Below are positions 1 through 64,000 of a stretch of 64,000 nt of DNA, piece by piece; the stretch's first letter is position 1, and the number at the start of each line of letters is the position of its first letter. Source of the stretch: an uncultured Gammaproteobacteria bacterium (GTDB taxonomy: Bacteria > Patescibacteriota > Microgenomatia > Levybacterales > UBA12049); contig CAZWXQ010000001.1 of assembly GCA_964637955.1 (NCBI GenBank), positions 21,936 through 85,935 on the forward strand, written 5' to 3'. The notes below the pieces were generated by a model. That model did no database searches and had not been told where the DNA came from. It worked only from the letters and a program-made list of their open reading frames with translations. The position numbers and the translations under genes were made by a program.

Positions 1-1
1 G

Positions 2-673
2 TCTCGATGTGTTTTTAGACCAAGCGATGATGAGAATGTTTTTCCATATCTCATTCCTGCAAATGCAATGACTGTAGTTGGATTACGAAAAATTAAACCC
101 ATCCTTGAAGAGTTGGGGGCCACAGAGCTTGTCAGAAGAGCACATTTAATCTCTGATCAGATCGAAAATGGAATTAATGAGTGGGGAATTGTGGAGCATA
201 AAAAGTTTGGTAAGATTTATGCGTATGAAGTGGATGGTTTTGGTTCAAATGTTATTATGGATGATCCTAATATTCCAAGTTTACTTAGTCTTCCATATCT
301 TGGATATTGCGACCTGGACGAAGAGGTTTACCAAAATACTCGCAAACTAATTCTTTCTGAGTGGAATTCATTTTTCGCAAAAGGTCAGGTGGCGTGCGGC
401 ATAACTTCGCCGCATGTTGGAGTTTGTGATCATTTTTGGCCGATGGCAACAATTATGCAAGCTCTTACTACAAATGATGAAAAAGAAATTATTGAATGTC
501 TAACGACTCTTAAGAAGACGCATGGGAAAACATTTTATATGCATGAAAGCGTAGATGTGGATGATGCTCATCATTACACTAGGCATTGGTTTGCATGGGT
601 AAATTCACTTTTTGGAGAACTTATATTGAATATTTTTGATAAGCATCAAGAAATTCTGAAAAAAGAATTTTAA
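2..673 (+). CDS. C-terminal fragment of a GH125-like (DUF1237) glycoside hydrolase, probable exo-alpha-1,6-mannosidase. The frame is open to the window edge, so the gene is 5'-truncated by the window.
   Basis: The ORF frame has no stop back to position 2. Motifs DDPNIPSLLSLPYLGY and WPMATIMQAL resemble GH125 family proteins. Confidence 0.5.
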   Translation, partial: SRCVFRPSDDENVFPYLIPANAMTVVGLRKIKPILEELGATELVRRAHLISDQIENGINEWGIVEHKKFGKIYAYEVDGFGSNVIMDDPNIPSLLSLPYLGYCDLDEEVYQNTRKLILSEWNSFFAKGQVACGITSPHVGVCDHFWPMATIMQALTTNDEKEIIECLTTLKKTHGKTFYMHESVDVDDAHHYTRHWFAWVNSLFGELILNIFDKHQEILKKEF

Positions 674-739
674 CATAACAGTAATTAGTTGCAGCCTATT
701 TCTTGACAATCGTATTCATCTTGCTGCTATTATATTTAT

Positions 740-1714
740 ATGAACTTAAAACGTTTTCGCGGTGATCCTATTCTTGAGCGAGACCCAGATCATGATTGGG
801 AAAAGGGATCAGTTCTAAATCCAGGAGTCATTTATGAAAATGGGTTTTTCCGCATGATTTACCGTGCTACAAATGATGTTCATCCAGACCAAGAAGGAGC
901 ATATATGTCATCGCTTGGTTACGCAGAAAGCGTGGATGGAATGCATTTTGAAAGATTTGAAGAACCTATTCTTTCTCCCACTGAGAGTTATGAAAATGGT
1001 TTGGGATGTGAAGATCCAAGAGTCACCAAAATAGACGGTGTCTATTATCTTTATTACACAGCGGTAGGAGGAATGGGGCATGAGCAGAAAGTAAGGATAG
1101 CTCTAGCTACTAGTAAAGATTTTATTCATTGGAATAAGCATGGAATAATAGGCCCTGATATTTTCTCAAAAGCAGCATGTCTTTTTCCGGAAAAGATAAA
1201 TGGAAAGTACACTATGCTTTTTACATTTGAAATAGAGAGTCCAAAAGCTACCATTATGATGGCACAGTTTGACGATCTATATGATCTATTTTTTCCAGAG
1301 CGTGGTTATATGAATAGAATTGTAAATGAAGAATTTGAAGATAATGTAGTCTTCAGACCAAGTGAAGGGCGAGGGAATGAAGTAGGAGCAGTGCCTATTA
1401 AAACTCCTCATGGATGGCTATTTATATATAGTGCACTTTCAACAGTGGATGACCATACGCAGTGGTCTATAAGTGCAGCACTCCTTGACCTTCATAATCC
1501 TAGGAAGATTCTCGCAAACGTAGACCATATTCTTAAGCCAGAAACTGAACGCGAAACACACGGAGTAGTAGATCATGTAGCTTTCCCAGAGGGAGCAATA
1601 GTTTTCGGAGAAAATCTTTATGTATATTACGGAAGTGGAGATCAGGGAATCTGTCTCGCAATGTGTGATTACCAAGAGCTCATGAATCACCTCCTAGATC
1701 TAGTAGGGAAATAA
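740..1714 (+). CDS. GH130 family glycosidase / beta-mannoside phosphorylase-like protein
   Basis: 324 aa with typical GH130 N-terminus (GSVLNPGVIYENGFFRMIYRA, CEDPRVTKIDGVYYLYYTA). TTGACA-N16-TGCTATTAT lies 6 nt before the ATG. Confidence 0.7.
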   Translation: MNLKRFRGDPILERDPDHDWEKGSVLNPGVIYENGFFRMIYRATNDVHPDQEGAYMSSLGYAESVDGMHFERFEEPILSPTESYENGLGCEDPRVTKIDGVYYLYYTAVGGMGHEQKVRIALATSKDFIHWNKHGIIGPDIFSKAACLFPEKINGKYTMLFTFEIESPKATIMMAQFDDLYDLFFPERGYMNRIVNEEFEDNVVFRPSEGRGNEVGAVPIKTPHGWLFIYSALSTVDDHTQWSISAALLDLHNPRKILANVDHILKPETERETHGVVDHVAFPEGAIVFGENLYVYYGSGDQGICLAMCDYQELMNHLLDLVGK

Positions 1715-1782
1715 GTCATAGAACTTATCATAGATTAATAATATATTATTTAAGCCAATTAGCTTCATGCTATACTAATGTT

Positions 1783-2817
1783 ATGATTGATGGAGCACCG
1801 GCAGGTGGTTTAGTAGAAAACCCAAGACCTATTTTTAAAATCAATCAGGAAGGAGATTCTTTTAGAGTTACGAGTCCCCATATAGATTTAAAATCTGAAG
1901 GCGATCCTCTTCTTTTCTCAGTTACTTTAGAAAAAGCAGCTACCCCAGCTCTTCCTGGAAAAACAATTGATAATATTACGATTGACTCTGAGAGTCCTAA
2001 GCTTCAGGAAATGCGCGAAGAAGCTAGGGTATTGCGAGAAATTCCTGAAAGAGAAAGACCACGCAGATTGCTAGAATTATTAAGATCAAATGTTGGCTTT
2101 GCGTATGAAGATGTAATGGCAGAAATTGCAGTTGATAGGCCTGAGACTGCAAGTTGGGTTGCTGAAAATACCGGACCTAAAGTTTACAAAAATGTAACTT
2201 TATCCCAAGTTGTGGATTATGGGTATGGAGTATGCAGGCATTTATCGGTAGCAATGCTGGATCTGGCAAGAGAAGCAGGAATGGAAGGTGCATATGCTTC
2301 TTATTCTCCTCCAATGGCGCCGACACCTGAACAGGATCCTAGATATTTAATTAAAAATGTAATACGACCAGATAATGGTAAGCCTATTTTCAGGACTGGT
2401 GCTCCTGGAGACTACGCCTGGTCTGCTCATGCTTGGGTAGAATTAAAGACAAGCGATGGAGAATGGATACCGGTTGATCCGACTACGCAGTTAGTTGGGG
2501 ATACGCTAGAAGGATTGGAAACATTTCGTGAAGCAAATTATATAGCTTTTCCTACAGCATCATTTAGGATAGATGGACTTCCTCCAGATACAAAAGATTA
2601 TGATTTTGGTTCTTTGTGGTTTTTGGCTGGAGAAGGAAAAAAAACAGGAACTATTAAAATAAATTCTAGGCTAAGGCCAAAAATATCTATAATTGGTGCT
2701 CCTGAAAAAACTACTTTTGAACCTACGTTATATTCTGGTCCTCTGGAATTTATAGCTTATTCTAAAATTCCACAAAACTCGCTAAATGTAAAAGTTGCAG
2801 ACATAAAACCAGCGTAA
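1783..2817 (+). CDS. Transglutaminase-like cysteine protease-fold protein
   Basis: Cys-His-Asp triad context: GVCRHLSVAM ... HAWVEL ... VDPT. Confidence 0.6.
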   Translation: MIDGAPAGGLVENPRPIFKINQEGDSFRVTSPHIDLKSEGDPLLFSVTLEKAATPALPGKTIDNITIDSESPKLQEMREEARVLREIPERERPRRLLELLRSNVGFAYEDVMAEIAVDRPETASWVAENTGPKVYKNVTLSQVVDYGYGVCRHLSVAMLDLAREAGMEGAYASYSPPMAPTPEQDPRYLIKNVIRPDNGKPIFRTGAPGDYAWSAHAWVELKTSDGEWIPVDPTTQLVGDTLEGLETFREANYIAFPTASFRIDGLPPDTKDYDFGSLWFLAGEGKKTGTIKINSRLRPKISIIGAPEKTTFEPTLYSGPLEFIAYSKIPQNSLNVKVADIKPA

Positions 2818-2834
2818 TTGATATAATCAAGAAG

Positions 2835-3776
2835 ATGAAAATAGTTATTCTAAATGAGTGTTTCTTGAATGAAAATCATCTCGAAAGACTTAAAAAGATT
2901 GGTGAATTAACTGTTTATAGTGATACTAATTCAGAAGATCTCGCAATTGAAAGATTGAAAGATGCAGATATTGCCTTAGCTGATTGTTTCATTTCTCCAT
3001 TAAATAAAAATGTTTTTTCTTCAATTGAAAATCTAAGATTTATAACTATAAACAGTACAGGTTATGATCTTGTCGATTTAATAACTGCAAAAGAAAAAGG
3101 AATAAAGGTTTCAAATATACCTGGTTTTGCAACTGAAGCTGTTGCAGAGCAAACAATTGCGTTAATGTTTGCAGTTAATAGAAGAATCGCCTATTTTGAT
3201 CGGGAAATGAGGCATCATCCATTTGAAACAGATCCAGAAAAAGATGCACATTTAGCAGGTTTTAATCTTGCGGGTAAAACTCTAGGAATTATTGGACTGG
3301 GTTCTATTGGCTTGCGAGTTGCAGAACTTGGTAAAGGGCTTGGCATGAAAGTGATTGCATATAATCGATCAGATAAATCATTAGATAGAGTCGAAATGGT
3401 TAGTCTTGAAGAATTATTAAAGCGATGCGATGTAGTTTCAATTCATCTGCCATTAACAGCAGAAACGGAAAAAATTATCGGAGAAGAAGAGCTTCGTATG
3501 ATGAAATCGAATGCAATTTTAATTAATACAGCTCGAGGAAAACACATAGATAATCAGGCTCTATTCCAAGTTTTAACAGAGAAGAAAATATATGGTGCTG
3601 GACTAGATATAATGGACAACGTGAATATAGATAATCCTCTTTTGAAATTAGAAAATGTAGTTCTTACGCCTCATTCTGGATGGCTCACGAAAGAATCATT
3701 TGAAAATCTTGCTGAAATGGTGGTAAGTAATGTTGAAGCTTTTTTCTCAGGATCTCCTAAGAATCTCGTGTCTTAA
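2835..3776 (+). CDS. D-isomer-specific 2-hydroxyacid dehydrogenase (glycerate/phosphoglycerate dehydrogenase family)
   Basis: NAD-binding GxGxxG (GIIGLGSIGLRVAELG), catalytic region, and TPHSGW near the C-terminus. TGATATAAT lies 7 nt upstream of the ATG. Confidence 0.8.
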   Translation: MKIVILNECFLNENHLERLKKIGELTVYSDTNSEDLAIERLKDADIALADCFISPLNKNVFSSIENLRFITINSTGYDLVDLITAKEKGIKVSNIPGFATEAVAEQTIALMFAVNRRIAYFDREMRHHPFETDPEKDAHLAGFNLAGKTLGIIGLGSIGLRVAELGKGLGMKVIAYNRSDKSLDRVEMVSLEELLKRCDVVSIHLPLTAETEKIIGEEELRMMKSNAILINTARGKHIDNQALFQVLTEKKIYGAGLDIMDNVNIDNPLLKLENVVLTPHSGWLTKESFENLAEMVVSNVEAFFSGSPKNLVS

Positions 3777-3839
3777 TTATTGAAACACAATAATTATATA
3801 TTGACAAACGATAAATAATAGCTTTTAATATATTTATCT

Positions 3840-4319
3840 ATGAAACGCGGATCCACATTATTTCTTAAATTTGCGATACTACTTATCGGAGTGGTTGCTG
3901 TCATTGCCTTGGTTCATTTCCCTACTACGGAAGGAAGAGCAAAGGACTTAGATCTATTACATGTTTACATGGATCCACTTATTATTTATGGCTACATTGC
4001 TTCAATTCCATTTTTCATCGCTCTTTATGAATTATTTAAACTTCTTGGATTGGTCGACAAGAATAAAGTTTTTTCAGAAGCGGCAGTAAAAGCAGTTAAG
4101 ATTATAAAATACTGCGCATTATTAATTCCTATCTTTATTTTTCTTGCACTATTCTATATAAGATTAAATGTGGCCGCTGGTGATGATCCAGCAGGGCCAA
4201 CTGGACTTGGCATAATAGTAAGTTTTATTTTTATAGTACTCGCTACTGGCGCTGGAGTTTTTCAAAAAATTCTTCAGAATGCTATAGACATAAAGAAGGA
4301 AAATGATTTAACCGTTTAG
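3840..4319 (+). CDS. DUF2975-like multi-pass membrane protein
   Basis: Four predicted TM helices. Typical partner of YozG-type HTH regulators, and one follows immediately. Confidence 0.5.
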   Translation: MKRGSTLFLKFAILLIGVVAVIALVHFPTTEGRAKDLDLLHVYMDPLIIYGYIASIPFFIALYELFKLLGLVDKNKVFSEAAVKAVKIIKYCALLIPIFIFLALFYIRLNVAAGDDPAGPTGLGIIVSFIFIVLATGAGVFQKILQNAIDIKKENDLTV

Positions 4320-4335
4320 GTTAGAAAGGCAGGAA

Positions 4336-4554
4336 ATGGCAATAATAGTAAATCTTGATGTCATGTTGGCAAAACGAAAAATGAGCGTTACACAGCTTTC
4401 TGAGGAAGTGGGAATTACCATGGCAAATCTTTCAATTCTAAAAAATGGAAAAGCCAAAGCGATTCGATTATCAACTCTTGAGGCGATTTGTAAAGCTTTG
4501 GACTGCCAACCTGGAGAAATCTTAGAGTATAAAAGTGACGAAAATATTGAATAG
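4336..4554 (+). CDS. YozG-family HTH (XRE/Cro-type) transcriptional regulator
   Basis: 72 aa. The HTH is MSVTQLSEEVGITMANLSILKNGKAKAIRLSTLEAICKALDCQPGEIL. Confidence 0.75.
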   Translation: MAIIVNLDVMLAKRKMSVTQLSEEVGITMANLSILKNGKAKAIRLSTLEAICKALDCQPGEILEYKSDENIE

Positions 4555-4609
4555 TATTCCTATCTTCATAGCTTGGAATTTCAGTAATTACTTTCTCATC
4601 AAATAAATA

Positions 4610-5038
4610 TTGCTTACCTTATTGATACTGTATAATCATAAAATTATAAATAAACAAATTCCCTATCAGTTGCTTATAGACAATACTAAAAAAGATGGAG
4701 GAGTAACATTTGATATTATAAATAATTCAATTGTTAAGCCTAAAGATCATTGGCTTTTTCCAAAATTTCCCTCAAAAACGTTAATTCTAAAAAGTGATGT
4801 AGGCATTAATATTGAAGTAAAATCTTTTATTGAAAATAATTTGGTTTATCTTTCTGATCAGGATACTTATTTTGGTTTATGGATTAATCCTAAAACTCAG
4901 GATTATTATCTAGATATAATTACAGCTATGGAGGACGAAAATAAGGCTATGGAGAAAGCTCGTGAATTAAGTAAAAAAGAGAGAAGGCAAATAGTTAGTA
5001 TCTATAATCCTGATAAAAATGAAACAATTTACCTCTAA
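4610..5038 (+). CDS. Hypothetical protein. The 5' end is uncertain because a TGTATAAT -10 lies inside the predicted N-terminus.
   Basis: ORF only, no recognisable family. TGTATAAT at ~4629-4636 suggests the true start is downstream of 4636. Confidence 0.3.
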   Translation: MLTLLILYNHKIINKQIPYQLLIDNTKKDGGVTFDIINNSIVKPKDHWLFPKFPSKTLILKSDVGINIEVKSFIENNLVYLSDQDTYFGLWINPKTQDYYLDIITAMEDENKAMEKARELSKKERRQIVSIYNPDKNETIYL

Positions 5039-5078
5039 AACATTATTGGTAGGATAAAATTATAATTTTGATGCCAAG

Positions 5079-5981
5079 CTACTTGACTGATTTTTTAATA
5101 AAATTCTCAACAGTTAACGCAAGTTCATCTTCATACATTTTAAAGCTGTGAGATGCGTTTTTTATGATACAAATTTTGGTATTCTCATTTTTAATTTTAT
5201 TTACTTTCTCAATATATTTTTCAACTGTTTTATCAACCATTGTAATGCCAATATCAATATCTCCGTATACAATTAATGTTGGGATTGTAATTTTGCCGAG
5301 AGGAGCATTGTCGTTTTTTATTCCATAAATATCAACTTTGGTTCCAGCTTCTGTGATGCTGGGGTATGTTTGAGCAGAAAGAGGAGTTTTATCTAGCCAA
5401 CACTGTGATGCAACTAATTCTTCATTTTTACCTTTTGATAAAAGTTCTTTAGCTTTCTGTAAATACTCATTGTTTTTGGGATCAGTTTCTGCCCAGCTTA
5501 CCATATCAGTTGGAGCTAGTAAGATAGATGAGATAATTTTTTCTTTATTTTTAGAAACTAAATAATTTACAACCTTGCTTGCACCAAGTGAATGTCCTAA
5601 TAAAATAAATTTGGTTTTGCCTAAGCTTTTTAAATAATCTATAGCACCTTGTATATCGGATTCACTTTCTTTAAAAATTTCAAAACAGCTTCCGCCGTGT
5701 TTTGTTCCTTCGCCCCAATTATCTTCTTCTCCGTCTTTCCAGAATGAATTAATTATTCCACTTCCCCTAGTATCAATTGCGAAGAAAGAAATATTATTAG
5801 CGCTAAACATTTCTCGAAGATTGTCAAGGAAATAATTTTCATATCCATTTCCTGACATTCCATGAATATGAATTGCTGCAGTATTGCTGTTTTTATTGGT
5901 GAGCCATCCTCGAAGCTCAATATTGTCCGTCGTTTTAAATCTTACAAAATCAACATTAATTGTTTTTGATTTAATATTCAT
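5079..5981 (-). CDS. Alpha/beta-hydrolase fold serine hydrolase (esterase/lipase-like)
   Basis: GHSLGAS nucleophile elbow and HGMSGNGYE oxyanion region. TGTTATAAT lies 6 nt upstream of the ATG (plus 5988-5996). Confidence 0.7.
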   Translation of the reverse strand: MNIKSKTINVDFVRFKTTDNIELRGWLTNKNSNTAAIHIHGMSGNGYENYFLDNLREMFSANNISFFAIDTRGSGIINSFWKDGEEDNWGEGTKHGGSCFEIFKESESDIQGAIDYLKSLGKTKFILLGHSLGASKVVNYLVSKNKEKIISSILLAPTDMVSWAETDPKNNEYLQKAKELLSKGKNEELVASQCWLDKTPLSAQTYPSITEAGTKVDIYGIKNDNAPLGKITIPTLIVYGDIDIGITMVDKTVEKYIEKVNKIKNENTKICIIKNASHSFKMYEDELALTVENFIKKSVK

Positions 5982-5988
5982 GCACAGA

Positions 5989-6225
5989 TTATAACAAATT
6001 GAGGATGGATTTTTTTTGCAATAAATTTAGTCGCAATAAATAATTAGCCTCTTTTAAGAGGCAGTAATTAATTTTTCCAAATCTTTTCCGCATTACTAGT
6101 TTTCCATCAGATTCAGCAATTTTTTTAGCTTTATTAATATATTCTTTAGTTTTTTCTGGCTCTACAGTATTTAGAAATTCTTTTGGATATTGAGTAGAAA
6201 TTTTTGTTTTAGGCTCTGCCATCAT
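5989..6225 (-). CDS. Small hypothetical protein
   Basis: 78-aa ORF. TGATATAAT lies 6 nt upstream of the ATG. Confidence 0.35.
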   Translation of the reverse strand: MMAEPKTKISTQYPKEFLNTVEPEKTKEYINKAKKIAESDGKLVMRKRFGKINYCLLKEANYLLRLNLLQKKSILNLL

Positions 6226-6260
6226 GAGATTATATCAAATGATGTTAATGGAATCTGAAA

Positions 6261-6944
6261 TTAATCTTTTGTGGAACTAAAGCCTTTTATAAGAATCCAG
6301 AAACCTATTACTAACTCAAATGGAACATAGGGTAGGTATATTAATGTTGGAACAGTTTGCCCAAAAACAGTAAAAAGTGTTGCAGATAGAATTATACTTG
6401 CACCAATGATTCCCCAAATTGAAAGTAATCGAGGGATAAGTTTTGATTTATAAAAAATGTAGTAGAAAAGAATAGCTCCAATGCTAAACGGTAAAAGTGC
6501 GAGTGTCATACCAAAACCCATGGTTTGAAATGAAAGATTTCCTAAAGCCTGAAGTAATGCTTGTCCACCTGATAATGCATATTCATGACTAATACCTAAA
6601 AGAATAAATGCCCAAAGCATGCTTGATGCAAGAATTGTACCTTCTAGAATATATAGTCCAAATCCTACCGTTGCTGCTTTTTTATTTTCTTTCTTAAGAG
6701 CTATATAAAGCATAGATCCGAGGAACACTATTCCGATAGCTGTGATAACTTGCCCTAAAATACTTATCCTGATTATTAAATCATTTGAAGCAATATTATT
6801 TAAATTTAAATTTACTATTTCATTTGTAGGAAGTGAGTTGCCTGGTAAAACTTTGCTGGGAATTAGTCCACTAATTAGTGAGGTGAAAAACTGAAATAAA
6901 AACGCGAAACCTAATAATCTTTGGGTATTTTTATCAAGGTTCAT
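6261..6944 (-). CDS. DUF4386-like integral membrane protein (tentative)
   Basis: Six TM segments with a family-like N-terminus. TGATATAAT-N6-ATG. Confidence 0.45.
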   Translation of the reverse strand: MNLDKNTQRLLGFAFLFQFFTSLISGLIPSKVLPGNSLPTNEIVNLNLNNIASNDLIIRISILGQVITAIGIVFLGSMLYIALKKENKKAATVGFGLYILEGTILASSMLWAFILLGISHEYALSGGQALLQALGNLSFQTMGFGMTLALLPFSIGAILFYYIFYKSKLIPRLLSIWGIIGASIILSATLFTVFGQTVPTLIYLPYVPFELVIGFWILIKGFSSTKD

Positions 6945-7016
6945 CCAACAATTATATCAAAAGAAAATTATTTGGATAAATCTTTATTGCGTAATTAATG
7001 TAATATATTTTAATTT

Positions 7017-7250
7017 CTAATCTTGAGCGCCATCTCGAATTTCTTGAGCCTTCCTGTCTGCTTCACTCTTAACCCTATCAGCTTCTTCATCAGCTAGTCG
7101 TTGTTTATCATAAGCGGCTTGCTGGTCAGCAGCATCTTTTTGCTCTTGAGCCTGCTGGTCTATCTGATCTTTTTTCTTCTGTAAGTCATTATCGACCATA
7201 AAATATCCTCCTTTAATTATTAATGATAGGAAATAGTTTTTAGAAAACAA
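7017..7250 (-). CDS. Small Q/D/E/A-rich helical protein
   Basis: 77-aa ORF. Unusually for this window it has a canonical AGGAGG Shine-Dalgarno 8 nt upstream. Confidence 0.4.
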   Translation of the reverse strand: MFSKNYFLSLIIKGGYFMVDNDLQKKKDQIDQQAQEQKDAADQQAAYDKQRLADEEADRVKSEADRKAQEIRDGAQD

Positions 7251-7307
7251 TTAAGAAATCGTAAGAATTTTGAAAGAGGCTAATCTAAAAATTATTAATT
7301 AAAATGT

Positions 7308-8390
7308 TTAATTTTTAGTGAAAGAAAATCCTCTACCATCTCTAATAATCTTGCTACTAACACCTGAAAGATTAGCTATAATATGTTGCTTTTGATCATC
7401 AAGCTTTTGATATTCTCTTTGTCTTAATTTAGATAAGCCAATTTTCATTATTTGCCCTCCTAAATAATAAAATCTCTCTCTTTCATTTAAAGGTCTTTCT
7501 TTTACTTTTTCCTCTTCTTCAGTAATTTCATCATCTGTTAAAACATCAAGTCTTTTAAGAGTATTTATTGCTTCATCAAGTGCTTTTTCCTCTTCTTCAG
7601 CATTTCCTGGCTGAGATGCTTTCCTTTTTGCTGCTTCAAAATATTCTATTTTATTAGCCAAATCAAGCATCGCTTTTCTATTTATACCTTCAGGGATATT
7701 TCTAATATTTAAAACAGCACTTGAAGAAATACCACGATAGCCTGGATGAGACCCGGTAAAACCTGTTCCAACAAATCTACCACCTTGTGGAATTCTACTT
7801 ATAGTAGTACTTACAACTTCTTCAAAAACTTTTGGTCCCAAATATCTTAAACTTTCAATTGCAAACGCTAAATCTACCGTATTAATTCCATGAGAATCTA
7901 GGAAAGCTTCAAGGGATTGAGTTCGAGAAAGAGTGTAATAAAAATTTTTTACATTTATTTGTTGATTTATGGCTTGGTTAAGAGAATCTATTTTTGAATA
8001 GTCAATTGCTATTGGTTTTTCTGTATCCTGTAGATTTGGTTCTTGGCTATCCGTAAGGCCAATTACATTTAGTCTTAATCCAGGATTATCAACTAAAAAA
8101 GCTTTTAATTTTAAACTCTGAAGATTGTATTCTTTTAAATCTTTCATCATAAATCCATCACCACTTCCTATATCTATAACTGTTACTTCGCTTCTGCCAT
8201 TTACAACCGCATCTTTGAGCCTATCAAGCATTAAACTATCTACTGATTCACCGGTTTCAGTGATAAGACCATCTATTGAACTTATTCCTCTTGCAAAATA
8301 TTTAGGTTCAGTCGGACCAAGGTATAGGCCAGTAACTGCTTTAGTGTCTGGGGGTGTAGCTGGAGGCAGCTCAGTTCCTAAATCGCTCAT
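7308..8390 (-). CDS. Class I SAM-dependent methyltransferase domain protein with a charged coiled C-terminal region
   Basis: Motif I is VIDIGSGDGFMMKDL. Confidence 0.5.
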   Translation of the reverse strand: MSDLGTELPPATPPDTKAVTGLYLGPTEPKYFARGISSIDGLITETGESVDSLMLDRLKDAVVNGRSEVTVIDIGSGDGFMMKDLKEYNLQSLKLKAFLVDNPGLRLNVIGLTDSQEPNLQDTEKPIAIDYSKIDSLNQAINQQINVKNFYYTLSRTQSLEAFLDSHGINTVDLAFAIESLRYLGPKVFEEVVSTTISRIPQGGRFVGTGFTGSHPGYRGISSSAVLNIRNIPEGINRKAMLDLANKIEYFEAAKRKASQPGNAEEEEKALDEAINTLKRLDVLTDDEITEEEEKVKERPLNERERFYYLGGQIMKIGLSKLRQREYQKLDDQKQHIIANLSGVSSKIIRDGRGFSFTKN

Positions 8391-8449
8391 TGATTTTGAT
8401 TATATCAAAAGCAATATCAAATCAGGTTCTTTTTGATATTTTTGACAGC

Positions 8450-8917
8450 TCAATTACAAAGTGATGGATTGTCCTTACAGAATTGCTGTTGTTTTTGAAT
8501 AGTTTCTTGAGTTCTTTTTTGAGCATCATTAAATTCTTTATTAAAGTTATCTATCCATTCTTTGCTGCCTAATTCTCCCGGCTTTGGAGTGGCATATGTA
8601 GGCGGTTTATAAGTGTCATTCGAAACACTCTTTTTATAAATTATTACAACAGTTGGAGCTGGCGCTTCGGTAGGCTCTATAGTAGGTTCAGCTGTTGGAT
8701 CTGGAATCATAGTTGGTATTGGTGCTTCTAATGCTTTTGAAATTGAATCAATATTCTTTTTAATGGGGTTAACTATTCTATTATTAATTTCTCCTGATTT
8801 AATTAATGCATAAGCAGATGAAGTAGCTAGAATCGTAATTAATAAAATAATTATTGTGAGAGTTAAGCCTGCTCGAAATGTAACTTGTTTTATATTTGTA
8901 TATTTTTTTGGTTTCAC
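8450..8917 (-). CDS. Membrane-anchored hypothetical protein with a Pro/Thr-rich linker and a C-terminal Cys pair
   Basis: N-terminal TM, linker PTAEPTIEPTEAPAPT, then a C-x7-C tail. Overlaps the LemA stop by 4 nt, so it is co-transcribed. Confidence 0.45.
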   Translation of the reverse strand: MKPKKYTNIKQVTFRAGLTLTIIILLITILATSSAYALIKSGEINNRIVNPIKKNIDSISKALEAPIPTMIPDPTAEPTIEPTEAPAPTVVIIYKKSVSNDTYKPPTYATPKPGELGSKEWIDNFNKEFNDAQKRTQETIQKQQQFCKDNPSLCN

Positions 8918-9450
8918 GTAGTTTGGAAAAAATCTTCTTCGTAGAATTTAAAAATAAAAGCAGCCAAAAGATTTGGAAAAGTTTGAATACTATTATTATA
9001 TTCCTGAACAGATCGGTTATAGTCTTCTCTATAGTGAGCTATATTGTCTTCCGTTTCTTTTAAATCTCTCTGAAGCTGAAGATAGTTTTCATTAGCTTTT
9101 AGCTCAGGATAATTTTCGACAACCATAAATATTGATTTTAATGTTTGAGTTAATAAGTTATCTGCCTGAGCCTTTTCTTGAACAGTTTTTGAATTATCTA
9201 GAGCAGATCTCGCTTCTGTGACTTGTGTGAATGTGGATTTTTCATGTTTTGCATATCCTTGAACAATTTCGACCAATTTGCCAATCAGAGAAGAGCGTCT
9301 TGTAAGTTGGATATCTATGTCAGAAAAATCGGTTTTAACTTGATTTCGATTTTTAATAAATGAGTTGTATCTTGTCAAAAGAAAAATTAAAACCAAAATT
9401 AAGATAATTGCTAAAACTCCAAGTACTGGAAATAGATTATTCATGTTCAT
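8914..9450 (-). CDS. lemA: LemA family protein
   Basis: N-terminal TM plus the characteristic LemA core (RYNSFIKNRNQVKTDFSDIDIQLTRRSSLIGKLVE). Confidence 0.75.
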   Translation of the reverse strand: MNMNNLFPVLGVLAIILILVLIFLLTRYNSFIKNRNQVKTDFSDIDIQLTRRSSLIGKLVEIVQGYAKHEKSTFTQVTEARSALDNSKTVQEKAQADNLLTQTLKSIFMVVENYPELKANENYLQLQRDLKETEDNIAHYREDYNRSVQEYNNSIQTFPNLLAAFIFKFYEEDFFQTT

Positions 9451-9557
9451 ATATTTATATTAGCATTTAAGTACTTAAACTCAAGTACTTAACTCTGATA
9501 ATCAAATCAAAATAGATAAATTAAATATATATTTTTTGAGGTTAGCTGGCTGCAGAT

Positions 9558-10058
9558 TTACTGCCCAGCTTTTCGGATTGCTTCAAGATCAAGTTTTTTC
9601 ATTGGCATGAATACAGCAGTTACTGCCTCTGCTTTTTCAGGGTCACGCATCATTTCATCTAAAATCCTCGGGACTACTTGCCATGTAACTCCGAATTTAT
9701 CTGTACACCATCCACACTGTTCTGCTTCTGGAACTGCTGATAACTTTTCCCAGAAGTAATCAATTTCATCCTGAGTATCACACTCAATAATATATGAGGT
9801 TCCGCCAGTAATCTTGAATTGTTCCATAGGGCCTCCGTTAAGGAACATGAAGCTAATCCCATCAAGTTCGCATTCAGCTGTCATAACAGATCCTTCAGGT
9901 ATGCCAGAGACTTCTTCGGATGCCTTTGGTGCTTTTGTGATGTCTCCAATTGTTGCAGAGTGCTCCCCAGGTGCTGAATTAAAAGTATCTATGTAATATT
10001 TTGCTGCCTCTTCGCCGTCGTTATTCGCGAACCAGAGACATGTTATTAGTTTACTCAT
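9558..10058 (-). CDS. VOC/glyoxalase-superfamily protein of the PhnB / 3-demethylubiquinone-9 3-methyltransferase-domain type
   Basis: N-terminal ITCLWF motif and the duplicated beta-alpha-beta-beta-beta module. GC is higher than the surroundings. TGTTAGAAT-N7-ATG. Confidence 0.65.
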   Translation of the reverse strand: MSKLITCLWFANNDGEEAAKYYIDTFNSAPGEHSATIGDITKAPKASEEVSGIPEGSVMTAECELDGISFMFLNGGPMEQFKITGGTSYIIECDTQDEIDYFWEKLSAVPEAEQCGWCTDKFGVTWQVVPRILDEMMRDPEKAEAVTAVFMPMKKLDLEAIRKAGQ

Positions 10059-10150
10059 TTTATTTATTCTAACATATTTTAATAATTTTTCAGTATTAGT
10101 TCTATAAGAATAATTGATATTACAATCAAGGGATAATTTTGATTATTAAA

Positions 10151-10537
10151 TTATTTTCTAATTTTTAATATTATAAAGCTTGCAATAGATATTTCTATTA
10201 AACTCAAAGGAACTGCAAATATCAAAATATTTAGTGGTAACACTTTTAAATTCCATAATGAAATCCACATTAGGATAAATCCTGCTAACCAAGACAGAAT
10301 AATACTTTGAGAAAATGTAAATTTAGTATTAATGAAATAAATTAATACAGCAAAACAAAGTGACCAAACGCCCCATGTCGCACCATTTATAGGTGTATCT
10401 GGAAAAATTAATCCTAAACGTTCAAAATGATTAACCCACATTGATTTAAATAAAATCTCATTTCTTAAAAATTCAGAAAAACTAATCCATAAAGTTGCCG
10501 CAAATATTGCTAACACTGAATATTTATTTAATTTCAT
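10151..10537 (-). CDS. Small integral membrane protein, hypothetical
   Basis: Four TM helices. TGATATAAT-N6-ATG. Confidence 0.45.
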   Translation of the reverse strand: MKLNKYSVLAIFAATLWISFSEFLRNEILFKSMWVNHFERLGLIFPDTPINGATWGVWSLCFAVLIYFINTKFTFSQSIILSWLAGFILMWISLWNLKVLPLNILIFAVPLSLIEISIASFIILKIRK

Positions 10538-10686
10538 AATAAAATTATATCAAAGGTTCTAATCTATTCCATGGTAGAAATAAATTGATATTTTAAAACT
10601 AGGCTAATTTATTTGGTTCCACCTAATAGAAAATGTCAGAACATATTTCATTAGTCGAATGTATTATGTATAATTTATTCACTATG

Positions 10687-10923
10687 AAAACAATGACTTG
10701 TAAACAGCTCGCTGGCGCTTGCGACATGGAGTTTCATACGGAGACATTTGATGAAGTGGCAAAGCTAAGTCAGCAACACGGAATGGAAATGTTTCAAAAG
10801 GGAGATGTTCCACATCTTGCTGCACAACAGGAGATGATGAAGATGATGTCCGACCCAAATGCTATGCAAAAATGGATGGACGAAAAGCGAAAAGAATTTG
10901 ACCTACTCCCAGAAGACAAATAA
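10687..10923 (+). CDS. DUF1059-like small protein. Start moved from 10633 to 10687.
   Basis: MKTMTCKQLAGACDMEF is a DUF1059-type N-terminus. TGTATAAT lies 9 nt upstream of 10687. The longer 10633 start sits inside a repeated intergenic element. Confidence 0.55.
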   Translation, partial: KTMTCKQLAGACDMEFHTETFDEVAKLSQQHGMEMFQKGDVPHLAAQQEMMKMMSDPNAMQKWMDEKRKEFDLLPEDK

Positions 10924-11010
10924 TCCTCAGGTTCGAGCTCCTAGCTCCCATTTCTGTATTTTCAAAACTAAAATATCTGGCGCCGAGCGGTAGATAAATT
11001 CAGAAATTTT
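10924..11010. repeat. Repeat family copy A. It contains a degraded plus-orientation tRNA-Asn T-arm/acceptor fragment and the box GAGCGGTAGATAAATTCAGAAATT.
   Basis: AGGTTCGAGCTCCTAGCTCCCA against the tRNA's AGGTTCGAGTCCTAGTCACGGA. GAGCGRTAGATAAATTCAGAAATT recurs at 12942-12970. Confidence 0.55.
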
Positions 11011-11468
11011 TAAGATAAAATTCTTTTTGCAGCGATTGGTTTGTAGTATTTAATAAACTTACCAAAATTCCAAATACTAGTACCATTATCAATTAAATTT
11101 GAATGATAGATTTTATTATCTCCGCAGTATATTGCAGTATGTAGTCTAATTATCCAATCTTTTCTATTTAATTCTTTATTTTCAATTCTAATTTTATCTG
11201 CATATATAATATCTCCCTCTTTAAGAAGATTTAAGGAATCTTTGGTAAAAAATCCTTCTTTAATAATAAATTTTCCAACTTTATTAAATGCTTTAGGATT
11301 TAAAAGTAATTCTGATTTGTAAAACTTTTTGTGAATTTTATAAAAGTAATATTGTAATGCTAATCTACAGTTTCCCTCATTAAATTCATCTTTTTTAAGA
11401 TCTCTTAAAAGTAATGGCCCTTTATCAAATTGATATTTAAAATGTTTTAAATCTTTTAACATTTTCAA
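11010..11468 (-). CDS. Hypothetical protein with a possible papain-like Cys...His arrangement (very tentative)
   Basis: ORF with CRLALQYY ... HTAIYCGDNKIYHS. TGATATAAT-N6-ATG. Confidence 0.4.
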   Translation of the reverse strand: MKMLKDLKHFKYQFDKGPLLLRDLKKDEFNEGNCRLALQYYFYKIHKKFYKSELLLNPKAFNKVGKFIIKEGFFTKDSLNLLKEGDIIYADKIRIENKELNRKDWIIRLHTAIYCGDNKIYHSNLIDNGTSIWNFGKFIKYYKPIAAKRILS

Positions 11469-11595
11469 ATTATATCAGAGGTCTTAATCCTGTTCGTGGT
11501 AGGAGCAGATTGATTTATTTAACTGAGGCAAATTTATTTGACTCCGCTGGCAGGCATTTGCCCTGCAAGGATTGAAGGAAAAAAATCCGAACTTA

Positions 11596-12204
11596 TTATG
11601 CTTCAATAATTTGATGCTTATTATCCTTAATTAAAATTGCTTGCTGATCAGTTATTGGAATAATTTTATATTTATCTGAATATTCTTTAAGCACTTTATT
11701 ATGGAGTGTGGAATATTTTGCGTTTTTAAAATGAGGTAATATAACAAAATCTACTAATCCAAATCCTTCGCTAGATTCTAAATTTGCTTCACTTGGATCA
11801 TCAAAGTCTTTAACAGATTCAATGTTTGGGCCTGCTATAACTGATCCAGCACTTGAGCCGATATATATAACACCTTCACTAATTAATCTCTCAACAACTT
11901 TATCAAAACCACTATTCTTAGCTTTTTCTAATAAATAGAAAGTATTTCCGCCTGCCACAAAAATAATATCCACATTTTTCAAGCTCTTTTCAAGATCTTC
12001 TACGCTTTTATTTTTTAAATCTAAATCAAATACTTTAAAACCTAGCTCTGTTAGTTTATTTCTGTCATCTTCTATCCATGGTTTATTCTCATACGGATCT
12101 GCAGCTGTTGGAATAAAACCTAAAGATAAGTTTTCGGGTTTTTGATCTAATAAAGGTAAGAGTAAATGAAGCGTCTTTGATGCTTGAGAGGTCAAGAATA
12201 ACAT
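11596..12204 (-). CDS. Peptidase E / S51-family (class I glutamine amidotransferase-like) dipeptidase
   Basis: IFVAGGNTFYLLEKAK ... YIGSSAGSVIAGPNI with Ser nucleophile context. TGCTATAAT-N6-ATG. Confidence 0.75.
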   Translation of the reverse strand: MLFLTSQASKTLHLLLPLLDQKPENLSLGFIPTAADPYENKPWIEDDRNKLTELGFKVFDLDLKNKSVEDLEKSLKNVDIIFVAGGNTFYLLEKAKNSGFDKVVERLISEGVIYIGSSAGSVIAGPNIESVKDFDDPSEANLESSEGFGLVDFVILPHFKNAKYSTLHNKVLKEYSDKYKIIPITDQQAILIKDNKHQIIEA

Positions 12205-12292
12205 AAGGTGATTATAGCAGAATGAGGCTAAAAATTTCGTTCTGCTAGCAAGAGAAGATTAGAACTTATTTCATCGCATTAATTTGAAATTT

Positions 12293-12784
12293 TTATTGGG
12301 AGAAATATTCAGTTATTTTTGTAGGAGTTAAAACAATACTTACTCGCTCTTCTCTAGAAAACTCTTCAGACATTATTTGCTCAGCACCTTCTGGATCCAT
12401 ATATCGCTCTGCTAAGTGCCTAATGTCTCTTTGTGAAGCTTCATGATCATCATTTAATAAAACTGAGCCTCTCATTGTCACATACTGATAATTTCCTCTG
12501 CTTACTAAAAACGATACATGGGGATTTTCTTGTAAATGCCTATACTTATGCCTGAACTTAGCAGTATTCATTAGGATTGTGCCGTCATCTTGAAGGGCAT
12601 ACCACATTTCTGTCTGAACAATTTCTCCATCTGGTCTTAAAACGGCGAGAATACCTTTCAGGGGTTTTCTCTCAAAAGGTTCAATCAAAAGTTCGCGAGC
12701 ACGGTCTGAAAATCCTACACCTGTAACAATTTCTCTTGTTGGTGGCTCCACTGTAATTATTCCTTGATCATCTGCTTCTGTCAT
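12293..12784 (-). CDS. Pyridoxamine 5'-phosphate oxidase-like FMN-binding split-barrel protein
   Basis: PNPOx-fold pattern (LKGILAVLRPDGEIVQTEMWYALQDDGTILMNT). Higher GC. TGATATAAT-N7-ATG. Confidence 0.65.
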   Translation of the reverse strand: MTEADDQGIITVEPPTREIVTGVGFSDRARELLIEPFERKPLKGILAVLRPDGEIVQTEMWYALQDDGTILMNTAKFRHKYRHLQENPHVSFLVSRGNYQYVTMRGSVLLNDDHEASQRDIRHLAERYMDPEGAEQIMSEEFSREERVSIVLTPTKITEYFSQ

Positions 12785-12950
12785 GGGGCAAATTATATCA
12801 TAATTGAGGCTAAAAATGATGCACCGCGACTAGTCCTTTGGCAAGTTCAGGATTACGAATTGCGCTAAGACTCATTCTCCGATGAATTCTATTCAAAAGA
12901 AGTCATAAAAAAATCCACCGCAAATGGGTGGATTATTTTATGAGCTCCGA
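12785..12950. repeat. ~165-nt intergenic repeat, copy B, ~80% identical to 18148-18311. It contains a TGATATAAT promoter, a TTGAGGCTAA box, a pseudo tRNA-Asn 3'-half and an orphan terminator hairpin ending in TTATGAGCTCC.
   Basis: Direct alignment by eye with copy F at 18148-18311. The hairpin ATCCACCGCAAATGGGTGGAT lies at 12913-12933. Confidence 0.75.
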
Positions 12951-12991
12951 GCGATAGATAAATTCAGAAATTATTATGTTAATATTTAGAT

Positions 12992-13423
12992 ATGGAAGAT
13001 TATCAGCTTGTTTTAGAAGAGGGTGAGCCTAATCCTGAAGATAAAAAAGTTATTGTGGATGGCTTACTTGAAAACCATGCTAGTAGTGGTCATCCGCGAG
13101 AGCCAAAAGAAATCTTTTCAATTCTTTTGAAAAATAATGATGGAAAGTTAATAGGAGGAGTAATTGCCTCTATTCTTTGGAATGGAATGGAGATTGATTC
13201 TTTATGGATAGAGAAATCACTTAGAGGAAAAGGCGAAGGAGGAAAACTCATTGAAGCTGCGGAAAAAGAAGGTTTAAAAAGAGGTTGCACAATTTCCTAT
13301 ACAAATACATTCTCATGGCAAGCGCCTGAATTTTATGAAAAGATGGGATACTCTCTGTATGGAAAGTTGGATGGATTTCCAGAAGGAAACAGTCTTAGTT
13401 ATTACTTCAAAAAATTATCTTGA
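12992..13423 (+). CDS. GNAT family N-acetyltransferase
   Basis: Acetyl-CoA-binding region (RGKGEGGKLIEAAEKEGLKRGC) and GNAT C-terminal motif. Confidence 0.7.
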   Translation: MEDYQLVLEEGEPNPEDKKVIVDGLLENHASSGHPREPKEIFSILLKNNDGKLIGGVIASILWNGMEIDSLWIEKSLRGKGEGGKLIEAAEKEGLKRGCTISYTNTFSWQAPEFYEKMGYSLYGKLDGFPEGNSLSYYFKKLS

Positions 13424-13455
13424 ATTTGGATCCTATAAATAAGTGAAGTTATTAA

Positions 13456-13983
13456 TTATTTTGTCGGATAAATCCTATATTCAACTTCATCCAACATATT
13501 TCCTGCCATATTTTTCTTTTTATATTCATCTTCTATTACTCCTCCTAATGATTCTGCAATTTTTCTACTTGGAATATTTCTACTATCAACTGGATAAATT
13601 ATATATTTATAAGATTTATTTTTATCTATCCATTCTTTCAAAGACTTAACTGCTTCTCTTCCATATTTATGTCCATGAGCACTTTTTTTAATCCAAATGC
13701 CAAGCTCAGGAGTATCTGTATTAAACTTACTAACACCACCATGACCAATAAATTCATTTGTAAGTTTATTTAGAATAACAACTTGTAGCTGCTCTCCTTT
13801 TTCCATCGCTCTTCTAGAAATGTTAATAAAAGACAAGGTTTCTTCAATCTTTTTTGCTGGCTTAGGATACATTAAGACTGTTAATTCATCAGAAAATTCT
13901 TTAAAAATATCTTGGGCATATTTATCAGATGTTGGAACAAGTTTTAGTCTTTCTGATTCTATAATAACACTAAGTAAATTCAT
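13456..13983 (-). CDS. GNAT family N-acetyltransferase (RimL/RimJ-like)
   Basis: ERLKLVP N-terminal motif and HGHKYGREAVKSL. TGGTATAAT-N6-ATG. Confidence 0.75.
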   Translation of the reverse strand: MNLLSVIIESERLKLVPTSDKYAQDIFKEFSDELTVLMYPKPAKKIEETLSFINISRRAMEKGEQLQVVILNKLTNEFIGHGGVSKFNTDTPELGIWIKKSAHGHKYGREAVKSLKEWIDKNKSYKYIIYPVDSRNIPSRKIAESLGGVIEDEYKKKNMAGNMLDEVEYRIYPTK

Positions 13984-14005
13984 GATTTGATTATACCAGA
14001 AGCAT

Positions 14006-14054
14006 TTTGAGGCTAACTTGCTCCACCTAGTAGAAAATGTCAGAACCTATTTCC
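14006..14054. repeat. Short repeat (GGCTAA...CCACCTARTAGAAAATGTCAGAAC) shared with 10601-10650
   Basis: Near-identical 30-mers CCACCTAATAGAAAATGTCAGAACATATTT and CCACCTAGTAGAAAATGTCAGAACCTATTT. Confidence 0.6.
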
Positions 14055-14558
14055 TTAATCAAAGTTCTTTTTAATTATCTCTAGACAATCATCTAAAGAG
14101 GTCTTTTCTGTATCTAAAATAATCGCTCCATCAATGGGATTGTTTAAAACTTTTAAATATAATTGTTCGATCAAGTCTTTTCCAAAATGAGGTCTATTAT
14201 ATTTCTCAGCTCTCTCGTCTTCTCTTTTTTGTAACGTTTCTAAAGAGCATTGTAATTGATAAATGACAACTGGAACATTTTTAGATTTAGCTAATTCGAT
14301 AGCAGCAATAGCATGTTCTGGATTTTTGAAAATCCCATCAAAAACTACACTAAATCCATCCGACAATAAGCGATCTACAACTGCGAGAGCAATATTATTT
14401 ACCTCATCTAATGAGTCACCCGAGTCTTCAGAAAAAAAAGGTTTGAGATTATCAATCTTAAGCCAAACAACTTGCAATTCTTTACTTCTTAATTTCTCAC
14501 CTAACGTAGTTTTTCCACTAGCAGGTGCACCCCGGAGTATTACTAGTGATTGTTTCAT
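14055..14558 (-). CDS. P-loop kinase / AAA_33-like ATP-binding protein
   Basis: Walker A is ILRGAPASGKTT. TGTTATAAT lies 6 nt upstream (plus 14565-14573). Confidence 0.7.
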   Translation of the reverse strand: MKQSLVILRGAPASGKTTLGEKLRSKELQVVWLKIDNLKPFFSEDSGDSLDEVNNIALAVVDRLLSDGFSVVFDGIFKNPEHAIAAIELAKSKNVPVVIYQLQCSLETLQKREDERAEKYNRPHFGKDLIEQLYLKVLNNPIDGAIILDTEKTSLDDCLEIIKKNFD

Positions 14559-14667
14559 TATTAAATTATAACAGGTTCGATCGTCCTATTCGGGGTACTA
14601 GAAATTGAGGCTAAAATACGTTGCCCCCTAAAGGACTTATTCATCAACAGAGAGATTGAGTTTGACT

Positions 14668-14985
14668 TTATACTTGAGGATCTTGAGGTTTTCTATCCAT
14701 TACTGGTTCCACATTAAACTGTGTTTCATGTACAAAATATCTAACATATCCGAACTCTGGAGGATTCTCTCTTGACTGAACTATCTCATCATCTGTGTCA
14801 AGCATTGCCACTCTACCATCCATTAAAACTACTTCCGTTGGTCCTTTTAAAACAACAGCAGGCCAAAGAAATGATGAATCAGGATCTCTTTTATCTCTCC
14901 ATTTCCATGAAGCTGGTTCGCCCAATGTTTGGAGAGATTCAGGGGTTACTGTTCTTAAGTCTATATGTCTGGGGATTTCGGCCAT
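14668..14985 (-). CDS. Hypothetical protein (higher GC)
   Basis: 105-aa ORF with non-repetitive composition. Flanked on both sides by repeat-family copies. Confidence 0.4.
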   Translation of the reverse strand: MAEIPRHIDLRTVTPESLQTLGEPASWKWRDKRDPDSSFLWPAVVLKGPTEVVLMDGRVAMLDTDDEIVQSRENPPEFGYVRYFVHETQFNVEPVMDRKPQDPQV

Positions 14986-15019
14986 GCAGCAAAGATATAA
15001 TAATAGATTTTTTTGTCAA

Positions 15020-15165
15020 TAATATGGTGATTCGTGACTATGTCCTTCCGAGGATATCCGCTCATAAATTCGCTTCAAGACTCAAGAGAGTTCTATTCAA
15101 AAGAAATCATAAAAATTGCTGGATAAAATCCGACTTCTTTTTATGAGCTCAATGCAATGGAAGAA
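15020..15165. repeat. Partial copy (E) of the tRNA-Asn-associated repeat family
   Basis: It shares GTGACTATGTCCTTC..., GAGTTCTATTCAAAAGAAATCATAAAAA and CCGACTTCTTTTTATGAGCTC with copies B and F. Confidence 0.6.
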
Positions 15166-15183
15166 TTTAGAATTTATTTTGGA

Positions 15184-15783
15184 TTATGAGTTCCACATTT
15201 GAGGGGTAAGTATAGGAATATTTAGATTAGTTCTTTCACGAGTTTTATCGCCATAATCATTCCCATTTTTTATCATCATATTGATTTTATTATGATGGAA
15301 ATTCAAATACATTTCTGCTTTTACTTTATCATTTTTTTTCTTGTTCCAATTTTGCTTTAGCTTCGTAAGTCTGTGCTTCGATTGAAAATACTTGAAGAGC
15401 AATTTCTGTTTCATGATAAGTAGTCGTAGTATAAGAATATTGGTCGTTGAATTGCCACCTAAGGTCTTTATTACTATAGTTTTAGTTAATTGCTCCCATG
15501 ATTTGAATTGTGGGTGTTCTGAGTTAGGTAAATCACGCAATGAAGAAATTGATTTTATTTGATTGCATATTAGCTCTGAATTGTTTAACATTCCACTGAT
15601 TATAACAGAGGAATTATTTAATCTATATGGAATTTTAAAATGAGATATTAACATAATCCTAATGGAGTGATGTTTGATGTATGGCTCGTGCTCTGCTGGT
15701 ATGCGTTTGTCATGAGCGAAATCGGAAGAAAAGATTACATCGGATGATTTGATTTCAAGGGGCATTGAGAGTAGAATATCCAT
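15184..15783 (-). CDS. Doubtful ORF, more likely non-coding or a degraded gene
   Basis: Low-complexity, N/K/I-rich translation. Its start codon is 3 nt from the divergent radical SAM start, leaving no room for a promoter, and the genome's usual TGnTATAAT is absent. Confidence 0.2.
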   Translation of the reverse strand: MDILLSMPLEIKSSDVIFSSDFAHDKRIPAEHEPYIKHHSIRIMLISHFKIPYRLNNSSVIISGMLNNSELICNQIKSISSLRDLPNSEHPQFKSWEQLTKTIVIKTLGGNSTTNILILRLLIMKQKLLFKYFQSKHRLTKLKQNWNKKKNDKVKAEMYLNFHHNKINMMIKNGNDYGDKTRERTNLNIPILTPQMWNS

Positions 15784-15786
15784 CCA

Positions 15787-17130
15787 ATGAGCGCAGAAAA
15801 ACTAGATTTATCATATAAACCTGCAAATCCAGTTGCGGGAGATAATAGGTATGGATTGATGGTTTTTCCATCTTTAGATGATTCTTTTTATGGAAGAGAA
15901 AAAAGACTTTTATTGACTCAAAGACTTGAACCATCGGTATTATATGTTGCTCCTCAAGAAGGTCAATCTGAATTTATTTGGGATAATCAACCTAGAGAGG
16001 GCGTAGATCAATATATTTGTTCCGTATACACAAGAGGATGGAATGAATTTAGAAAATTCGCAGAGCAAGTAGGAAGAGAAAAAGTGGTAGCCGGAGGATA
16101 TCACCCAACTGCGATTCCAGAGGATGCATTTAAAGTGGCTCATCAGGTTGTCGCAGGTTATTGTGGAAATATAGATGAGATTTTGGCACAACCTGATGGA
16201 ATTTATACAGGACTTTTTGCATTTACTCCAATGAGAAGAGATCTCATAGATCAGAGAGATTTGAAACAAGTTTATCCAGACGTTCAATCGGAACATATCG
16301 TTGGATCCATGGTTTCATCCGTCGGATGTCCTTTCGATTGTGATTTTTGTTCAACCCCCAAGATGTCGAATAGAAGAATGAGAGTTTCTCCCATGGAATA
16401 CGCTGAACAAGAAATTGCGGATCTTCAGTCAAGAGGGGTAAATTCCGTTTTTGTTAGAGATGAGAGTTTTGCGACAAATCCTCAGATAGTGGAAGTGGCT
16501 AGAATGTTTAAGGGAAAATTTGATTTAGTTTATTCTTTTGGGACAGGAAATGTAATGGGATTAAATGAAGATCTAGTAAGGCAATTAGGTGATTTTGGCT
16601 GGCACTCTTTAAATTTCGGATTAGAAGACGTGGGGAAAAATTATAGAAAAAATAAACTTCTTCAGCGAGCAGCAGACAACTGTAGAGAAAATGGTATAGG
16701 CGTGGTTTTATCATTTATAGTAAATCCTGATGGGAAAACACAAGACGAAGCGAGAGCAAATTATCAAGCTTTATATCAAGCGTTTAATGAGTTAAAACCT
16801 TGGCAAGTCTGTGCCAATTTCCTTATGCCTATGCCAGGAACTGCAATATGGGAACAATATAAGAGTAGAATTACTGAAGCAGATTTTGATAAATTTGATT
16901 CCAAAACTCCTATACTTTGTCCACCAGATTTAGTGGAATGGCATAGGAGAATGATAGTAGCTGTACAGTTAAAATACTATTACAGCAAGCTTTATAATAC
17001 ACAAGTAAGAAGATTTGAAAATGGAGACACATTACACCTAAGAATAGAGGAATTAAAAAAAGAATTTGGATTTGAAAATCATGATTGGGATGAGTTTCTA
17101 AAATTCCCTACTAATACATCAAATGAGTAA
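15787..17130 (+). CDS. B12-binding-domain radical SAM protein
   Basis: N-terminal cobalamin-binding-like region (VVAGGYHPTAIPED) and CxxxCxxC (CPFDCDFC). Elevated GC. Confidence 0.8.
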   Translation: MSAEKLDLSYKPANPVAGDNRYGLMVFPSLDDSFYGREKRLLLTQRLEPSVLYVAPQEGQSEFIWDNQPREGVDQYICSVYTRGWNEFRKFAEQVGREKVVAGGYHPTAIPEDAFKVAHQVVAGYCGNIDEILAQPDGIYTGLFAFTPMRRDLIDQRDLKQVYPDVQSEHIVGSMVSSVGCPFDCDFCSTPKMSNRRMRVSPMEYAEQEIADLQSRGVNSVFVRDESFATNPQIVEVARMFKGKFDLVYSFGTGNVMGLNEDLVRQLGDFGWHSLNFGLEDVGKNYRKNKLLQRAADNCRENGIGVVLSFIVNPDGKTQDEARANYQALYQAFNELKPWQVCANFLMPMPGTAIWEQYKSRITEADFDKFDSKTPILCPPDLVEWHRRMIVAVQLKYYYSKLYNTQVRRFENGDTLHLRIEELKKEFGFENHDWDEFLKFPTNTSNE

Positions 17131-17605
17131 ACCTACGCTTGGTCTAGTACTTGGTAGATTCCAGCCTCTTCACCCGGGACATCTTTCCTTGATTGACACA
17201 GCATTTAAAGAAAACGATTCTGTTGTGATTTGTATTGGCTCAGCGCAAAAAGCTGAGCCTTATACTATAGAAGAACGACATGAACAAATGAAAAAACAAT
17301 TAGATGTACTTCATTATTCTCAAGAAAAATATAGAATTGTTGATCTTATTGACCCCGATCCTATACAAATATGGCCGCCCTATGTAAAAGATACTTGCAG
17401 AATAACGGATGAAACAGTTAACAGATTTTACAGAGCAGAGACACTTCCTGATGAATATGCGCGAGAATTAAACAGCTTAGGATTTGAACTTAGGATTGTT
17501 CCTAGGGTATCATTTTATATTGAGGGTAATGATGGACTATATAGATCTGTAAGTTCGGCAACGGAATTACGGGAAGTAAGAGGAATTGGAAAAGAAAGAG
17601 CTTAA
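17123..17605 (+). CDS. nadM: NadM-type (archaeal-like) nicotinamide-nucleotide adenylyltransferase / cytidylyltransferase-fold protein
   Basis: GRFQPLHPGH (HxGH motif), ICIGSAQ, and a C-terminal SxxxxR-like region. Overlaps the radical SAM stop by 8 nt. Confidence 0.7.
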   Translation: MSKPTLGLVLGRFQPLHPGHLSLIDTAFKENDSVVICIGSAQKAEPYTIEERHEQMKKQLDVLHYSQEKYRIVDLIDPDPIQIWPPYVKDTCRITDETVNRFYRAETLPDEYARELNSLGFELRIVPRVSFYIEGNDGLYRSVSSATELREVRGIGKERA

Positions 17606-17634
17606 TCTATTCTGGCAGATAAAATCCGAACTTA

Positions 17635-18147
17635 TTATAGTTCTGTGACAGAGGCTATTTGAGAGGTATATTTGCCCATCCACTTTAATCCATTCTCTAG
17701 ATTTTCTTTGTTAGTTGCTCCTACTGCTTCTTTTACTACAATTACCTTATAGCCTCTTTCATTTGCAGCGTCACTTGTTGATTGAACACAAACATGGGAA
17801 ACAAGTCCACAAAGCCATACGGTCTCAATTTTATTTTTCTTTAGAATAATATCTAATTCTTTGACACTGAATGCACTATAGTTTTCTTTTTCAAATACAT
17901 GATCATCTTTCATAATTTCTAATTCATCAATAAGTTCTGCTTCCTTAGTTCCTTTAATCATCAAATATTTACTATTAAATCTACTAATAGTTTTTGGATT
18001 ATCAATAATTTTAAAATAAAATATAGGAATATTTTTTTCCCTTGCTATATTTATTAGTGACAAAAGATTCTTTTTAAAATCTTCTGGTTTATAAAGATGA
18101 GGCATCATTCCTTTTTGAACATCAATTACAAGTAATGCTGTATTCAT
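17635..18147 (-). CDS. Isochorismatase-family cysteine hydrolase, possibly a nicotinamidase (PncA-like)
   Basis: LLVIDVQ, a catalytic Cys in VWLCGLVSHVCVQST, and a conserved Lys region. TGTTATAAT lies 6 nt upstream (plus 18154-18162). Confidence 0.75.
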   Translation of the reverse strand: MNTALLVIDVQKGMMPHLYKPEDFKKNLLSLINIAREKNIPIFYFKIIDNPKTISRFNSKYLMIKGTKEAELIDELEIMKDDHVFEKENYSAFSVKELDIILKKNKIETVWLCGLVSHVCVQSTSDAANERGYKVIVVKEAVGATNKENLENGLKWMGKYTSQIASVTEL

Positions 18148-18311
18148 GGGGAAATTATAACAGATTTGAGGCTAAAAAACGGTGCTCAGTGACTAGTCCT
18201 TCGACATGCTCAGGATTGCGAATTGCGATTCGCTTAGACTCATTTTTCGAAGAGTTCTATTCAAGAGAAACCATAAAAAAAGCCGAGCAAAACTCGACTT
18301 CTTTTTATGAG
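18148..18311. repeat. Repeat family copy F. It sits between tRNA-Asn and the isochorismatase gene and carries the tRNA terminator, a diverged pseudo 3'-half of tRNA-Asn and the isochorismatase promoter.
   Basis: Minus-strand read: tRNA end, hairpin AGTCGAGTTTTGCTCGGCT plus T7, then CGCAATTCGC...GTCGAAGGACTAGTCAC. This resembles tRNA positions 23-70 (GCAATTCGC...GTTCGAGTCCTAGTCAC). Confidence 0.75.
18272..18300 (-). terminator. Rho-independent terminator immediately downstream of tRNA-Asn
   Basis: 7-bp stem (AGTCGAG/CTCGGCT, one G-U pair), 5-nt loop, followed by T7 on the minus strand. Confidence 0.65.
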
Positions 18312-18383
18312 CTCCGTGACTAGGACTCGAACCTAGAACCTTTTCGTTAACAGCGAATTGCTCTACCATTGAGCTATCACGGA
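18312..18383 (-). tRNA. tRNA-Asn (anticodon GTT)
   Basis: Folded by hand from the sequence TCCGTGATAGCTCAATGGTAGAGCAATTCGCTGTTAACGAAAAGGTTCTAGGTTCGAGTCCTAGTCACGGAG. 7-bp acceptor, all Watson-Crick. D stem GCTC/GAGC. Anticodon loop CUGUUAA with U33 and A37. T stem CTAGG/CCTAG with a TTCGAGT loop. Discriminator G. CCA is not encoded. Confidence 0.85.
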
Positions 18384-18609
18384 TTATTCATTTCGTGTCG
18401 CCAGCTCTACCACTTCGGCTTCGCACAGGCTTACGGAATGTTTATTTCGCAATCAAAAATATTGCGAGTGAAAAAGATTTTATCATATAAATGAAGCTAG
18501 ATAAAGAGTTATTTAGTCCCAATTTTATTGGTGCGATTCTATTGGATTAACAATAATTATAAGCAATTGCTTGTTGAAATTTAAAAATGCAGGTGTTATA
18601 GTTCCAGTT

Positions 18610-19698
18610 ATGGAATCTGAAAAGAAAAAAGATAATACAAAAATAATAGCCATTGTTTTGGGAGTAGTTTTGATTGGAGTGGTAGGAATATTTCTCTTTA
18701 AAAAGTTTGGATCAGGTTTATCTACTTCTACTTCCTCCACATCATCGGCAGCAGTAACAGGAAATCTAAATATAAATGGTGTAGTGCCAAGTGGGGCTGT
18801 TTTTGTCCTTTCAGCTAAAGATACAACAGGTGGATCTTCAAGTGATTTTCAGACAATTCAAAATCCAACCGATCAAAGTTCCTGGACATTTAGCAGTGCG
18901 CAGTCAGGCAAAACATATATTATAGTAGGAACTTTGAAATCCTCTAATGGTGCAGAACTTACTAAGTCAGTTCCGCTTACAGTCACAGCTCCAGCAACAA
19001 ATCAAATGGTTACTATAAACCTTGCAGGAAAAGCTCCAACTGGAGTATCTGAAATATCAGGAACAGTAAGAGTAAATGGATATTATCCTAGTGGATCTAC
19101 TATTTCACTTCTAGCGAAGACTCCAAATACTTCATATGAAGTAGTAAGAGAAGGTCTTGCGGCTCAAGCATCAACAACAGTTTCTACTGATAAAGCGGTT
19201 GCGGGACAAGAATATACAATAATAGGATATCTGTATAATGCAAGTGGAAATAAAATAGGAGAATCAAGTGAATTAGCGATCGTAGCACCTGCAAGAAATG
19301 AAGTACTTACAATCAACTCAAATGCAACAGCTCCTACTCCAGAGCCATCTCAAGCGCCTGCTAAGTCAAAAATCTCAGGAACAATTCAACTAAATGGCAT
19401 AGCTCCAAGTAACAGTAGGATCGTTATTCTGCAAGCTCCTATGAATAGTAATGACTTTACAGTAGCAATTGATAATGTGCCAGCAGTAAATGGTCAGGCA
19501 TGGGTTTGGCCAAATGCATTAAATGGGACATGGTATAACATGCAAGCTGTCCTAAAGCAGAGGCAATCAAATGGCACAGATATAGACGTAGCTCTTTCCG
19601 GACAGCAAACAGTTGCTGCACCTGCAATAAACGTTATGTTTACGATTAATTCAGGTATTGCACCAAGTGTAACTCCATCACCTACCCCAACACAGTAA
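18610..19698 (+). CDS. Membrane-anchored surface protein with three tandem ~110-aa repeats. Start moved to the ATG at 18610.
   Basis: TM anchor, then repeats beginning VTGNLNINGVVPSG / ISGTVRVNGYYPSG / ISGTIQLNGIAPSN and each ending ...TINS. Paralogous to 24825-26150. TGTTATAGT lies 7 nt before 18610. Confidence 0.6.
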   Translation: MESEKKKDNTKIIAIVLGVVLIGVVGIFLFKKFGSGLSTSTSSTSSAAVTGNLNINGVVPSGAVFVLSAKDTTGGSSSDFQTIQNPTDQSSWTFSSAQSGKTYIIVGTLKSSNGAELTKSVPLTVTAPATNQMVTINLAGKAPTGVSEISGTVRVNGYYPSGSTISLLAKTPNTSYEVVREGLAAQASTTVSTDKAVAGQEYTIIGYLYNASGNKIGESSELAIVAPARNEVLTINSNATAPTPEPSQAPAKSKISGTIQLNGIAPSNSRIVILQAPMNSNDFTVAIDNVPAVNGQAWVWPNALNGTWYNMQAVLKQRQSNGTDIDVALSGQQTVAAPAINVMFTINSGIAPSVTPSPTPTQ

Positions 19699-20007
19699 GG
19701 GTTAATTATTTCCCCAAATTAATTTATAAATTTTTAGATTAATTACGTAACAAATTCCTACTGTAATTAGAAAAAAAGTTATGAGGGGTTTTCCAAAAAA
19801 TGCAACATCAATAAGCTCTATTAAACAAAGAGTGTGCACAGCGAATATAAAATAAGCTAAGTTTTTCCAAAAATTATCTGTATCCATATTATTGGATTTC
19901 AGACTACAAATTAATGACTAATTAGTCCTTAAATCGTCAACTGAGGTTTTAAATGAGGTTTATTGCTTAATTAAAGTCCTTAATTATAAGTATTTTTCTT
20001 CTGCAAT

Positions 20008-20391
20008 CTACCGATTTTTATTTTCAAGTTCTGATTCGTAATTTTCTTTTAAAATAAATACTTCCATCATCTCTCCTGTTTTAGTGCTTATATCGCTATG
20101 CGAGCTTATAACTTCTTGTCCTGTAATTTCCTCTACGATTAAGCTTAGATTAGATGTTAAAACTTCATGAAGCTTTTTTCTTATGTCTTTAACTATTTCA
20201 ATACCATTTTTTCCTTCAAGAAGTTTTTCTTCGATGGGTAGAAGTTTTCCTTTTAATCGCACTATTACCATGTCTTCAACTATATATATGCGTGTTACTT
20301 CTGGGCCTTGGCCAATTGTATCTACATAAAATTTAGTAACTTCCTTTGAGATCTTGTCTTTGATTTGTCCTATTGTAAGTTTATTTTCCAT
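20008..20391 (-). CDS. DUF2294 family protein
   Basis: Strong family signature (GRGPEVTRIYIVEDMVIVRLKG ... ITGQEVISSHSDISTKTGEMMEVFIL). Confidence 0.65.
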   Translation of the reverse strand: MENKLTIGQIKDKISKEVTKFYVDTIGQGPEVTRIYIVEDMVIVRLKGKLLPIEEKLLEGKNGIEIVKDIRKKLHEVLTSNLSLIVEEITGQEVISSHSDISTKTGEMMEVFILKENYESELENKNR

Positions 20392-20398
20392 AATTTAC

Positions 20399-20440
20399 AT
20401 AAAAAAACCAGCAATATTTTAATCATTTAAATATTACTGG
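20399..20440 (-). terminator. Rho-independent terminator for the 20532-21170 gene
   Basis: 12-bp imperfect stem CCAGCAATATTT/AAATATTACTGG, followed by T7 on the minus strand. Confidence 0.55.
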
Positions 20441-20531
20441 TGTACTGCTAAACGATTTAAAAATCCCCCAACTGTCAACCAAGCAGATTATACTAGAATT
20501 TTATTTCTTACTCAATAGATTTTAAATAAAA

Positions 20532-21170
20532 TTACTGATTCTTATCAGTTTCTACAAGTGTGGTCCCATTTATTTTGAAGTATTTGGAAACTCCGACAGA
20601 TGGTTGCTCAGTCATAGGTGCGCCTTGCGGTCTATCAGCATAATTTACTGTGTATATCTCATTTTGAATATCTTTTGTTTGGGGTGAAATCCTGTCGCCA
20701 AGAATTATGGAATTTGTTCCATCATAAGTATAAGTTTTTGTATTATTAAGTGCTGTAGAAGCGTAATAGAAGGTTCCACTTCCTCCAGACACCACTAAAA
20801 TTACTCCTGCATCATTTGCGCTGTCTCCATTTAAATCTCCAATTGTGGGTTCCCCAAACATAGTTGTTTTTCCGTCTGCTGACTTGCCATTTATTAAAGT
20901 TACTTTTTCTCCCTCAATAGTGTATGTAGTATTTTGTGGATCTTTAGCTACATTATCATCGTTAATATTATTATCTGAGATTGGTGTTGGAGTTGTTTTC
21001 GAAGTTTCAGAAGTGCCGCTGCTATTATTATTTGATTCTTTTATGGCAATTCCGGTAACTTGTTTAATCATTTCCTGGGTTTGTTTATTTTGATAAGCAA
21101 AATATCCTATTATTACCAATAGAATTATTATTATTACTGCAATTGCTCCAATTTTCTGATTCTTTGTCAT
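20532..21170 (-). CDS. Membrane-anchored secreted hypothetical protein with a low-complexity N/S/T-rich linker
   Basis: N-terminal TM (IGAIAVIIIILLVIIGYF) followed by an extracellular domain. Confidence 0.5.
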   Translation of the reverse strand: MTKNQKIGAIAVIIIILLVIIGYFAYQNKQTQEMIKQVTGIAIKESNNNSSGTSETSKTTPTPISDNNINDDNVAKDPQNTTYTIEGEKVTLINGKSADGKTTMFGEPTIGDLNGDSANDAGVILVVSGGSGTFYYASTALNNTKTYTYDGTNSIILGDRISPQTKDIQNEIYTVNYADRPQGAPMTEQPSVGVSKYFKINGTTLVETDKNQ

Positions 21171-21272
21171 TTCTTGGTAATCTTATAATAGAAATTATTG
21201 CTTAAGCAATAAGCAAAATTATATTCATTTAGCTTCCTTTATGCTATAATCACGAGAATATAATTTAGTTAA

Positions 21273-23279
21273 ATGAATTTATCTCAAAAAATATCAGTTG
21301 TAATTCGATTTTTTATTCTGCTTTTGGTTAATTCTGTGGGGGTTTATCTTCTCTCGCTACTTCTTAGTGGCGTTTATTTCGAAAACCTTTTAACAACTTT
21401 TATCGCAATAACTGTAATCGCAATTTTAAATTCAGTAATATTTCCTATTTTTAATAGATATGCATTGCCAGTTACTGTTTATACACTCGGAATAGCTGGA
21501 CTCATATTAAATGCATTAATTATTTCACTTGTTGCATATGCTATGCCGAATTTTAAAATTAATGATTTATTTTCAGGCATAGTTTTAGTTTTTGGAATTA
21601 CATTTGTAACAACCATAGTAACAGAGCTTTTGGCAATCGATGATGATGAAACATTCTTTAGAAATGTAGTGAAAAAACAAGCTAAAAAATCAAAAGATGA
21701 TAAAGTAAGTAAAATACCTGGAGTGATTTTTGTTCAAATTGATGGATTAGCATATGAGGTTCTACGTCGTGCAATGCAGAGTGGAAACGTTCCGAATATT
21801 TCTAAATGGATAAGAGATGGTGAATATAGACTTGAAAAATGGGAGACTGATTGGTCAAGTCAAACAGGAGCTAGTCAGGCGGGGTTACTTATGGGAAGTA
21901 ATGAAAATATCCCTGCATTCAGATGGTTTGATAAAAAACTTGGAAGAACTTTAGCTTTTGGAAAGCCAGCAGATTTAAAAATTATCGAAGAAAGACTTTC
22001 AAATAAAAAAGGCCTTTTGTTTCATAATGGTGCCAGTCGTGGAAATCTATTTTCTGGAAATGCTGATTATGTATTGCTTACCGTTAGTTCAATTGGGAAA
22101 AAAGATAGTAACGGTACAGCACATGGATACTTTGCATACTTCGCAAATCCGTATAATTTACCACGCACTGTGATACTCTTCTTCGTTGATGTAATCCGTG
22201 AAGTAAAAAGCTCTGTTGAACAAGGGAGACGAGATATTTGGCCACGCTTAACGCATCACAAATTAATCTACCCATTTTTAAGAGCATCAATGACAGTTAT
22301 TCAAAGAGATCTAATTATCCAAACACTCATAGGCGATGCATATGAAGGTCGAGATACTGTTTATGCAGATTTAGTTGGATATGATGAAGTTTCACATCAT
22401 ACAGGTCCAGAAAGGCATGAAACATTATCAGTGTTGAGGGATCTAGATAGACAGCTAGGGCGACTTAAAAAAGCTCTCGATAAAGTTCCAAGAAAATATC
22501 ATTTAGTTTTAGTATCAGATCACGGACAAACTCAAGGCGCTACATTCAAACAACTTATGGGATACGGGCTTGATGAATTGGTCAGTAAATTAATTGACGG
22601 AGAAGTTTCTTCTGAAATGAAAAACACGGAAGATAAAAATACTTTGAGCAATGCTGCTCTTGAGATTACTAAAACTGGTGGACTCGTCGCGAAAAGTATC
22701 AAGAGTGTTAAGAAGGTAAATAATAATTCTAAGAAAGAAAAAGAAGAGAAAACTAAAATTAACCCAGATGTAAAAGTATTAGCATCTGGTGCGCTAGGGC
22801 TTATTTACTTTACCAAATACAAAAATAGATTAACGCTTGAAGAGATTGATAAACTTTATCCAAATCTAGTTGATCAGCTTGCCTCACATCCTCATATAGG
22901 ATTTGTATTGGTAGATTCAAAAAAACATGGTGGAATAGTAATTGGGCCTGAAGGTGAATATTATCTTAAAAATGATAAAGTGATAGGAAAAAATCCTCTC
23001 GAGAATTTTGGGTCAAATGCTGCTATGCATATTAAAAGAACGCATAACTTTGAAAACTGTGGAGACATTATGGTTAATAGTACATATAGCCCTGTAATGA
23101 ATGAAGTTCATGCATTTGAAGAACTGCTTGGTTCTCACGGGGCTCTAGGGGGAGATCAGAACTTCCCATTTGTCCTTTTTCCAAACGGTTGGTATTATCC
23201 AGATGAACATATAATTGGGGCTGCAAATGTTCATAAAAATATGAAAAAATGGTTAAAGACGCTTGGGCAACCAGTTTGA
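21273..23279 (+). CDS. Fusion protein: an N-terminal DUF360 / phage-holin-family-IV-like 4-TM domain joined to an alkaline-phosphatase-superfamily nucleotide pyrophosphatase/phosphodiesterase domain
   Basis: Four TM helices in the first ~130 aa. Then VIFVQIDGLAYEVLRRA (metal-binding Asp context) and LVSDHGQTQG (the SDHG motif of the AP/NPP superfamily). Confidence 0.7.
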   Translation: MNLSQKISVVIRFFILLLVNSVGVYLLSLLLSGVYFENLLTTFIAITVIAILNSVIFPIFNRYALPVTVYTLGIAGLILNALIISLVAYAMPNFKINDLFSGIVLVFGITFVTTIVTELLAIDDDETFFRNVVKKQAKKSKDDKVSKIPGVIFVQIDGLAYEVLRRAMQSGNVPNISKWIRDGEYRLEKWETDWSSQTGASQAGLLMGSNENIPAFRWFDKKLGRTLAFGKPADLKIIEERLSNKKGLLFHNGASRGNLFSGNADYVLLTVSSIGKKDSNGTAHGYFAYFANPYNLPRTVILFFVDVIREVKSSVEQGRRDIWPRLTHHKLIYPFLRASMTVIQRDLIIQTLIGDAYEGRDTVYADLVGYDEVSHHTGPERHETLSVLRDLDRQLGRLKKALDKVPRKYHLVLVSDHGQTQGATFKQLMGYGLDELVSKLIDGEVSSEMKNTEDKNTLSNAALEITKTGGLVAKSIKSVKKVNNNSKKEKEEKTKINPDVKVLASGALGLIYFTKYKNRLTLEEIDKLYPNLVDQLASHPHIGFVLVDSKKHGGIVIGPEGEYYLKNDKVIGKNPLENFGSNAAMHIKRTHNFENCGDIMVNSTYSPVMNEVHAFEELLGSHGALGGDQNFPFVLFPNGWYYPDEHIIGAANVHKNMKKWLKTLGQPV

Positions 23280-23303
23280 TTACGCAAGTCCTCTTAATAA
23301 GCT

Positions 23304-23996
23304 ATGCTTACAGTTCTATCATATAACGTTGAGTACGGACAAAAAATAAACGAGATATATGATTGGATAAAATCTTTAAAAGAAACACCTCAAGTTATTT
23401 GCTTTCAGGAATTCCCAGAAAAAGAAGTAGAAAATTTAAAGAAAAATAAAATACATGAGAATCAAAATATATTTTTCGCAAAAGGCTTATTAAAAAAGGA
23501 AGAATATTTTGGCGAACTTACAATCATAGACTCATCTGTTATAAAACTCACTGAAGTGAGATATCTGGATTTCGGACCAGACCACATTGAAAGTGTATTT
23601 AAAAGAAAGATTATAAAAAGAAGCGCTATCATAATTGGATTTGAAATTAATGGAAAAACAATTGAATTAGCGAATGTTCATTTAACCCCGGCATCTCTGC
23701 ACGGTAAAAGAAGAAAGCAGCTTAGTAAGGTTATAGAAGAAACAAATACAGATAAAGCAATCATCGTAGGTGATTATAACTATTCAAGTTTGCTAAATAA
23801 AAACGGACTCATTTCTTTTATGGAAAAATATAATTATAAATTGGCTGGTGAAAATTTGATTACAAATAAATATAAATACGTAGTTCCTCAACAGCTCGAT
23901 TACGTTTTCTATAAAAATCTAAATCACGAAAATACTGAAGTTTTTGTTTTACCCTATTCTGATCATTTTCCTGTAGTTTCAGAATTTAAAATTTAA
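23304..23996 (+). CDS. Endonuclease/exonuclease/phosphatase (EEP) family protein
   Basis: LSYNVEYG N-terminus, a catalytic Glu in CFQEF, NVHLTP, VGDYNYS, and SDHFPVVSEF at the C-terminus. Confidence 0.7.
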   Translation: MLTVLSYNVEYGQKINEIYDWIKSLKETPQVICFQEFPEKEVENLKKNKIHENQNIFFAKGLLKKEEYFGELTIIDSSVIKLTEVRYLDFGPDHIESVFKRKIIKRSAIIIGFEINGKTIELANVHLTPASLHGKRRKQLSKVIEETNTDKAIIVGDYNYSSLLNKNGLISFMEKYNYKLAGENLITNKYKYVVPQQLDYVFYKNLNHENTEVFVLPYSDHFPVVSEFKI

Positions 23997-24045
23997 TTTA
24001 ATGAAGTAACGCAATGAGGTATTTTAACAATAAGTATTAATGAAA

Positions 24046-24762
24046 TTATATTTCAATTTTTGTTTCGTTTATAACCTTATAAACTAAATGAATGTAGGAA
24101 TTGTTTAAAGTATTATTTTCAATTAATTCAAGAGCTCTTATTTTTCTCAGATCCTCTTCCGAATTAAGTGATTTTCCACCAATTAACGATTGAGTATTAT
24201 TTCCACCTATTAAAGCTGGGGCGATTACGATAGAGATTTTATCTATTAATCCAAGTCTCAAAAGTTCTGCGTTTAGTGTTCCACCTGTCTGAATAGTTAT
24301 ATTTTCAATATTATATTCTTCTTTAAATCTTCGGAAAACATCAGAAAAATCAATCTGACCTTCATATAAGAAGATGCGCATTGTTGGATAATTATCTTTT
24401 AATTTAAATGCTGGATGATTTTTATTTGTTGTTATAAGAAAGAAGTTGTTTGATCTTTTTGCAAAGTATTCTGTTCCTTTATCATCAAGATGAGGTTTGT
24501 TATCAACTACAATAAAGCTAACATCATCTCTTTCTTTGTCCCAATTTCTTTCATTTGCTCCAACTTTTTCTTGAACCCTGCCTGAATTAAAAGAAACTCT
24601 ATCTGTTTGCTTTTCTAAATCGTAATATTGATGAAGGCCTTCTTTGATTCCTTTAATACGAGGAAAATCTTTATCAACATCTAGTACATCCACATCTCCT
24701 GTGGTGATTTTTCCATCAACTGATGCCAGCATAAAAAGAGTAGTAAAAGGTTTATCGCTCAT
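24046..24762 (-). CDS. RibD C-terminal domain / dihydrofolate-reductase-like reductase family protein
   Basis: TLFMLASVDGKIT and IVIAPALIGG motifs. Confidence 0.65.
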   Translation of the reverse strand: MSDKPFTTLFMLASVDGKITTGDVDVLDVDKDFPRIKGIKEGLHQYYDLEKQTDRVSFNSGRVQEKVGANERNWDKERDDVSFIVVDNKPHLDDKGTEYFAKRSNNFFLITTNKNHPAFKLKDNYPTMRIFLYEGQIDFSDVFRRFKEEYNIENITIQTGGTLNAELLRLGLIDKISIVIAPALIGGNNTQSLIGGKSLNSEEDLRKIRALELIENNTLNNSYIHLVYKVINETKIEI

Positions 24763-24824
24763 AAGTGAATCATAACATTAATCGATGACAATTCAATGTT
24801 TAGATCAAAGAGGAATCCGGTAAT

Positions 24825-26150
24825 TTATTGAGGACATTTGAAGATTAGAGTAGGGGAAGATCCCGAGAAGCATTGTTGCGATGAGCAACTTGAGTCAAAT
24901 GTATATGCATATGCTGCGTAATAATCTTTATCCTGGTCTATTAGTATATTTCGCGTAACGCTTCCACCTGTTGCATTTGTTCTTTCTTGAAATGTATCTC
25001 TTGATCCCTGACTAGTTCCAATCTGCATAAAGTATTGTGCTGCATTCTGAATAGCTGGGAAGGTTACAGACACATTCCATCTTCCTTCTTGTTGATTACC
25101 GCATGATGCTGTTGGAGTTTGAGTTGGAGGCGTGAGCGAGTAATTGGTATTAATTGTGATTGTTTCATTTTCAGCAGGAGCGGTAACTCTAAGTACATTT
25201 CCAACGGATGTGTCTTGTTCATTTACTTGGAGGCTTGCTGATATTTCATATGCCTGGCCAGATACTGCGTCGTCAAAGCTCCACTGGGCACCGCTATTTG
25301 CTGCAATTCTGTCAAAAGCCGTATAGTTTTTGTCACCAGGTTTTCTTTGGAGAAGAAGGATTGTGCTGTTTGGCTGAGTAGGACCATTTAATATTACTTG
25401 ACCAGTGATCGAAGTTTTTTCTGCTGGAGCCTGAGCTATTGAGTCAATTGTTAAAATCTGACTACTTGCTGGTCCTACTATAGAAACATCTTCACTAGTT
25501 CCTATAGGATTTCCATTGACATCAAAGAGCTGGCCTCTAAATGTGTAATAAACTCCTGCTTTTGCAGTGCTCCAAGTGAGTTTTCTACCGTCAACAGCTG
25601 GAATACCTTGTGATAGAGTTTGAAAATCTCCTGAACTTCCTTCACGGGAAAGTATATTTACAAAACTTCCGCTTGGAACATATCCATTCAAATTAAGAGT
25701 GCCTGAAATTGTTACTGTGCTAGTTGATGTATCTCCTCCAGATGAAGGAATATCTTCCGCTGTAACATTAAAAGTAAGATTTTGTCCGTTTGCAGGAGCT
25801 GTTGCAGTAGTAGTTGATGATTCAGAAACTCTTTTTCCTTGATACTGTACATAGGCTCTCAATTGGTATGTTTTGCCTTCTTCTGCTTCTTTCCATGCCC
25901 ATGATGCATTATCTTCAAGGGGTAAATTGTCCACAGCTATTTCATACTGAGTTTCTCCAATTTCTCTTTGCTCAACTACGACTTTACCTTGACTTGGGTC
26001 ATCAGGTTTAACTCCGTTATATTTTATGCTGCCTGAGATTGTTGCAGGATTTGGTTGGAATATTTTGAATACTAAAAAAATGAGGAAAAATCCGATTGCT
26101 AAGCCGGCAATTATTTTAATCAGAGATTTCTGATTCTCTTCTTTTTGCAT
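24825..26150 (-). CDS. Membrane-anchored surface protein with three tandem ~105-aa repeats plus a Cys-containing C-terminal domain. Paralogue of 18610-19698.
   Basis: TM anchor, then repeats ISGSIKYNGVKP / ISGTLNLNGYVPSG / ITGQVILNGPTQPN, each ending ...TI(N/D)S. Confidence 0.6.
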   Translation of the reverse strand: MQKEENQKSLIKIIAGLAIGFFLIFLVFKIFQPNPATISGSIKYNGVKPDDPSQGKVVVEQREIGETQYEIAVDNLPLEDNASWAWKEAEEGKTYQLRAYVQYQGKRVSESSTTTATAPANGQNLTFNVTAEDIPSSGGDTSTSTVTISGTLNLNGYVPSGSFVNILSREGSSGDFQTLSQGIPAVDGRKLTWSTAKAGVYYTFRGQLFDVNGNPIGTSEDVSIVGPASSQILTIDSIAQAPAEKTSITGQVILNGPTQPNSTILLLQRKPGDKNYTAFDRIAANSGAQWSFDDAVSGQAYEISASLQVNEQDTSVGNVLRVTAPAENETITINTNYSLTPPTQTPTASCGNQQEGRWNVSVTFPAIQNAAQYFMQIGTSQGSRDTFQERTNATGGSVTRNILIDQDKDYYAAYAYTFDSSCSSQQCFSGSSPTLIFKCPQ

Positions 26151-26232
26151 AAACTAATACTTAGCACTTCTTAAAAAAATAATAAAACTAATTTGTAGTT
26201 TCGTCAAGCCCCAATAAGCTAAACGATATTTT

Positions 26233-26577
26233 TCAGTTAATTTTATCTGTAAAAAAGTGAATTGCTGTACTTACAATAGATAGTACGATTGCTCCAAAGA
26301 GTGCTGGAATTATTCCTGAAATTTCAAATCCTGGTATAAATAATGCTGCTAGACCTAAGCAAGCAGCGTTAACTACTATTGCGAAAAGGCCAAATGTTAC
26401 GAGAGTGATTGGAAGTGAAATAAGTTTTAAAATAGGCTTAATAAATGTATTTATGAGCCCAATAACGATTGCTGCAATAATAAGAGTGGATGTATCTTGA
26501 ATGGTAATGCCGTCTACGACATTTACTGTTATAACAAGAGCTAATGCATTGGTTATGAGAGAAATAATTAAACCCAT
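26233..26577 (-). CDS. DUF360 / phage holin family IV-like 4-TM protein (stand-alone)
   Basis: 114 aa with four TM helices. Similar in sequence style to the N-terminus of 21273-23279. Confidence 0.6.
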   Translation of the reverse strand: MGLIISLITNALALVITVNVVDGITIQDTSTLIIAAIVIGLINTFIKPILKLISLPITLVTFGLFAIVVNAACLGLAALFIPGFEISGIIPALFGAIVLSIVSTAIHFFTDKIN

Positions 26578-26626
26578 ATTTTCGTGTTCATTCCTTTCCT
26601 AAAGATAATAATTTGTTGCAATAAAA

Positions 26627-26947
26627 TCAAATATTCTTTTTTTCTTCGAGCTTTTTTTCGCGTCTTTTTCCTGCTTTTTTGATAAGAGTAGAGGTGAAGG
26701 CAACAATTATTCCAACGCCAATTAATACATAAAAAGTTGTGAATAATTTTCCCATGTCTGTTTTTGGTGTGATGTCTCCATAACCAACCGTGGTTAGAGT
26801 AATGACACTAAAATACCAAGAATCAAGCCAGCTTAGCTTTTCAATTATGTGATAAAAAATTGTTCCAAAAATAAGAACGAAAAGTGCAGCAGATGTAATT
26901 ATTCGATATGAGTATTTTTCAATAAAATTTTCTGAATTTTCTTGCAT
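26627..26947 (-). CDS. Two-TM potassium channel (KcsA-like pore module)
   Basis: Selectivity filter TTVGYGD between two TM helices. Confidence 0.75.
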   Translation of the reverse strand: MQENSENFIEKYSYRIITSAALFVLIFGTIFYHIIEKLSWLDSWYFSVITLTTVGYGDITPKTDMGKLFTTFYVLIGVGIIVAFTSTLIKKAGKRREKKLEEKKNI

Positions 26948-27050
26948 ATATTTATTATGCTATAAAATTTATAAATTAAACAAGTTAAATGAATGATTAT
27001 TCTTTAAATTTACTATAGGCAATTAGCTTTGTTTATGCTATAATCCCGGA

Positions 27051-28181
27051 ATGCCAAAACAAAATAAGAAAATAGTAATAAAAGAGGAGCAGATTAACTC
27101 TATAAATAAAGTTTTATCTACGTTAGCTTTTGGTCTCATTTCAATAATTGGCCTTCAGTATATTGCTAAAGATTTGATCGCGCCAATTCTTTTGGCAATC
27201 TTCCTAACAGTTATTTTATATCCTATTTTTAAGTGGTTTAGAAAAAAAGGTTTCTCCAGTAAAATTTCACTTTTACTCATGATTACAACTTTCTTCTTAG
27301 GCGCAGGTGCGATTGTAATATTTTTGACTTGGTCTTTTAGCCTTCTTGCGCAGTCACTTTCCACATACGTAGCCGGTTTTAAAGAAGCATTTACCCAGAC
27401 TGCGAGCTCTGTTAATGTAAGCTCAGAAACAACACAGCAGGTAATGAGCAGTGTTACTCCAGAAAATATTGAATACATTGCAAGAGCGATCGCAAATAGT
27501 CTTGGAAATATCGTTTTCTATTTTATCTTGATTCCTATTCTTTCAGTATTAATGGTTCTTCAAATTGATTCTATGCCTAAGGATGTATCAAAAAAACTTA
27601 CAAATGATAATAAAACTGTTGAAAGATTTAAGAAATTTGCAGAAAGTATAATGATTTATGTTTCTTCACGACTTAAAGTAAATATCGCAACTGGAGTATT
27701 ATTTGCTATTGCTTTGATTATCTTAGGAGTTCCATTCCCGTTTGTTTGGGGATTTATGGCAATCATTATGAGTTTTATTCCTTATATAGGAATAATAATT
27801 GCGAGTGCACCTCCAGTTTTGCTTGCATTTGCAGGTGGAGGTCTTCCAGCAGCGCTTTTGGTAATTGGCGCAATGGCATTAATAAATGTATTTGCTGAAA
27901 ATGTATTAAGTCCTGTGGTTTTAGGTCGAGGCAATAAAATTTCTACTGCTGCTGTTGTGATTTCTCTTATTTTCTGGGTTTGGCTTCTTGGCCCAATTGG
28001 TGCAATTCTTTCTGTTCCGTTAACAGTTTTTCTAAAAATAGTTCTTGCAGATTTCAAAGAAACACATTTTATTTCACTTCTTATGGAGGGAAATTATAAT
28101 GTGGAAAAGCCTAAAAATGGAAAATCATTTTATAAAAATAGAATTAGTAAGTTTATAAAATTTGTTCCAGGGAAAAAATAA
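27051..28181 (+). CDS. AI-2E family transporter (PerM/UPF0118)
   Basis: Eight TM helices and the family-typical C-terminal LLGPIGAILSVPLT. Confidence 0.75.
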   Translation: MPKQNKKIVIKEEQINSINKVLSTLAFGLISIIGLQYIAKDLIAPILLAIFLTVILYPIFKWFRKKGFSSKISLLLMITTFFLGAGAIVIFLTWSFSLLAQSLSTYVAGFKEAFTQTASSVNVSSETTQQVMSSVTPENIEYIARAIANSLGNIVFYFILIPILSVLMVLQIDSMPKDVSKKLTNDNKTVERFKKFAESIMIYVSSRLKVNIATGVLFAIALIILGVPFPFVWGFMAIIMSFIPYIGIIIASAPPVLLAFAGGGLPAALLVIGAMALINVFAENVLSPVVLGRGNKISTAAVVISLIFWVWLLGPIGAILSVPLTVFLKIVLADFKETHFISLLMEGNYNVEKPKNGKSFYKNRISKFIKFVPGKK

Positions 28182-28187
28182 TTTAAA

Positions 28188-29216
28188 ATGCTTAAAAGAA
28201 TAACTTCGGAGATTTCTAAAAATAAAAAGTCTATTCTCTGGACAATAATATTTGTAATAATTTTTTACCTGATTCTCCCCGATAAAGAAACAATAGAATC
28301 GACGGTTGAAGAAATCCACGGAGCAGATTTAGGTTGGATAATTGTTGGGAATATTTTTTACTACATAACGATTCCTTTATATACAATTCAACTAATAGTT
28401 CTTTCTATAAAGCCTTTAAATAATTGGATAGCATTTAAAGTGCAAATGTCCGTTCTATTTATTAACAAGCTTTTGCCGAGTTCTATTTCTTCATTTGTAA
28501 TAAACTCATTTTATTTATATAAAGTAGGTCATAAATCTCCACAAATCGCATCTATTATCGCGATGAAGGCTGTGACTAGTTCTCTTGCTTTTTCATCACT
28601 TTTTATCTTCTCGTTGGTAGTCGGAATTACAAAATATCAAATGGCTGATGGTTTAAATATTAATTCAGGAAATGTTGATTGGGTGAAAGTAGTTGTTTTA
28701 TTAGTAATTGGAGTTCTTATAATAAGCTTTGTTATTTATTCATCAGACATCATAAAAAACTTCATTAAAAAATCATTAGAAAGTTTTTGGGGACAATTTA
28801 AGTCATATAAAGATAGACCAAAAGATATTGTATGGGCATTAGTGACTTCATTTTTGGCACCTACCTTAGGAGTTCTTACTCTTTATGCGAGTTCAAAATC
28901 TGTGGGATTGGATATAAATTTCGCACAATCCTTTTTAATCTACACGCTTGGAACGACTATGGCAAATATAGTACCAATTCCTGGAGGAATTGGAGCAGCT
29001 GAAGCAGGATTGTATGCAGGGTTTACATTTTTTGGATTTCCATCTACTGAGTCAATGGCAGCGGTCATGATTTACAGAATAATTACTTTCTGGATACCAA
29101 CTATACCTGGATTTATCTCATTTATAAATCTTAGGAAAAATGTTCTAAAAGGATTTTCAATTCACTGGAAAATGCCGGAATCAAAATCAAAGTCTAAGAA
29201 GATTGCGAAAGCTTAA
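28188..29216 (+). CDS. UPF0104 / flippase-like (lysyl-phosphatidylglycerol-synthase TM-region) membrane protein
   Basis: NIVPIPGGIGAAEAGLYAGF is the signature of this family. Confidence 0.7.
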   Translation: MLKRITSEISKNKKSILWTIIFVIIFYLILPDKETIESTVEEIHGADLGWIIVGNIFYYITIPLYTIQLIVLSIKPLNNWIAFKVQMSVLFINKLLPSSISSFVINSFYLYKVGHKSPQIASIIAMKAVTSSLAFSSLFIFSLVVGITKYQMADGLNINSGNVDWVKVVVLLVIGVLIISFVIYSSDIIKNFIKKSLESFWGQFKSYKDRPKDIVWALVTSFLAPTLGVLTLYASSKSVGLDINFAQSFLIYTLGTTMANIVPIPGGIGAAEAGLYAGFTFFGFPSTESMAAVMIYRIITFWIPTIPGFISFINLRKNVLKGFSIHWKMPESKSKSKKIAKA

Positions 29217-29272
29217 AATAATTAAACTATTGCAATTTAGCTTGAAAGTGATATCATTCAAGCAATTAAAAT

Positions 29273-30112
29273 ATGAATAATAAAGAATTAAATTTTGCAA
29301 AAATTTTGGGTCTTTTTGTATCAGTAGTATTTATTTGGGTTTTTCTATTTTCATCTTGGTATTCAAATAATATTCTAAATCAGGAGAAATTTGTTTCCAC
29401 CACTACTCAGGTTTTGGAATCTGAAAATGTTAGGAATTCAATTTCAAATGAGATTGTTGACACAGTTAAAGCTAGAAGACCGATCATTGGTTCTTTTACT
29501 GCTCCACTATTAACTAAAATTATTGCAGGAATTATGGATTCTAATCTTTATGCGAATGTTAATACGAGACTTGCTCAAGAACTTCATCTTCAGTTAACGT
29601 CTGCAAATCCTAGAGAATTAACTGTTGAATTAAAGCCTACAAAAGAATTATTGACGCCTCTTTTTGAAAGGACAGATTCAGAATTATTAAATAGTATTCC
29701 TGACAAAATGGTAGTAATAAGAAGGGGTGAAATACCCTCACTTTATAAGTTTGGAACTACATTAACAATGCTTGGTCCAATTCTTCTAATAACTGCATTA
29801 GTTATGTTCGGATTTTTATGGGTAAAAATTGCTGATAAAAGAAATTATATTGTGATTGTTTCTCTTTCTTTTGCTGCAACAGCTCTATTGATCTACTTCA
29901 TGATTCCGACAATTGGAAATATTGCAACTGCGCAGGCAAGCAGCGCAAATATCTCAATGATCATAAATGAAGTCTACGTCGCATTTACTTATATGATTGC
30001 AAATTTCGCATTTAAAGTATTAGTTGCATCTGTATTAATTGCGATTGCTGCTAGATTTTTAAGACGGGAACTATTCCAAATACCTCAAAGAAATTCCTCA
30101 AAAAATAAGTAA
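29273..30112 (+). CDS. Hypothetical membrane protein
   Basis: ORF with an N-terminal TM and two C-terminal TM helices. Confidence 0.45.
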   Translation: MNNKELNFAKILGLFVSVVFIWVFLFSSWYSNNILNQEKFVSTTTQVLESENVRNSISNEIVDTVKARRPIIGSFTAPLLTKIIAGIMDSNLYANVNTRLAQELHLQLTSANPRELTVELKPTKELLTPLFERTDSELLNSIPDKMVVIRRGEIPSLYKFGTTLTMLGPILLITALVMFGFLWVKIADKRNYIVIVSLSFAATALLIYFMIPTIGNIATAQASSANISMIINEVYVAFTYMIANFAFKVLVASVLIAIAARFLRRELFQIPQRNSSKNK

Positions 30113-30170
30113 ATGTGAAAACACTAAAAATAGTGTTGACTTTTCACAAAATTAGAGCAATTATTAAATA

Positions 30171-30791
30171 ATGGCTGAATATGTTCCTGGTACAGGTGAT
30201 ATAGATCCAAGATTTTCAGGATTAGAAAGAATGGATGAACCAATAAGAGATGATATTCTCCCTGGTTTAGCTGTGCCTAATCCAGATTTATATATGGCTT
30301 CAAATAAAGATCCATATAGTTATTCTCCGGAAGAGATTGCAGTACTTTCCCCATCAGAAAGATTTACGTTAGGATATGCTTTGCTTGGTGACGTTCCAGT
30401 AAAAGTTCTTGAAAGTGGAAGGTCACAGGATGTGCCGAAAAGCCAAGCACAGGAAACACTTGAAGCATATGGTTTTAAATACGAGCTGGATTATCAGCTT
30501 TCTCCAATGGAAAGAGAGGTGTTTGGCACAATGAGCAGAATTGAAATAAGAGGAGTTAATGATAATTCAGGCGCTGATGGCTTGGTGGGAAATATGGTAG
30601 AAGTTAATGTTCCCGATAGGCTGAGACAACGAAGGATTTGGATGGAAACAGGAAAAGGTATTAGGCCACCTGAAAGAATTTTTGAAGGGTACAAGCTATC
30701 TAGATATGAGCGTTATTTATTAGAAGAGCAATTAAAAAAAGATCGAGCATCAAGTGAAAATATAGTAGTCGAATTTACTCAGGCTGTATAA
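30171..30791 (+). CDS. Hypothetical soluble protein (higher GC), directly upstream of sodN
   Basis: 206-aa non-repetitive ORF. No recognisable motif. Confidence 0.45.
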   Translation: MAEYVPGTGDIDPRFSGLERMDEPIRDDILPGLAVPNPDLYMASNKDPYSYSPEEIAVLSPSERFTLGYALLGDVPVKVLESGRSQDVPKSQAQETLEAYGFKYELDYQLSPMEREVFGTMSRIEIRGVNDNSGADGLVGNMVEVNVPDRLRQRRIWMETGKGIRPPERIFEGYKLSRYERYLLEEQLKKDRASSENIVVEFTQAV

Positions 30792-30852
30792 TTTTATAGT
30801 TTTCCTACCTAATTTTCTTGACTTTTAAACAATACTTTCTTATCATCATTTT

Positions 30853-31329
30853 ATGAAGTTTGCTTCTGTATTAAATTTAGTTCCTCACAAGGTTGCATAT
30901 GCGCACTGTGACATACCTTGTGGAATATATGATGTTCATCAGGCTCAATTAGCATCTCATACTATTATCCGCATGACTGATTTGTTTGGGCAAATTAAAA
31001 GAGATGATGAGCTTAAAGCCGAGCATGATGTATTCCGAGTTGCACATGTTAAAGAAGAGCACTCAAATATTTTAGAGCATGAATTGTCTACTCTTAAGGA
31101 TGATTATTTTAAAAATGATTATTCAAAATATCCTGATCTTGAGGAATTATTTAAAAAAGCATCTACTCTTGGATCAAAAGCTAGAACAGGAATTGATATG
31201 GAAAGTGCAAAAGAGCTTCTTGAAACAGTCATGAAAATCGCAGAAATATTTTATGAAAGTAAAGGTTTGGAATGTCATAGAGTAAAGTCTCCATATCCCA
31301 CAGGGCTTGATATTGTAGTCCAGAGATAA
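30853..31329 (+). CDS. sodN: Nickel-containing superoxide dismutase precursor
   Basis: The Ni-hook HCDIPCGIYD immediately follows a short propeptide (MKFASVLNLVPHKVAYA). The downstream helical bundle matches Ni-SOD (DDYFKN, KYPDLEEL, EIFYESKG). Confidence 0.8.
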   Translation: MKFASVLNLVPHKVAYAHCDIPCGIYDVHQAQLASHTIIRMTDLFGQIKRDDELKAEHDVFRVAHVKEEHSNILEHELSTLKDDYFKNDYSKYPDLEELFKKASTLGSKARTGIDMESAKELLETVMKIAEIFYESKGLECHRVKSPYPTGLDIVVQR

Positions 31330-31614
31330 ATGTTATTCTCATTATTTAAGATTTCAGGTCATAGTATGATCCCTTCATATTCTGAAAATGACAGCGTAAT
31401 CGTTAGTTCTATCTCGTACATGTTTATAAAGCCGAAAAAAGGAGATGTAGTGCTGTTTGAGAGAAATAATAAGTTTTATGTTAAAAGAATTAAGCATATT
31501 AAAGGAAGTGAATTTTTTTTAGTAGGCGATAATGAAAAGGATAGCTTAGACAGTAGAAAGTTTGGATTAATAAATAGAGAGCAAATAAAAGGTAAAATAA
31601 TCTTCAAATTTTAG
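31330..31614 (+). CDS. sodX: Ni-SOD maturation protease (S26/signal-peptidase-like)
   Basis: Small S26-like protein with SGHSMIP (Ser nucleophile) and a Lys in VKRIKH. Starts 1 nt after the sodN stop. Confidence 0.7.
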   Translation: MLFSLFKISGHSMIPSYSENDSVIVSSISYMFIKPKKGDVVLFERNNKFYVKRIKHIKGSEFFLVGDNEKDSLDSRKFGLINREQIKGKIIFKF

Positions 31615-31646
31615 TTCCTTTTAAACCAATCAAATGATAATATTAT

Positions 31647-32558
31647 TTGGTGAAGCCTCATGTCCTTAATGCACTAGATGTTCGTCAATTTCCGCAGTGG
31701 GGAGAGTATATGAAAAGTATAGGTTGGAAAGTTTACTTGATTGACGGTAAATTGGCATATGGGAAAAAAGTACCCTTGATGGGTCTTATTATTAAAATGC
31801 AACATCCGGCAGGACCCATAAATATTAAAAAAATTGATAAATTAGCAAAAAAAGAAAAAGCTTCAATGGTTACAATTGAACCTCATATATCTGGATATTC
31901 AGATAAAAATTTTCTAGTAAATAAATTTATTAAATCAAAAAGGACTTATGCTCCATCCAGCTCAATTTTAATTGATCTCAAGCGTAGTGAGAATGAAATA
32001 TTTTCTTCATTTTCAGAGAACGCAAGAAGAAATATTAAAAAAGCTAAAAATAAAAATATACAGATTAAGATAATTGATGTTAGTAAGGATAGAGAAAATA
32101 AAAGTTTTGAAGAATATTATTCTCTTTTGAAAAACCTTAGAAGAATAAAAGGCTTCTATGCTCCTGGATATCATGAGAGCAAGAAAAAAATGGAGTCTTT
32201 TAAAAATAATTCTATTTTAGTATTTGCATATGAAGATGAAATTCCAATAGCAGTAGTTTGGTACTCTTTCTTTAAAGGAAGTATGGTATATATGCAAACT
32301 GGCATTACAAAAAGAGGATATGCGCTTTTAGCGAATTATTTAATTGTTTGGGAAGGAATTCGTTGGGCAAAAAAACATGGTATTAATGTTTTTGATTTTG
32401 AGTCTATTTATGATTTTAGATATAAAAATCAAAATAAAAAATGGAAAGGATACACACAGTTTAAAAAAAGGTTTCATGGAGAAGAAATAAATTTTCCACC
32501 TTCATACACAAAGTATTATAATCCTTTACTTAGAGTTCTTGAGATTTTTCCTCGTTAA
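31647..32558 (+). CDS. FemAB-family aminoacyl-tRNA-dependent peptidyltransferase-like protein (TTG start)
   Basis: GNAT-fold Fem-like domains. TGATAATAT lies 4 nt upstream of the TTG. Confidence 0.6.
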   Translation: MVKPHVLNALDVRQFPQWGEYMKSIGWKVYLIDGKLAYGKKVPLMGLIIKMQHPAGPINIKKIDKLAKKEKASMVTIEPHISGYSDKNFLVNKFIKSKRTYAPSSSILIDLKRSENEIFSSFSENARRNIKKAKNKNIQIKIIDVSKDRENKSFEEYYSLLKNLRRIKGFYAPGYHESKKKMESFKNNSILVFAYEDEIPIAVVWYSFFKGSMVYMQTGITKRGYALLANYLIVWEGIRWAKKHGINVFDFESIYDFRYKNQNKKWKGYTQFKKRFHGEEINFPPSYTKYYNPLLRVLEIFPR

Positions 32559-32658
32559 TTTAAGATAAGCGATTTTTATAATTGATATATTTTCAAGATG
32601 AAATAATGTTATTTTTAAATATAAAATGTTTAGATTAAGCTTAATAATTAATCGATGA

Positions 32659-34167
32659 TTAAAAAGTTGAAATAGCTCGCTTAAAGACTTCATTTATTTT
32701 TTCTATCTCGTACATGCTTTCAGTTCCAACTGAAATCCGAATAAATGGAGTGCCATATTCGTTTCTAAGAGCTGTTAAATATATTCTAGTGTTATTGAAT
32801 CCAAAGCTTGTTCCTGTAGAGACCTGCACATTATTCTTTTTTGCTAGATTAATCACTTTATCTATAAATTTTACATATGTTCTTGGATTTTTATTTGATC
32901 TAAATTCTAGGCTAAAGAAGCTGCCATGAAACTTAATGTTTTGGTTCCATCTTGAAGATGAATGATTTTTTATTGTTGGATAATTAATTCTTTCTATATT
33001 TAAATTCGGTTTTTCGTCAATTAATTTTTGTAAAGATTTAGCTAAATAATTTGTGTTCCTTTCAAGTCTTAAAAGCCTTTTTGATAGAAATTTTTTATTT
33101 GGCGTCGGGAGCATGTGAACTGATATGTCAGAAATATTTGTACCACTATTTTGTCTGGAGTAATAAATCTTTCCAACATTTTTTCCATAAGCCAGTATTA
33201 TCCCTCCGGTAGTTCTATCCATTCCGAACTGATGATATTTATTCAAACTTTCTAAAACAAATAAATTTAAATTTCTATTTTTTCCTTTAATTAATTTCAG
33301 GGGTTGGAAGAAAATTGGAAGAGTAGTATTGTCTATTATTAAGTATGTATCTTTTTTAGAACTTTTTTTAAGATATTCAATAATGCTTAATAAATTTGGC
33401 ATTGCTAAATTTATAGAATTGCAAATTGTATCAAAAATTATTATTGAAGGTTTATGTTTAATAATAATATCAATTATTTCTTTCTCATTGTTTTCATCAA
33501 CTTCAATTACTTTATCTTCAAAAAATCTTTTGATGATTTCTTTGTTTTGAAAATAAATAGATTTTCCAATTAAGATTTTTCCTGTTACTTTTTTTTCAGT
33601 TATTAAGAAATTGATAATTGTAATGAATGCTGCCATTCCATTATTTACTGCATATGCATGAACAGGAAGTTTAAAAATTAAGTCAACGTATTCATTTAAA
33701 AATTTTTTTTCGTAAGGCTGTTCATCAAGATGTATGTCTCTTTTATAGTCTGAAATAGTATGTTTTATCTTTCCGCTTTGTCTTCCGGCCAATGAATAAA
33801 GACTATGATTAAAGGTCGGTGATTGCCAGTCTGTAGATGTTATTAATGCTGAAAATAACCCTACATTAGCTCTAAGAAAGTGGAAATATATATTTTTTTT
33901 ATCCTGGAGGTATAGTAGTTCTTTTTGAGTATTTGATTTTTCTGCTTTATGTAAATCTTTTTCAATTTCTGTAATTGATTCATTTACGTTTTTTAAATAT
34001 TTTAGCGTTGATGTTTTAGTTATACTATAAGTAATAATATTTTTTTTATTATCATCAATTTCTTTATTAAATTTTAATATCTTATTAAGAAAATCTTTAT
34101 AAAGAAAGTTTAATTCTTCTAAATCTTCTTTTAAATCTTTTATAGAAACGATTATTATTTCTTCCAT
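32659..34167 (-). CDS. Divergent Cys/Met-metabolism PLP-dependent enzyme (CGS/CBL/MGL fold) with a ~150-aa N-terminal helical extension
   Basis: Ordered motifs: NGMAAFITI (cf. SGMAAI), LIIDNTTLP (cf. DNTFATP), the SLNKYHQFGMDRTTGG PLP-lysine region (cf. SxTKxxxGHxD), and the C-terminal RISVGTE (cf. RLSVGIE). Confidence 0.5.
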   Translation of the reverse strand: MEEIIIVSIKDLKEDLEELNFLYKDFLNKILKFNKEIDDNKKNIITYSITKTSTLKYLKNVNESITEIEKDLHKAEKSNTQKELLYLQDKKNIYFHFLRANVGLFSALITSTDWQSPTFNHSLYSLAGRQSGKIKHTISDYKRDIHLDEQPYEKKFLNEYVDLIFKLPVHAYAVNNGMAAFITIINFLITEKKVTGKILIGKSIYFQNKEIIKRFFEDKVIEVDENNEKEIIDIIIKHKPSIIIFDTICNSINLAMPNLLSIIEYLKKSSKKDTYLIIDNTTLPIFFQPLKLIKGKNRNLNLFVLESLNKYHQFGMDRTTGGIILAYGKNVGKIYYSRQNSGTNISDISVHMLPTPNKKFLSKRLLRLERNTNYLAKSLQKLIDEKPNLNIERINYPTIKNHSSSRWNQNIKFHGSFFSLEFRSNKNPRTYVKFIDKVINLAKKNNVQVSTGTSFGFNNTRIYLTALRNEYGTPFIRISVGTESMYEIEKINEVFKRAISTF

Positions 34168-34183
34168 AGCGATAATTATAACA

Positions 34184-35074
34184 TTGGCTTATACTAATGC
34201 CATGACAAAATTAAGATATAAGAATTCAGTTATAGACGGTCAGGAAATTAATATCCCTTTTGCAATTATTAATGAAAAGAAAAGTAAATCAATATTAATA
34301 ACTGGAGGAATTGATGGGGACGAATATGTTGGAATAAAGGCAGCGTTTAAGCTGATAAATGATCTAGATAAAATTAAATCAGAATACAGAATAATAATAG
34401 TTCCTCTGGTGAATGTTTTTGGAAATAAAATTGGAGTTAGTCATAATCCTTTTGATGGGAAATACCCAAAGTATATATATCCAGGGAAAAAAGATGGCAC
34501 ATCAAGTGAACAACTTATATATCAATTGGAGGAATTTATAAATGAATGCTTTTTATGGATTGATTTACATTCAGGTTCTACTGAAGAAAAGTTGAATCCT
34601 TTTATTTGGACTTGGAAAACAAAGAATAAAAATATTAATGAGATCACCAGATCATTTCTGTCCAATCTATCAAATGAAAATATTATTTATCAAGATAAAT
34701 CTATAAGAAAAATTGAAGAACTTGCAAAGAGAAATATCTCATATTTGATGCTTGAATCAGGTGAATTAGGAAAAGAAAATATAAATGATATTTTAAAGCA
34801 TGTGGATTGGGTTAAAAAAATAATATCAAAAAAATCAACACAAGGTCCTTTGTCTGTTTATAAAAAAGTTCAGTTTTATAAATTTAAAAATTCAGAAATG
34901 TGGAAGCCTGAGATTAATCCAGGAAAAATAAATGAGGAAAAGTTAGTCGGAATTCTTGGTAAGAAGAAAATAATTTCAAATAAATCCGGATTGTTACTTT
35001 ATATGAAGAAATCTATGATTTTGAAAAAAGATACTGAACTTTTTGCAATTGCTTATGAAAAAGTAAAAATTTAA
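34184..35074 (+). CDS. AstE/AspA-like (succinylglutamate desuccinylase / aspartoacylase family) putative zinc deacylase
   Basis: LITGGIDGDEYVG resembles the family GGxHGNE metal site. Size is appropriate. Confidence 0.4.
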   Translation: MAYTNAMTKLRYKNSVIDGQEINIPFAIINEKKSKSILITGGIDGDEYVGIKAAFKLINDLDKIKSEYRIIIVPLVNVFGNKIGVSHNPFDGKYPKYIYPGKKDGTSSEQLIYQLEEFINECFLWIDLHSGSTEEKLNPFIWTWKTKNKNINEITRSFLSNLSNENIIYQDKSIRKIEELAKRNISYLMLESGELGKENINDILKHVDWVKKIISKKSTQGPLSVYKKVQFYKFKNSEMWKPEINPGKINEEKLVGILGKKKIISNKSGLLLYMKKSMILKKDTELFAIAYEKVKI

Positions 35075-36105
35075 TTTCTTTTCTTTGCTTTAAGATATGC
35101 CCAGCGAACTTTATCTGCTACAGTAAGAAGTCTATAGTTAAGTGGATTAATTACCAAATCAAAACTTCCTGCAAATTCGGTTAAACTAGCTCCAAAGCCT
35201 TGTTTGAACCTATGAAACCCGTAGTATGGATCGCTATTTTTTGGTTCGGGCACATTTGCTGCTCCCCACATATCAAAAGATTTAAGGCCTAGACTTTTGC
35301 CATATTTTATTGCTCCCCACATCGTAGCAGGTGAAGCCATTACATCTCTGTGCTCATCGCTTGATGCGCCGTATGGATAGTAAAGTTTATCTTTAAAGGT
35401 AAATAGAACGTAAGTTACTAATGTTTTTTTATTGTAGCTAGCTCTCAAGAGATTTGCTTGGAGTTTATTTGGATCAAACGATTCATTTTTTTTATTTCCA
35501 ATAGTTTCCCAAAGAAGTTTATGATAAGCATCATTATGTGCATAAAATTTTTGCCTTTTTGTAGTTTCATGGGTTAGTTTGAGATAGTCATTAAATGCTT
35601 TTTCGCTATTATCAATTTCTACTTTTACTCCTTTCTTCTCAGAAAGTTTGACATTGTATCTGGTTTTTTGATGCATATTTGAAAGAAGCTCTTCTTCTGA
35701 CCTAGTTAGATCAAGCATAAAAGTGAACCGCGTAAATAGTGGGTGAAAAGATGGGCGAATGTCAAAATTTTCAATTTTCAATTTAAAATTTTCAGTTGTT
35801 ATATTGGGCTCAAGTTGAATAAAACTAATTGAATTTTTCTTACCTAATTCTTCAAGATCTGAAATAAGATTTTTTGATGGTAAATCACCTTTTGGAAAAT
35901 AACCAATTAGATATGGAAAATTTGGAGTTTTATGGACTGTAAATTGGTAAGCTTCTTTAATTTTGCCTTCAATTATTTCTCCTCTGAAATAAGCATCAAG
36001 TCCTGTTTTTTTTCTAAATTGTCCCCATTCATAAGATTGAAGTGGATGATTTACAGCTTCGTTAAAAAGTTTAATCTGATCTTCATTTATATCCTGAAAG
36101 TTCAT
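35071..36105 (-). CDS. FemAB-family peptidoglycan-bridge / aminoacyl-tRNA-dependent transferase
   Basis: N-terminal SYEWGQF (cf. FemX QSWEWG) and two GNAT-like domains. Confidence 0.7.
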   Translation of the reverse strand: MNFQDINEDQIKLFNEAVNHPLQSYEWGQFRKKTGLDAYFRGEIIEGKIKEAYQFTVHKTPNFPYLIGYFPKGDLPSKNLISDLEELGKKNSISFIQLEPNITTENFKLKIENFDIRPSFHPLFTRFTFMLDLTRSEEELLSNMHQKTRYNVKLSEKKGVKVEIDNSEKAFNDYLKLTHETTKRQKFYAHNDAYHKLLWETIGNKKNESFDPNKLQANLLRASYNKKTLVTYVLFTFKDKLYYPYGASSDEHRDVMASPATMWGAIKYGKSLGLKSFDMWGAANVPEPKNSDPYYGFHRFKQGFGASLTEFAGSFDLVINPLNYRLLTVADKVRWAYLKAKKRN

Positions 36106-37913
36106 AGAAAATCTGGGACATCATCATAATTGGCATTCATGATAATCGTTTCTTTAGGAATATCCAAAATAAATCTAGAGAGAGTATTTGAAGATTGTTG
36201 TCCATAAATTAGTCTTCTTTTTGAATAAGTCATAAAAAGTTTTTGTTTGGCACGTGTTATTCCGACATAACAAAGTCTTCTTTCTTCTTCAAGCTCACTT
36301 TTTTCCATAAGAGATCGTGAGTGAGGAAAAATTCCCTCTTCCATTCCTACCATAAATACGGTTGGGAATTCGAGCCCTTTTGCAGAATGGAGAGTCATAA
36401 ATGTTACGGCATTTGATTTGTCTCCGTTTATTGGGTTATCTGTAAGTTGCTCTTGTTCAACTAAGGAGATGTTTTCCAAAAATCCTGAAAGATTTGGAAA
36501 TTCTATTGCAACTGATCTAAGTTCTTTTATGTTTTCAAGTCTTCCCATATCCTCTTCTTCTTTCGGATCATAAAGAGAGAGATATCCTGTTGCTTCAAGT
36601 ACTTTATCCAAAGTTTCTATAGTGCTATTTTTATCTTTTTCAAATGTTTCCATGAATTCCATAAACTTTTTAAGTCGGGTTTTTCCAATTTTTTCCAGTC
36701 GTTTAAATGAAATATTATCTTTTTCATTATCAATAACACGAAGATATGCTAGTATGTCTTTTATTTCTTTTCTTTCATAAAAACGAGTGCCTCCTACAAG
36801 TGTATACGGCACTCCATGATGAAGAAAGACCTCTTCAATTACACGGGACTGTGCATTTGTTCTGTAAAGAACTGCAACATCCCTTGGTTCAAGGCCTAGA
36901 TTTACTATTTGAGAAATTATGAATTCAGCTTCGTTATGCTCGTTTTGGGCTTCAAAGGTGATTATTTTTTCTCCTTCTGAATTCTGCGTCCAAAGCTTAA
37001 GTACAGGATGGGAGGTGTTTTTTGAGATTACTGAGTATGCAGAATCAAGAATAATTTGGGTTGATCTATAATTTTGTGAAAGATGAAAAGTCTGAACGTT
37101 TTTAAAATCAGTTTTAAATGTAATTAGGTTTTGAAAATTTGCTCCTCGAAAACTGTAAATACTTTGTGAGAAGTCTCCAACAACACAGATATTTTTCCAT
37201 CTTTGCGAAAGCTTCTTTGTCAGCATATATTGAGCTTTATTTGTATCCTGGTATTCATCTACTAGGATATATTTATATTTTTCCTGATACTTTTTAAGGA
37301 TATCTGGATTTTTATCAAAAAGCTCAATTGTTCTTCCCATGAGGTCATCAAAGTCCACTGCGTTATTTTCTTTTAGAATCCTTTGATAAAATGGATAAAT
37401 TTTAGAAACAGTTTCTTGAAAATAACCTCGTGCCAAATTTAAATATTCAAGATCACTAATCATTTGGTTTTTTGCCTGTGAAATCGTCGAAAGAACTGAA
37501 TAAGGCTTAAAATCCTTGGTTGAAACATTTGCCCTTGCCATAGCCTCTTTTACAGCGTCAACAGAGTCTTGTGTATCATATATAGTGAACTTTTCGGAAA
37601 ATCCGATATGTTTTCCTTCGATTCTTAGAATTCTAGCGCAAATAGAATGAAAAGTGCCAATTGTAGGTTTAATGCTGTCTCCACAAAGCTTTGCAATTCT
37701 TTCTTTCATTTCAGCTGCAGCCTTATTTGTAAAAGTAACCATTAAAATATTTGTAGGATCTACGTTTTTCTTTTGGATTAAATAAATTACTTTGTAAGTT
37801 AAAACACGTGTTTTTCCACTGCCTGCACCTGCTAGAATAATCATAGGACCATCTGTAGCTTTTACTGCATTTTGTTGTTCAATATTTAGATCCTTGAGAA
37901 TATCAATTTCCAT
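36102..37913 (-). CDS. UvrD/PcrA-family ATP-dependent DNA helicase
   Basis: Walker A is GAGSGKTRVLT, with helicase motifs II-VI. Overlaps the upstream gene by 4 nt. Confidence 0.85.
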   Translation of the reverse strand: MEIDILKDLNIEQQNAVKATDGPMIILAGAGSGKTRVLTYKVIYLIQKKNVDPTNILMVTFTNKAAAEMKERIAKLCGDSIKPTIGTFHSICARILRIEGKHIGFSEKFTIYDTQDSVDAVKEAMARANVSTKDFKPYSVLSTISQAKNQMISDLEYLNLARGYFQETVSKIYPFYQRILKENNAVDFDDLMGRTIELFDKNPDILKKYQEKYKYILVDEYQDTNKAQYMLTKKLSQRWKNICVVGDFSQSIYSFRGANFQNLITFKTDFKNVQTFHLSQNYRSTQIILDSAYSVISKNTSHPVLKLWTQNSEGEKIITFEAQNEHNEAEFIISQIVNLGLEPRDVAVLYRTNAQSRVIEEVFLHHGVPYTLVGGTRFYERKEIKDILAYLRVIDNEKDNISFKRLEKIGKTRLKKFMEFMETFEKDKNSTIETLDKVLEATGYLSLYDPKEEEDMGRLENIKELRSVAIEFPNLSGFLENISLVEQEQLTDNPINGDKSNAVTFMTLHSAKGLEFPTVFMVGMEEGIFPHSRSLMEKSELEEERRLCYVGITRAKQKLFMTYSKRRLIYGQQSSNTLSRFILDIPKETIIMNANYDDVPDFL

Positions 37914-37945
37914 ACTTTATAATTAGTCTTGTCCCATTGTAACAT

Positions 37946-38611
37946 ATGAAAAAACTTATAAATGCAGCTAACTGGAAGTCTAATATGACTAAATTTGAGG
38001 CTAAAGGTTGGTTAGAAAATTTTAGCTTGCTTGATCATCCTTCGGAATCAGAAACAGTTTTATTTGCCCCTTTTACTTTATTGGATATGCTTTCAAGCTA
38101 TATAAGAATTAATGATGTATTGCCAGTTAACCTGGGAGCTCAAGATATATCCCCATTTGATAAAGGAGCTTTTACGGGAGAAATAAATGCTGATCAAATT
38201 AAAGAATTCGGAAATTTTGTATTAATTGGCCATTCGGAAAGAAGATCAAATTTTAATGAGAGTAATGATTTAATAAATAAAAAGATTGAAAAAGCTCTTA
38301 GTGCAGGACTAAGGGTTATAGTTTGTGTCTCAAACCTGGAACAAGTTAAAGCCTTAAATTCTAGTGAAATTATCATCGCATATGAACCCTTATCAGCAAT
38401 AGGAACCGGAAATGCTGAAAATCCGGAAGATGTAAAATCGTTTGTTGATAATATTAAAGAAATTAAAAATGTTAAAGTAATTTATGGAGGAAGCGTAAAG
38501 GCAGAAAATGTAAATCAGTACACCTCACTTGAAAATATAGAAGGAGTTTTGGTAGGATCAGCTAGTCTTGACGCAAATTCTTTTTCATCTCTGATAAAAA
38601 ATGCTTTTTAA
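37946..38611 (+). CDS. tpiA: Triose-phosphate isomerase
   Basis: ANWKSN, catalytic GHSERR, AYEPLSAIGTG and YGGSV. Confidence 0.85.
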   Translation: MKKLINAANWKSNMTKFEAKGWLENFSLLDHPSESETVLFAPFTLLDMLSSYIRINDVLPVNLGAQDISPFDKGAFTGEINADQIKEFGNFVLIGHSERRSNFNESNDLINKKIEKALSAGLRVIVCVSNLEQVKALNSSEIIIAYEPLSAIGTGNAENPEDVKSFVDNIKEIKNVKVIYGGSVKAENVNQYTSLENIEGVLVGSASLDANSFSSLIKNAF

Positions 38612-39707
38612 AAAAATTCTCGTATTTCTTTCACTTTTTCTGATCTTAGGTCTTGAGGTTGTGGTCAAAGGAGGATTTATTTCTCCAATTCTTTTTCAAG
38701 TTTTGTTTAATAAAAATATAGAGTTAAAGAAAACAGCAGTCGAAGATCAATCAATAAATATTTTACTTTTAGGAATTGGTGGAGGAAATCATGAAGGGCC
38801 GAAGCTCACTGATACGATTATCCTAGCTAATCTAAATTTGAAAGACAAAAAAGTTAGTTTAGTTTCACTCCCAAGAGATATCTGGTCATTTGATTTAAGA
38901 GATAGAGTCAATTCTGCATACGCACGTGGTGAGTCGAAAAAAGAAGGCGGAGGATTAGTTCTCGCAGAATCAATTGTAAGTAAAATTACAGGACAGAGCG
39001 TTAACTATGGAATCGTTATAGATTTTTCAGGGTTTACAAAATCTGTCGATCTTATGGGAGGGCTGGATATTAATGTTGATAAAGCTTTTGATGACAAACA
39101 ATATCCTATTACAGGAAACGAAAATGAACTATGTGGCCACACAGAAGAAGAAGTTAAAGAATTTACTGCAAGTAATTCTGCTGAAACAGAGCTTCCAGAT
39201 TTTTTCCCATGTCGATATGAGCACTTACGTTTTGAAAAAGGTGAACAGCATATGGATGGAGAAACAGCTCTAAAATTTGTAAGGTCTCGTCACGCATTAG
39301 GATCTGAGGGAACAGATTTTGCACGATCTCAAAGACAAGAGAAAGTAATTAAAGCATTTATGGACAAAGCATTTTCCCTCAAGATAATTGGAAATCCCAC
39401 TAAAATAATTGGTCTTTATAATACAGTTAAAGATTCGATCGATACTGATATTCCTCAAGAAGAATTTGATGATTTCATAAAATTAGGTCAAAAGTTTCAG
39501 AATGCGAAGCTCCAGAGCGTGGTAATTGATTATGGAGATGAAGAGGAAAAAAGAGGAGGATTACTTACGCATCCACCAACAAGTGAAAAATATGATTATA
39601 AGTGGACTTTGGTTCCTAGAATTGGCGAAAATGATTTTTCAGAAATTCATGAATATGTAAAATGCAGATTTACTAGAGTAGATTGTATAGTTTCAGAAAT
39701 TCCTTAA
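38601..39707 (+). CDS. LCP (LytR-Cps2A-Psr) family cell-envelope glycopolymer transferase
   Basis: N-terminal TM, then ILLLGIGGG...TDTIILANL...VSLPRDIW core. Confidence 0.8.
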   Translation: MLFKKILVFLSLFLILGLEVVVKGGFISPILFQVLFNKNIELKKTAVEDQSINILLLGIGGGNHEGPKLTDTIILANLNLKDKKVSLVSLPRDIWSFDLRDRVNSAYARGESKKEGGGLVLAESIVSKITGQSVNYGIVIDFSGFTKSVDLMGGLDINVDKAFDDKQYPITGNENELCGHTEEEVKEFTASNSAETELPDFFPCRYEHLRFEKGEQHMDGETALKFVRSRHALGSEGTDFARSQRQEKVIKAFMDKAFSLKIIGNPTKIIGLYNTVKDSIDTDIPQEEFDDFIKLGQKFQNAKLQSVVIDYGDEEEKRGGLLTHPPTSEKYDYKWTLVPRIGENDFSEIHEYVKCRFTRVDCIVSEIP

Positions 39708-41833
39708 TTTAACTTATAGATTTTTGTGTCGTTACTTTCGTAGATTAATTTTCCAAGTTTATTAAATTTTTCTTCAGAAATTTTATATTTTTCATTCTCT
39801 AAAACACCAATATAAATATAGGAGATATTATATTTATCTATAATTCCTTTTGCTAAATTCATGTCGGTTGTTTCATATAAATTTGTTATATCATTAAATC
39901 GTTTCGAAGGAGTATCATAACTTCCGCGCCACAGCCATTCATGAACTGTCCATCCTAGAACTGTAGGAAGTCCTGTATTTGCAGATATTCTAGCAAAGTC
40001 AGTGTATGAATCTCCCTGAGCCTCTAAGATAACTGGTTGTCCTCCAATAGTATTATTAATAAATTTAATTGCTTTATAATCTTCAGGCTTGATAACTTCA
40101 AGATATTTTAATCCATCAAGTCCTTTGTATGTCTTTAGATTTCCGTATCCTGAAGGGATTGCAAAATAAGGATAAATTGAAACTAAGAAAAGTAATATTA
40201 CTCCCCAAAATATGAAAATTGCATATCCAATTTTCCCAAGTGAACTTTTTGCTCCATTTTCCCTGAGAGAAGATAGGACTCTAATGATTGTATAAACGCT
40301 TGAAATGGAAAGCATTATAAATGCCTGATAGGATAGTTTAAACATGGTGTTAGCTCTAAAATGTCCTGTGTATATATCTTTTAGATAGATTATTTCAGGA
40401 GCCAAAATGAGGAGTAGTGAAAATAACGAAATTGTAAGTATGAAATAATCTGAAATTATTAATTTTTTTCTAAGTAGAAAAATCATGAGAGAAATTACCA
40501 TAAAAATAAAAAAACCATAAAGAATAAATAAAGTCCAAATTGGAGAAATTTGACAGAAATCTTTCTCAAAAATTAACGGCCCTATCTTTCCAATCTTAAT
40601 TAAAAAATTTGGAGAACAATTTAATCCAATTCCAGAAGCAAAAGGAGCAAAATTTTTATTGAACATAAAAGAAAATACAAAAAAAGATACCACTAGAAGC
40701 AAGACTGGTTTGATCGATTTGAGAGCGGAATTTATAAATTTTCTCACAACTTTCCCATTTTGATTTAGTAAATTTATTAAGAAAATAAAAATAAAACTTA
40801 ATCCCAGATAGATTAGTCCATCCCAAGCGTTTGTCATATAGGCTATGGAGAGTAAAAACGATAATAAAAGAGTTACTGAATATGAAACTTTTTTATTAAA
40901 GATTAAAACTAAGAATAAGCTAATCATAGTAAGGACTACAGGTATATCTAGGACATGTCCATGAAGATCTGCTACCACAAATGAATACAGAGGAAATTCA
41001 TGAATAGTATGATAAATAAATCTGGTGGCGCTTGGATACCAATAAGAATTTGGAAAAGTTGCAAGAGATAGTTTTAAATCCCAAAGAGGCTTTGGATATT
41101 CGGACTCATAATGAGCAAAGATTGAATATAGTGTTTGCAAATTTCCGGCAAATGAAACTACATATGCGAAGAAAAGACCTAAAATAAATGATTTTTTAAT
41201 TGAAAACTTTTTAATTTTATCGATAAGATTTATTCCAATTGAAAATGACATTGAAAAAGTAAATGCAAAAATTGTTGCAAGCATCAGGTTAAATGAAATT
41301 AAGGATGGAATACTGGAAATTTTTGTTGCAACTGCGGTAAACAAATGACCAAAGTAATAATAATTAATTGATAGTGGCGTTAGCCACATATCTCGTGGAG
41401 GAAAATATTCAGATCTTAAAATAGAGTTGATAAATCCAAAGTCCATATATTTTTCTAGATCATGAATGTCAGGATTAAATCCTTTAATATATGACCACAA
41501 GAAAAGTGCAAGAAGAAAAATAATTTCTTCAATGATAAAAAATTTAATATCTCTTTTATTAATTATTTTTTTATTTTTAATTAATAATATTTGTGGTATT
41601 AAAAGCACGATCCAAACAAGTAAGATATTTAATTGATTAAATTTGAGTATATGAAGTGAGCCGAGAATAAAAACTGAATATGAAATAATAAGTAAGCCAA
41701 TAACTTTTGAGAAAATATAACCTTTATCTAAGAAGTTTGAAAAAATCTTAGTGGTAAGAGGTAGAAAACTAATACCAATTAGCAGAAAGACTGCCCACCA
41801 TTTGAATACAAAAATAATCTCTAATCCTGTCAT
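39704..41833 (-). CDS. Large polytopic membrane protein, DUF2298/GT-C-like, with a C-terminal soluble domain
   Basis: ~13 TM helices followed by ~180 aa that are non-membrane. Overlaps its neighbours by 4 nt. Confidence 0.5.
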   Translation of the reverse strand: MTGLEIIFVFKWWAVFLLIGISFLPLTTKIFSNFLDKGYIFSKVIGLLIISYSVFILGSLHILKFNQLNILLVWIVLLIPQILLIKNKKIINKRDIKFFIIEEIIFLLALFLWSYIKGFNPDIHDLEKYMDFGFINSILRSEYFPPRDMWLTPLSINYYYFGHLFTAVATKISSIPSLISFNLMLATIFAFTFSMSFSIGINLIDKIKKFSIKKSFILGLFFAYVVSFAGNLQTLYSIFAHYESEYPKPLWDLKLSLATFPNSYWYPSATRFIYHTIHEFPLYSFVVADLHGHVLDIPVVLTMISLFLVLIFNKKVSYSVTLLLSFLLSIAYMTNAWDGLIYLGLSFIFIFLINLLNQNGKVVRKFINSALKSIKPVLLLVVSFFVFSFMFNKNFAPFASGIGLNCSPNFLIKIGKIGPLIFEKDFCQISPIWTLFILYGFFIFMVISLMIFLLRKKLIISDYFILTISLFSLLLILAPEIIYLKDIYTGHFRANTMFKLSYQAFIMLSISSVYTIIRVLSSLRENGAKSSLGKIGYAIFIFWGVILLFLVSIYPYFAIPSGYGNLKTYKGLDGLKYLEVIKPEDYKAIKFINNTIGGQPVILEAQGDSYTDFARISANTGLPTVLGWTVHEWLWRGSYDTPSKRFNDITNLYETTDMNLAKGIIDKYNISYIYIGVLENEKYKISEEKFNKLGKLIYESNDTKIYKLN

Positions 41834-43095
41834 AATTTAATAAATAATTTTATATTTCTTCTAATATCTGGAACTAGTACTATACCTGTAAGAATTAAAA
41901 TTGGCAAGATTTGTAAAAGTGAAACCATTTTCCAAGTTGTAAAAGTAGGATCTACGCCTAGCACTTTATCGCTAATAATTCCAATGTTTAATAATCTAAA
42001 GATGAAGAAAGTATTTGGAAGGCTGATTATTAAAATTAAAATTCTAGAAATTCTAGATTGAAATTCAACAAGCGTTAAAAGACAAATTGCCAAAACAGGA
42101 CCAAGAACACTAAAGTGATATTGAAAAATCAGATCATAAAAAAATAAGAAATAAACTACTAGTAGGAAAATCGATTTTTCAATTTTTATTTTTTTATCAA
42201 ATGATAAGATATAAATTGAAATAAGTGATAATATTTTTAAAATCCGTATTTGATTGATTGAAAAGCCAAAGCCGTTCCTGAGTAGGGCATCAAGAGAAAG
42301 AAAATCAATTCCTTTGGTAGCTATTGGAGTAAGTAGGTGATAAAAAATATTATTCGTATAATAATCGCCTAAACCTAAAAGATTAAAAGTAAGAGTTGAA
42401 ATTAAAAATATAGAAAGACCAATAATCGCAAGTTTTTTTTCTTTTTTAATTATTAAAACAGGAAGAAAGAGAAGACTAACTGGTTTCGCAATAAGAGTTA
42501 TAAAATAGAAAATTCCACCCTCAAGCTTGCTCTTATGTTTAGTCAAGTTAATTAAGAAAAATAAAATAAAAATATTAAATAAGAACTGAAACTGAGAGAT
42601 TTTTATTTCATTATATTGAGAAAAGAAAATAAGAAAGATAAAGATTGCAAAAGCTAAATATTTATTTTCTATAAAATTTTTATATATATAGAAAACACTG
42701 AATAGAGATATGAATATTTTAAAAATAATCCAGGCATTTATAGAAATTTCAGGATTAGTTAGAATTAATGCCCCGCCTAATATTATGGTTAAGAGTGGAT
42801 GGTAGACATTTAAATTTGTAACATAGTTTTTCGCATATGGTTCAAATCCATTCAGTAGCGTGCCATCTAATCCTCCGCCATTTATAAATGCATATGCTCC
42901 ATTAGGAATTTGATAAAAATCTAATCCTTGGCAACAGTGATGAATTGAGCTACCAAAAAAGAAAAAATCTAAAAAATGTGTTGAGAGAGCAGAAATATTA
43001 AATAAAAAATAAATTATAAATCCCAAAATTACAAGCTTACTTTTTATTACGTAATAAATAAATCTGTTAAGTTCAGACATAAAATTTAATAACAA
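41830..43095 (-). CDS. Polytopic membrane protein (GT-C/DUF2029-like, hypothetical)
   Basis: 421 aa with >10 TM segments. Operonic overlaps. Confidence 0.45.
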   Translation of the reverse strand: MLLNFMSELNRFIYYVIKSKLVILGFIIYFLFNISALSTHFLDFFFFGSSIHHCCQGLDFYQIPNGAYAFINGGGLDGTLLNGFEPYAKNYVTNLNVYHPLLTIILGGALILTNPEISINAWIIFKIFISLFSVFYIYKNFIENKYLAFAIFIFLIFFSQYNEIKISQFQFLFNIFILFFLINLTKHKSKLEGGIFYFITLIAKPVSLLFLPVLIIKKEKKLAIIGLSIFLISTLTFNLLGLGDYYTNNIFYHLLTPIATKGIDFLSLDALLRNGFGFSINQIRILKILSLISIYILSFDKKIKIEKSIFLLVVYFLFFYDLIFQYHFSVLGPVLAICLLTLVEFQSRISRILILIISLPNTFFIFRLLNIGIISDKVLGVDPTFTTWKMVSLLQILPILILTGIVLVPDIRRNIKLFIKL

Positions 43096-44723
43096 TTATC
43101 AGCAGTTTTATATATTGTATATTTTTCATCAGGATTATTATAAATCGAAGTAAATTCGTTTTCCCACAATGAAGATATTGGAGGCAAGTCAGGATTTGGT
43201 GTATTTTCAATTTTAATTTCTATATAATCTAAATTATTTAATTTTAGTAAATTGCATGCCTGAAATTTATTATTTGATCCCAAAATTTCTTTTAGCACAT
43301 CCCCTCTTTTATAGGTATCATAGCCTTGTGACCATGCAAAATATGGCCATCCAAAGAAAACTTTCCTGCCTGCAAGTGAAGGTGGATCATATAGATAAAT
43401 AGTATTTAAAAATGTTGCATTTTTTGGAGTATTGTTTAAAATCCAGGCAGCATTTGGGTTTGATCTCACATCATGAATTGTAATTTTATGATCATTTAAG
43501 AGAGGAAAAAAATCTATAATCCCACCAAAGATCATAAAAAAAGCAAAAATTATTGCTACAGGTTTTAGTAAATTATTTTTTTTCCAAATTAAATAAATTG
43601 CAAAGGCACAATACATATTTGTAATCAACGCAAAAAAATTGAAGAACTTATGATTTGCAGCAATTTCTGGAGAGAATTGAATTAAATTACCTATAATAAA
43701 AAGTGGGATAAAAGAAATTAGAAATTTCTTTTGATTTCTATTGGCTAAAATAAATCCAATTGGAATTAGAAAAAATGAAATCCCCAAATTATAAATCCAA
43801 AACTGTGTGAATTTAAAATAAGTAAATTCATTTGCAACTAAATATCCTGGATGAAAAAACATCTTAAAACCTTCTGAAGAATTTAAGTACATATATTGAG
43901 GAAATGCGATTATCGCTGTGATTATTAATAATAAAATTGAATATTTTCTAATCTGTTTAAATAAAATGGCTAAAAAGAATATTGTTGAAGCGGTCATGAT
44001 AAATACTGCCATGTGAAGAAAAAAAGAAAGTCCGAGTAAAATTCCTAGAATAATAAAAACTTTTATTTCAGGTCGTTCTTTTTTAAATATCGGTTTTAAT
44101 ATCAAATAAATTATGAGCAAAGATAATCCAAAAGAAACTGCTAGATGTCTTTGATTTGTATAAATATTAAGATTCCAAAAAGCGGAAACAATACCTTTAT
44201 CATAAGGAGCAAATGATTGGAAATTATCAATAAGTGGAATATTCTCAATTGAATTTAGGGTAAGTGGATTGTTTTTGAAGTAATAATAGTATGAAATTGA
44301 GGAATTAAAAATAAAAAATATCACACTTAATAATCCTACTAATCTTGATTTAAATACAGTTTTTGCTAATATAAAGATCATAAAGCATAGAAAAATAAAT
44401 CCTAAAATTGATGGTATATTTAATGCTAAATCAATTGGAAGTCCAAATTTTTCAAGCAGCCCTACTCCAAAATAAAATAAAAAATGATATTTAATTGCTT
44501 CACCCGAAAAAAGAGGATACTCTGGAGGAAAGTTTACTCCATAAGAAAATGATCTGATAAGTGGAATGTGACTTGCGAAATCACTCCATGATTTTGTCGA
44601 GATCATAAGTGAATCATTTTCTTTCGAAAAAGAAGAGAACATTAAGAAGCTTCCAATAATTAGGCCAATTAAGATTACAAGGATTTCAAAGTAATGTTTG
44701 CGGAAAAATTCATTAATTCTCAC
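43086..44723 (-). CDS. Polytopic membrane protein, GT-C-like (ArnT/PMT-like topology) with a C-terminal periplasmic domain
   Basis: ~12 TM helices plus a ~120-aa C-terminal soluble region. Confidence 0.45.
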   Translation of the reverse strand: MRINEFFRKHYFEILVILIGLIIGSFLMFSSFSKENDSLMISTKSWSDFASHIPLIRSFSYGVNFPPEYPLFSGEAIKYHFLFYFGVGLLEKFGLPIDLALNIPSILGFIFLCFMIFILAKTVFKSRLVGLLSVIFFIFNSSISYYYYFKNNPLTLNSIENIPLIDNFQSFAPYDKGIVSAFWNLNIYTNQRHLAVSFGLSLLIIYLILKPIFKKERPEIKVFIILGILLGLSFFLHMAVFIMTASTIFFLAILFKQIRKYSILLLIITAIIAFPQYMYLNSSEGFKMFFHPGYLVANEFTYFKFTQFWIYNLGISFFLIPIGFILANRNQKKFLISFIPLFIIGNLIQFSPEIAANHKFFNFFALITNMYCAFAIYLIWKKNNLLKPVAIIFAFFMIFGGIIDFFPLLNDHKITIHDVRSNPNAAWILNNTPKNATFLNTIYLYDPPSLAGRKVFFGWPYFAWSQGYDTYKRGDVLKEILGSNNKFQACNLLKLNNLDYIEIKIENTPNPDLPPISSLWENEFTSIYNNPDEKYTIYKTADNCY

Positions 44724-46002
44724 TTAGAATATAATCCGTTATTTTTTCTCCTAATTCAACTGCGTAATTTGTGCCCCTATCCCATGGATAAACCTGTTCA
44801 ATATTTGCCAAATAAATATTTTTAAATGGAGTTTTCATTGGTGGAATCATCTTGGAATAGTTGGTAGGAATAATTGGTTGAGCAAATGGTGCTTTAAACA
44901 ATTCATAGTTAAGTAAAGTTTTTTTATAATTTGGATTTATCTTTTTAAGAAAAGGGTCAAAAAGTTTTAAAACCTCATCTTTATTCATTGCAAATCTTTC
45001 AGATGATGGATCCAGATAATTTCCAAGATAAACTAAAAATTCATTATTATAGTGTTTTTTATCCATAAAATTAGTATGTTCGACAATTGCCATTATGGGA
45101 GATTTTGGGTCGCAAACGCTTACCCAATAGGTTCCGTCTCCAAAAAACGATTTATTTAATCTTAGAACCAAATTTGTAGCACCAATTCCTCGAAGTTTTG
45201 AAAATTTTTGCTTATAACTTTGTGGAAGATCCTTGGTGATATTTAGAAATAAAAATGATGGCAGAGTGAAGATCACTTTATCAAATTCATATTCTAATAC
45301 TTTTTTTCCTTCTTTAATTTTTACACTTACTTTTTTATTCTTTATTTCTTTAACTTCAATTACCTCAGAGTTAAATTTTACCGTTCCATCTTTTTTCTCA
45401 ATCTCCTTTACCAAATGATTTGCAAAATTTAAAAACCCACCTTCAGGATAAGCAAGGGAAGGTGTTCTCTTGACAATTCTTGCCCAAAACCATGCAAGTG
45501 AAATATCATTTGCATATGGACCAAATTTGTTTTTAAAAAGTGGTTCCCAAATCATTTCATATCCTTTTCGTCCAATTGTCCTCGGTAGAAATTTTGTAGC
45601 ATTAAATTTTTCAAGAGGTTTCCAGAAGGGATCAAATTTTATAAGTCCAATCACTACACCCATTCGGAGTCTATCAATTACAGATAATTTGGGGAACATC
45701 AAAACTTCTTTGGGAGAGTCAAATTGATATATTTTTTCATCGACATATACAGAAGTCTTAGGTCTCTTTATAATTACTTTGTGGTTGATTTTTTTTGCTA
45801 AATCTAAAACAGATTTGTCATTCGTGAACCAGTGATGATAATGCTTCTCGAGAGTCCAATCCCATTTCTTATCAGTAAATCCAAGTGCGAGCCCTCCTGG
45901 TATTTCATCTCTCTCAAAAACAAATACTTCATGACCTTTATTTGCTAAGTTATATCCTGCAGAAAGCCCTGTAAATCCGGCACCAATAATACCTATTTTC
46001 AT
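44713..46002 (-). CDS. Rossmann-type FAD/NAD(P)-dependent oxidoreductase (amine-oxidase/PPO/UGM-like fold)
   Basis: N-terminal dinucleotide-binding motif MKIGIIGAGFTGLSAGYNLANKGHEVFVFE...GG. Confidence 0.7.
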   Translation of the reverse strand: MKIGIIGAGFTGLSAGYNLANKGHEVFVFERDEIPGGLALGFTDKKWDWTLEKHYHHWFTNDKSVLDLAKKINHKVIIKRPKTSVYVDEKIYQFDSPKEVLMFPKLSVIDRLRMGVVIGLIKFDPFWKPLEKFNATKFLPRTIGRKGYEMIWEPLFKNKFGPYANDISLAWFWARIVKRTPSLAYPEGGFLNFANHLVKEIEKKDGTVKFNSEVIEVKEIKNKKVSVKIKEGKKVLEYEFDKVIFTLPSFLFLNITKDLPQSYKQKFSKLRGIGATNLVLRLNKSFFGDGTYWVSVCDPKSPIMAIVEHTNFMDKKHYNNEFLVYLGNYLDPSSERFAMNKDEVLKLFDPFLKKINPNYKKTLLNYELFKAPFAQPIIPTNYSKMIPPMKTPFKNIYLANIEQVYPWDRGTNYAVELGEKITDYILSEN

Positions 46003-46073
46003 ATTTATAAATTTAATCTTAGTTGTTTATCATCAGTAATTATAGCAAAATAAATTTATAACATTACTGTCTT

Positions 46074-46934
46074 TTATAAATTTATAGGAGTTGTATTTTT
46101 TATTGATTGACCCGAAGATTTAGTTTTAAGTTTAGAGGAAAATTCAGGAAATTTTGCATTATCCCTCGTATCTTTTGGTGAATTATCGTTTATTTCAGAG
46201 AAATCATAATTATTTGAAATCGTAATTATTGGTATGTCAGATAATAAATCAGTGGAAAGTTGGATTTTTGAATTTTGATTTTCTGCAAAAATATCTATAT
46301 TTACCGGCATATTTTCGCCAAATTCATACAAGCTTTCTAAATCAAAATTCTTTAAATTATTTAGTTGAATAGCATAGGATCCAGTATCATCGATAAGCGT
46401 TGATAAAATTTGAGCTCCGCTTATTTTAATTACGACTATTCCATCTTTAGGAACTAGGCCATCAGAAGTAATTACTTTGCCAGAGATTAGATTTTGAATA
46501 TTCGATATCTCCCCAAATGTAGAAGAAGTCTTTGTCACATAAGGATCATCGTTATTTGAGTATGTTTTATTTCCCGAAGTAATTGTGTAGTAATACCTAG
46601 AGTCAGGTTTTAAATTATCAACAGTGATCATGTGAGTTTGATGTTTGCCAACTGATCCAGATTCTTTATCTCTATTGTCAATATTTTTTATGTTTAGATT
46701 TTTTGGATTCTCTCCGGAATTTATCGTCCCAATTACTTCGTCATCTGTGGTATAGGTTATGGTAAAGCCCGTATCTGAAATATTTGAAACTTCAATATTT
46801 TTGGGCGTTTGGCCAGGTCCTGCATTAACTTGAAGAGAATTTCCTCCTTTAATTAAAAAAGTCGTAGCTATTATTCCAGTTGTGATTACTAGAACTGCTA
46901 AGATTGAGGGAATTTTTCTATCTAAGAGTCTCAT
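46074..46934 (-). CDS. Membrane-anchored protein with an FN3-like domain and a carboxypeptidase-regulatory-like beta domain
   Basis: TM anchor, an FN3 pattern (NISDTGFTITYTTDD...RYYYTI), and ISGKVITSDGLVPKDGIVVIKISG...TGSYAI. Confidence 0.5.
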   Translation of the reverse strand: MRLLDRKIPSILAVLVITTGIIATTFLIKGGNSLQVNAGPGQTPKNIEVSNISDTGFTITYTTDDEVIGTINSGENPKNLNIKNIDNRDKESGSVGKHQTHMITVDNLKPDSRYYYTITSGNKTYSNNDDPYVTKTSSTFGEISNIQNLISGKVITSDGLVPKDGIVVIKISGAQILSTLIDDTGSYAIQLNNLKNFDLESLYEFGENMPVNIDIFAENQNSKIQLSTDLLSDIPIITISNNYDFSEINDNSPKDTRDNAKFPEFSSKLKTKSSGQSIKNTTPINL

Positions 46935-46935
46935 G

Positions 46936-47238
46936 TTATTGGTTTTCCTCTAGAGTGATATCTATATTGGCAGAATCACTAGCCTCACCTTGATTAATAT
47001 TTGATTCAGAAGAAGTTGCATCATTAACTAATATTCCATTTGCGGGATTAACTCTTTTTCTTTCTTTAACCTCCGAAATTGTTTTACTATCAAAGTTTCC
47101 TTTAATTGGAATTATTTGATAGGTTAGGGGATCTGTGATCGTAGATGAAACATAGTTATGGTATACATTAAAAACTACCCAACAAATTGTAAGTATAAAA
47201 ACTGGAATAAGTAAAATTGTAATTTGTCTTTGTTTCAT
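46936..47238 (-). CDS. Small membrane-anchored protein (possible pilus assembly accessory)
   Basis: 100 aa with an N-terminal TM. Lies in the operon between the FN3 protein and pilO. Confidence 0.4.
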   Translation of the reverse strand: MKQRQITILLIPVFILTICWVVFNVYHNYVSSTITDPLTYQIIPIKGNFDSKTISEVKERKRVNPANGILVNDATSSESNINQGEASDSANIDITLEENQ

Positions 47239-47239
47239 T

Positions 47240-47839
47240 TTATTTTTTATAATATGCCCAACCTTTAATTATAAAATCAAAATTTTCACTGTCTTCACCT
47301 TTAGATGCTTGAATAGAACTTATTGAAATTACTCTCTGTGAGTTAATTAGATTATCAACAAATGTTTGTATGTTTTCAAATCTGGAAATGCCTGAGATAT
47401 TAAATGAAAATGAAGAGCTGGAGGTAGATGATGAAGAGCTTAGGTTTACTGGTGATACTTCAATGTTTGTTATTTGGACCAACGAATCTCCTCCGATTGA
47501 TTGGATTTGACCTACAAGTGTTGGGACTTGTGGATCTTTTGGAACTGCATCAAAAATTAGCGGAAGATCCTCTTGGAGCAATTGATATTCTTGGGAAAGT
47601 TGAGATATATTATTTATTTTTTGAGAAAGCTGTTGTTCTACAAATCTCGCATCAGTAATTTGTTTTTTTAGCTTTGCAATCGTTGAAAGTGTGGGATTGA
47701 TCGCAAATATGAAAAAGAAAATCGAAGCAGAAATAGAGAGTATTATTAGAAAATATTTTTGGTTATTCTCTTTTTTTATTGCAGGTACCAAATCTTTATA
47801 GTATTTATCAAAATTTGAAGTTTTAAATAATTTTTTCAC
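47240..47839 (-). CDS. pilO: Type IV pilus assembly protein PilO-like
   Basis: Single TM plus a coiled coil and the PilO-type periplasmic domain. Overlaps pilN by 4 nt. Confidence 0.55.
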   Translation of the reverse strand: MKKLFKTSNFDKYYKDLVPAIKKENNQKYFLIILSISASIFFFIFAINPTLSTIAKLKKQITDARFVEQQLSQKINNISQLSQEYQLLQEDLPLIFDAVPKDPQVPTLVGQIQSIGGDSLVQITNIEVSPVNLSSSSSTSSSSFSFNISGISRFENIQTFVDNLINSQRVISISSIQASKGEDSENFDFIIKGWAYYKK

Positions 47840-48375
47840 TCAATTGCTCCTTTCAATCCAACGGTTAAAGTTACGTTAGTAAAGCTTCCTCCAGAACTAT
47901 TATCAATGCCTGTAATGATTACTGAGGTAACGTTGGGATGCTCTTTTAGAGATTTAGCATAGGCTGTTAATGCTGGGAATGAAGCAACATTTATGTCTAG
48001 ATCAAGTTTATTTTCGGAAGCAGTTATTGAATTATAGGTTATTTCAGGTGGAGTTTTTTCTACAATTTCTTTAACTATAACAGGTGTAAAATTTTTTATG
48101 GTTGAAGCGCTTTTAATTGTGGCTAATCTTTCATGAAGGTTGCGATAAGTCTCTTCTTGTGTTCTACTGCTTTCAATTATTGCTTGCTCATCTTTTATCT
48201 TATCGTTTAAGTCTATTATTTGCCTGTCTAAGACAAATCTATAGATAAATGCGCTAAATGCTACTATTTCTACTAGAATTATTAAAAATCTACCAAAACT
48301 TAAAGCCCACCTTAAAATTTCATCAGTTAAGCTTGTTTTACTTTTAATTAAATCAATTTGGTTAGATTTGGGCAT
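47836..48375 (-). CDS. pilN: Type IV pilus assembly protein PilN-like
   Basis: Cytoplasmic N-terminus, one TM (FLIILVEIVAFSAFIYRFVL), and a periplasmic coiled coil. Confidence 0.55.
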   Translation of the reverse strand: MPKSNQIDLIKSKTSLTDEILRWALSFGRFLIILVEIVAFSAFIYRFVLDRQIIDLNDKIKDEQAIIESSRTQEETYRNLHERLATIKSASTIKNFTPVIVKEIVEKTPPEITYNSITASENKLDLDINVASFPALTAYAKSLKEHPNVTSVIITGIDNSSGGSFTNVTLTVGLKGAIE

Positions 48376-48426
48376 GTAATTTTAGTCTATGGGTTTTTGA
48401 AGCTTTTGTCAAAAATAATATTGAGG

Positions 48427-48699
48427 TTATTTAGCTTTGGATTTTGGTTTTTCAGTAGATGTGCCTGCTGATTTTGATTTAGCGAGTCTCGATTTGATTC
48501 TAGCAGCTTTATTTTTATGGATTAATCCTTTTTTTGCAGCTTTATCGATAACTTTACTGGCTTCTGATAAGCTTTTTACTGTAACACTTTTTTTAGTTTT
48601 CTTTACAGTTTTTTTGTAAGTTGATTTGAGAGATATGTTTGCTTGTTCTCTTTTTTTATCTTTTCTTAATTTCTTTTTTGCTTGTTTTGTTACTGGCAT
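48427..48699 (-). CDS. rpsT: 30S ribosomal protein S20
   Basis: MPVTKQAKKKLRKDKKR...KAARIKSRLAK. TAAAAT lies 6 nt upstream. Confidence 0.85.
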   Translation of the reverse strand: MPVTKQAKKKLRKDKKREQANISLKSTYKKTVKKTKKSVTVKSLSEASKVIDKAAKKGLIHKNKAARIKSRLAKSKSAGTSTEKPKSKAK

Positions 48700-48783
48700 A
48701 GGCGCATTTTAGCATGCTATACTGATATTCGCAACATCCTGCAATGCTTTTGGTGGGAAAAGAGTAAGCGGGTATTTTTTCAT

Positions 48784-50496
48784 ATGCCTTTACGTTTCTT
48801 TCAAAAAGGTCTTTCTTTTCTCCTTAAACAACAAACAAACATCCTTTCTGCAGCATTTGTTTTAATGGCAACAGCGGTTTTTTCTCAGATTCTAGGATTG
48901 GTAAGACAGAGGTTATTAGTTGCAAATTTTGGAGCAACTGATACTCTTGGAGTTTATCTCGCATCTTCAAGAATACCTGATTTCTTTTTCCAGCTTATTA
49001 TCGCTGCTGCATTGACTACAGCCTTTATTCCGGTTTTTACCAATTTTTTGCATCACAACAAGCATGATTCAGCAAATAAAATGGCTTCAGCAGTTTTATG
49101 CTTGGGTTTTTTATTTTTCGGCGTAGTTTCAGTAATACTTTTTATCTTTGCTCCATTTTTTCTACAGTTCATAAACCCTGGAGCAGGTTATAATCCAGAA
49201 CAAATGGCTCTCATGGCAAATTTAATGAGAGTTATTATTTTTGGACAGCTTATATTTTTAATTGCCACTTTTTTTGCATCAATTCTTCAATCTCACAATC
49301 ATTTTTTAGTCGCTGGTATTTCAGCTGCCCTTTATAACCTCGGAATAATTATAGGAATAGTATTTCTTTCAGATAAAATCGGAATTTATGCACCTGCAGT
49401 GGGAGTAATTATTGGAGCATGTTTTTTTGCTGTATTCCAGTTGCCTTTTGTTAGAAAAGTTGGATTTAAATTTATGCCTAGTTTTTCAACTAAAATTGAT
49501 GGAGTCCGAGAGGTTGGTAACCTGATGGCGCCAAGAACTTTATCTATTCTTATTCTTCAGTTGGGAACTCTTATAACTGTATCTTTAATTTCATTTTTGC
49601 CTTCTGCTGGTAGAAGTTATGTCATATATGATTATGCGATGACTTTGGCATTTGCCCCAATTGTTTTATTTGGGCAAAGCATTGCGCAGGCGGCGCTGCC
49701 TGTGTTGTCTCGTGAAAAAGATAATCTTGTTAATTTTCGCTCTACATTTTCAGCAAGTTATATACAAATGCTTTATTTAGTTCTGCCTGTTTCTGTGCTT
49801 TTTTTAATTCTTCGAATACCTATCGTAAGACTTGTTTTTGGAGCAGCGGAGTTTGATTGGGCAGCAACTGTTTTAACCGGGAGAACGCTAGCCTTCTTCT
49901 CGTTATCAATTTTTGCAAGTGCTTTAATTTATCTCGTTAGTCGAGCTTTTTATGCACTGCACAATACAAAAACACCTCTCATAATTGGTGCCATAACTAC
50001 CGCTGTTATGATTCTACTTAGCCTTCTTTTTGTTTTATTTTGGAGTCAAAATCTCGAAACTTTAGCAAATGCTTATACAGGGAGATTCAGGCTTATTCCG
50101 GTTGGCGTTGAATCACTAGCGTTTACTTATTCTGTTGCAGCAATTTTAAATCTAATACTCCTACTCTTCTTCTTAAATAAAAAAATAAAATTAATAACTA
50201 AGGATTTTATTGTTCCTCAAATAAAAATATTTTTATGTGTAATATTTATGGGATTTGCACTTTATATTCCAATAAAATTACTCGATCAGTTAGTTTTTGA
50301 CACCACCAGAACTGTAAACTTGATTTTACTAACTGGAATTTCAAGTCTTCTTGGGTTTGGAATTTACTTCTTTCTCACCTGGCTTTTTGATGTTAAAGAA
50401 GCAAGTACATTCCTTTTAATGTTTAAGAAGATAGGTGGATCAAAGCAAATAATTGACGAAAGTGAAAAAATTATTGAGCCAAGAATTAGTCAGTAA
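48784..50496 (+). CDS. murJ: Lipid II flippase MurJ. The start is set to Met35 of the track ORF.
   Basis: Family N-terminus ...ILSAAFVLMATAVFSQILGLVRQRLLVANFGA, 14 TM helices. The longer start would overlap rpsT, and TGCTATACT at ~48717-48725 acts as the promoter. Confidence 0.8.
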   Translation: MPLRFFQKGLSFLLKQQTNILSAAFVLMATAVFSQILGLVRQRLLVANFGATDTLGVYLASSRIPDFFFQLIIAAALTTAFIPVFTNFLHHNKHDSANKMASAVLCLGFLFFGVVSVILFIFAPFFLQFINPGAGYNPEQMALMANLMRVIIFGQLIFLIATFFASILQSHNHFLVAGISAALYNLGIIIGIVFLSDKIGIYAPAVGVIIGACFFAVFQLPFVRKVGFKFMPSFSTKIDGVREVGNLMAPRTLSILILQLGTLITVSLISFLPSAGRSYVIYDYAMTLAFAPIVLFGQSIAQAALPVLSREKDNLVNFRSTFSASYIQMLYLVLPVSVLFLILRIPIVRLVFGAAEFDWAATVLTGRTLAFFSLSIFASALIYLVSRAFYALHNTKTPLIIGAITTAVMILLSLLFVLFWSQNLETLANAYTGRFRLIPVGVESLAFTYSVAAILNLILLLFFLNKKIKLITKDFIVPQIKIFLCVIFMGFALYIPIKLLDQLVFDTTRTVNLILLTGISSLLGFGIYFFLTWLFDVKEASTFLLMFKKIGGSKQIIDESEKIIEPRISQ

Positions 50497-50653
50497 TTGA
50501 TTTGTCTCGTCGCTATCGTTATACTTGCAGGTCATGACTCCCGTTAGAAGCCGCGATTGCAAGCTTATTTAGAGAGTTTAGTATGATTTATGAAATTAAT
50601 AAAATATTAAAAGAAATGGAGATTTAAGTGGATCGCGATCTGCTTTTAACGGG

Positions 50654-52390
50654 ATGAATAAAAATATAAGAAATTTCGCTATTATTGCGCATGTGGATCA
50701 TGGGAAATCTACACTTGCTGATAGGTTTTTAGAAATAACTAAAACTCTTACTATAAATAAAATAGGAGAGCAGTATCTTGATACAAACCCGATTGAAAAG
50801 GCTCGTGGAATAACTATAAAACTTGCTCCAGTTCGTATGAATTATCAGCTAAATGGGCAGGATTACGTATTGAATCTAATAGATACCCCAGGCCACGTAG
50901 ATTTTTCTTATGAAGTTTCTAGAACTCTTGCAGCCTGTGAGGGGGCAATTTTACTTGTTGATGCTACTCAAGGAGTTCAAGCTCAAACTGTAGCTCACTT
51001 TTTTGCAGCAAAAAAAGAAGGTCTTACTATTATTCCAGTTTTGAATAAGATTGATCTTCCAAGTGCTCGAACTGATGATATTGTAAAAGAACTTGAGGAG
51101 ATATTTGGAATAGATAAAAATGACATAATTTATATTTCTGCCAAAACTGGAGAAAATGTCCCAAATTTACTTGAGGCAATTGTGAATAGAATTCCTTCGC
51201 CAAAAGGATTAGTTGAATCTCCGCTTCGTGCTTTGATTTTTGATGCATTATTTGATGAGCACAGAGGTGTTATTATTTTTGTTCGCATAACTGACGGAAA
51301 GCTTTTAAAAAATGGAAAAATAACTTTTTATCAGACAGGAAAAACTGCAAATGCTAATGAAATCGGATGTTTTACTCCTCTTATGACTCCTCGGGCAGAA
51401 TTAATTGCAGGAGAGATCGGATATATAGTAACGGGAATTAAAGATATTCATGAGACTCGAGTGGGAGATACTATTTGCTTAGATTCAGGAAAAATTGAAC
51501 CACTCCCTGGATATAAGAAACCACAGCCTATGGTTTTCTTTGGGGTTTATCCAAAGACAACAGATGAACTCGTTAATTTAAAAGAAGGACTATTTAAATA
51601 TGCACTTAACGATACTTCAATTACAATTGCCAATGAATACTCCTCATTTTTGGGAAATGGTTTCCGCGTAGGATTTTTGGGCTTGCTTCATGCAGACATT
51701 GTTCGCCAAAGATTAAATGAAGAAGAGAATGTAGATTTATTTTTAACTTCCCCTCAAGTTCTTTATGAGAAAAATGAGAATGGAGATATGCTCGAACCAT
51801 ATATGAACCTAACTGTTTTTGTGCCTTCGATGTATGTAGGTGGAGTAATTTCTACTTGCCAACAAAGAAAAGGAAATATGGTGGATATTACATATTTTCA
51901 AAATAGTGCAATTTTAAAATATGAAATGCCATACTCGATGTTGGTTCGGGGTTTGTCTTCAGATCTAAAATCGATCACTTCTGGCTATGCGAGTATCGAT
52001 TATGAATTATCTGATTATAGACCTGCCAATCTTGTAAATATTGAAATTAGGATTAATGATGTTTCGGTTGATGTACTTAGTGAATATGCATATAAAGATG
52101 AAGCACCTTACATAGCGCGAGAAAAAGCAGAAAAATTAAAAGAAAAACTTCCACGCCTTCAGGTTCGCCAAATCATCCAAGCAGTAATTGACGGTACTAT
52201 TGTTGCTCGTGAAGAAATTTCCCCATATAAAAAAGATGTTTTGATGCATGGAAGTAAAGTAGTTGGAGGAGGAGATGTAACTCGAAAGAAAATGCTTTTA
52301 GAAAAACAGAAAAAAGGAAAAGAGAGAATGACCGATACAGCAAAAATAGATATTCCTCAAGACGTTTTATTTAGTTTGATAGAAAAATAA
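50654..52390 (+). CDS. lepA: Elongation factor 4 (LepA)
   Basis: NFAIIAHVDHGKSTLADR G1 motif, DTPGHVDF, NKID, and the LepA-specific C-terminal domain. Confidence 0.9.
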   Translation: MNKNIRNFAIIAHVDHGKSTLADRFLEITKTLTINKIGEQYLDTNPIEKARGITIKLAPVRMNYQLNGQDYVLNLIDTPGHVDFSYEVSRTLAACEGAILLVDATQGVQAQTVAHFFAAKKEGLTIIPVLNKIDLPSARTDDIVKELEEIFGIDKNDIIYISAKTGENVPNLLEAIVNRIPSPKGLVESPLRALIFDALFDEHRGVIIFVRITDGKLLKNGKITFYQTGKTANANEIGCFTPLMTPRAELIAGEIGYIVTGIKDIHETRVGDTICLDSGKIEPLPGYKKPQPMVFFGVYPKTTDELVNLKEGLFKYALNDTSITIANEYSSFLGNGFRVGFLGLLHADIVRQRLNEEENVDLFLTSPQVLYEKNENGDMLEPYMNLTVFVPSMYVGGVISTCQQRKGNMVDITYFQNSAILKYEMPYSMLVRGLSSDLKSITSGYASIDYELSDYRPANLVNIEIRINDVSVDVLSEYAYKDEAPYIAREKAEKLKEKLPRLQVRQIIQAVIDGTIVAREEISPYKKDVLMHGSKVVGGGDVTRKKMLLEKQKKGKERMTDTAKIDIPQDVLFSLIEK

Positions 52391-52439
52391 GTTATATTAA
52401 CTTAGTTTTATTGAATTCATGTTGTAACATAGTTTTATT

Positions 52440-54371
52440 ATGCAATTTCTTCTCTCCGTTTCTATTTTTTTAATTTCTATTTTAATCGCTTTTTTTATCC
52501 CGGGTAATGTCATTTTAAGAAAAATAAGCTTAACTAAAACTCAAAGGATCGCGAATTCATTCATAATTGGAATTATTTTTTGGGCTTTTCAAGCATACAT
52601 ATTAGGATATTTAAATATTGAATGGGGTACATATTTATATTTAATACTTTTTATATTTTTGCAGATTTACATTATTTTTAAGTCAAATTTTAATATAAAA
52701 TCAGTCTTTAAGAATTTAAAAAAAGAAAAATTAGAATATAAAACATATTTTCTAATTATTTTAGGAATAATATCTACATCTTCTGTTTTATTTACTTTTG
52801 GGATAAATGTTGATTCCGGGTTTTTACTATGCTGTGGAGATTTTCGAGATAATTTACTTCATTTGGCTTATATAAATCAGGTAATTAAAAATATTCCGCC
52901 CATGGAACCAGGCTTAGCAGGAAATGAAATTAGCAATTACCATTATTGGATGCATATTGTAATTGGGGATTTGATTAGAGTTTTTAAGCTTCCAATTATT
53001 GATACTACAATGAGGTTCTTCCCAATATTTTTATCTACTCTTCTTGCTTTACTTTTAGTTTCTTTTTCACAGACTCTTAAATTTTCAAAAAAATTATTAT
53101 TTTGGTTAATTTTCTTTTTCTTTTTTACAGGAGATTTTATTTATTTAGTTCATTTGTTATTAGGAAATGGCTTATCTTTTGATAATTATATTCATACAAA
53201 TATAACTTTATTTGTAAATTATCCTTTTGGATTCTCAGTAATAGTAATTATGGGAGCTATTAATTTGCTAGCGTTATATATCTTAAACAAAAGCAAGTTT
53301 TTATTAATTCTGACGGGACTCACTGTAGGAAGCGTAATTGGATTTAAAGTTAATTCTGGATTTTTTATGCTTAGTGGTTTAGCTGTTTTAGCTACTTATG
53401 GATTAGTTAAAAAGAAATTTGAATTTATAATCCTTTTTTTATGGTCGGCCATTATTAGTTTGTTTATTTATTTACCGACAAGTTTACATTCTTCAGGGGG
53501 TTTGATATTTACTGGGTTTTGGAGAGTGCAAGATTATATTGTTCAGCCTTCTTTTGGTTTATCGCGAATGGAGCTTGCGAGGAGAATCTATCTAGATCAT
53601 GATAACTTCATTAAAGTTTTTTTGTACAACATTTTTTATTCTATATTTTATTTGTTTGCAGTGCTTGGAGTATTGCTTGGAGTATTTATAGTTCCATTTA
53701 AAATTTTGAAAAAAATACCAGCAGAATTAAATGTTTTTCTTTTATCAAGCATAGTCATAAGTTTTATAACAGGATTTTTCTTTATTCAAAATCCAGGTGG
53801 AGCAAATAGTATGTTTTTTATTACTATCTCTCTCGTAATATTAAGCATATACTGCGCATTATTTGCTGATTATTGGACTTCTAAATGGAATAAAAAAAGT
53901 TTTAATATTTTAATATCATTTTTAATAGTATTAGTAACTATTCCCACAACAATTTATTTTCTTTATTCAAGCTCAAAAATATTAATTAATAAGCCGGTTA
54001 TAACTACCGAAGAAATGCAAGCAATAAAGTATCTAACTGATAATACAAATAAAGATAGTACTTTATTGGTATTAAATAATTATTTAGATCAACATTCTTC
54101 ATACATTAACTTTTTGTCAGATAGGCCTTCATTCTTGTCTGGCCAAGAAGCAGAATTAGAAGTTCACGGAATTTACTTTAAGGATAGACAGGGCAGTTCA
54201 GACATAATTTTTAAGAATAAATCTTCAAAAAGTGTCATGTATGAAATTAATAAAATAGGCATTAATTACATTTACATGAATTCCAGTGACAAATTAAATT
54301 GTCAGTGTGAAGATAAGCTAAAAAAGGTATTTCAAAATGATGTAATTAAAATATTAAAAACGGATAATTAA
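52440..54371 (+). CDS. Large polytopic membrane protein (GT-C-like paralogue, hypothetical)
   Basis: 643 aa with ~14 TM helices plus a C-terminal soluble domain. Architecture is similar to 39704-44723. Confidence 0.45.
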   Translation: MQFLLSVSIFLISILIAFFIPGNVILRKISLTKTQRIANSFIIGIIFWAFQAYILGYLNIEWGTYLYLILFIFLQIYIIFKSNFNIKSVFKNLKKEKLEYKTYFLIILGIISTSSVLFTFGINVDSGFLLCCGDFRDNLLHLAYINQVIKNIPPMEPGLAGNEISNYHYWMHIVIGDLIRVFKLPIIDTTMRFFPIFLSTLLALLLVSFSQTLKFSKKLLFWLIFFFFFTGDFIYLVHLLLGNGLSFDNYIHTNITLFVNYPFGFSVIVIMGAINLLALYILNKSKFLLILTGLTVGSVIGFKVNSGFFMLSGLAVLATYGLVKKKFEFIILFLWSAIISLFIYLPTSLHSSGGLIFTGFWRVQDYIVQPSFGLSRMELARRIYLDHDNFIKVFLYNIFYSIFYLFAVLGVLLGVFIVPFKILKKIPAELNVFLLSSIVISFITGFFFIQNPGGANSMFFITISLVILSIYCALFADYWTSKWNKKSFNILISFLIVLVTIPTTIYFLYSSSKILINKPVITTEEMQAIKYLTDNTNKDSTLLVLNNYLDQHSSYINFLSDRPSFLSGQEAELEVHGIYFKDRQGSSDIIFKNKSSKSVMYEINKIGINYIYMNSSDKLNCQCEDKLKKVFQNDVIKILKTDN

Positions 54372-54435
54372 CGCTAAAGTAATGTTAAATAAAAATTCCT
54401 CAATAAGTTTTATTCTCAATTATTGATAAATAAGA

Positions 54436-55305
54436 TTAATGACTAGGAGCTGAGACAACATTCTTTTTATTTTCAATATCAATTGAAAGACCAATTCGAA
54501 GAATCGTTTCCTCTAGAACTTTTCGCATATCAGATCCCGTTTTATAATTTGCAGTGTAAGGGCCAACTGTAATTCTTTTCCCTCTGGCAAGTTCATACCC
54601 TTTTTTAAAACTTCCAAAAGGAGCCGAAGCACCAATCCCAGCGCCTCCATTGCTAGTTACGGCTGAAAGGCAGGGAATATCACTTGGTCCATCTCCAATA
54701 TAAATCATTTGAGAAAATGGTATGCGCTGCATTTCTGTTGATATCGCATCATTAATTCTGTAAGGATCACTTCTAAGGATCTGAATATCAATTCCTTTTC
54801 TTATCCCATGAATGAATCTTGTTTTTTCTGTAAATGAAATTGCAGATCGAATTCCAATTGGTTGTGGGTTTGATTTATCATATGCAAAGTTGCTGCCAAA
54901 GATTCCATTGACTTGATCGCCAATTCTAGATGATCTAATTACTTCTTCAAGTCCTCCGCTTATAATATAAAATTCCAAAGAAATGCGAGATTTTTTAAGT
55001 TGATCATTATTTTTAACAAAATCTTTTAATTCTGAAATGGCAAGTGGAAGGCCTGGAAATAATTTTAGCTTTTTACCTAAGCTTGAGAGTTTTTTTATCG
55101 AAAGATCCAGATCTCCGTTTTCTGAAAGAGACTTCATTTTATGCATGTAAGCTAATGGTGGATCCCATCCTTCTTCAACCAGTTTATTTATTTCATCCCA
55201 AAAATCTATGGGAGATATACCTTGCTCAGTTAGAACATATGAAATAGTATCTGGTCCAAGAGTTTCATCAAAATCAAAAACTACAGCAATTACGGATTCG
55301 CTCAT
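54436..55305 (-). CDS. HAD-superfamily hydrolase
   Basis: Motif I is VFDFDETL. Motif IV is YIGDGPSDI. Confidence 0.65.
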   Translation of the reverse strand: MSESVIAVVFDFDETLGPDTISYVLTEQGISPIDFWDEINKLVEEGWDPPLAYMHKMKSLSENGDLDLSIKKLSSLGKKLKLFPGLPLAISELKDFVKNNDQLKKSRISLEFYIISGGLEEVIRSSRIGDQVNGIFGSNFAYDKSNPQPIGIRSAISFTEKTRFIHGIRKGIDIQILRSDPYRINDAISTEMQRIPFSQMIYIGDGPSDIPCLSAVTSNGGAGIGASAPFGSFKKGYELARGKRITVGPYTANYKTGSDMRKVLEETILRIGLSIDIENKKNVVSAPSH

Positions 55306-55452
55306 TTAAGTGGCATTGTAGATCTAATTGTGGGTGTTGTCAAAATTAATTTAGATTTAAATTTAATTATAAGCTTAAGATTAAAAACTTAATAAAATTT
55401 TTTATTTCAATATTTATTTTTAGCTAAAATTATCAGTATGAAAGATTTAAGT

Positions 55453-56415
55453 TTATGGTTGTTGATTAAAATCACTTAATATATTTTTCATTTCAGAAAT
55501 GGATTTTGTTTCCATTATTTTTTCCCTAAGATTTACTGCGTCAGGAAAGTTATTTAGATAAGTTTTGCAAAACCTTTTTAGGAGTGCGATATTTTTCTCT
55601 TTCCAGGTTAATTCAAATAAATTAATATGTTTTAAATATAAATCTACTCTTTCGTTAACGGTTACTTTATTGATATCCACTTCTCTGTTAAATAGCCAAG
55701 GATTATGGAAAATTCCACGTCCTACCATGAATCCATCGCATTTGTATTCTTCATATTTATTTTTAATTTCTCCCATGGTTAAAAGGTCTCCATTTCCGAT
55801 TATAAGAGTATGAGGTGAGATTTCATTTCTGAGCTTGATAATCTCAGTCATAAGGTCCCAATGCGCTGGAACTTTTGAAAGTTCTGCTATAGTTCGAAGA
55901 TGAAGGGTAAGAGCGGGTAAATTTTGAGAAAGTAATAATTTAATCCAATCTAGATTTATTTCAGAAAATCCTAAACGAGTTTTTATACTAACAGGAAGAT
56001 TACCAGCGCCAGCTATGGTCTGTTTAATAATTTCTTTTGCAAGTTCCGGATTTTTAATAAGAGCGCCGCAGCTTCCTCTATTTATAATTATCCGGTCAGG
56101 GCACCCCATATTTATATCTATTCCTGAAAATTCCATTCTTCTGCAAATTTCAGCTGACCGGCGGAAAGATTCTGGATTTTTTCCCCAGATTTGTGCAACG
56201 ATAGGTTTTTGATGATTGCTAAATTTTAGATTTTCACTAACCTTTTCAAACCCAAGTTCAGATGTGAGTCCGTCTACGTTTGTAAACTCTGTAAAGAAGA
56301 TATTTGGTCTGCCTATTTCCTGAATTATATCTCTAAAAACATAATCCGTTACTCCTTCCATCGGAGCTAATACCGTGAAAGGAATTGGTAGAGTATTCCA
56401 AAATGATTTAGTCAT
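55453..56415 (-). CDS. dus: tRNA-dihydrouridine synthase
   Basis: LAPMEGVTD, IWGKNPE, and DINMGCP (catalytic Cys). Confidence 0.85.
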   Translation of the reverse strand: MTKSFWNTLPIPFTVLAPMEGVTDYVFRDIIQEIGRPNIFFTEFTNVDGLTSELGFEKVSENLKFSNHQKPIVAQIWGKNPESFRRSAEICRRMEFSGIDINMGCPDRIIINRGSCGALIKNPELAKEIIKQTIAGAGNLPVSIKTRLGFSEINLDWIKLLLSQNLPALTLHLRTIAELSKVPAHWDLMTEIIKLRNEISPHTLIIGNGDLLTMGEIKNKYEEYKCDGFMVGRGIFHNPWLFNREVDINKVTVNERVDLYLKHINLFELTWKEKNIALLKRFCKTYLNNFPDAVNLREKIMETKSISEMKNILSDFNQQP

Positions 56416-56453
56416 GAGGCTAATTATACAAGATTAACTATTAAAAATTTCAA

Positions 56454-57686
56454 TTACAGAGCAAAGAAAAGAAGAGTTCCAATAAGCAATAATATTCCAC
56501 CAAGTGCTCCGATTCCTATTAAAGCTTCTCCTGGTCCTGTCGCAGGCATAGGGGAAGGTGATTCTTCTGTCGTAACTATTTCTGAATCTTCATCTGAGTT
56601 ATCAGTGCTTGTTGTAGTAGCGCCTGAGTCATCAGAATTTTCATCAGCTAAAGTATTATTGTCTGAGTCATCATCATTATTATCTGAATTATCGTTATTA
56701 TTATCAGCATTATCGTCAGTTATGGTTATGGATTTTGTACAGGCCACAGAGCTTCCTGTTCCGCCTTGGTCATCAGTAATAATTACACTAGCTGTAAAAG
56801 AGCCAGCTGTTTCGTAAGTGTGTGGATCAGTAGTTACTGTTGCAATACTTTTAGCATTGGCTGCAGTGCTTGCAATATTAATAAATTCATTAGGTTCGAA
56901 TGTGAATTTAAAGTTTCGTAGAGTTCCATCTGAATCTGTTCCATTTACAGTAAAAGATAAATCATACGGTGCTTCTCCGGTTAGTGATCCACTTGGAGTA
57001 AGGCTATTACAAACAGGTGGTACATTTTCCCCTCCACTTGTTATTCTAATAGTTGGTTCTGGAGATAAATTTGGATCAGGAGTTGGAGACACATCTGTAC
57101 CATCGGTTATTGTCAAGCTTGCTGGAGTGCCACTAAGAAATACGTTCTCATTAAATGCATCGTTATTTCCTCCATTTATCGAGCTGACTTCTGTGGCAGG
57201 GTCAAATGTAATTTGTGAATTTTCTGCAGGTCCATCTATTACGTTAAATGTTAAAGTACCGATTTTAGTATCAGCTTGAATGACTTTGGTTGGATCATTT
57301 CCAACTGATAAAGCAACTGAAATGGTATCAGTTCCGACAACTGGGCCTTGTAAGATGGAAAGATTTGAATTTGGATCTACTACGAAGCTAGTGTTGGTCG
57401 CTTTAAGTTTAGTAGAGTCAAACTTGACCACTAACTTTATGAAATTTACCTGATTATTTCCAGGAACAATCATAACGTCAAAAGAAACGTCATCTCCCAC
57501 CTGTGCGGTGGTAGTATCTGGAGTAAATTTCATAGTAGTGTTTGCTGTAGCTTGGCTTCTACTATCTTGTTGTTGTTGAACTAGATAGATTGTTAGAGGA
57601 ATTATTAGAAGCACAACAAAAAGAAAGCCTAACAAAAGGAGTTTCTTAATAGAAATATGTAAACCTGATTTAGCCAACTTACTCAA
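56454..57686 (-). CDS. Cell-surface protein with a PKD domain, an Asp/Asn/Ser-rich acidic low-complexity tract and a C-terminal hydrophobic anchor. TTG start as in the track.
   Basis: PKD pattern (YDLSFTVNGTDSDG...HTYETAGSFTASVIITDDQGG). DNNNDNSDNNDDDSDNN tract. C-terminus ends PMPATGPGEALIGIGALGGILLLIGTLLFFAL. Confidence 0.55.
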   Translation of the reverse strand: MSKLAKSGLHISIKKLLLLGFLFVVLLIIPLTIYLVQQQQDSRSQATANTTMKFTPDTTTAQVGDDVSFDVMIVPGNNQVNFIKLVVKFDSTKLKATNTSFVVDPNSNLSILQGPVVGTDTISVALSVGNDPTKVIQADTKIGTLTFNVIDGPAENSQITFDPATEVSSINGGNNDAFNENVFLSGTPASLTITDGTDVSPTPDPNLSPEPTIRITSGGENVPPVCNSLTPSGSLTGEAPYDLSFTVNGTDSDGTLRNFKFTFEPNEFINIASTAANAKSIATVTTDPHTYETAGSFTASVIITDDQGGTGSSVACTKSITITDDNADNNNDNSDNNDDDSDNNTLADENSDDSGATTTSTDNSDEDSEIVTTEESPSPMPATGPGEALIGIGALGGILLLIGTLLFFAL

Positions 57687-57784
57687 TCGTATAAAAATAC
57701 TATATATGTGTCAAGAAATTTTGTGGAAATTGTCGTTAAAGTGCTTACTTGAGGCGATCTGTTTGAATTAATATGTCTTCCTTC

Positions 57785-57813
57785 TTGACAAGGAGTAAAA
57801 AATATTGTATAAA
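57785..57813 (+). promoter_or_regulatory. Sigma70-type promoter of groES-groEL (TTGACA-N17-TATAAA)
   Basis: TTGACA at 57785-57790, a 17-nt spacer, TATAAA at 57808-57813, and a 44-nt leader to the groES ATG. Confidence 0.55.
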
Positions 57814-57857
57814 TTAGCAGACAAAATGTCGGACTGATATTTTGTTTTTTTATAAAT

Positions 57858-58160
57858 ATGGTAAGCAAAAGCACAATAAAACCACTTTTTGATAACGTAT
57901 TAGTTAAGCCTCTCGAGGCTGTAAATACGACAGCTTCTGGAATCGTTCTTCCAGATAATGCAAAAGAAAAACCACAAATTGGCGAAGTTATGGCCATTGG
58001 ACAAGGGGTAATGGATGATGGTGAAATCGTTAAAAATTCTATGATAGTTAAAGTTGGAGATAAGGTAATGTATAAAAAATGGGGAGCAGACGATGTTAAG
58101 GTAAACGGACAGGACTGGCTAATTATAAAACAATCTGATATATTGGCGATTACGGAATAG
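57858..58160 (+). CDS. groES: Co-chaperonin GroES
   Basis: IKPLFDNVLVKPLE...GIVLPD...GEVMAIGQG. Confidence 0.9.
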   Translation: MVSKSTIKPLFDNVLVKPLEAVNTTASGIVLPDNAKEKPQIGEVMAIGQGVMDDGEIVKNSMIVKVGDKVMYKKWGADDVKVNGQDWLIIKQSDILAITE

Positions 58161-59810
<1,650 letters not shown>

Positions 59811-60726
59811 GAGAATCTTCCAGCTCCTAATATAGTAAAAATATGATTTATGCTTATGCCAAGTTCTCCTGCTGTGCGAGCTAGTAATTTAAATTCCAGA
59901 GAAATACTCTCTATGTGTTGGGCTTCTATTCCAAATCTATGAAAGGCATCACCCATCTGGTCAGCCATTCCCACTACTTTTTGGTATGAAGGTCCAAGTT
60001 TTTGCTCAAGCTGGGGCAAGGCACTTTTAACTGTACGTAATCTAGAGTCTATTTCTCCTTTTCTTGTTCTCGTTCCTTTTTGAAGTTCTGATGATCTATC
60101 ATGCGATGCATTTGCTCTTCCAGCTACTCTTTGGGTAACAGTTTTAATTCTACTGTTTAATTCATCTAATTTATCCTTTCTAGCTTGCGGATCATCTATT
60201 TTTAAAGCTTCTCGGATGTCATCTTTAAATGCTTTTAAAGCTTCACCTGTAAATTTTCCTTCTTCACTTTTTATAAATGCTATTTGTTCGTCGGCATTTA
60301 TTGATCCTATGGTGCTAGTTGTTTCATCAATCTGTTGTGCTGCTCTCCTGGCAATTTCTTCGCTTGCAAAAGCCGTGTCGCGTGCATTTCTCGTAATGTT
60401 CCTTTTACTAAGGAGCCTCTCTGTCTCAATATTTCCATGGGTTCTTTTGATTTATTTATTGCACCTACTGATTCTTGAATTCTTCCACTTCTATCGCGAG
60501 TAAATCCGAAAAAAATTTCAATTTTTTGGCCTACCTCATCTAATAAAGCTTCTCTGTCTGGAAGCCTTGGTCCTTCTGTGGTTTTGGTCGGATCTGGAGC
60601 TGGTGGTGCGCTAGCAGGGGCTTCGATGGGCACTTCTGGAATAATATCTGGAGCAGGTGCGCCTCCTTCTGGATTTACGAATTCAGTATTTGCCGGAAGA
60701 AGAGAATTATTGTTTGGATCATCCAT
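59811..60726 (-). pseudogene. Split or frameshifted gene. The N-terminal ORF (60307-60726) and the C-terminal reading frame (59811-60451, which has no start codon) overlap by 145 nt in -1 register.
   Basis: Hand translation shows both frames open across 60307-60451. The downstream frame has no ATG/GTG/TTG for ~145 codons. The combined product would be ~305 aa. Confidence 0.45.
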
Positions 60727-60865
60727 AAATTTATCATTTCAGAATAAAATAAAAGTGTCAAACAATTTTTATTACAAGAAATTTATTTCTATATCATAGC
60801 TATAGATTATTAATCCAATCTAATCGTTGACATAACCTCACTCAAATTATATACTTCCCATCATT

Positions 60866-61612
60866 ATGACGGCAGAACTAGATAAATTAGCAGCATATAA
60901 GTTAAGTATTGGCGATGAAGTAGGAGCAGCTGTTTTCAGGCACTTAGCTGGAAGAGAAAGGCTTGTTGGTACTCCCGAAGTATTATCACCTGAAATCGAT
61001 GGCAGAATTGAAGCGTTGGGTCTAGTAAGGGTTAAGGAATTATTATCTATTGCAGCAGATAGATTTGTGAATTTCGGATTTGCTCAAAAATTAGGTGTTA
61101 GGTCAGAGGATTTATGGGATCGGATATATAATTTAGCTGAGGCTCAACCAGAAGCTTATAAAGGGAGATTTGATATTCCTGTAATAAATTTTGGTGACAC
61201 CATTCCAATTAAAGAGCAATATGAGATGATTGGTTTTGATGCTTCAAGACTTGAAGGTCTTCGAATAAAAGATCATCCAGTTCATCATGTTCCTTCTACT
61301 CTTACTTTAGTTTGGATGAATGATGGAATTCAAAACTCAGGAAGATCTGTAGCTTCAGCTAATGAAAACCTTGCACCTGATGAAAGAGGTGCCACATTGT
61401 ATGACGGAGTGGGCTTAATGGTAGCAGATATAGATATATTAGATAATCAATTTATTGATTTGCCTGGAACAAGTTTAATAAAAGAACTTCGTGAGCAGGG
61501 TAGAGAAATTCATGCTCCAAATCTTAGAACCAGGAGAGGGGATTATATTGTAGATCATTTTGAGCAGAAAGCGCCAATTGAATCATATGGTTCAGCTACC
61601 TGTGCAAGATAA
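60866..61612 (+). CDS. Hypothetical protein (higher GC)
   Basis: 248-aa ORF with non-repetitive composition. Confidence 0.45.
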   Translation: MTAELDKLAAYKLSIGDEVGAAVFRHLAGRERLVGTPEVLSPEIDGRIEALGLVRVKELLSIAADRFVNFGFAQKLGVRSEDLWDRIYNLAEAQPEAYKGRFDIPVINFGDTIPIKEQYEMIGFDASRLEGLRIKDHPVHHVPSTLTLVWMNDGIQNSGRSVASANENLAPDERGATLYDGVGLMVADIDILDNQFIDLPGTSLIKELREQGREIHAPNLRTRRGDYIVDHFEQKAPIESYGSATCAR

Positions 61613-61635
61613 TTTAAATATTCGTCTAAGTATTA

Positions 61636-62358
61636 TTATTTCTTCTTAGTGTAGTCTTTAAGTTCAGTTAGTCTTTTGTGAATTTCATTATATTTATCTT
61701 GTGAGATTTCATTAATTGATAAGTAATAATCCAGTAACTTTTCTAGAGTTAATGAAAAATGAAGTTTTATTTTATTTTTCTTAAGCTGTGCTTCTCCGCC
61801 TTGTTCTCTGTCTATTAAAACCACAACATCTTTTACTTTCATTTTATGTGCTTTAAAGAAATTTGCAGCCTCAAGCTTGGATGTAGAAGTAGTGATAAGG
61901 TCATCCACTAGTAGAACGGTTTTCCCTTTATCTCGTGGCCCTAAGCCATCGATGTGAGCTCCAGATCCATGATCTTTTTTGTCAATTCTAGGTGTTACAA
62001 CGCCAATCATAAGCCTGTCAGAAAGTGAAGCTGCAAAAGGAGAACCAGCTGTTGGAACGTCGGCAATTAAATCAAACTTCACGTCTTTTATTAATTCTTG
62101 ATAAACGTCGATTGCTACTTTTTTGGCTCTTGGATATCTTCGAAGAAGTCTTAAGTCAATATAAATGGGTGAAAGTGGAGCATTAGGGAATTCTTTATGT
62201 AATTTTAGTTTGAAATCACCAAATTTAAATGCACCAATTTCAAGGAGGTTATCAGCTAAAAGCTTTTCATTTTTACTAAGTTTAATTTTTGGTTTAGTTA
62301 CTTTTTTAGTTTTAATAATTTTTTTATTAGGCATTTCTTGCTTTTTCAATTTCTTCAT
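61636..62358 (-). CDS. pyrE: Orotate phosphoribosyltransferase with an N-terminal Lys-rich extension
   Basis: PRPP-binding motif TVLLVDDLITTSTSK and DREQGG. Confidence 0.8.
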   Translation of the reverse strand: MKKLKKQEMPNKKIIKTKKVTKPKIKLSKNEKLLADNLLEIGAFKFGDFKLKLHKEFPNAPLSPIYIDLRLLRRYPRAKKVAIDVYQELIKDVKFDLIADVPTAGSPFAASLSDRLMIGVVTPRIDKKDHGSGAHIDGLGPRDKGKTVLLVDDLITTSTSKLEAANFFKAHKMKVKDVVVLIDREQGGEAQLKKNKIKLHFSLTLEKLLDYYLSINEISQDKYNEIHKRLTELKDYTKKK

Positions 62359-63202
62359 TTAGATCTATAGCCTTTTGTCTTGCCTTAGCAGCGAAATCGG
62401 GACTGCTATCAGCAAATATAATAGCACGAGAAGTATGAATTATCATCCCTTGTTTTTTACTATCCATCCCGGCTTTGACAGTTTTTTCCACATCTCCGCC
62501 TTGAGCTCCTATTCCAGGAATTAAAATTGGCATGTCTCCTACGATTTTTCTGATTTGTGCCAATTCTTTTGGATATGTTGCGCCGACTACTATCGCGCAG
62601 TTTCCATTTTCATTCCAATTTTTAGTTATATTTTCGGCAACTTTTAGATAAAGAGTTTTATTTTTTGATACCATTAAATCTTGAAATTCACCTGCTCCAG
62701 GATTTGAAGTTCTTACCAAAATTATTACACCTTTATCTTTATAGTTTAGAAAACTTTGTACTGCTTCTTTTCCAAAATATGGGTTTACAGTAATAGCATC
62801 GAATTCCATTTGATCGAAATATGCCTTTGCATAAAAATCATTCGTAGAGCCGATATCTGCTCGTTTTGCATCAATAATGACAGGGATTTCAGGATATTTT
62901 TTGTGAAGATATTGAATTGTTTTTTCAAGAGCAATCCAACCTTGAGTTCCTTGCTCTTCATAATGGGCGATTTGAGGCTTATAAGCGCAGACCAGATCAA
63001 ACGTGGAATCAATAATAGCTTTATTGAAATAAAAATATCTGTCTTCCGTCTTTTTATATTTCTTTAAAATTACTTGAGGAATCTTTTCAATTACTGGATC
63101 AAGTCCAATGCAAAGAAATTTATTTTTCTTCCAACCTTTTTCAAGTTTTGTATAAAATTTTGAGCTAGCCATATCAGCAATATTGTTATTATAGTGGGCC
63201 AA
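62327..63202 (-). CDS. pyrF: Orotidine-5'-phosphate decarboxylase (type 2, long form)
   Basis: CIGLDP and DAKRADIGST motifs. Overlaps pyrE by 32 nt. Confidence 0.8.
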   Translation of the reverse strand: MAHYNNNIADMASSKFYTKLEKGWKKNKFLCIGLDPVIEKIPQVILKKYKKTEDRYFYFNKAIIDSTFDLVCAYKPQIAHYEEQGTQGWIALEKTIQYLHKKYPEIPVIIDAKRADIGSTNDFYAKAYFDQMEFDAITVNPYFGKEAVQSFLNYKDKGVIILVRTSNPGAGEFQDLMVSKNKTLYLKVAENITKNWNENGNCAIVVGATYPKELAQIRKIVGDMPILIPGIGAQGGDVEKTVKAGMDSKKQGMIIHTSRAIIFADSSPDFAAKARQKAIDLNEEIEKARNA

Positions 63203-63271
63203 ACCAATTAGTCAATAAGATTTTTAAATTGAACTTAGTGAGCGTCCTATGTTATTATTTAACTTCAAGTT

Positions 63272-64000
63272 ATGCTTCGAAAATTGTTACTTTTCTTAAC
63301 TCCACTCCTTATTCTCACAGTACTTTTTTTAGTAATAATAATTATTATTAATCGTGAGGGAGGAAAAGGTGCACTCCAGGTAACTTCAGTGCCAAACTCT
63401 CAGGTTTTTCTTGACGGAAAGTCGATCGGAAAAACTCCGCTTTGTCTTTGTGAGCTTCCTCAGTTAATAAAAGTTGGAGAATATGATCTTAAATTAGTTC
63501 CTGAAGGAGATGACTTTAAAGAGTATTCTCAGAAAATAAAAATATATCAGGGAGTTTTGACAGTGGTAGATAGAACTTTTGATAAACAAACGAGTGCAGC
63601 ATCAGGAAGCTTAATAACACTTTCAAGTATATCGGATAAAAATAAGTCTGAGCTTATGATAATCTCTTTTCCTAGCGGAGCACAGGTCGTCTTAGACAGT
63701 AATATAGTTGGGAGTACGCCACTTCTTCTTGAAAATGTTACATCTTCAGATCATGAAATAAAAGTTATAAAAGATGGGTATAAGGAAAAAATAGTAAAAG
63801 TAAAAACAGTTCCAGGAAAAAGACTCGAAACGACAGTTAGTCTTGGAGTGAGAACTGATTTGGCAAAGGAAGCACCTAATGCTTCGCCAGCTGCGAGTTT
63901 GGTTACAAAAGTTGTGGTTTTAGATACACCCACAGGATTTCTTAGAGTAAGAGAATCAGATTCTTTAAGCTCTGCTCAAGTTACGACAGTAAAGCCTGGA
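63272..64000 (+). CDS. PEGA-domain protein, 3'-truncated by the window end
   Basis: N-terminal TM, then two PEGA repeats (VFLDGKSIGKTP...LKLVPEGDDF and VVLDSNIVGSTPLLLEN...HEIKVIKDGYKE). The frame is open to position 64000. Confidence 0.6.
   Translation, partial: MLRKLLLFLTPLLILTVLFLVIIIIINREGGKGALQVTSVPNSQVFLDGKSIGKTPLCLCELPQLIKVGEYDLKLVPEGDDFKEYSQKIKIYQGVLTVVDRTFDKQTSAASGSLITLSSISDKNKSELMIISFPSGAQVVLDSNIVGSTPLLLENVTSSDHEIKVIKDGYKEKIVKVKTVPGKRLETTVSLGVRTDLAKEAPNASPAASLVTKVVVLDTPTGFLRVRESDSLSSAQVTTVKPG

Follow-up and report, generated by a model that had tools for sequence, protein, structure and literature searches.

The roughly 8 kb of small accessory genes behind the tRNA-Asn(GTT) gene of a tiny groundwater bacterium of the Patescibacteria/CPR lineage (Levyibacteriota-like, Microgenomates) probably form an additive genomic island that is anchored at this tRNA and was built by repeated integration of mobile DNA. 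A worn copy of the tRNA end stands before almost every gene. The analysis covered a stretch of 64 kb (the window), in which the tRNA-Asn gene proposed in the first-pass annotation was recognized by both ARAGORN and Rfam. The gene is full length and serves as the anchor at one end of the island, which starts at the tRNA 3' end and extends toward lower coordinates. tRNAs identical or 94-100% identical to it are present in 27 related loci. From the tRNA outward, the tract contains the following features.

18311-18383, minus strand: tRNA-Asn(GTT), intron-less (ARAGORN; Rfam RF00005, 70.4 bits)
18148-18310, minus strand: full copy F, with the tRNA terminator (18275-18305), a pseudo-tRNA, TTAGCCTCA (18167-18175) and the leaderless promoter TGTTATAAT (18154-18162)
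15184-18147, mixed strands: first cargo block (Pfam and promoter scan), comprising the next five features
17635-18147, minus strand: isochorismatase (Pfam)
17606-17634: copy G, a weak, truncated relic start (14-nt exact match)
17123-17605, plus strand: cytidylyltransferase/NMNAT-like protein (Pfam)
15787-17130, plus strand: radical SAM protein with weak B12-binding match (Pfam)
15184-15591, minus strand: hypothetical protein (promoter scan)
14986-15183, minus strand: full copy E, with a relic (15146-15178), a degenerate terminator-like stretch and a second relic (about 15018-15062)
14668-14985: 105-aa gene without family
14559-14667, minus strand: junction D, with a weak relic (14603-14627), an exact TTAGCCTCA (14606-14614) and the promoter TGTTATAAT (14565-14573)
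14055-14558: P-loop kinase (AAA_33/zeta/CPT-like; Pfam)
13984-14054, minus strand: junction with the best-preserved short relic (14001-14057), TTAGCCTCA (14008-14016) and the promoter TGGTATAAT
13456-13983: GNAT (Pfam)
12992-13423, plus strand: second GNAT, convergent with the first (Pfam)
12785-12991, minus strand: full copy B, with a relic ending in CGCTCGGAGCTC (12942-12980), a hairpin and T-run (12912-12934), a second relic (12797-12840), TTAGCCTCA (12805-12813) and the promoter TGATATAAT
12293-12784: PNPOx (Pfam)
12205-12292, minus strand: junction with a relic (12216-12275), TTAGCCTCA (12223-12231) and the promoter TGCTATAAT
11596-12204: peptidase E (S51; Pfam)
11469-11595, minus strand: second-type junction, in which CAGCGGAG abuts TCAAATAAATTTGCCTCAG, followed after ~50 nt by the promoter TGATATAAT
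11010-11462, minus strand: hypothetical 150-aa gene
10924-11009, minus strand: copy A, with a relic (10960-11013) and then an opposite-orientation T-arm-like piece (about 10925-10949, plus strand), located between the convergent genes 11010-11462 (minus) and 10633-10923 (plus)
10538-10632, minus strand: junction with a relic (10596-10652), TTAGCCTAG, a second-type arm (10542-10620) and the promoter TGATATAAT
10151-10537: 128-aa protein, family not known
9558-10058, minus strand: PhnB-like protein (3-dmu-9_3-mt; Pfam), the first gene beyond the insertion that is common with relatives

The Pfam matches agree with most of the earlier gene assignments (the PhnB-like protein, peptidase S51, PNPOx, both GNATs, the kinase, the radical SAM protein and the cytidylyltransferase-like protein), and the isochorismatase was found in addition. 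DUF1059, proposed for 10633-10923, had no Pfam match at E<0.01. The start of the hypothetical gene at 15184 was moved from 15783 to 15591 because of a promoter at 15599-15607. The promoter scan found an own promoter at nearly every tract gene. The genes are shorter than elsewhere in the window (172 vs 305 aa, p 0.003). The higher GC content ascribed to several of them earlier left no signal at the level of the tract, and codon usage does not deviate either: mean GC was 0.327 both in the tract and elsewhere (p 0.98), GC3 was 0.225 vs 0.216 (p 0.84), and only 10633-10923, 15184-15591 and the PhnB-like gene were GC3 outliers.

In a blastn comparison, copy F (18148-18316) was 77% identical to copy B (12786-12949) over 172 nt (E 7e-29) and 68% identical to copy E (14994-15150) over 170 nt (E 6e-16), and copies B and E shared 64.5% identity (E 2e-10). 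The box at 10601-10649 matched 14010-14053 (82%, E 1e-7), 10542-10620 matched 11467-11545 (73%, E 8e-11), and 10980-11022 was 86% identical to 12944-12986; the relic of copy A is 86-93% identical to the first relic of copy B. Copies F, B and E and the boxes are statistically real and confined to 10.6-18.35 kb, and the self-comparison revealed no repeats with E<1e-3 outside 10.5-18.4 kb of the 64-kb window. The copies had been described as a single repeat family; they are real, but composite. Their parts are a decayed stretch corresponding to the final ~40 nt of the tRNA, the conserved TTAGCCTCA box, and a promoter of the leaderless type, TGnTATAAT-N6-7-ATG. The promoter portion is the genome-wide leaderless promoter, found at 15 ORF starts across the 64 kb, and lies outside the att relic. 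The TTAGCCTCA box is more conserved than its surroundings. Because it lies at no fixed spacing from the −10 box (9-47 nt) and because it is kept exact where the adjoining relic has decayed, it is not a promoter element. At all eight sites with a relic and TTAGCCTCA, a promoter and a gene in tRNA orientation follow within 10-50 nt. ORF stop codons adjoin or overlap the start of the next relic.

Neither Smith-Waterman alignment nor nhmmer raised any window relic above background when the tRNA half alone was used. Since the tRNA derivation of the window copies is not demonstrable from the tRNA alone, intermediates from relatives were needed; the close relatives are Levyibacteriota-like MAGs. Well-preserved intermediates are found in L032 (CCTAGTCACGGAGC-AAA-TTAGCCTTA) and L019 (CTACTCGGAGC-AAA-TTAGCCTCA), and in L021 and L023 the live tRNA is followed by TTAGCCTCA. 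A profile was built from six sequences of other genomes, namely four relics and two true tRNA ends followed by TTAGCCTCA. It matched ten sites in the window including the tRNA itself, all of them intergenic, in tRNA orientation (minus strand) and within 10.6-18.35 kb, so that nine partial tRNA copies lie as direct repeats inside the island. The best match was 14053-14007 (E 4e-7; 3.9e-7 for the junction). Six others (12975-12943, 12272-12223, 12833-12803, 18196-18165, 10649-10601 and 11011-10968) had E-values of 0.002-0.011, two were weaker (15178-15146, E 0.09; 14624-14604, E 0.23), and the next matches, at background level, had E>2. Individual values were 0.002 and 0.007 for copy B, 0.002 for the junction 12205-12292, 0.011 for copy A and 0.0099 for the junction 10538-10632; the last three reached 6e-10, 7e-8 and 5e-9 with a second-round profile. 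The second-type junction 11469-11595 gave a weak match (second round, E 0.67) and is 86% identical over 70 nt to the sequence directly 3' of the true tRNA-Asn in L023. The window relics agree with the tRNA at 23-29 of 40 positions (28 in the junction 13984-14054, 27 and 23 in the two relics of copy E), and no clear gradient of decay with distance from the tRNA was found.

Several finer points of the first-pass annotation stood in part. In copy F, the profile match (18160-18209) belongs to a decayed, near full-length pseudo-tRNA (about 18165-18268), which aligns to tRNA positions 13-73 (shuffle test, p 0.008); the orthologous module in L031 aligns to positions 14-73 (p<0.0005). The terminator hairpin reported for copy B is present with its T-run at the position of the tRNA terminator, but its stem (TCCACC/GGTGGA) differs from that of the tRNA terminator at 18275-18305 (GTCGAG/CTCGGC). 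The inverted T-arm of copy A had p 0.0015 in a local shuffle and was the best non-self Smith-Waterman match, with a score of 30 vs a background of 28; a similar piece in opposite orientation lies in junction D (about 14572-14591, plus strand, p 0.0095). Copy D is weak in the independent profile, but reached E 0.004 in the second round, and copy G has its 14-nt exact match, but at E 0.06-0.95. Between the PhnB-like gene and its upstream neighbor (10059-10150), no relic was detectable.

It is highly improbable that the boxes represent a genome-wide intergenic repeat (REP/MITE-like) or a shared regulon module instead of recombination scars. The wide occurrence of the promoter and the conservation of TTAGCCTCA above its surroundings would fit such a repeat, but in the remaining 56 kb of the window the profile stays without a match under E 2, and in the related loci the relic and TTAGCCTCA profile gave 0 matches in 90 kb upstream of tRNA-Asn vs 11 in 95 kb downstream. 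All 11 relics of the relatives have tRNA orientation (binomial p 6e-4), and these genomes show a gradual transition from such boxes to exact tRNA-end copies. In addition, no Rfam family was found for the boxes, and significant folds are absent from five of six junctions (z −1.5 to +1.2, single-strand folds of both strands), copy A being the sole exception (z −2.3/−3.5). A REP/MITE-like repeat is thereby largely refuted, and the earlier proposal of att relics rather than dispersed repeats is upheld, as neither the rest of the 64 kb nor 186 kb of related loci contained the repeats at a comparable density.

The tract is hypervariable. The PhnB-like gene lies behind the same tRNA at a distance of 58 nt in L020, 57 nt in L033, 1.1 kb in L035, 2.6 kb in L031 and 8.25 kb in the window, with 0 (L020, L033), 2, 4 and 13 genes in between. 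Its protein is 87-91% identical (amino acids) in L020, L031 and L033, and L035 showed 84% nucleotide identity. Across these five genomes, gene content thus varies by addition between kept flanks, and cargo modules are present or absent, a comparison that the first-pass annotation had proposed. Common cassettes occur in different contexts: PNPOx follows copy B in the window, whereas its L035 homolog lies directly behind tRNA-Asn, and the 150-aa gene (11010-11462) has a 79% identical (amino acids) homolog in the L031 tRNA-Asn island with different neighbors. The tRNA and terminator of the window and L031 are 97% identical over 116 nt despite differing cargo, which would also be expected if homologous recombination had swapped the whole tract between kept flanks, with the tRNA and terminator at one border and PhnB/DUF2975 at the opposite one, and if the repeats were incidental duplications. 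GC content and codon usage like the rest of the genome fit such an exchange within the lineage. Replacement is nevertheless unlikely, because the relatives differ by gain or loss of units and not by equivalent alternative clusters, the common cassettes occupy different positions, and the serial tRNA-end relics in one orientation would be left unexplained.

The absence of an integrase from the window was confirmed: no recombinase family was detected in the scanned ORFs of at least 90 aa, which are nearly all in the window. In relatives, integrase-bearing elements occupy the same tRNA. In L022, L163-L166 and L167, the final ~13 nt of tRNA-Asn also belong to a gene for a large serine recombinase, which occurs in three distinct variants (L022; L163-L166, with 83% identical protein and a different acceptor stem; L167, 72%). 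The cargo of these elements is phage-like and defence-related. The one in L022 is satellite-like and encodes an integrase, a primase and a small terminase; in L167, a gene for a tyrosine recombinase is present as well, 1.4 kb away. The TTAGCCTCA box is absent behind the tRNA in all of them. Because of this and because there is no integrase in the 64 kb, the link between this recombinase family and the array is circumstantial. The relatives' elements revealed no far end (attR) of an intact element, so that the duplicated length and the position of the crossover are provisional.

The layout of the units also allows for a more specific reading, which we regard as possible but rather doubtful. Each relic with TTAGCCTCA, promoter and gene would be a mobile cassette of an integron-like array, with the relic and TTAGCCTCA as recombination site, the live tRNA end as insertion site and a recombinase encoded elsewhere acting in trans. 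There is roughly one relic per gene, the relic-preceded genes are all in tRNA orientation, and the uniform order at the eight sites, the stop codons at the relic starts and the exact TTAGCCTCA with its variable spacing are in line with this. L019, L023, L029, L031 and L032 likewise contain units in which a single gene is enclosed by relics. One junction box adjoins unrelated genes in different genomes (13980-14052 vs a junction in metagenome contig L019, 84% over 73 nt), and the 150-aa gene and PNPOx change neighbors. A CALIN is an array of integron cassettes that lacks the IntI tyrosine recombinase, attI and the Pc promoter; the tract resembles it in its repeat-bounded, mostly single-gene units in one orientation, the lack of a nearby integrase and detoxification- or resistance-looking cargo (GNATs, CPT/zeta-like kinase, VOC/PhnB-like protein). 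However, the repeats are derived from a tRNA end and are not attC sites, and each unit has its own promoter, unlike integron cassettes. attC sites were rejected, as the six junctions, copy A excepted, lack an imperfect-palindrome hairpin and the sequences lack RYYYAAC/GTTRRRY cores. An integron with IntI next to the array was rejected, too, since no Phage_integrase match exists anywhere in the window. Moreover, the few contigs from the same samples revealed no circular intermediate or population heterogeneity, and the pattern can also have a passive origin, in which ordinary elements are excised imprecisely and use old relics as secondary sites. There is thus a modest chance that Microgenomates-group CPR hold an integron-like system on a tRNA gene, with promoter-bearing single-gene cassettes that start with the tRNA-Asn 3' exon and TTAGCCTCA. 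A recombinase acting in trans would place such cassettes at the live tRNA and exchange them among the relics; this enzyme might be the highly conserved large serine recombinase whose gene runs into the tRNA-Asn 3' end in relatives.

The preferred reading, serial integration at tRNA-Asn, is supported by four independent lines: the profile, the PhnB distances, the relic orientation in relatives and the integrase-bearing elements. The core of the first-pass interpretation, repeated site-specific integration by an integrase located elsewhere, is therefore retained, whereas its compositional argument fails and the promoter is not part of the att relic. Mobile DNA would integrate repeatedly at tRNA-Asn(GTT), each event supplying a new tRNA 3' part; the old one (~40 nt, anticodon loop to end) would be pushed deeper into the island together with the DNA behind it and would decay there. 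Over 8.25 kb, this would yield a chain with about 12 units, the gene-bearing ones ordered as tRNA-end relic, TTAGCCTCA, ordinary leaderless promoter and one to four small genes, usually one. Units F, E and B also retain a terminator and pseudo-tRNA. Since this sequence normally lies directly behind the live tRNA, they probably mark three larger blocks, each arriving with a piece of the donor's tRNA-proximal flank. We infer that site-specific recombination and not another process built the array, with the recombinase acting in trans from transient elements, and we infer the crossover position likewise. Serial integration of whole elements alone would predict a less regular pattern than the observed one, with a relic ahead of nearly each gene.

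Classical tRNA-targeting elements (prophages, ICEs, genomic islands) enter the 3' part of a tRNA gene, restore the tRNA and leave a displaced partial tRNA at their far end. The island would share the 3' part as site, the restored tRNA and the displaced partial copies, but the window holds no intact element, only scars and cargo; the accumulation of about ten scars in tandem within 8 kb is unusual. Prochlorococcus tycheposon islands abut a full-length tRNA, contain scattered partial tRNA copies and flexible cargo, and mostly lack an integrase (Hackl et al., bioRxiv 10.1101/2020.12.28.424599); in the model proposed there, transient visiting elements leave captured flanking DNA. The island described here is alike in the full-length tRNA, the partial copies, the flexible cargo and the lack of an integrase, and also in the integrase-bearing, satellite-like elements at the same tRNA elsewhere (L022). 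The blocks F, E and B, each combining tRNA end, proximal flank and genes, would match the captured-flank step. In contrast, the host is a CPR bacterium, the tRNA is tRNA-Asn, which is absent from the seven tRNAs listed for tycheposons (10.1101/2020.12.28.424599), the recombinase of the relatives is a large serine and not a tyrosine recombinase, and the relics, with about one for each gene, are much denser and have a conserved box in addition. The tract itself is not a tycheposon (tyrosine recombinase, replication module and cargo bounded by full and partial tRNAs), as the window encodes no recombinase; the relatives' elements differ from tycheposons by the serine recombinase at the tRNA, with the far end not seen. 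The fGI-2 island of 'Ca. [quoted passage not shown] The streamlined genome, recurring tRNA-end repeats, very variable size, small-gene cargo and lack of an integron are common to both. tRNA and phylum differ, and the repeats here are ~40 nt long, decayed and fused to TTAGCCTCA and a promoter; moreover, the relatives provide a candidate family of recombinases.

The island is of a kind already known, with the tycheposon islands of Prochlorococcus and the tRNA-Lys island of Methylopumilus as comparable cases. Worn tRNA ends of this sort are a known mark of insertion that recurs at a single site, found here in a little-studied group, the CPR.

The only tRNA gene in the window is tRNA-Asn(GTT), which ARAGORN and Rfam both place at 18311-18383 on the minus strand, adjoining the tract of small genes as described in the first-pass annotation. 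From this tRNA to position 9558, 14 short genes were found, the majority on the minus strand. Pfam families were assigned to the following:

PhnB-like protein (3-dmu-9_3-mt)
peptidase S51 (peptidase E)
PNPOx protein
two GNATs
AAA_33/zeta/CPT-like kinase
radical SAM protein, with a weak B12-binding match
cytidylyltransferase-like protein (NMNAT-like; previously annotated as nadM)
isochorismatase family protein, possibly a nicotinamidase

Five tract genes had no Pfam family assigned. In the tRNA-proximal unit (17123-18147), the isochorismatase family gene and the cytidylyltransferase-like gene are convergent neighbors, a pair that hints at NAD-salvage cargo. The radical SAM gene and the NMNAT-like gene overlap by 8 nt. 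Recombinase, integrase and transposase families were absent from the scanned ORFs of at least 90 amino acids (nearly all such ORFs of the 64 kb), consistent with the earlier statement that the window carries no integrase. A permissive Rfam scan of 9-19 kb yielded, apart from the tRNA, chance-level matches only.

The GC content is approximately 32% across the entire window. The tract genes (GC/GC3 0.327/0.225) do not differ from the 55 other window genes (0.327/0.216; p = 0.98 and 0.84), so that the visibly higher GC content ascribed to several cargo genes is a property of two or three individual genes and not of the tract overall. The donors of the tract genes were probably of the same lineage as the host. 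The tract genes are shorter than the others (172 versus 305 amino acids, p = 0.003).

Each intergenic gap of the tract was compared with the whole window by sensitive self-blastn. The full repeat copies are F (18148-18310), E (14986-15183), and B (12785-12991).

Matches between intergenic gaps of the tract (self-blastn)
F 18148-18316 with B 12786-12949: 77% over 172 nt, E = 7e-29
F with E 14994-15150: 68%, E = 6e-16
B with E: 64.5%, E = 2e-10
10542-10620 with 11467-11545: 73%, E = 8e-11
10601-10649 with 14010-14053: 82%, E = 1e-7
10980-11022 with 12944-12986: 86%, E = 9e-8

The repeats noticed before in the gaps of the tract are thus real, and no match with E<1e-3 was obtained in the 64 kb beyond 10.5-18.4 kb. 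The short copy G (17606-17634) is supported by no more than a 14-nt match.

Read in the orientation of tRNA-Asn, a junction comprises up to four parts (a-d). Part (a) has an A-rich start, continues with GTTCT..., and ends with ...CTAG..GGAGC; it represents a decayed tRNA copy that spans the anticodon loop through the 3' end (TTAACGAAAAGGTTCTAGGTTCGAGTCCTAGTCACGGAGC) and retains 23-29 of 40 positions. Part (b), the box TTAGCCTCA, follows after 3-9 A/T bases. Exact boxes are located on the minus strand at 18175, 14614, 14016, 12813, and 12231 (18167-18175, 14606-14614, 14008-14016, 12805-12813, and 12223-12231), and versions with one or two mismatches at 11532 and within the junction at 10538-10632. 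The box is kept exact even where the adjoining relic has decayed. In related loci from other genomes (designated by L numbers), it is found behind relics and directly behind the live tRNA-Asn end (L021, 3596; L023, 6823). A function as −35 box was rejected, since the spacing to the −10 box ranges from 9 to 47 nt. The box might be a binding site, possibly a half-site, of a recombinase or another protein.

Part (c), TGnTATAAT, is positioned 6-7 nt ahead of the ATG. Throughout the window, 15 ORFs have an extended −10 box (TGnTAnAAT) at a distance of 6-8 nt from their ATG (e.g., at 1768, 2819, 5996, 6959, 8407, 10074, 27036, 34183, and 48714), which indicates that leaderless mRNAs are general in this organism; part (c) is its ordinary leaderless promoter and not specific for the tract. 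According to the promoter position, the start codons of 15184-15783 and 11010-11468 are shifted to 15591 and 11462, respectively.

Part (d) is confined to F, E, and B, where a hairpin terminator plus some 70 nt separate the first relic from the second. Copy B had been reported to carry a copy of the tRNA's own terminator. The hairpin in B (12912-12934) does share position and T-run with the tRNA terminator (18275-18305); its stem differs, however, and it is therefore a positional homologue rather than a sequence copy. The stretch from the terminator to the second relic is a decayed, nearly full-length tRNA (pseudo-tRNA). Its orthologue in L031 aligns to tRNA positions 14-73 (p<0.0005), and the alignment is also significant for F (p = 0.008), but not for B and E. 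Inverted T-arm-like pieces are present on the plus strand at ~10925-10949 and ~14572-14591.

When the 3' half of the tRNA alone was used as query (Smith-Waterman, nhmmer), the relics of the window were not separated from background. The putative tRNA derivation of the relics is hence not demonstrable from the window alone; the intermediates come from relatives. A search of public metagenomes and GTDB genomes with the 3'-terminal 31 nt of tRNA-Asn identified 27 loci. Well-preserved relics were found in L032 (CCTAGTCACGGAGC-AAA-TTAGCCTTA) and L019 (CTACTCGGAGC-AAA-TTAGCCTCA), and similar units of relic and box in L029 and L016/L034. A profile HMM built only from six such sequences of other genomes, four relics and the two live tRNA ends followed by the box, was searched against the window.

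Matches of the profile HMM in the window
14053-14007, minus strand: E = 4e-7
tRNA-Asn itself, minus strand
12975-12943, 12272-12223, 12833-12803, 18196-18165, 10649-10601, and 11011-10968, minus strand: E = 0.002-0.011
15178-15146, minus strand: E = 0.09
14624-14604, minus strand: E = 0.23

All of these matches are intergenic, on the strand of the tRNA, and inside 10.6-18.35 kb; the next matches have E>2. The presence of decayed tRNA-Asn pieces in the repeats, suspected from the window sequence, is thereby confirmed with a profile from other genomes, but not with the tRNA alone. Within the 64 kb, the copies are restricted to the tract and have a single polarity, which speaks against a genome-wide repeat or a regulatory module.

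A second-round profile revealed more relics in L021, L023, L031, L032, and L035. In the relatives, each of the 11 relics is on the downstream side of the tRNA and shares its orientation (p = 6e-4), at near-equal coverage of the upstream (90.6 kb) and downstream (95.3 kb) sides; four of the 11 are seeds of the profile (L016, L019, L029, and L032 at 3607), and a fifth, in L034, apparently has the same sequence as L016. The more divergent island of L036 contained no relics of its own tRNA, and viral contigs gave no matches to the tRNA 3' half. More than 120 viral-contig matches to CGGAGC-N3-9-TTAGCCTCA were dismissed as chance, because they agree at the specified bases only.

The closest loci belong to MAGs titled Candidatus Levyibacteriota and Patescibacteria. 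L028 has the order Ni-SOD, FemAB, PcrA, and TIM in common with the window (PcrA 80% amino acid identity), and the PhnB-like protein of the window is 87-91% identical to those of L020, L031, and L033. Protein identities of 70-90% and a common gene order link the MAGs of L020, L022-L025, L027, L029-L031, L033, and L034 to Levyibacteriota MAGs and the window. The title "uncultured Gammaproteobacteria bacterium" of these GTDB TPA_asm MAGs is probably a placeholder and not a classification.

Distance from the 3' side of tRNA-Asn to the PhnB-like gene
L033: 57 nt
L020: 58 nt
L035: ~1.1 kb (order tRNA, PNPOx, glyoxalase, PhnB)
L031: 2.6 kb (four genes)
Window: 8.25 kb

Cargo is thus present or absent between conserved flanks, according to the comparison of the syntenic region that the first-pass annotation had called for. 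A cassette encoding a 150-amino-acid protein (79% identity) is common to the window and the L031 island, where both of its neighbors differ from those in the window and relics are located on either side. Such differing contexts, together with the variable distances, characterize the tract as an insertion-prone, additive island. PNPOx is encoded next to full copy B in the window and directly behind the tRNA in L035, which fits an internal full copy being a formerly tRNA-proximal junction pushed inward by later insertions; in L036, the PNPOx gene is surrounded by other genes, 2.9 kb downstream of the tRNA. Replacement of the whole island by homologous recombination would leave the stepwise differences and the relics unexplained. 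Recombination between the repeated junctions probably adds to reshuffling and inversions.

Variation extends beyond the tract. The region 4555-9557, which extends from LemA to the abhydrolase gene, is lacking between PhnB and HTH/DUF2975 in L020, L031, and L035, and the 5' side of the tRNA (18384-30850) varies in length, with 1.3-4.1 kb from tRNA to Ni-SOD in relatives versus 12.5 kb in the window. No tRNA relics were detected in these two regions. Relative to the conserved Ni-SOD/RNB flank, tRNA-Asn is inverted in L024, L030, and L008 compared to L020, L028, L031, and the window; the inverted T-arm-like pieces of the window may be traces of such events. In L026, the MpsC gene (5394-6167) is inverted relative to the tRNA. 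The 375-amino-acid protein next to the tRNA retrieved no relative from genome contigs and is not on record as an exact protein. Exact look-ups of five window proteins returned contigs of the same organism only, with no alternative junctions.

A candidate enzyme is encoded at the same tRNA in relatives. L022 contains a gene for a 524-amino-acid large serine recombinase (Resolvase, Recombinase, and Zn_ribbon_recom domains; phrog_95 integrase), which is convergent to tRNA-Asn and whose final codons overlap the tRNA 3' end. Next come a primase-polymerase gene and a weak small-terminase-like match, near which a LOOT RNA (Rfam RF03000, 83 bits) is located inside the element (6806-6923). More than 337 close homologues (60-93% identity) were found, with Roizmanbacteria, Daviesbacteria, Pacebacteria, and other Microgenomates as named sources. 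The arrangement at tRNA-Asn recurs in two of the three homologues with context examined. In L163-L166 (83% identity), the adjoining tRNA-Asn has a different acceptor stem, sigma-70 and DnaG are encoded on the far side, and the element contains phage-like regulators and a restriction/helicase system. In L167 (72% identity), the recombinase gene adjoins an intron-containing tRNA-Asn. The homologue of L168-L170 (Daviesbacteria) is not adjacent to a tRNA. The arrangement in L022, L163-L166, and L167 points to a conserved family of integrative elements using the tRNA-Asn 3' end in this clade. Since TTAGCCTCA is absent behind the tRNA in L022, L163, and L167, the box is not a remnant of the integrase gene 3' end, and the link of these elements to the scars of the window is by place and not by sequence.

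The interpretation of L022 as an exact 39-nt partial tRNA (att site) was withdrawn, because the initial 15 nt are similar to the 3' terminus of the group I intron interrupting tRNA-Asn in L013, L035, and L036; the tRNA of L022 is probably whole and cut by the edge of the 8-kb stored sequence. Group I introns (Rfam RF00028, 67-101 bits) are inserted in the anticodon loop of tRNA-Asn after ...CTGT | TAACGA... in several relatives:

L013, 7661-7893
L035, 9670-9884
L036, 6826-7051
L167, ~7108-7300

The intervening sequence of L036 includes a 116-amino-acid ORF (6572-6922) with CxxC and HH motifs, which by eye resembles an HNH homing endonuclease. The tRNA-Asn of the window is intron-less. The insertion point of the intron coincides with the 5' edge of the island's tRNA relics.

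Repeated integration at tRNA-Asn, already put forward in the first-pass annotation as the origin of the tract, is supported by the profile matches, the polarity, the comparison with relatives, and the integrase elements. With each integration, the element's copy would replace the 3' part of the tRNA, and the old 3' part with its downstream flank would come to lie beyond the insert, at its far end. Repeated rounds would create a chain of relics with the newest beside the tRNA. The F, E, and B blocks, which start with terminator and pseudo-tRNA, look like tRNA-proximal flanks of donors. Imprecise excision could have brought them in, and they could have stayed in place once the element proper had left, as proposed for Prochlorococcus islands. 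Old relics might serve as secondary sites, so that single genes between relics would behave like cassettes, which would explain one relic per gene. We infer that the array was built by site-specific recombination, presumably with a recombinase acting in trans, and the start of the relics at TTAAC suggests that the crossover lies in the anticodon loop. Autonomous cassettes of an integron-like system are an unlikely alternative source of such an array: fold analysis rejected an attC-like fold of the junctions, the locus has neither attC nor IntI, and neither circles nor variants were seen among the look-ups of window proteins.

The closest descriptions are the islands of Prochlorococcus shaped by tycheposons (10.1101/2020.12.28.424599) and the additive island of "Ca. 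Methylopumilus", in which the final 20 bp of tRNA-Lys recur (PMC10872708). The features that define a tRNA-anchored additive island are present at the window locus. A Prochlorococcus/tycheposon identity, suggested by the GC content, was rejected on account of the tRNA and because the relatives are Levyibacteriota/Patescibacteria. The locus differs from a tycheposon element in that the window encodes no recombinase, the tRNA of relatives is abutted by a serine and not a tyrosine recombinase, and tRNA-Asn is outside the seven tRNAs listed for tycheposons (10.1101/2020.12.28.424599). The kind of element is already known; new details are the host group, the tRNA, the scar density, the TTAGCCTCA box, and the associated family of serine recombinases. 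In the literature searched, neither CPR islands of this type nor CPR serine recombinases were described, and no account was found of how CPR/Patescibacteria with their tiny genomes acquire genes. The tRNA-Asn(GTT) gene is a concrete hot spot, conserved across Levyibacteriota-like genomes. Its readable scar record comprises about 10 events within 8 kb, and relatives provide a candidate recombinase family at this tRNA. The pattern of tRNA-anchored additive islands, described for streamlined bacteria of marine and freshwater habitats, is extended to a candidate phylum of episymbionts, and a tRNA-end relic followed by TTAGCCTCA provides a simple marker for flexible genes in CPR MAGs. The cargo families (GNATs, CPT/zeta-like kinase, VOC/PhnB-like, PNPOx, peptidase E, nicotinamidase-like, and NMNAT-like proteins) suggest that these cells trade small detoxification and salvage functions.

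Follow-up and report, generated by a model that had tools for sequence, protein, structure and literature searches.

The window, that is, the whole 64,000-nt stretch of DNA that was analysed, contains a tRNA-Asn gene (anticodon GTT) on the minus strand at 18311–18383, detected by both ARAGORN and Rfam (RF00005, 70.4 bits). The region from this gene (18311) to a 3-dmu-9_3-mt/VOC-family gene (9558–10058, minus strand; PF06983), here called the 3-dmu gene, is best read as an array of about ten mostly single-gene cassettes filling approximately 8.2 kb. The first cassette gene, which belongs to the isochorismatase family, is apparently leaderless (17635–18147, minus; PF00857, E = 1.5e-36). The second cassette (15787–17605) is in the orientation opposite to the other cassettes and consists of a radical-SAM gene (15787–17130, plus; PF04055) and a cytidylyltransferase-like gene (17123–17605, plus; PF01467). 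These are followed by a 105-aa gene (14668–14985, minus), an AAA_33 kinase gene (14055–14558, minus), two GNAT genes identified with Pfam that share one unit (13456–13983, minus; 12992–13423, plus), a PNPOx-like gene (12293–12784, minus; PF01243), a peptidase S51 gene (11596–12204, minus), a 150-aa gene (11010–11462, minus), a 79-aa gene (10684–10923, plus), and a gene for a 128-aa membrane protein (10151–10537, minus).

Most of the cassettes have their own extended −10 promoter with the start codon 6–8 nt downstream. This means that the mRNAs are leaderless by implication. Thirteen of the 17 sites of the form TGnTAnAAT-N4-9-start in the window are on the minus strand between 5.9 and 18.2 kb, and the cassette promoters evidently mark the variable region.

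Most cassettes also end in a remnant of about 33 nt, hereafter the P arm, which finishes in ...GGAGC as the tRNA 3′ end does. Junctions of a second type, which the preliminary description of this DNA had overlooked, are located at 10554–10649, 11477–11546, 12223–12272, 14008–14053, and 14606–14660. The type-2 junction at 14559–14667 (minus) serves the start of the kinase gene and comprises a remnant ending in GTCCTTTAGGGGGC, a TTAGCCTCA box (14606–14614), a CCCGAATAGGACGATCGAACC block, and TGTTATAAT-N6-ATG; its block is also found upstream of other genes in the related genomes L051, L052, and L057. The junction ahead of the minus-strand GNAT gene (13984–14054, minus; nhmmer E = 6.3e-6) has a P arm at 14020–14053, the TTAGCCTCA box at 14008–14016, and TGGTATAAT-N6-ATG, and that ahead of the peptidase gene (12205–12292, minus; E = 1.3e-3) has a P arm at 12239–12272, the box at 12223–12231, and TGCTATAAT-N6-ATG. 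The remaining two are of type 2b. The one preceding the 150-aa gene (11463–11599, minus) carries at 11477–11546 a copy of the sequence that lies downstream of the tRNA in L026, followed by TGATATAAT-N6-ATG. The one preceding the membrane-protein gene (10538–10649, minus; families D1 and D3; nhmmer E = 6.1e-5) is composed of a P arm (10616–10649), an L026-like copy (10554–10620; 76% identity, E = 1.8e-7), and TGATATAAT-N6-ATG; the 79-aa gene lies between it and the preceding junction. A weak P-arm remnant beginning with TAATAAGTTCGGATTTTATCTGCC at 17606–17637 (minus), which is non-significant alone (nhmmer E = 0.59), resembles the start of the junction at 11580–11599.

The first type of junction is an element of approximately 165 nt. 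Copy F (18148–18310, minus), adjacent to the tRNA and followed by the ATG at 18147, contains a terminator hairpin with T7 (18275–18305), an inner pseudo-tRNA half (18184–18226), a TTAGCCTCA box (18167–18175), and the extended −10 TGTTATAAT (18154–18162). Copy B (12785–12950, minus), an internal module, provides the promoter of the PNPOx-like gene (ATG at 12784); its hairpin (12912–12934), inner half (12821–12863), TTAGCCTCA box (12805–12813), and TGATATAAT (12792–12800) are in the same order. Copy E (14986–15146, minus), upstream of the 105-aa gene, is decayed, with a weakened hairpin and degenerate forms of the TTAGCCTCA box and the −10. The preliminary description had reported about 80% identity between B and F over some 165 nt, and the alignment agrees with it: with F as the blastn query, B aligned over 175 columns with 76% identity (E = 1.1e-27), and the ungapped blocks (families D7 and D8) are 81–83% identical. 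The details that it gave are also present, namely CTCGGAG in B where CACGGAG stands at the tRNA end, the B hairpin ATCCACC...GGTGGAT with T7 after it, an inner tRNA-like piece GCAATTCG...GGACTAGTC, and the arrangement TTAGCCTCA-N4-TGTTATAAT-N6-ATG in F, to which TTAGCCTCA-N5-TGATATAAT-N7-ATG corresponds in B. As it stated, no tRNA precedes B, the gene at 18311–18383 being the only one given by ARAGORN and Rfam in the window. Copy E is indeed a partial copy (15087–15150, 84% identical to F over 64 nt). A fourth partial copy (10980–11022) and the decayed tRNA-3′-end-like stretches of about 33 nt ahead of B and E had escaped notice.

The inner piece had been taken for a diverged tRNA copy in both B and F. 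This is supported in F, where it corresponds to tRNA positions ~23–73 (p ~ 0.0015 against shuffles), but not in B by itself (p ~ 0.19); the inner pseudo-tRNA halves other than that of B gave p values of 0.0005–0.0015, and the B piece has derived changes in common with that of F. The type-1 module is adjacent to the tRNA in the window (copy F) and in L034, to which the tRNA and terminator of the window are 97% identical, and is internal as B, E, and a copy in L035. The best explanation for the 165-nt element, probable when taken as a whole, is a junction module situated directly downstream of tRNA-Asn in the source lineage. Read on the minus strand, the module starts with the final tRNA nucleotides (...GGAGC) and continues with an intrinsic terminator, a spacer of about 60 nt, an older displaced tRNA-Asn 3′ half, the TTAGCCTCA box, an extended −10 (TGnTATAAT), and, after another 6–7 nt, the start codon.

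The hairpins at 18275–18305 and 12912–12934 were matched by the terminator scanner, the latter on both strands as a bidirectional terminator. They have the G+C-rich stem, the T-run, and the conserved pairing of intrinsic terminators. Among six type-1 copies, 91.7% of the hairpin cells are paired and five of the eight pairs show compensatory changes, whereas none of 500 shuffles was as good. Because of these compensatory changes across the six copies, the hairpin is considered to have been kept; the "orphan" terminator hairpin is under selection.

A conserved hairpin might also belong to a small RNA, or to a cis-regulatory leader, such as a riboswitch or an attenuator, that came to lie ahead of two genes by duplication. 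The copies B, F, and that of L034 fold better than shuffles (z = −3.4 to −4.3; −3.6 for B), and weak sub-threshold Rfam matches overlap the hairpin. However, the fold signal comes mainly from the terminator, the remaining predicted structure varies among the copies, and E folds no better than shuffles (z = 0.17). The tRNA was the only Rfam family at gathering score in the window, all others being far below threshold, and a small-RNA or riboswitch identity was rejected when searches at the gathering threshold and with permissive E-values gave the tRNA alone. In addition, the start codon is only 6–7 nt past the −10 box, so that the unit lies upstream of the inferred transcription start and would not be a leader, and the downstream genes are mutually unrelated. 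This explanation is very improbable. A MITE-like non-autonomous transposable element, which would likewise be short, repeated, and non-coding, is hardly conceivable here: the element has neither terminal inverted repeats nor target-site duplications, blastn found no copy of the 165-nt unit outside the island in the 64-kb window, and scans with the type-1 pattern TTATGNNTTCTNTTGAATAGAA revealed no family members, giving 16 chance matches limited to the pattern itself in the metagenome collection and no match in the viral collection.

The P arms ahead of B (AATAATTTCTGAATTTATCTATCGCTCGGAGC; 12944–12977, minus; nhmmer E = 3.5e-6) and E (ending in ...TTGAGC; 15147–15180, minus; E = 1.4e-4) occupy the place of the tRNA 3′ end. 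The motif TATTAAC upstream of B was considered as an anticodon-loop relic and rejected; more simply, it is the −10 box (TGTTAATAT, plus strand) of the divergent GNAT gene at 12992. The P arm after the 150-aa gene (10980–11022, minus; family D11; E = 1.5e-5) is 86% identical to the stretch ahead of B and is conserved along with this gene in L034 (window 11479–10965 against L034 2378–2891, 78%). An HMM built from nine P arms, with matches called at E ≤ 1, gave no match in the 64-kb window outside the island. It found copies on which it was not trained in L035, L026, L037, and L032, in all four cases downstream of tRNA-Asn and co-oriented with it, and more copies in cassette-like intergenic positions of L038, L051–L056, and L060.

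As a family, the P arms resemble the tRNA 3′ end, with a summed anchored score of 141 against 88.9 ± 7.9 for shuffles. The arm in L035 (p = 0.004) is intermediate between the tRNA and the arm ahead of B, with which it shares 31 of 40 positions while being more tRNA-like, and the arms at 15147–15180 and in the junction 13984–14054 each gave p ~ 0.011 for anchored similarity. Single P arms are mostly not significantly tRNA-like (p = 0.39 for that ahead of B in the unanchored test), and the genuine tRNA is not matched by the P-arm HMM. For these two reasons, it is only position, the anchored family-level test, and the intermediate forms that point to a tRNA origin of the individual arms. It should be mentioned that the P arms have derived states in common. 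This means that independent decay of the resident tRNA sequence does not account for all of them; judging from these states, some must have travelled with cassettes or have been duplicated. A dyad-symmetric attB, GAGTCCTAG-N17-TTAGCCTCA centred on the tRNA end, fits L024, L026, and the inner part of F. In older junctions, however, the spacing varies from 10 to 17 nt, and a symmetric attB of this kind is no more than a hypothesis.

The 3′-terminal 22-mer of tRNA-Asn is identical at 15 Patescibacteria/Levyibacteriota MAG loci, and the tRNA 3′ end at 18311 is best explained as the insertion point. In L023 and L036, the 3-dmu homologue (87–91% amino-acid identity) starts about 60 nt after tRNA-Asn, which represents the empty site. 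Since it is the first gene after the tRNA in these relatives, the 3-dmu gene marks the inner end of the array, and the extra DNA in the window is the whole 8.2 kb from 18310 to approximately 10083. An intermediate state is seen in L034, where an array of 2.6 kb, as against 8.2 kb in the window, places three other cassettes between tRNA-Asn and the 3-dmu gene; one of them is a homologue of the 150-aa gene (79% amino-acid identity). The preliminary description had proposed to look for an empty site in which the PNPOx-like gene abuts tRNA-Asn. In the closest relatives it is the 3-dmu homologue that abuts the tRNA, but in the more distant L060 tRNA-Asn, which contains an intron there, is indeed followed first by a PNPOx homologue (68% amino-acid identity) at a distance of 70 nt. 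PNPOx homologues occur at differing positions in the tRNA-Asn islands of L057–L060, and the same cassette gene thus has a different rank from island to island, as is seen for PNPOx (window, L057, and L060) and for the 150-aa gene (window and L034).

The junctions can also be compared directly. Positions 11546–11477 of the window match L026 6809–6878, the tRNA end and the sequence downstream of it, with 86% identity over 70 nt (blastn E = 3e-17). At the level of sequence, internal junctions of the window are therefore copies of what directly adjoins a genuine tRNA-Asn elsewhere. The exact cassette boundaries are blurred; the homology between the window and L034 begins only at the −10 box and does not reach back to the GGAGC upstream of it. 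The genomes compared belong to different species (82–84% DNA identity in the 3-dmu gene), so that they give no evidence of recent mobility.

Pieces of tRNA-Asn of approximately 53–55 nt at contig ends in L029, L032, and L036 were considered as second displaced copies and rejected as such; they are best explained as k-mer overlaps at an assembly-graph branch on the tRNA. The end of the L037 contig also carries a partial piece that was first taken for a displaced copy. The contig-end pieces count only as indirect evidence of variability. As regards excision or circular-intermediate junctions, the Logan contigs simply break at the repeats. More distant 3-dmu homologues (L039–L049) are in contexts that do not adjoin tRNA-Asn, and a genome_contigs scan with the neighbouring 668-aa protein (21273–23279) revealed no relatives.

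The preliminary description interpreted B and F as attL and attR of a single integrated element of about 5.2 kb, which E would split into two cargo modules. B and F are the longest and best-matching copies (76–83% identity), both carry tRNA-terminal nucleotides, and E does lie between them. The interval, however, is made up of five or more units that have separate junctions (17613–17637, weak; 15147–15180; 14606–14660; 14008–14053; 12944–12977), so that neither the single insertion nor its division in two fits the structure of the locus. Four more junctions lie beyond B, where the array runs a further 2.7 kb to 10059, and in comparison with L023 and L036 the window has 8.2 kb more, down to 10083, rather than 5.2 kb that would stop at B. 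Moreover, the interval contains no integrase, and B and F are only about 80% identical, although fresh att duplicates would be near-identical. A single element bounded by B and F is therefore improbable. What stands is the attachment-site origin itself: the repeats seem to derive from an att region downstream of tRNA-Asn, as the copies retain the last nucleotides of the tRNA, are co-oriented with it and only downstream of it, have homologous junctions that abut a real tRNA-Asn elsewhere, and lie in a region that is present or absent among relatives.

The Pfam matches of the window ORFs revealed no integrase and no other recombinase, either in the island or in the rest of the 64 kb, and no tyrosine recombinase family was among the matches listed (in one search, the best 25 of 28 families). 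In L025, the tRNA-Asn 3′ end is directly adjoined by a gene whose product has Resolvase, Recombinase, and Zn-ribbon domains, with genes for Prim-Pol and gp3 packaging functions beside it. L038 encodes a related large serine recombinase at the distal end of a block of genes, 10 kb long, that precedes the 3-dmu gene; the stretch examined there stops short of tRNA-Asn. As judged from these genes, recombinase-bearing elements use the locus in relatives.

The lack of a recombinase in the window would also agree with an origin by homologous recombination, gene conversion, and segmental duplication, in which insulator modules (terminator plus promoter) spread with no site-specific integration and the likeness to the tRNA end comes from a copied tRNA-adjacent intergenic region. 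The compensatory changes in the hairpin and the conserved promoter-to-ATG geometry suit such modules, and the derived states common to the P arms fit copying from junction to junction. It is less easy to see why these modules would in several genomes be found solely downstream of tRNA-Asn and always in its orientation, why the gene content varies cassette by cassette among genomes, and why the copies hold tRNA-derived sequence that has no regulatory role; the recombinase-bearing elements at the same site in relatives also argue against this origin, which we regard as unlikely.

The junctions are instead best read, and probably correctly, as att-derived scars of serial site-specific insertions at tRNA-Asn. 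The repeat family, its limits to the downstream side of the tRNA, the presence or absence of the region among relatives, and the cassette promoters can all be seen in the sequences compared, and from them we infer that insertion was site-specific. F would be the copy now beside the tRNA, and B and E would be earlier copies, pushed inward as site-specific recombination added further small cassettes at the tRNA 3′ end or close to it. Each insertion would leave a tRNA-3′-end-like remnant of about 33 nt (the P arm, ending in GGAGC) ahead of the displaced module. Repetition of this process would lead to the array of about 8.2 kb between tRNA-Asn and the 3-dmu gene, with its approximately ten mostly single-gene, self-promoted cassettes. 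Because the window encodes no recombinase, catalysis is inferred to have been in trans; the likeliest candidate would be a large serine recombinase, as in the larger elements at this locus in relatives.

Islander-type islands at tRNA and tmRNA genes (for the concept, PMC4383910) have a regenerated target and a displaced 3′ fragment and also occur as tandem arrays. The present island resembles them in the intact tRNA at one boundary, in the co-oriented direct repeats of the tRNA 3′ segment inside it and at its far end (most single P arms being non-significant), in a site that is empty or differently filled in L023, L036, and L034, and in mutually unrelated cargo genes. It differs from them in that it has no integrase in cis, its units are about 0.5–2.5 kb and mostly of one gene, and its remnants are mostly heavily decayed with derived changes in common. 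In the islands of Prochlorococcus, serial integration pushes older elements inward and leaves scattered partial tRNAs, and a minority of the tycheposons carry a large serine recombinase and a primase (bioRxiv 10.1101/2020.12.28.424599). Successive integrations at one tRNA, degenerate remnants, and a streamlined host genome are common to both systems, and the L025 element, with its large serine recombinase and Prim-Pol, is similar to these minority tycheposons. However, tycheposons are defined by an integrase and a replication module (primase/helicase) in the element, and both are absent from the window island, which also differs in its host phylum, in its target (tRNA-Asn), and in having self-promoted single-gene cassettes.

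Large serine recombinases insert cassettes of the staphylococcal cassette chromosome (SCC) at the 3′ end of rlmH. Composite SCC elements form tandem arrays separated by direct repeats of the integration site, and pseudo-SCC elements with no recombinase of their own can be mobilised in trans. The present locus is comparable in having a cassette array at the 3′ end of a conserved gene with putative integration-site repeats between the units. Its target, however, is a tRNA gene instead of one that encodes a protein, its units are smaller by a factor of about ten, there is no ccr-like gene in the vicinity, and mobilisation in trans is putative.

Ordered, mostly single-gene cassettes at one fixed site, with the newest presumably beside the site, are also characteristic of integrons. 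Unlike in integrons, no intI with adjacent attI and Pc was found among the best 25 of 28 Pfam families, and attC-type imperfect palindromes bounding promoterless cassettes are absent: the cassettes carry TGnTATAAT promoters, the junctions derive from the tRNA 3′ end, and the P arms by inspection show no inverted repeat, their would-be T-stems being unpaired. It is possible, though doubtful, that the locus represents an integron-like capture system lacking a resident integrase in Microgenomates/Levyibacteriota-like CPR bacteria. Single-gene DNA circles, each with a tRNA-Asn 3′-end mimic (P arm-GGAGC-TTAGCCTCA) together with an extended −10 promoter for a leaderless mRNA, would then be inserted one by one at the tRNA-Asn 3′ end by a large serine recombinase supplied in trans from phage-like elements that share the site, so as to give an expressed, ordered array.

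The locus is best regarded as an island of a known kind with an unusually fine-grained structure, carried by an ultra-small bacterium of the CPR/Patescibacteria. Bacteria of this group have tiny genomes, their routes of gene gain are poorly known, and no report of tRNA-anchored flexible islands in CPR/Patescibacteria was found in the literature. tRNA-Asn appears as a hot spot of gene gain and loss that recurs across several Microgenomates-like genomes, and serial insertion at this gene would explain the assembly breaks at tRNA-Asn in related genomes. The accessory enzymes of the locus (GNATs, a PNPOx-like protein, an isochorismatase, a peptidase S51, a kinase, and a radical-SAM enzyme) are held there as self-promoted, apparently leaderless single-gene units. 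Even if large serine recombinases do not move the cassettes in trans, the locus remains a clean and well-delimited case of island growth by serial insertion. If they do, it would represent a compact mechanism of gene capture, and the tRNA-Asn 3′ end would be a defined attB to try in genetic tools, of which these organisms now have none.

Nearly all of the intergenic regions from the tRNA-Asn down to position 10059, read on the minus strand, are built on one shared plan. Each junction opens with the P arm, an AT-rich stretch of ~33 nt whose terminal ...CGGAGC resembles the tRNA 3' end. Two kinds of sequence follow it. In the short form (type 2), C-N5-9-TTAGCCTCA leads, sometimes through a block of 36-60 nt, to TGnTATAAT-N6-8-ATG. 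The long form (type 1) is the 165-nt unit of the preliminary description; it ends in the same TTAGCCTCA-promoter tail, preceded by CTCATAAAA, a terminator hairpin with a T-run, ~60 nt, and a longer pseudo-tRNA half (positions ~23-73). Exact TTAGCCTCA occurs seven times in the window, five of them at P-arm-type junctions. The region comprises ~10 small units with 12 genes, and single-gene units are in the majority. The tRNA-side part encodes an isochorismatase, a radical-SAM enzyme with a cytidylyltransferase-like protein, a 105-aa protein, and an AAA_33 kinase; the further genes encode two GNAT proteins, a PNPOx-like protein, a peptidase S51, proteins of 150 and 79 aa, and a 128-aa membrane protein. 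Junction E is separated from the radical-SAM gene by ~600 nt (15184-15786) in which the only ORF is of low complexity, with 199 aa (135 aa when counted from the cassette-type promoter at 15591); a Pfam search gave no match for it, and this stretch may be a degraded gene.

Most units have their own promoter. The start codon lies very near it, which means that the mRNA should be leaderless. A count of TGnTAnAAT motifs with an ORF (50 codons or longer) beginning 4-9 nt after them gave 17 sites in the window, 13 of them on the minus strand at 5.9-18.2 kb (5981-18147); such sites are much rarer across the remaining ~50 kb. In the variable region, genes appear to use extended -10 promoters and to lack leaders.

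The window is AT-rich (G+C ~26-38%), and its sole tRNA gene, on the minus strand (18311-18383), is tRNA-Asn(GTT). The type 1 copies F (18148-18311) and B (12785-12950) are 76% identical over 175 gapped columns (E=1e-27), with 81-83% identity in the ungapped blocks. This similarity is confirmed to be far beyond chance, and the duplication claimed previously is borne out, together with all of its details: the tRNA-terminal heptamer, the hairpin and T-run, the inner tRNA-like piece, and the TTAGCCTCA...TGnTATAAT...ATG tail. A third copy, E (~14986-15180), is decayed, and the 43 nt preceding B are found again at 10980-11022 (86% identity). The suggestion that B and F are attachment sites had the correct type of structure but misjudged its extent: rather than bounding a single 5.2-kb element, they are two of ~10 junction scars.

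The terminator of B had been described as an orphan. Among the six type 1 hairpins, the stem sequences differ but the pairing is identical, with 91.7% of cells paired; five of the eight pairs have changed on both sides, and none of 500 shuffles did as well. This means that the hairpin has been selected. The tRNA-adjacent hairpin is predicted to end the tRNA transcript. The hairpin in B is bidirectional, and it would insulate the PNPOx cassette against read-through from the upstream cassette. A reading as an sRNA or leader is ruled out, because the predicted folds outside the hairpin differ between copies, the folding of E is no better than chance, and an Rfam search matched no family.

The inner pseudo-tRNA halves significantly resemble the tRNA 3' half in F (p=0.0015) and in two loci from other genomes, L034 (p=0.001) and L029 (p=0.0005). 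The P arms are far more decayed: unanchored pairwise tests against the tRNA were mostly not significant, and an HMM built from nine P arms matched neither the real tRNA nor, at E<=1, the rest of the 64-kb window. This HMM found untrained copies in the comparison loci L035, L026, L037, and L032, all downstream of tRNA-Asn and co-oriented, and more in L038, L051-L056, and L060, in cassette-like intergenic positions. With the GGAGC end anchored, the P-arm family scored 141 against 88.9 +/- 7.9 in shuffles, a significance overstated by the non-independence of the copies. The L035 arm shows tRNA similarity (p=0.004) and is identical at 31/40 positions to the arm preceding B; the L060 arm reads AAAAGGTTCT... 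Both are clearly intermediate between the tRNA and the decayed arms. The P arms of B, E, and L035 align exactly where F and L034 have the tRNA 3' end (alignment A4). The P-arm family is accepted here as a derivative of the tRNA 3' end. Since P arms share derived states, some were copied or moved once already decayed.

The 22-mer at the tRNA-Asn 3' end has exact matches in 15 loci of GTDB genomes, and one window protein has a close homologue labelled Candidatus Microgenomates in nr; the window is accordingly assigned to a CPR/Patescibacteria bacterium. The interval between tRNA-Asn and the 3-dmu/VOC gene (9558-10058) is 8.2 kb in the window. L023 and L036 carry a homologue of this gene (87-91% amino-acid identity) that begins ~60 nt past tRNA-Asn. 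In L034, the closest relative, whose tRNA plus terminator is 97% identical to F, the gap is 2.6 kb and holds three cassettes, one homologous to window 11010-11462 (79%), P arm included. Two internal junctions are copies of tRNA-adjacent sequence: the final nucleotides of the real tRNA-Asn of L026, together with the next 62 nt, recur at window 11546-11477 (86%, E=3e-17) and, at 76% identity, at 10620-10554. The type 1 module adjoins the tRNA in F and L034; it is internal, with a P arm in front, in B, E, and L035. Homologues of the PNPOx gene driven by B occupy differing ranks in other tRNA-Asn islands: first gene, 70 nt past the tRNA, in L060, and ~2.9 kb into the island in L057-L059. In the more distant relatives L060 (9647-9930) and L057 (6507-7097), a group I intron (Rfam RF00028, 86.3 and 66.7 bits, respectively) splits tRNA-Asn in the anticodon loop, and ARAGORN missed these genes. 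In locus L050 (70-292), two copies of a 15-nt exact direct repeat, TCTAGACGGGGGAGC, lie ~180 nt apart with a terminator hairpin between them. This tRNA-end/terminator/repeated-end architecture is that of the window with a different acceptor sequence; no intact tRNA was called there.

Neither the island nor the remainder of the 64-kb window was found to encode a recombinase. Elements with a recombinase do occupy this locus in two relatives, L025 and L038. In L025 (1-6000; CAYWEP010000044.1, a related MAG), a phage-like element adjoins the tRNA-Asn 3' end. It encodes a large serine recombinase, Prim-Pol/PriCT, a gp3-like packaging protein, and a winged-helix regulator. The recombinase gene (Resolvase, Recombinase, and Zn-ribbon domains) ends directly at the tRNA 3' end, and the Prim-Pol and packaging genes come after it. 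L038 has a related large serine recombinase (phmmer E=2e-28). It is found at the distal end of 10 kb of genes located upstream of 3-dmu, a block that holds additional P-arm-type junctions; the examined DNA stops before the tRNA. The best-supported model, and probably the correct one, is serial site-specific insertion at tRNA-Asn. Each insertion, at the tRNA 3' end or close to it, would displace the prior tRNA-adjacent module inward; the crossover is placed only roughly, somewhere around GAGC, and a large serine recombinase might catalyze the insertions in trans. An integron-like system with its recombinase supplied in trans seems rather unlikely. The main rival, spread of terminator-promoter modules via ordinary recombination without site-specific insertion, is judged quite improbable. 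The proposed serial insertion is the same process as that described for Prochlorococcus islands, where older elements are displaced inward (bioRxiv 10.1101/2020.12.28.424599). This process also underlies Islander-type mapping (PMC4383910).

It should be mentioned that a second variable block of ~5 kb (4561-9557) extends from the 3-dmu gene to an HTH plus membrane-protein pair (3840-4560). It contains LemA, two unknowns, DUF4386, an alpha/beta hydrolase, and small ORFs; cassette-type promoters are present, and no P-arm matches were found in it. In L023 and L034, only ~0.45-0.57 kb takes its place. Genes 19702-19887 and 20008-20391 (MpsC) lie on the 5' side of tRNA-Asn in the window, unlike their homologues in L029 (1-6100), ~5 kb downstream of its 3' end; this switch of side points to a segment inverted or rearranged around a breakpoint at the tRNA. 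Public assemblies of the lineage repeatedly end within or beside tRNA-Asn and the junction repeats (contig ends of L002-L006, L028/L032, and L030/L036), which fits heterogeneity among strains, or repeats, at the locus.

The structure is a tRNA-anchored flexible island of a known kind, and a new example in CPR bacteria. What is unusual in it is that no resident recombinase was found in the island or window searched, and that its cassettes are very small and self-promoted.

Follow-up and report, generated by a model that had tools for sequence, protein, structure and literature searches.

A conserved head-to-head pair of genes for a divergent PLP enzyme and a DoeB/EutE-like deacylase, flanked by two Fem-like transferase genes

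Layout of the locus and its Fem-like genes

The window, the whole 64,000-nt stretch of DNA that was analysed, comes from a bacterium of the candidate phyla radiation (CPR) and contains four adjacent genes encoding a Fem-like transferase (Fem1), a PLP enzyme, an AstE/AspA-like deacylase and a second Fem-like transferase (Fem2), which are listed with their landmarks in Table 1. The open reading frames, strands and motifs described in an earlier sequence-only reading were all recovered in the sequence and its translations, and its family assignments hold, with all four proteins above the curated Pfam cut-offs (FemAB, Cys_Met_Meta_PP and AstE_AspA_cat). The ORF check shows that the strands alternate across the four genes (+, -, +, -), so that no operon is common to all of them. 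Separable units meet in this region, and a four-gene operon is rejected. The NiSOD and SodX-like peptidase genes keep their order and gene overlap in two related loci (L009 and L091), where the synteny of the UvrD/PcrA helicase gene is also kept. Scans of the locus for promoters and terminators gave no signal above chance, with promoter-like sites no commoner than in shuffles.

Table 1. Features of the locus, in window coordinates
Feature	Position	Strand	Length	Remarks
NiSOD	30853-31329	+		Pfam Sod_Ni 4e-30; directly upstream of Fem1 (context)
S26/S24-type SodX-like peptidase	31330-31614	+		Pfam Peptidase_S26 1e-19; directly upstream of Fem1 (context)
Fem1	31647-32558	+	303 aa	ORF
PLP enzyme	32659-34167	-	502 aa	ORF
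R477 (FIRISVGTE)	32737-32739	-		alpha-carboxylate-binding Arg of family motif; codon verified
K310 (ESLNK)	33238-33240	-		Schiff-base lysine; codon verified
D279 (DNT)	33331-33333	-		Asp expected to pair with PLP pyridine nitrogen; codon verified
Residues 111-148, TSTDWQSP...NDYKRDxH	33724-33837	-		highly conserved segment
N-terminal extension, residues 1-110	33838-34167	-		three-helix bundle H2-39, H47-76, H81-110 (AF2 secondary structure, pLDDT >89)
Head-to-head intergenic region	34168-34201			16 nt to TTG start, 34 nt to ATG at 34202
AstE/AspA-like deacylase	34184-35074	+	296 aa	ORF
D44-G-D-E47	34313-34324	+		metal-site motif; first Zn-ligand His of canonical H-G-D/N-E is Asp
H129	34568-34570	+		retained
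E191	34754-34756	+		retained
Fem2	35071-36105	-	344 aa	ORF
UvrD/PcrA helicase	36102-37913	-		Pfam UvrD-helicase 1e-89; immediately upstream of Fem2 (context)

Fem1 matches Pfam FemAB with 42.4 bits (5e-11; cut-off 24). The best 27 Foldseek matches to its AF2 model (pLDDT 93.3) are all aminoacyl-tRNA-dependent transferases, with FemX first at 2e-18, and a Fem1 profile found no match among PDB sequences. Fem1 is a divergent FemX-fold (double GNAT) transferase of the aminoacyl-tRNA type in which the F272-K273 motif is invariant. The second transferase, Fem2, is of the canonical FemX type; it scores 109.1 bits against the same family (3e-31; cut-off 24) and matches S. aureus FemX (6snr) over both domains at 1e-20 with the F-K motif aligned. 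Both proteins share the double-GNAT fold and F-K motif of FemX from W. viridescens and S. aureus, and like W. viridescens FemX both lack the coiled-coil insert (PMC12945691). Unlike these FemABX proteins, Fem1 belongs to a separate CPR subfamily, whose hallmark is a SAM-fold domain as neighbour or fusion partner. The uvrD/pcrA stop and the Fem2 start overlap by 4 nt, a linkage kept in L009 and L091.

The PLP enzyme and the deacylase

The PLP enzyme matches Pfam Cys_Met_Meta_PP (PF01053) over residues 169-488 with 61.4 bits (7e-17; cut-off 27) and contains the motifs NGMAAF, DNTT, SLNKYHQFGMDRTTGG and RISVGTE. It is a deep-branching member of the Cys/Met-metabolism (transsulfuration) family and one half of a core gene pair. 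More than 120 full-length homologs were found, and the family stands apart as a group of its own, with about 411 clusters at 50% identity (E<=1e-30). In Foldseek the AF2 model (mean pLDDT 89.6) matches CGS, CGL and MGL at 16-20% identity, and the protein shares with CGS (MetB), CGL and MGL the fold type I, the Schiff-base Lys in S-x-x-K, the DNT Asp, the R-x-S-x-G-x-E carboxylate Arg and the N-terminal Y-x-R segment. Of the catalytic residues to which the sequence-only reading had drawn attention, the lysine and the aspartate are in place: K310 is invariant in 32 homologs and aligns with the S-x-T-K lysine of solved CGL (8j6n) and MGL (7bqw), where the motif reads S-A-T-K, and D279 is invariant and aligns with the DNT of both. 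The tyrosine differs, in that this family has Leu/Ile at the position aligned to the canonical acid/base Tyr ('YGGT') that stacks on PLP; Y205, which is conserved, may take its role. R477 is invariant and aligns with 'LVRLSVGLE' of MGL 7bqw, and N250 and S307 are also conserved and aligned to CGL/MGL catalytic motifs. With K310, D279, N250, S307 and R477 conserved and a fold that is that of CGS, CGL and MGL, the enzyme looks, from its sequence, active on a free amino acid, and the Leu/Ile at the 'YGGT' position means that its chemistry may differ from gamma-elimination.

The N-terminal helical domain noted earlier is seen in the AF2 model as a three-helix bundle, with a length of about 110 aa instead of the proposed ~150 aa. 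E18 and R99 are invariant in it, and the bundle is conserved in CPR, Thermoleophilia and Obscuribacterales homologs. It distinguishes the family from CGS, CGL and MGL, as does the invariant DWQSP...DYKRDxH block that follows. In this segment, residues 111-148, the columns Q115, S116, G128, D140, Y141, K142, R143, D144 and H146 are invariant, and pLDDT is lower (60-67 in the monomer model). In the wider family Y-x-R binds the phosphate of the PLP in the adjacent subunit. Because of the motif order and a match to NCBIfam PRK08574 from residue 117, residues 111-148 would be the counterpart of the family's normal N-terminal segment, with Y141-x-R143 as the canonical Y-x-R.

The deacylase matches Pfam AstE_AspA_cat (PF24827) with 50.3 bits (2.7e-13; cut-off 25), contains GGIDGDEYVG and probably starts at the ATG at 34202. 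It is a cytoplasmic DoeB/EutE-like metallo-amidohydrolase, an Asp variant, and the other half of the core pair. Its family profile matches 3cdx (3e-28) and the N-acetyl-L-2,4-diaminobutyrate deacetylase 6twm (3e-27) over the full length. D44-G-D-E47 aligns with 'GVHGDEY' and 'ANHGDEY' of solved relatives, and T40, G42, D44, G45, D46, E47, D127, H129, E135 and E191 are invariant in 26 deacylase partners of the PLP family. Compared with DoeB/EutE of ectoine catabolism (6TWM/6TWL; E ~3e-27, C-terminal domain included), the deacylase keeps the Glu and His metal ligands and the catalytic Glu, whereas the first metal-ligand His is invariably Asp and the NCBIfam DoeB score is 55.9 against a cut-off of 402.7. 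In the Doe pathway DoeB has as its genetic partner a PLP enzyme whose substrate is the deacylated C4 amino acid. The deacylase is likewise coupled to a PLP enzyme gene, but the partner is of the gamma-family and not a class-III transaminase, and the ectoine hydrolase gene is absent here. Both the PLP enzyme and the deacylase fall below every curated equivalog cut-off by wide margins, and specific functions are therefore not transferable to them.

Gene neighbourhoods in relatives

As a head-to-head pair, the uncharacterised genes for PLP enzyme and deacylase are strongly conserved. Of 75 species-level loci, 34 have the deacylase gene beside an oppositely oriented PLP gene (33 immediately, one with an ORF between); these span Gottesman-, Levy-, Woese-, Uhr-, Magasanik-, Adler-, Falkow- and Peribacteria, and the other 41 have no deacylase gene nearby. 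In the reciprocal test, starting from the deacylase motif, the PLP gene is adjacent in 54 of 70 loci and one spurious ORF away in 5 more; only 3 loci with enough flanking sequence are without it. The spacing in relatives is typically about -67 to +103 nt. In the window, positions 34203-34175 form an extended -10-like site for the PLP gene, although promoter-like sites as a whole do not exceed their frequency in shuffles. Since adjacency is kept at these frequencies, chance is excluded for the pair, and the functional link between the two genes is real. The deacylase is never near the PLP homologs of Thermoleophilia and Obscuribacterales. The Obscuribacterales members of the PLP family carry a fused SbnA/CysK-like domain, and LysA-like, SDR and CGS-like genes come after them, which is an amino-acid/diamino-acid tailoring context.

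The Fem genes behave differently from the pair, and the sequence-only reading, which stands as to families, catalytic lysine and the PLP-deacylase link, does not stand as to a co-conserved four-gene unit. True Fem1 and Fem2 orthologs flank the pair in the two closest relatives only. L091 has the window's backbone with Fem1 next to Fem2 and neither the PLP nor the AstE gene, while L009 has that backbone with the pair plus a spermidine-synthase-like (Spm) gene; together they are evidence for an indel of the pair within a shared backbone. Outside close relatives, no Fem2-type gene recurs near the pair in the PLP- or deacylase-anchored loci, and Fem2 is probably outside the conserved module. The proximity of Fem genes to the pair in the window's own lineage may be inherited synteny; Fem1 is convergent with the PLP gene in the window, not co-directional.

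The earlier reading also missed the recurrent partner of Fem1. In its CPR family a spermidine-synthase-like SAM-fold (Spm) domain is usually adjacent or fused; fusions are found in P0126, P0131, P0138 and P0166, and the Spm-like gene adjoins Fem1 in L090 and L092. The gene is absent from the 64,000-nt window. This adjacency and fusion is not described in PMC12945691 or in the literature searched. In distant CPR lineages a Fem1-like domain X lies beside or fused to Spm and next to the pair (hhalign probability 97.5%, against 0.1% for controls). Against a chance expectation of ~1%, and with kinship ignored, Fem1-like/Spm genes next to the pair give P of ~1e-9 to 1e-17, a link of the Fem1-type gene to the pair that is weaker than the link within the pair yet significant. 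Spm is fused to an ATP-grasp domain in L057, in parallel to the Spm and Fem-like fusions, and in several Microgenomates an ATP-grasp gene beside the PLP gene matches the model of D-cycloserine synthetase, DcsG, end to end (7e-48). With 163 it scores below the equivalog cut-off of 360, other dcs genes are absent, and the window does not contain this gene.

A possible pathway and its alternatives

We favour a scheme, with about an even chance of being right as a whole, in which deacylase, PLP enzyme and an aminoacylation or alkylation step follow one another and Fem2 stands apart. The amidohydrolase would remove an N-alpha-acyl group from a four-carbon amino acid of the 2-amino-4-X-butyrate type, a substrate class modelled on N-acetyl-2,4-diaminobutyrate and suggested by the nearest characterised homologs. 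The freed alpha-amine would let the PLP enzyme form an external aldimine and carry out alpha,gamma-elimination or gamma-replacement at C-gamma. A deacylase that feeds the PLP enzyme agrees with the earlier suggestion of an amino acid 'unmasked locally'. A second unit would consist of Fem1 and its usual SAM-fold, spermidine-synthase-like alkyltransferase partner, with a DcsG-like ATP-grasp ligase sometimes replacing the Fem-like domain in the fusion. As this unit or the ligase is repeatedly found beside the pair, the end product is probably an amine that has been aminoacylated, SAM-alkylated or both, and that is either free as a metabolite or a substituent of the envelope. Fem2 would be an ordinary FemX-type peptidoglycan-branch enzyme transcribed with uvrD/pcrA.

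It is unlikely that the four genes instead cooperate in peptidoglycan synthesis, with an unusual (di)amino acid, made or unmasked by the PLP enzyme and the deacylase (for example 2,4-diaminobutyrate, or cystathionine as a thioether diamino acid), entering the stem peptide or bridge and Fem1 and Fem2 adding bridge residues in two steps from aminoacyl-tRNA. The closeness of Fem2 to FemX and the FemX fold of Fem1 are consistent with such a role, as is the diamino acid produced by the nearest characterised relative of the deacylase. So are the envelope genes near several loci: the window carries LytR-CpsA-Psr and MurJ, the PLP gene of L005 has BacA and two PBPs next to it, and MraY-like GT4, UbiA and MurJ genes adjoin Fem1-Spm in L090 and L092. 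However, Fem2 recurs with the pair in close relatives only, L091 has both Fem genes without it, none of the loci examined has a mur ligase linked to the pair, and the Spm-like and DcsG-like partners have no known peptidoglycan role. The Fem fold also serves small-molecule pathways, including transferases that act on small-molecule amines, Sbb17/Sba18 (PMC12945691).

Similarly improbable is a stand-alone salvage or catabolic role of the pair, unrelated to the Fem genes, in which scavenged N-acylated sulfur or C4 amino acids (e.g. N-acetyl-methionine, N-acetyl-homocysteine or N-acetyl-cystathionine) would yield 2-oxobutyrate or pyruvate, ammonia and thiol, or cysteine. A hydrolase with a lyase acting after it is also consistent with pure catabolism or salvage, the gamma-lyases CGL and MGL are the best sequence and fold matches, and the Obscuribacterales homologs with the CysK/SbnA-like fusion have a canonical CGS/CGL gene as neighbour. 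It also counts in favour of this role that CPR bacteria live by scavenging and have few biosynthetic pathways, and that 28 of the 34 pair loci have no Spm, Fem or ATP-grasp gene nearby. Against it, Spm-like, Fem1-like or ATP-grasp genes occur beside the pair or the PLP gene in varied arrangements and fusions over deep lineages, far above the chance estimate, and the PLP family is very remote from true MGL and CGL, with the canonical Tyr missing at the aligned position. That all four genes are unrelated and adjacent through genome compactness is very improbable given the pair's adjacency across independent loci and the Fem1-like/Spm recurrence beside it, although the alternating strands, the chance-level scans, Fem2 in the helicase transcription unit and Fem1 downstream of the NiSOD genes point that way, and for Fem2 chance juxtaposition is most likely the best description.

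The favoured scheme of deacylation, PLP chemistry and tailoring has a parallel, in logic only, in dehydrophos biosynthesis, where a PLP enzyme, Fem-fold transferases and a SAM-fold enzyme act on one small amino-acid-like molecule. There, DhpH carries a PLP-dependent domain fused to a Fem-like Leu-tRNA-dependent domain, and DhpI is a SAM-dependent methyltransferase. The differences are that phosphonate genes are absent here, the PLP family is another one and the deacylase has no counterpart there. DhpH-C and DhpK are Fem-like aminoacyl-tRNA transferases, and the natural-product relatives of FemABX also include VlmA, PacB and Orf11/Sba18 (PMC12945691). No description of an association of these PLP, deacylase and Fem genes was found in the literature. 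The pair and its Fem transferase neighbourhood hint at a so far undescribed pathway of amino-acid tailoring and not at a common cell-wall operon of four genes.

Gene arrangement and conservation of the PLP-deacylase pair

The sequence-only reading had placed in this region two FemAB-like transferases (Fem1 and Fem2) on either side of a Cys/Met-metabolism PLP enzyme and an AstE/AspA-like deacylase. All four open reading frames lie at the coordinates and on the strands claimed for them and contain every motif quoted, and the family assignments hold, with each protein scoring above its curated Pfam cut-off. None of the four window proteins reaches an NCBIfam equivalog cut-off. The window is AT-rich, with a G+C content of 26-38%. 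The strands of Fem1, the PLP gene, the deacylase and Fem2 alternate, which rules out the single four-gene operon that had been proposed. The PLP and deacylase genes are head-to-head and almost abut. The PLP gene has an extended -10-like element that lies within the first bases of the deacylase frame as annotated and ends a few bases before the PLP start codon. This arrangement suggests that the PLP transcript may be leaderless or near-leaderless and that the ATG at 34202 is the probable start of the deacylase. Scans for promoters and terminators found such sites no more often than in shuffled sequence.

Positions of the genes and gene groups discussed, in the window and in relatives
Feature	Locus	Position	Strand	Size, matches and overlap
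Fem1	window	31647-32558	+	303 aa; Pfam FemAB 5e-11, 42.4 bits vs cut-off 24
PLP protein	window	32659-34167	-	502 aa; PF01053 Cys_Met_Meta_PP 7e-17, 61.4 bits vs cut-off 27, residues 169-488
Deacylase (AstE/AspA-like)	window	34184-35074	+	296 aa; PF24827 AstE_AspA_cat 2.7e-13, 50.3 bits vs cut-off 25
Fem2	window	35071-36105	-	344 aa; Pfam FemAB 3e-31, 109 bits
PLP-deacylase junction	window	34168-34203		gap 16-34 nt
NiSOD and SodX-like genes	window	30853-31614
NiSOD/SodX-like equivalents	L009	13036-13787
NiSOD/SodX-like equivalents	L091	3643-4457
LPG_synthase_TM protein	window	28188-29216		Pfam 7e-31
Amine oxidoreductase gene group	window	41830-46002
Flavin-containing amine oxidoreductase	window	44713-46002		Pfam 6e-21
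Holin-type/phosphodiesterase protein	window	21273-23279		668 aa
P0138 (Spm-like domain)	L091	4457-5983		discussed residues ~360-470
ATP-grasp gene	L005	7147-8004		4-nt overlap
ATP-grasp gene	L039	9123-9980
ATP-grasp gene	L024, L025, L018, L029
Spm + DcsG-like ATP-grasp fusion	L057	6809-8317		502 aa
Obscuribacterales PLP gene group	L083	9917-17242

Elsewhere in the window, a flavin-containing amine oxidoreductase gene shares its strand with genes for a DUF2298 membrane protein and for two large proteins of 421 and 545 aa that match no Pfam family, and gene ends in this group overlap. A further protein has a holin-type 4-TMS domain (Phage_holin_4_2) at its N terminus and also a type I phosphodiesterase/nucleotide pyrophosphatase domain.

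The PLP protein belongs to a discrete family, with over 120 homologs of full length (about 500 aa) and about 411 clusters at 50% identity (E<=1e-30) in an exhaustive search of 1.84 billion representatives. Homologs of the window protein come from Gottesmanbacteria, Levybacteria and other Patescibacteria, which places the source organism among the CPR bacteria. A scan with one species per genome gave 80 PLP loci, mostly from CPR bacteria, plus Thermoleophilia (Solirubrobacterales, Gaiellales) and Obscuribacterales. Open reading frames were called in 80 genome loci, 75 of them usable, and searched with the window proteins and with iterated, domain-level profiles. The deacylase lies beside the PLP gene on the opposite strand in 34 of the 75 (30 immediately head-to-head, 3 immediately convergent and 1 at a distance of one ORF), with gaps of about -67 to +103 nt, and in the PLP tree the pairing appears in each of the two major CPR sub-clades. 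The reciprocal test, on 70 metagenomic loci retrieved by the deacylase motif T[AG]GxDGDEY, is stronger evidence for the pair than this PLP-centred count. The PLP gene is the immediate neighbor in 54 of these loci and lies past one spurious ORF in 5 more; the rest are mostly contigs too short to judge, and the gene is missing in only 3 with room on both sides. The deacylase adjoins the PLP gene in about 85% of the judgeable loci.

Co-conservation of all four genes did not survive the comparison, as they occur together in one relative only. In this locus (L009) the PLP protein is 60% identical to that of the window and both Fem genes flank the pair; the only other locus with a true Fem ortholog beside the pair is L011, from Levybacteria, with Fem1 only. 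L009 has the same backbone as the window (DUF2298-LytR-TIM-UvrD-Fem2, AstE-PLP-Spm, Fem1-SodX-SodN), but its PLP gene and Fem1 are separated by a spermidine-synthase-like SAM-fold gene (Spm), and the window has just 101 nt at that place. Another relative, L091, carries this backbone with Fem1 next to Fem2 and lacks both genes of the pair. At the window junction the pair therefore behaves like an indel of two genes. The start of Fem2 overlaps the uvrD/pcrA stop in the window and in both relatives. The pair is a well-supported conserved module and not the four-gene operon first proposed.

Predicted active sites of the PLP enzyme and the deacylase

Retention of the Schiff-base lysine had been named as a check on the PLP protein. 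This residue, K310 (ESLNK, S-x-x-K), is invariant in 32 sequences, and D279 (DNT), N250, S307 and R477 (FIRISVGTE) are invariant or nearly so in the same alignment. In a profile search of PDB sequences, K310 aligned to the S-A-T-K lysine of 8j6n and 7bqw, and D279 and R477 corresponded to DNT and R-L-S-V-G-x-E in cystathionine gamma-lyase and methionine gamma-lyase; a single-sequence PDB search gave no match. The Asp of DNT pairs with the PLP pyridine nitrogen, and the Arg of R-x-S-x-G-x-E binds the alpha-carboxylate. Because the catalytic lysine and the motif residues are conserved, the enzyme looks active and appears built for a free alpha-amino acid. In the AlphaFold model (pLDDT 89.6), residues 2-110 form a three-helix bundle and residues 111-148 a less confident loop that holds the invariant block DWQSP...NDYKRDxH. 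The Y-x-R motif of the Cys/Met family extends into the active site of the adjacent subunit, and from the motif order and an NCBIfam alignment starting at residue 117 we infer that Y141-x-R143 is its counterpart. An important caveat concerns the canonical Tyr of 'YGGT' (Y114 of MGL/CGL, Y101 of E. coli CGS), which functions in PLP stacking and as an acid/base; the profile alignment places L199/I200 at its position, with a conserved Y205-F206 five residues on. Identity to the CGS, CGL and MGL structures matched by Foldseek was just 16-20%, no subfamily was favored, and none of the CGS, CGL, CBL, MGL or OAH sulfhydrylase equivalogs was reached (best PRK08574, 54 bits vs 477). The N-terminal helical domain and the Fem neighbors had raised the idea of a tRNA-dependent PLP enzyme of the SelA/SepCysS/SepSecS type, which is unlikely given the invariant R477, a bundle that is not basic, and profile and fold matches that are all free-amino-acid gamma-enzymes.

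The deacylase profile matched solved AstE/AspA-superfamily structures over its full length, best 3cdx (3e-28) and 6twm (3e-27), the latter being the N-acetyl-L-2,4-diaminobutyrate deacetylase DoeB/EutE. In 26 partner sequences T-x-G-x-D-G-D-E, W-x-D-x-H, E135 and E191 are invariant. The canonical His-Glu-His zinc triad (H-x-x-E ... H) is not present in these proteins, as the first His is invariably Asp (D44), aligned where 3cdx and 6twm have the first zinc-ligand His ('HGDEY'); E47, H129 and E191 are kept. Metal binding through an Asp-Glu-His triad is plausible, and the protein is classified by its sequence as a DoeB-like subfamily with this predicted site. It falls below the DoeB/EutE equivalog TIGR02994 (55.9 bits vs 402.7), and no doeA/eutD-like gene indicative of ectoine catabolism occurs in any locus examined.

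Fem-type, SAM-fold and ATP-grasp partners

The AlphaFold model of Fem1 (pLDDT 93.3) retrieved FemX first with Foldseek (W. viridescens, 2e-18; FemX TM 0.73-0.80, with S. aureus FemX at 0.80), followed by Sbb17/Sba18, FemA and MprF synthase domains, and only afterwards by acetyl-CoA-dependent tandem GNATs. Sbb17/Sba18 are aminoacyl-tRNA-dependent peptide synthases whose acceptor is a small amine, streptothrisamine. Fem1 has the double-GNAT FemX fold, and its F272-K273 is invariant and matches the F-K motif in which Lys305 is the key FemX residue (PMC12945691). A profile search of the PDB with Fem1 gave no match. Fem2 aligned to S. aureus FemX (6snr) across both domains at 1e-20, with 'HRFKQGFG' opposite 'WAFKKVWG', and judged by sequence is far more canonical than Fem1. 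Neither reaches the NCBIfam FemX equivalog (37 bits vs 500). Both are of FemABX type and are predicted aminoacyl-tRNA transferases.

Two features lie upstream of Fem1 in the window. A NiSOD gene and one for a SodX-like S26/S24 maturation peptidase directly precede it on its own strand; the peptidase gene of L009 and L091 overlaps Fem1 or a Fem1-Spm fusion, which suggests that a Fem-type transferase is co-transcribed with NiSOD in this CPR lineage. At 2.4 kb upstream, a stand-alone LPG_synthase_TM protein (MprF flippase-type membrane domain) lacks an aminoacyl-phosphatidylglycerol synthase domain; the Fem1 model resembles MprF synthase domains too.

Fem1 has about 105 homologs of 300-320 aa in CPR bacteria; four of these homologs (52-55% identity) are longer, at about 510 aa, and carry a fused spermidine-synthase-like domain. 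In L090 and L092, Fem1 and Spm are overlapping adjacent genes near UbiA, an MraY-type GT4 and MurJ. Spm-like genes lie no more than four genes from the PLP gene in 13 of the 75 loci, some of them fused to a domain without a Pfam match (X). This domain shares homology with the GNAT domain at the C terminus of Fem1 (hhalign probability 97.5%, E=7e-12), including the W-K-G-x-S-x-F-K motif, with controls against deacylase, ATP-grasp and Spm alignments at 0.1%. Among the 70 deacylase-centered metagenomic loci, Spm, X or Fem1 is within three genes in about 16, typically in the order Spm< PLP< AstE> X>. This recurrence has P of ~1e-9 to 1e-17 against a rough 1% chance expectation with kinship ignored. 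Since orders, orientations and fusions differ, these data argue for repeated recruitment of Fem1-like and Spm genes beside the pair and not for inherited synteny.

The Asp of GGGDG discriminates dcSAM from SAM in spermidine synthases. In a remote alignment of the Spm-like domain of protein P0138 with P. falciparum spermidine synthase, GGGDGG becomes GVGAGD and DSSDP becomes DIFIG, so that Ala replaces the discriminating Asp and DSSDP loses its second Asp. On this provisional alignment the SpeE signatures G-G-G-D-G and D-S-S-D-P are absent, which speaks against a true spermidine synthase, and the domain scores far under the spermidine synthase equivalog cut-offs. It may bind SAM and not dcSAM, acting as a methyl- or aminocarboxypropyl-transferase rather than an aminopropyltransferase.

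In several Microgenomates a 285-aa ATP-grasp gene adjoins the PLP gene, sometimes with stop/start overlap, and its product aligns end to end with the D-cycloserine synthetase DcsG model (7e-48), under the equivalog cut-off. A 502-aa fusion of Spm with a DcsG-like ATP-grasp lies directly upstream of the PLP gene in L057, comparable to Spm fusions with Fem1-like domains in L041, L043, L060, L061, L129, L131 and L153. ATP-grasp and deacylase genes never occur together in the same locus. We read the ATP-grasp as a likely non-homologous replacement of the Fem-type amide-forming step. In L005 the ATP-grasp gene comes after BacA, with two class-A PBP genes close by.

Other neighborhoods of the PLP gene vary. 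Obscuribacterales homologs are fusion proteins of ~890 aa that also contain an SbnA/CysK-like fold-type-II PLP domain (PALP). In L083 (also L076, L079-L087) the genes that follow encode a LysA-like decarboxylase, an SDR, a canonical Cys/Met PLP enzyme and an FAD oxidoreductase, which together with the fusion form an apparent amino-acid-tailoring operon with four PLP domains. Thermoleophilia neighborhoods showed no conserved or informative partners. In at least two unrelated loci (L001/L014, L005/L006) the PLP gene is followed, either at once or after a short distance, by queA (S-adenosylmethionine:tRNA ribosyltransferase-isomerase), which is too sporadic to interpret.

A candidate pathway and its meaning for CPR bacteria

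The PLP enzyme, an active-looking member of the gamma family, has a near-obligate DoeB-like partner and a recurrent linkage to an aminoacyl-tRNA-type/SAM-fold unit or an ATP-grasp. A PLP enzyme requires a free alpha-amine on its substrate, and for this reason the deacylase, as a putative N-acyl-amino-acid amidohydrolase, would in the simplest case act just before it. The nearest characterized relatives of both proteins point to a four-carbon 2-amino-4-X-butyrate skeleton as the possible substrate class, because those of the deacylase handle diaminobutyrate and those of the PLP enzyme handle homocysteine, methionine, cystathionine or O-acyl-homoserine. An amine in the pathway would then be aminoacylated and alkylated by the Fem/ATP-grasp and SAM-fold partners; we infer this reaction order, the C4 class and the two modifications from the families involved. 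Taken as a whole, an undescribed CPR pathway that joins a new PLP gamma-enzyme family, an obligate Asp-variant deacylase and a Fem-SAM-alkyltransferase fusion or ATP-grasp is a tentative proposal and rather unlikely to be correct in full. In it, the SAM-dependent alkyl transferase fused to the Fem-type partner would possibly transfer aminocarboxypropyl groups, and the product would be an aminoacylated, alkylated diamino-acid or polyamine-like compound, which might decorate the cell envelope as a new substituent or serve as a secreted or chelating metabolite. A peptidoglycan or envelope substituent, in line with one option of the sequence-only reading, and a free metabolite are both candidates for the product. 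The pair may also be simply catabolic in the many loci without accessory genes. Ectoine catabolism, in which DoeB works with a PLP transaminase, is a loose precedent for the deacylase-PLP association, and dehydrophos biosynthesis, with PLP, Fem-like and SAM-dependent enzymes, is another.

Each of the proteins is a new subfamily of a known superfamily, and neither the pair nor the N-extended PLP family nor the Fem-SAM-fold fusions are described in the literature searched. CPR bacteria (Patescibacteria) make up a large portion of bacterial diversity, their metabolism is inferred mainly from what is missing, and they are commonly viewed as nearly without biosynthesis. The PLP family, its almost always adjacent variant deacylase and the aminoacyl-tRNA-type, SAM-fold or ATP-grasp enzymes recurrently recruited beside it mark a conserved and so far undescribed biochemical capability. 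Enzymology can directly test the fusion of Fem-like with SAM-fold domains and the exchange of Fem-like for ATP-grasp domains. An envelope modification as the product would bear on how these episymbionts make or modify their wall; a free metabolite would be a rare instance of biosynthesis in CPR bacteria and would give aminoacyl-tRNA a new role apart from translation.
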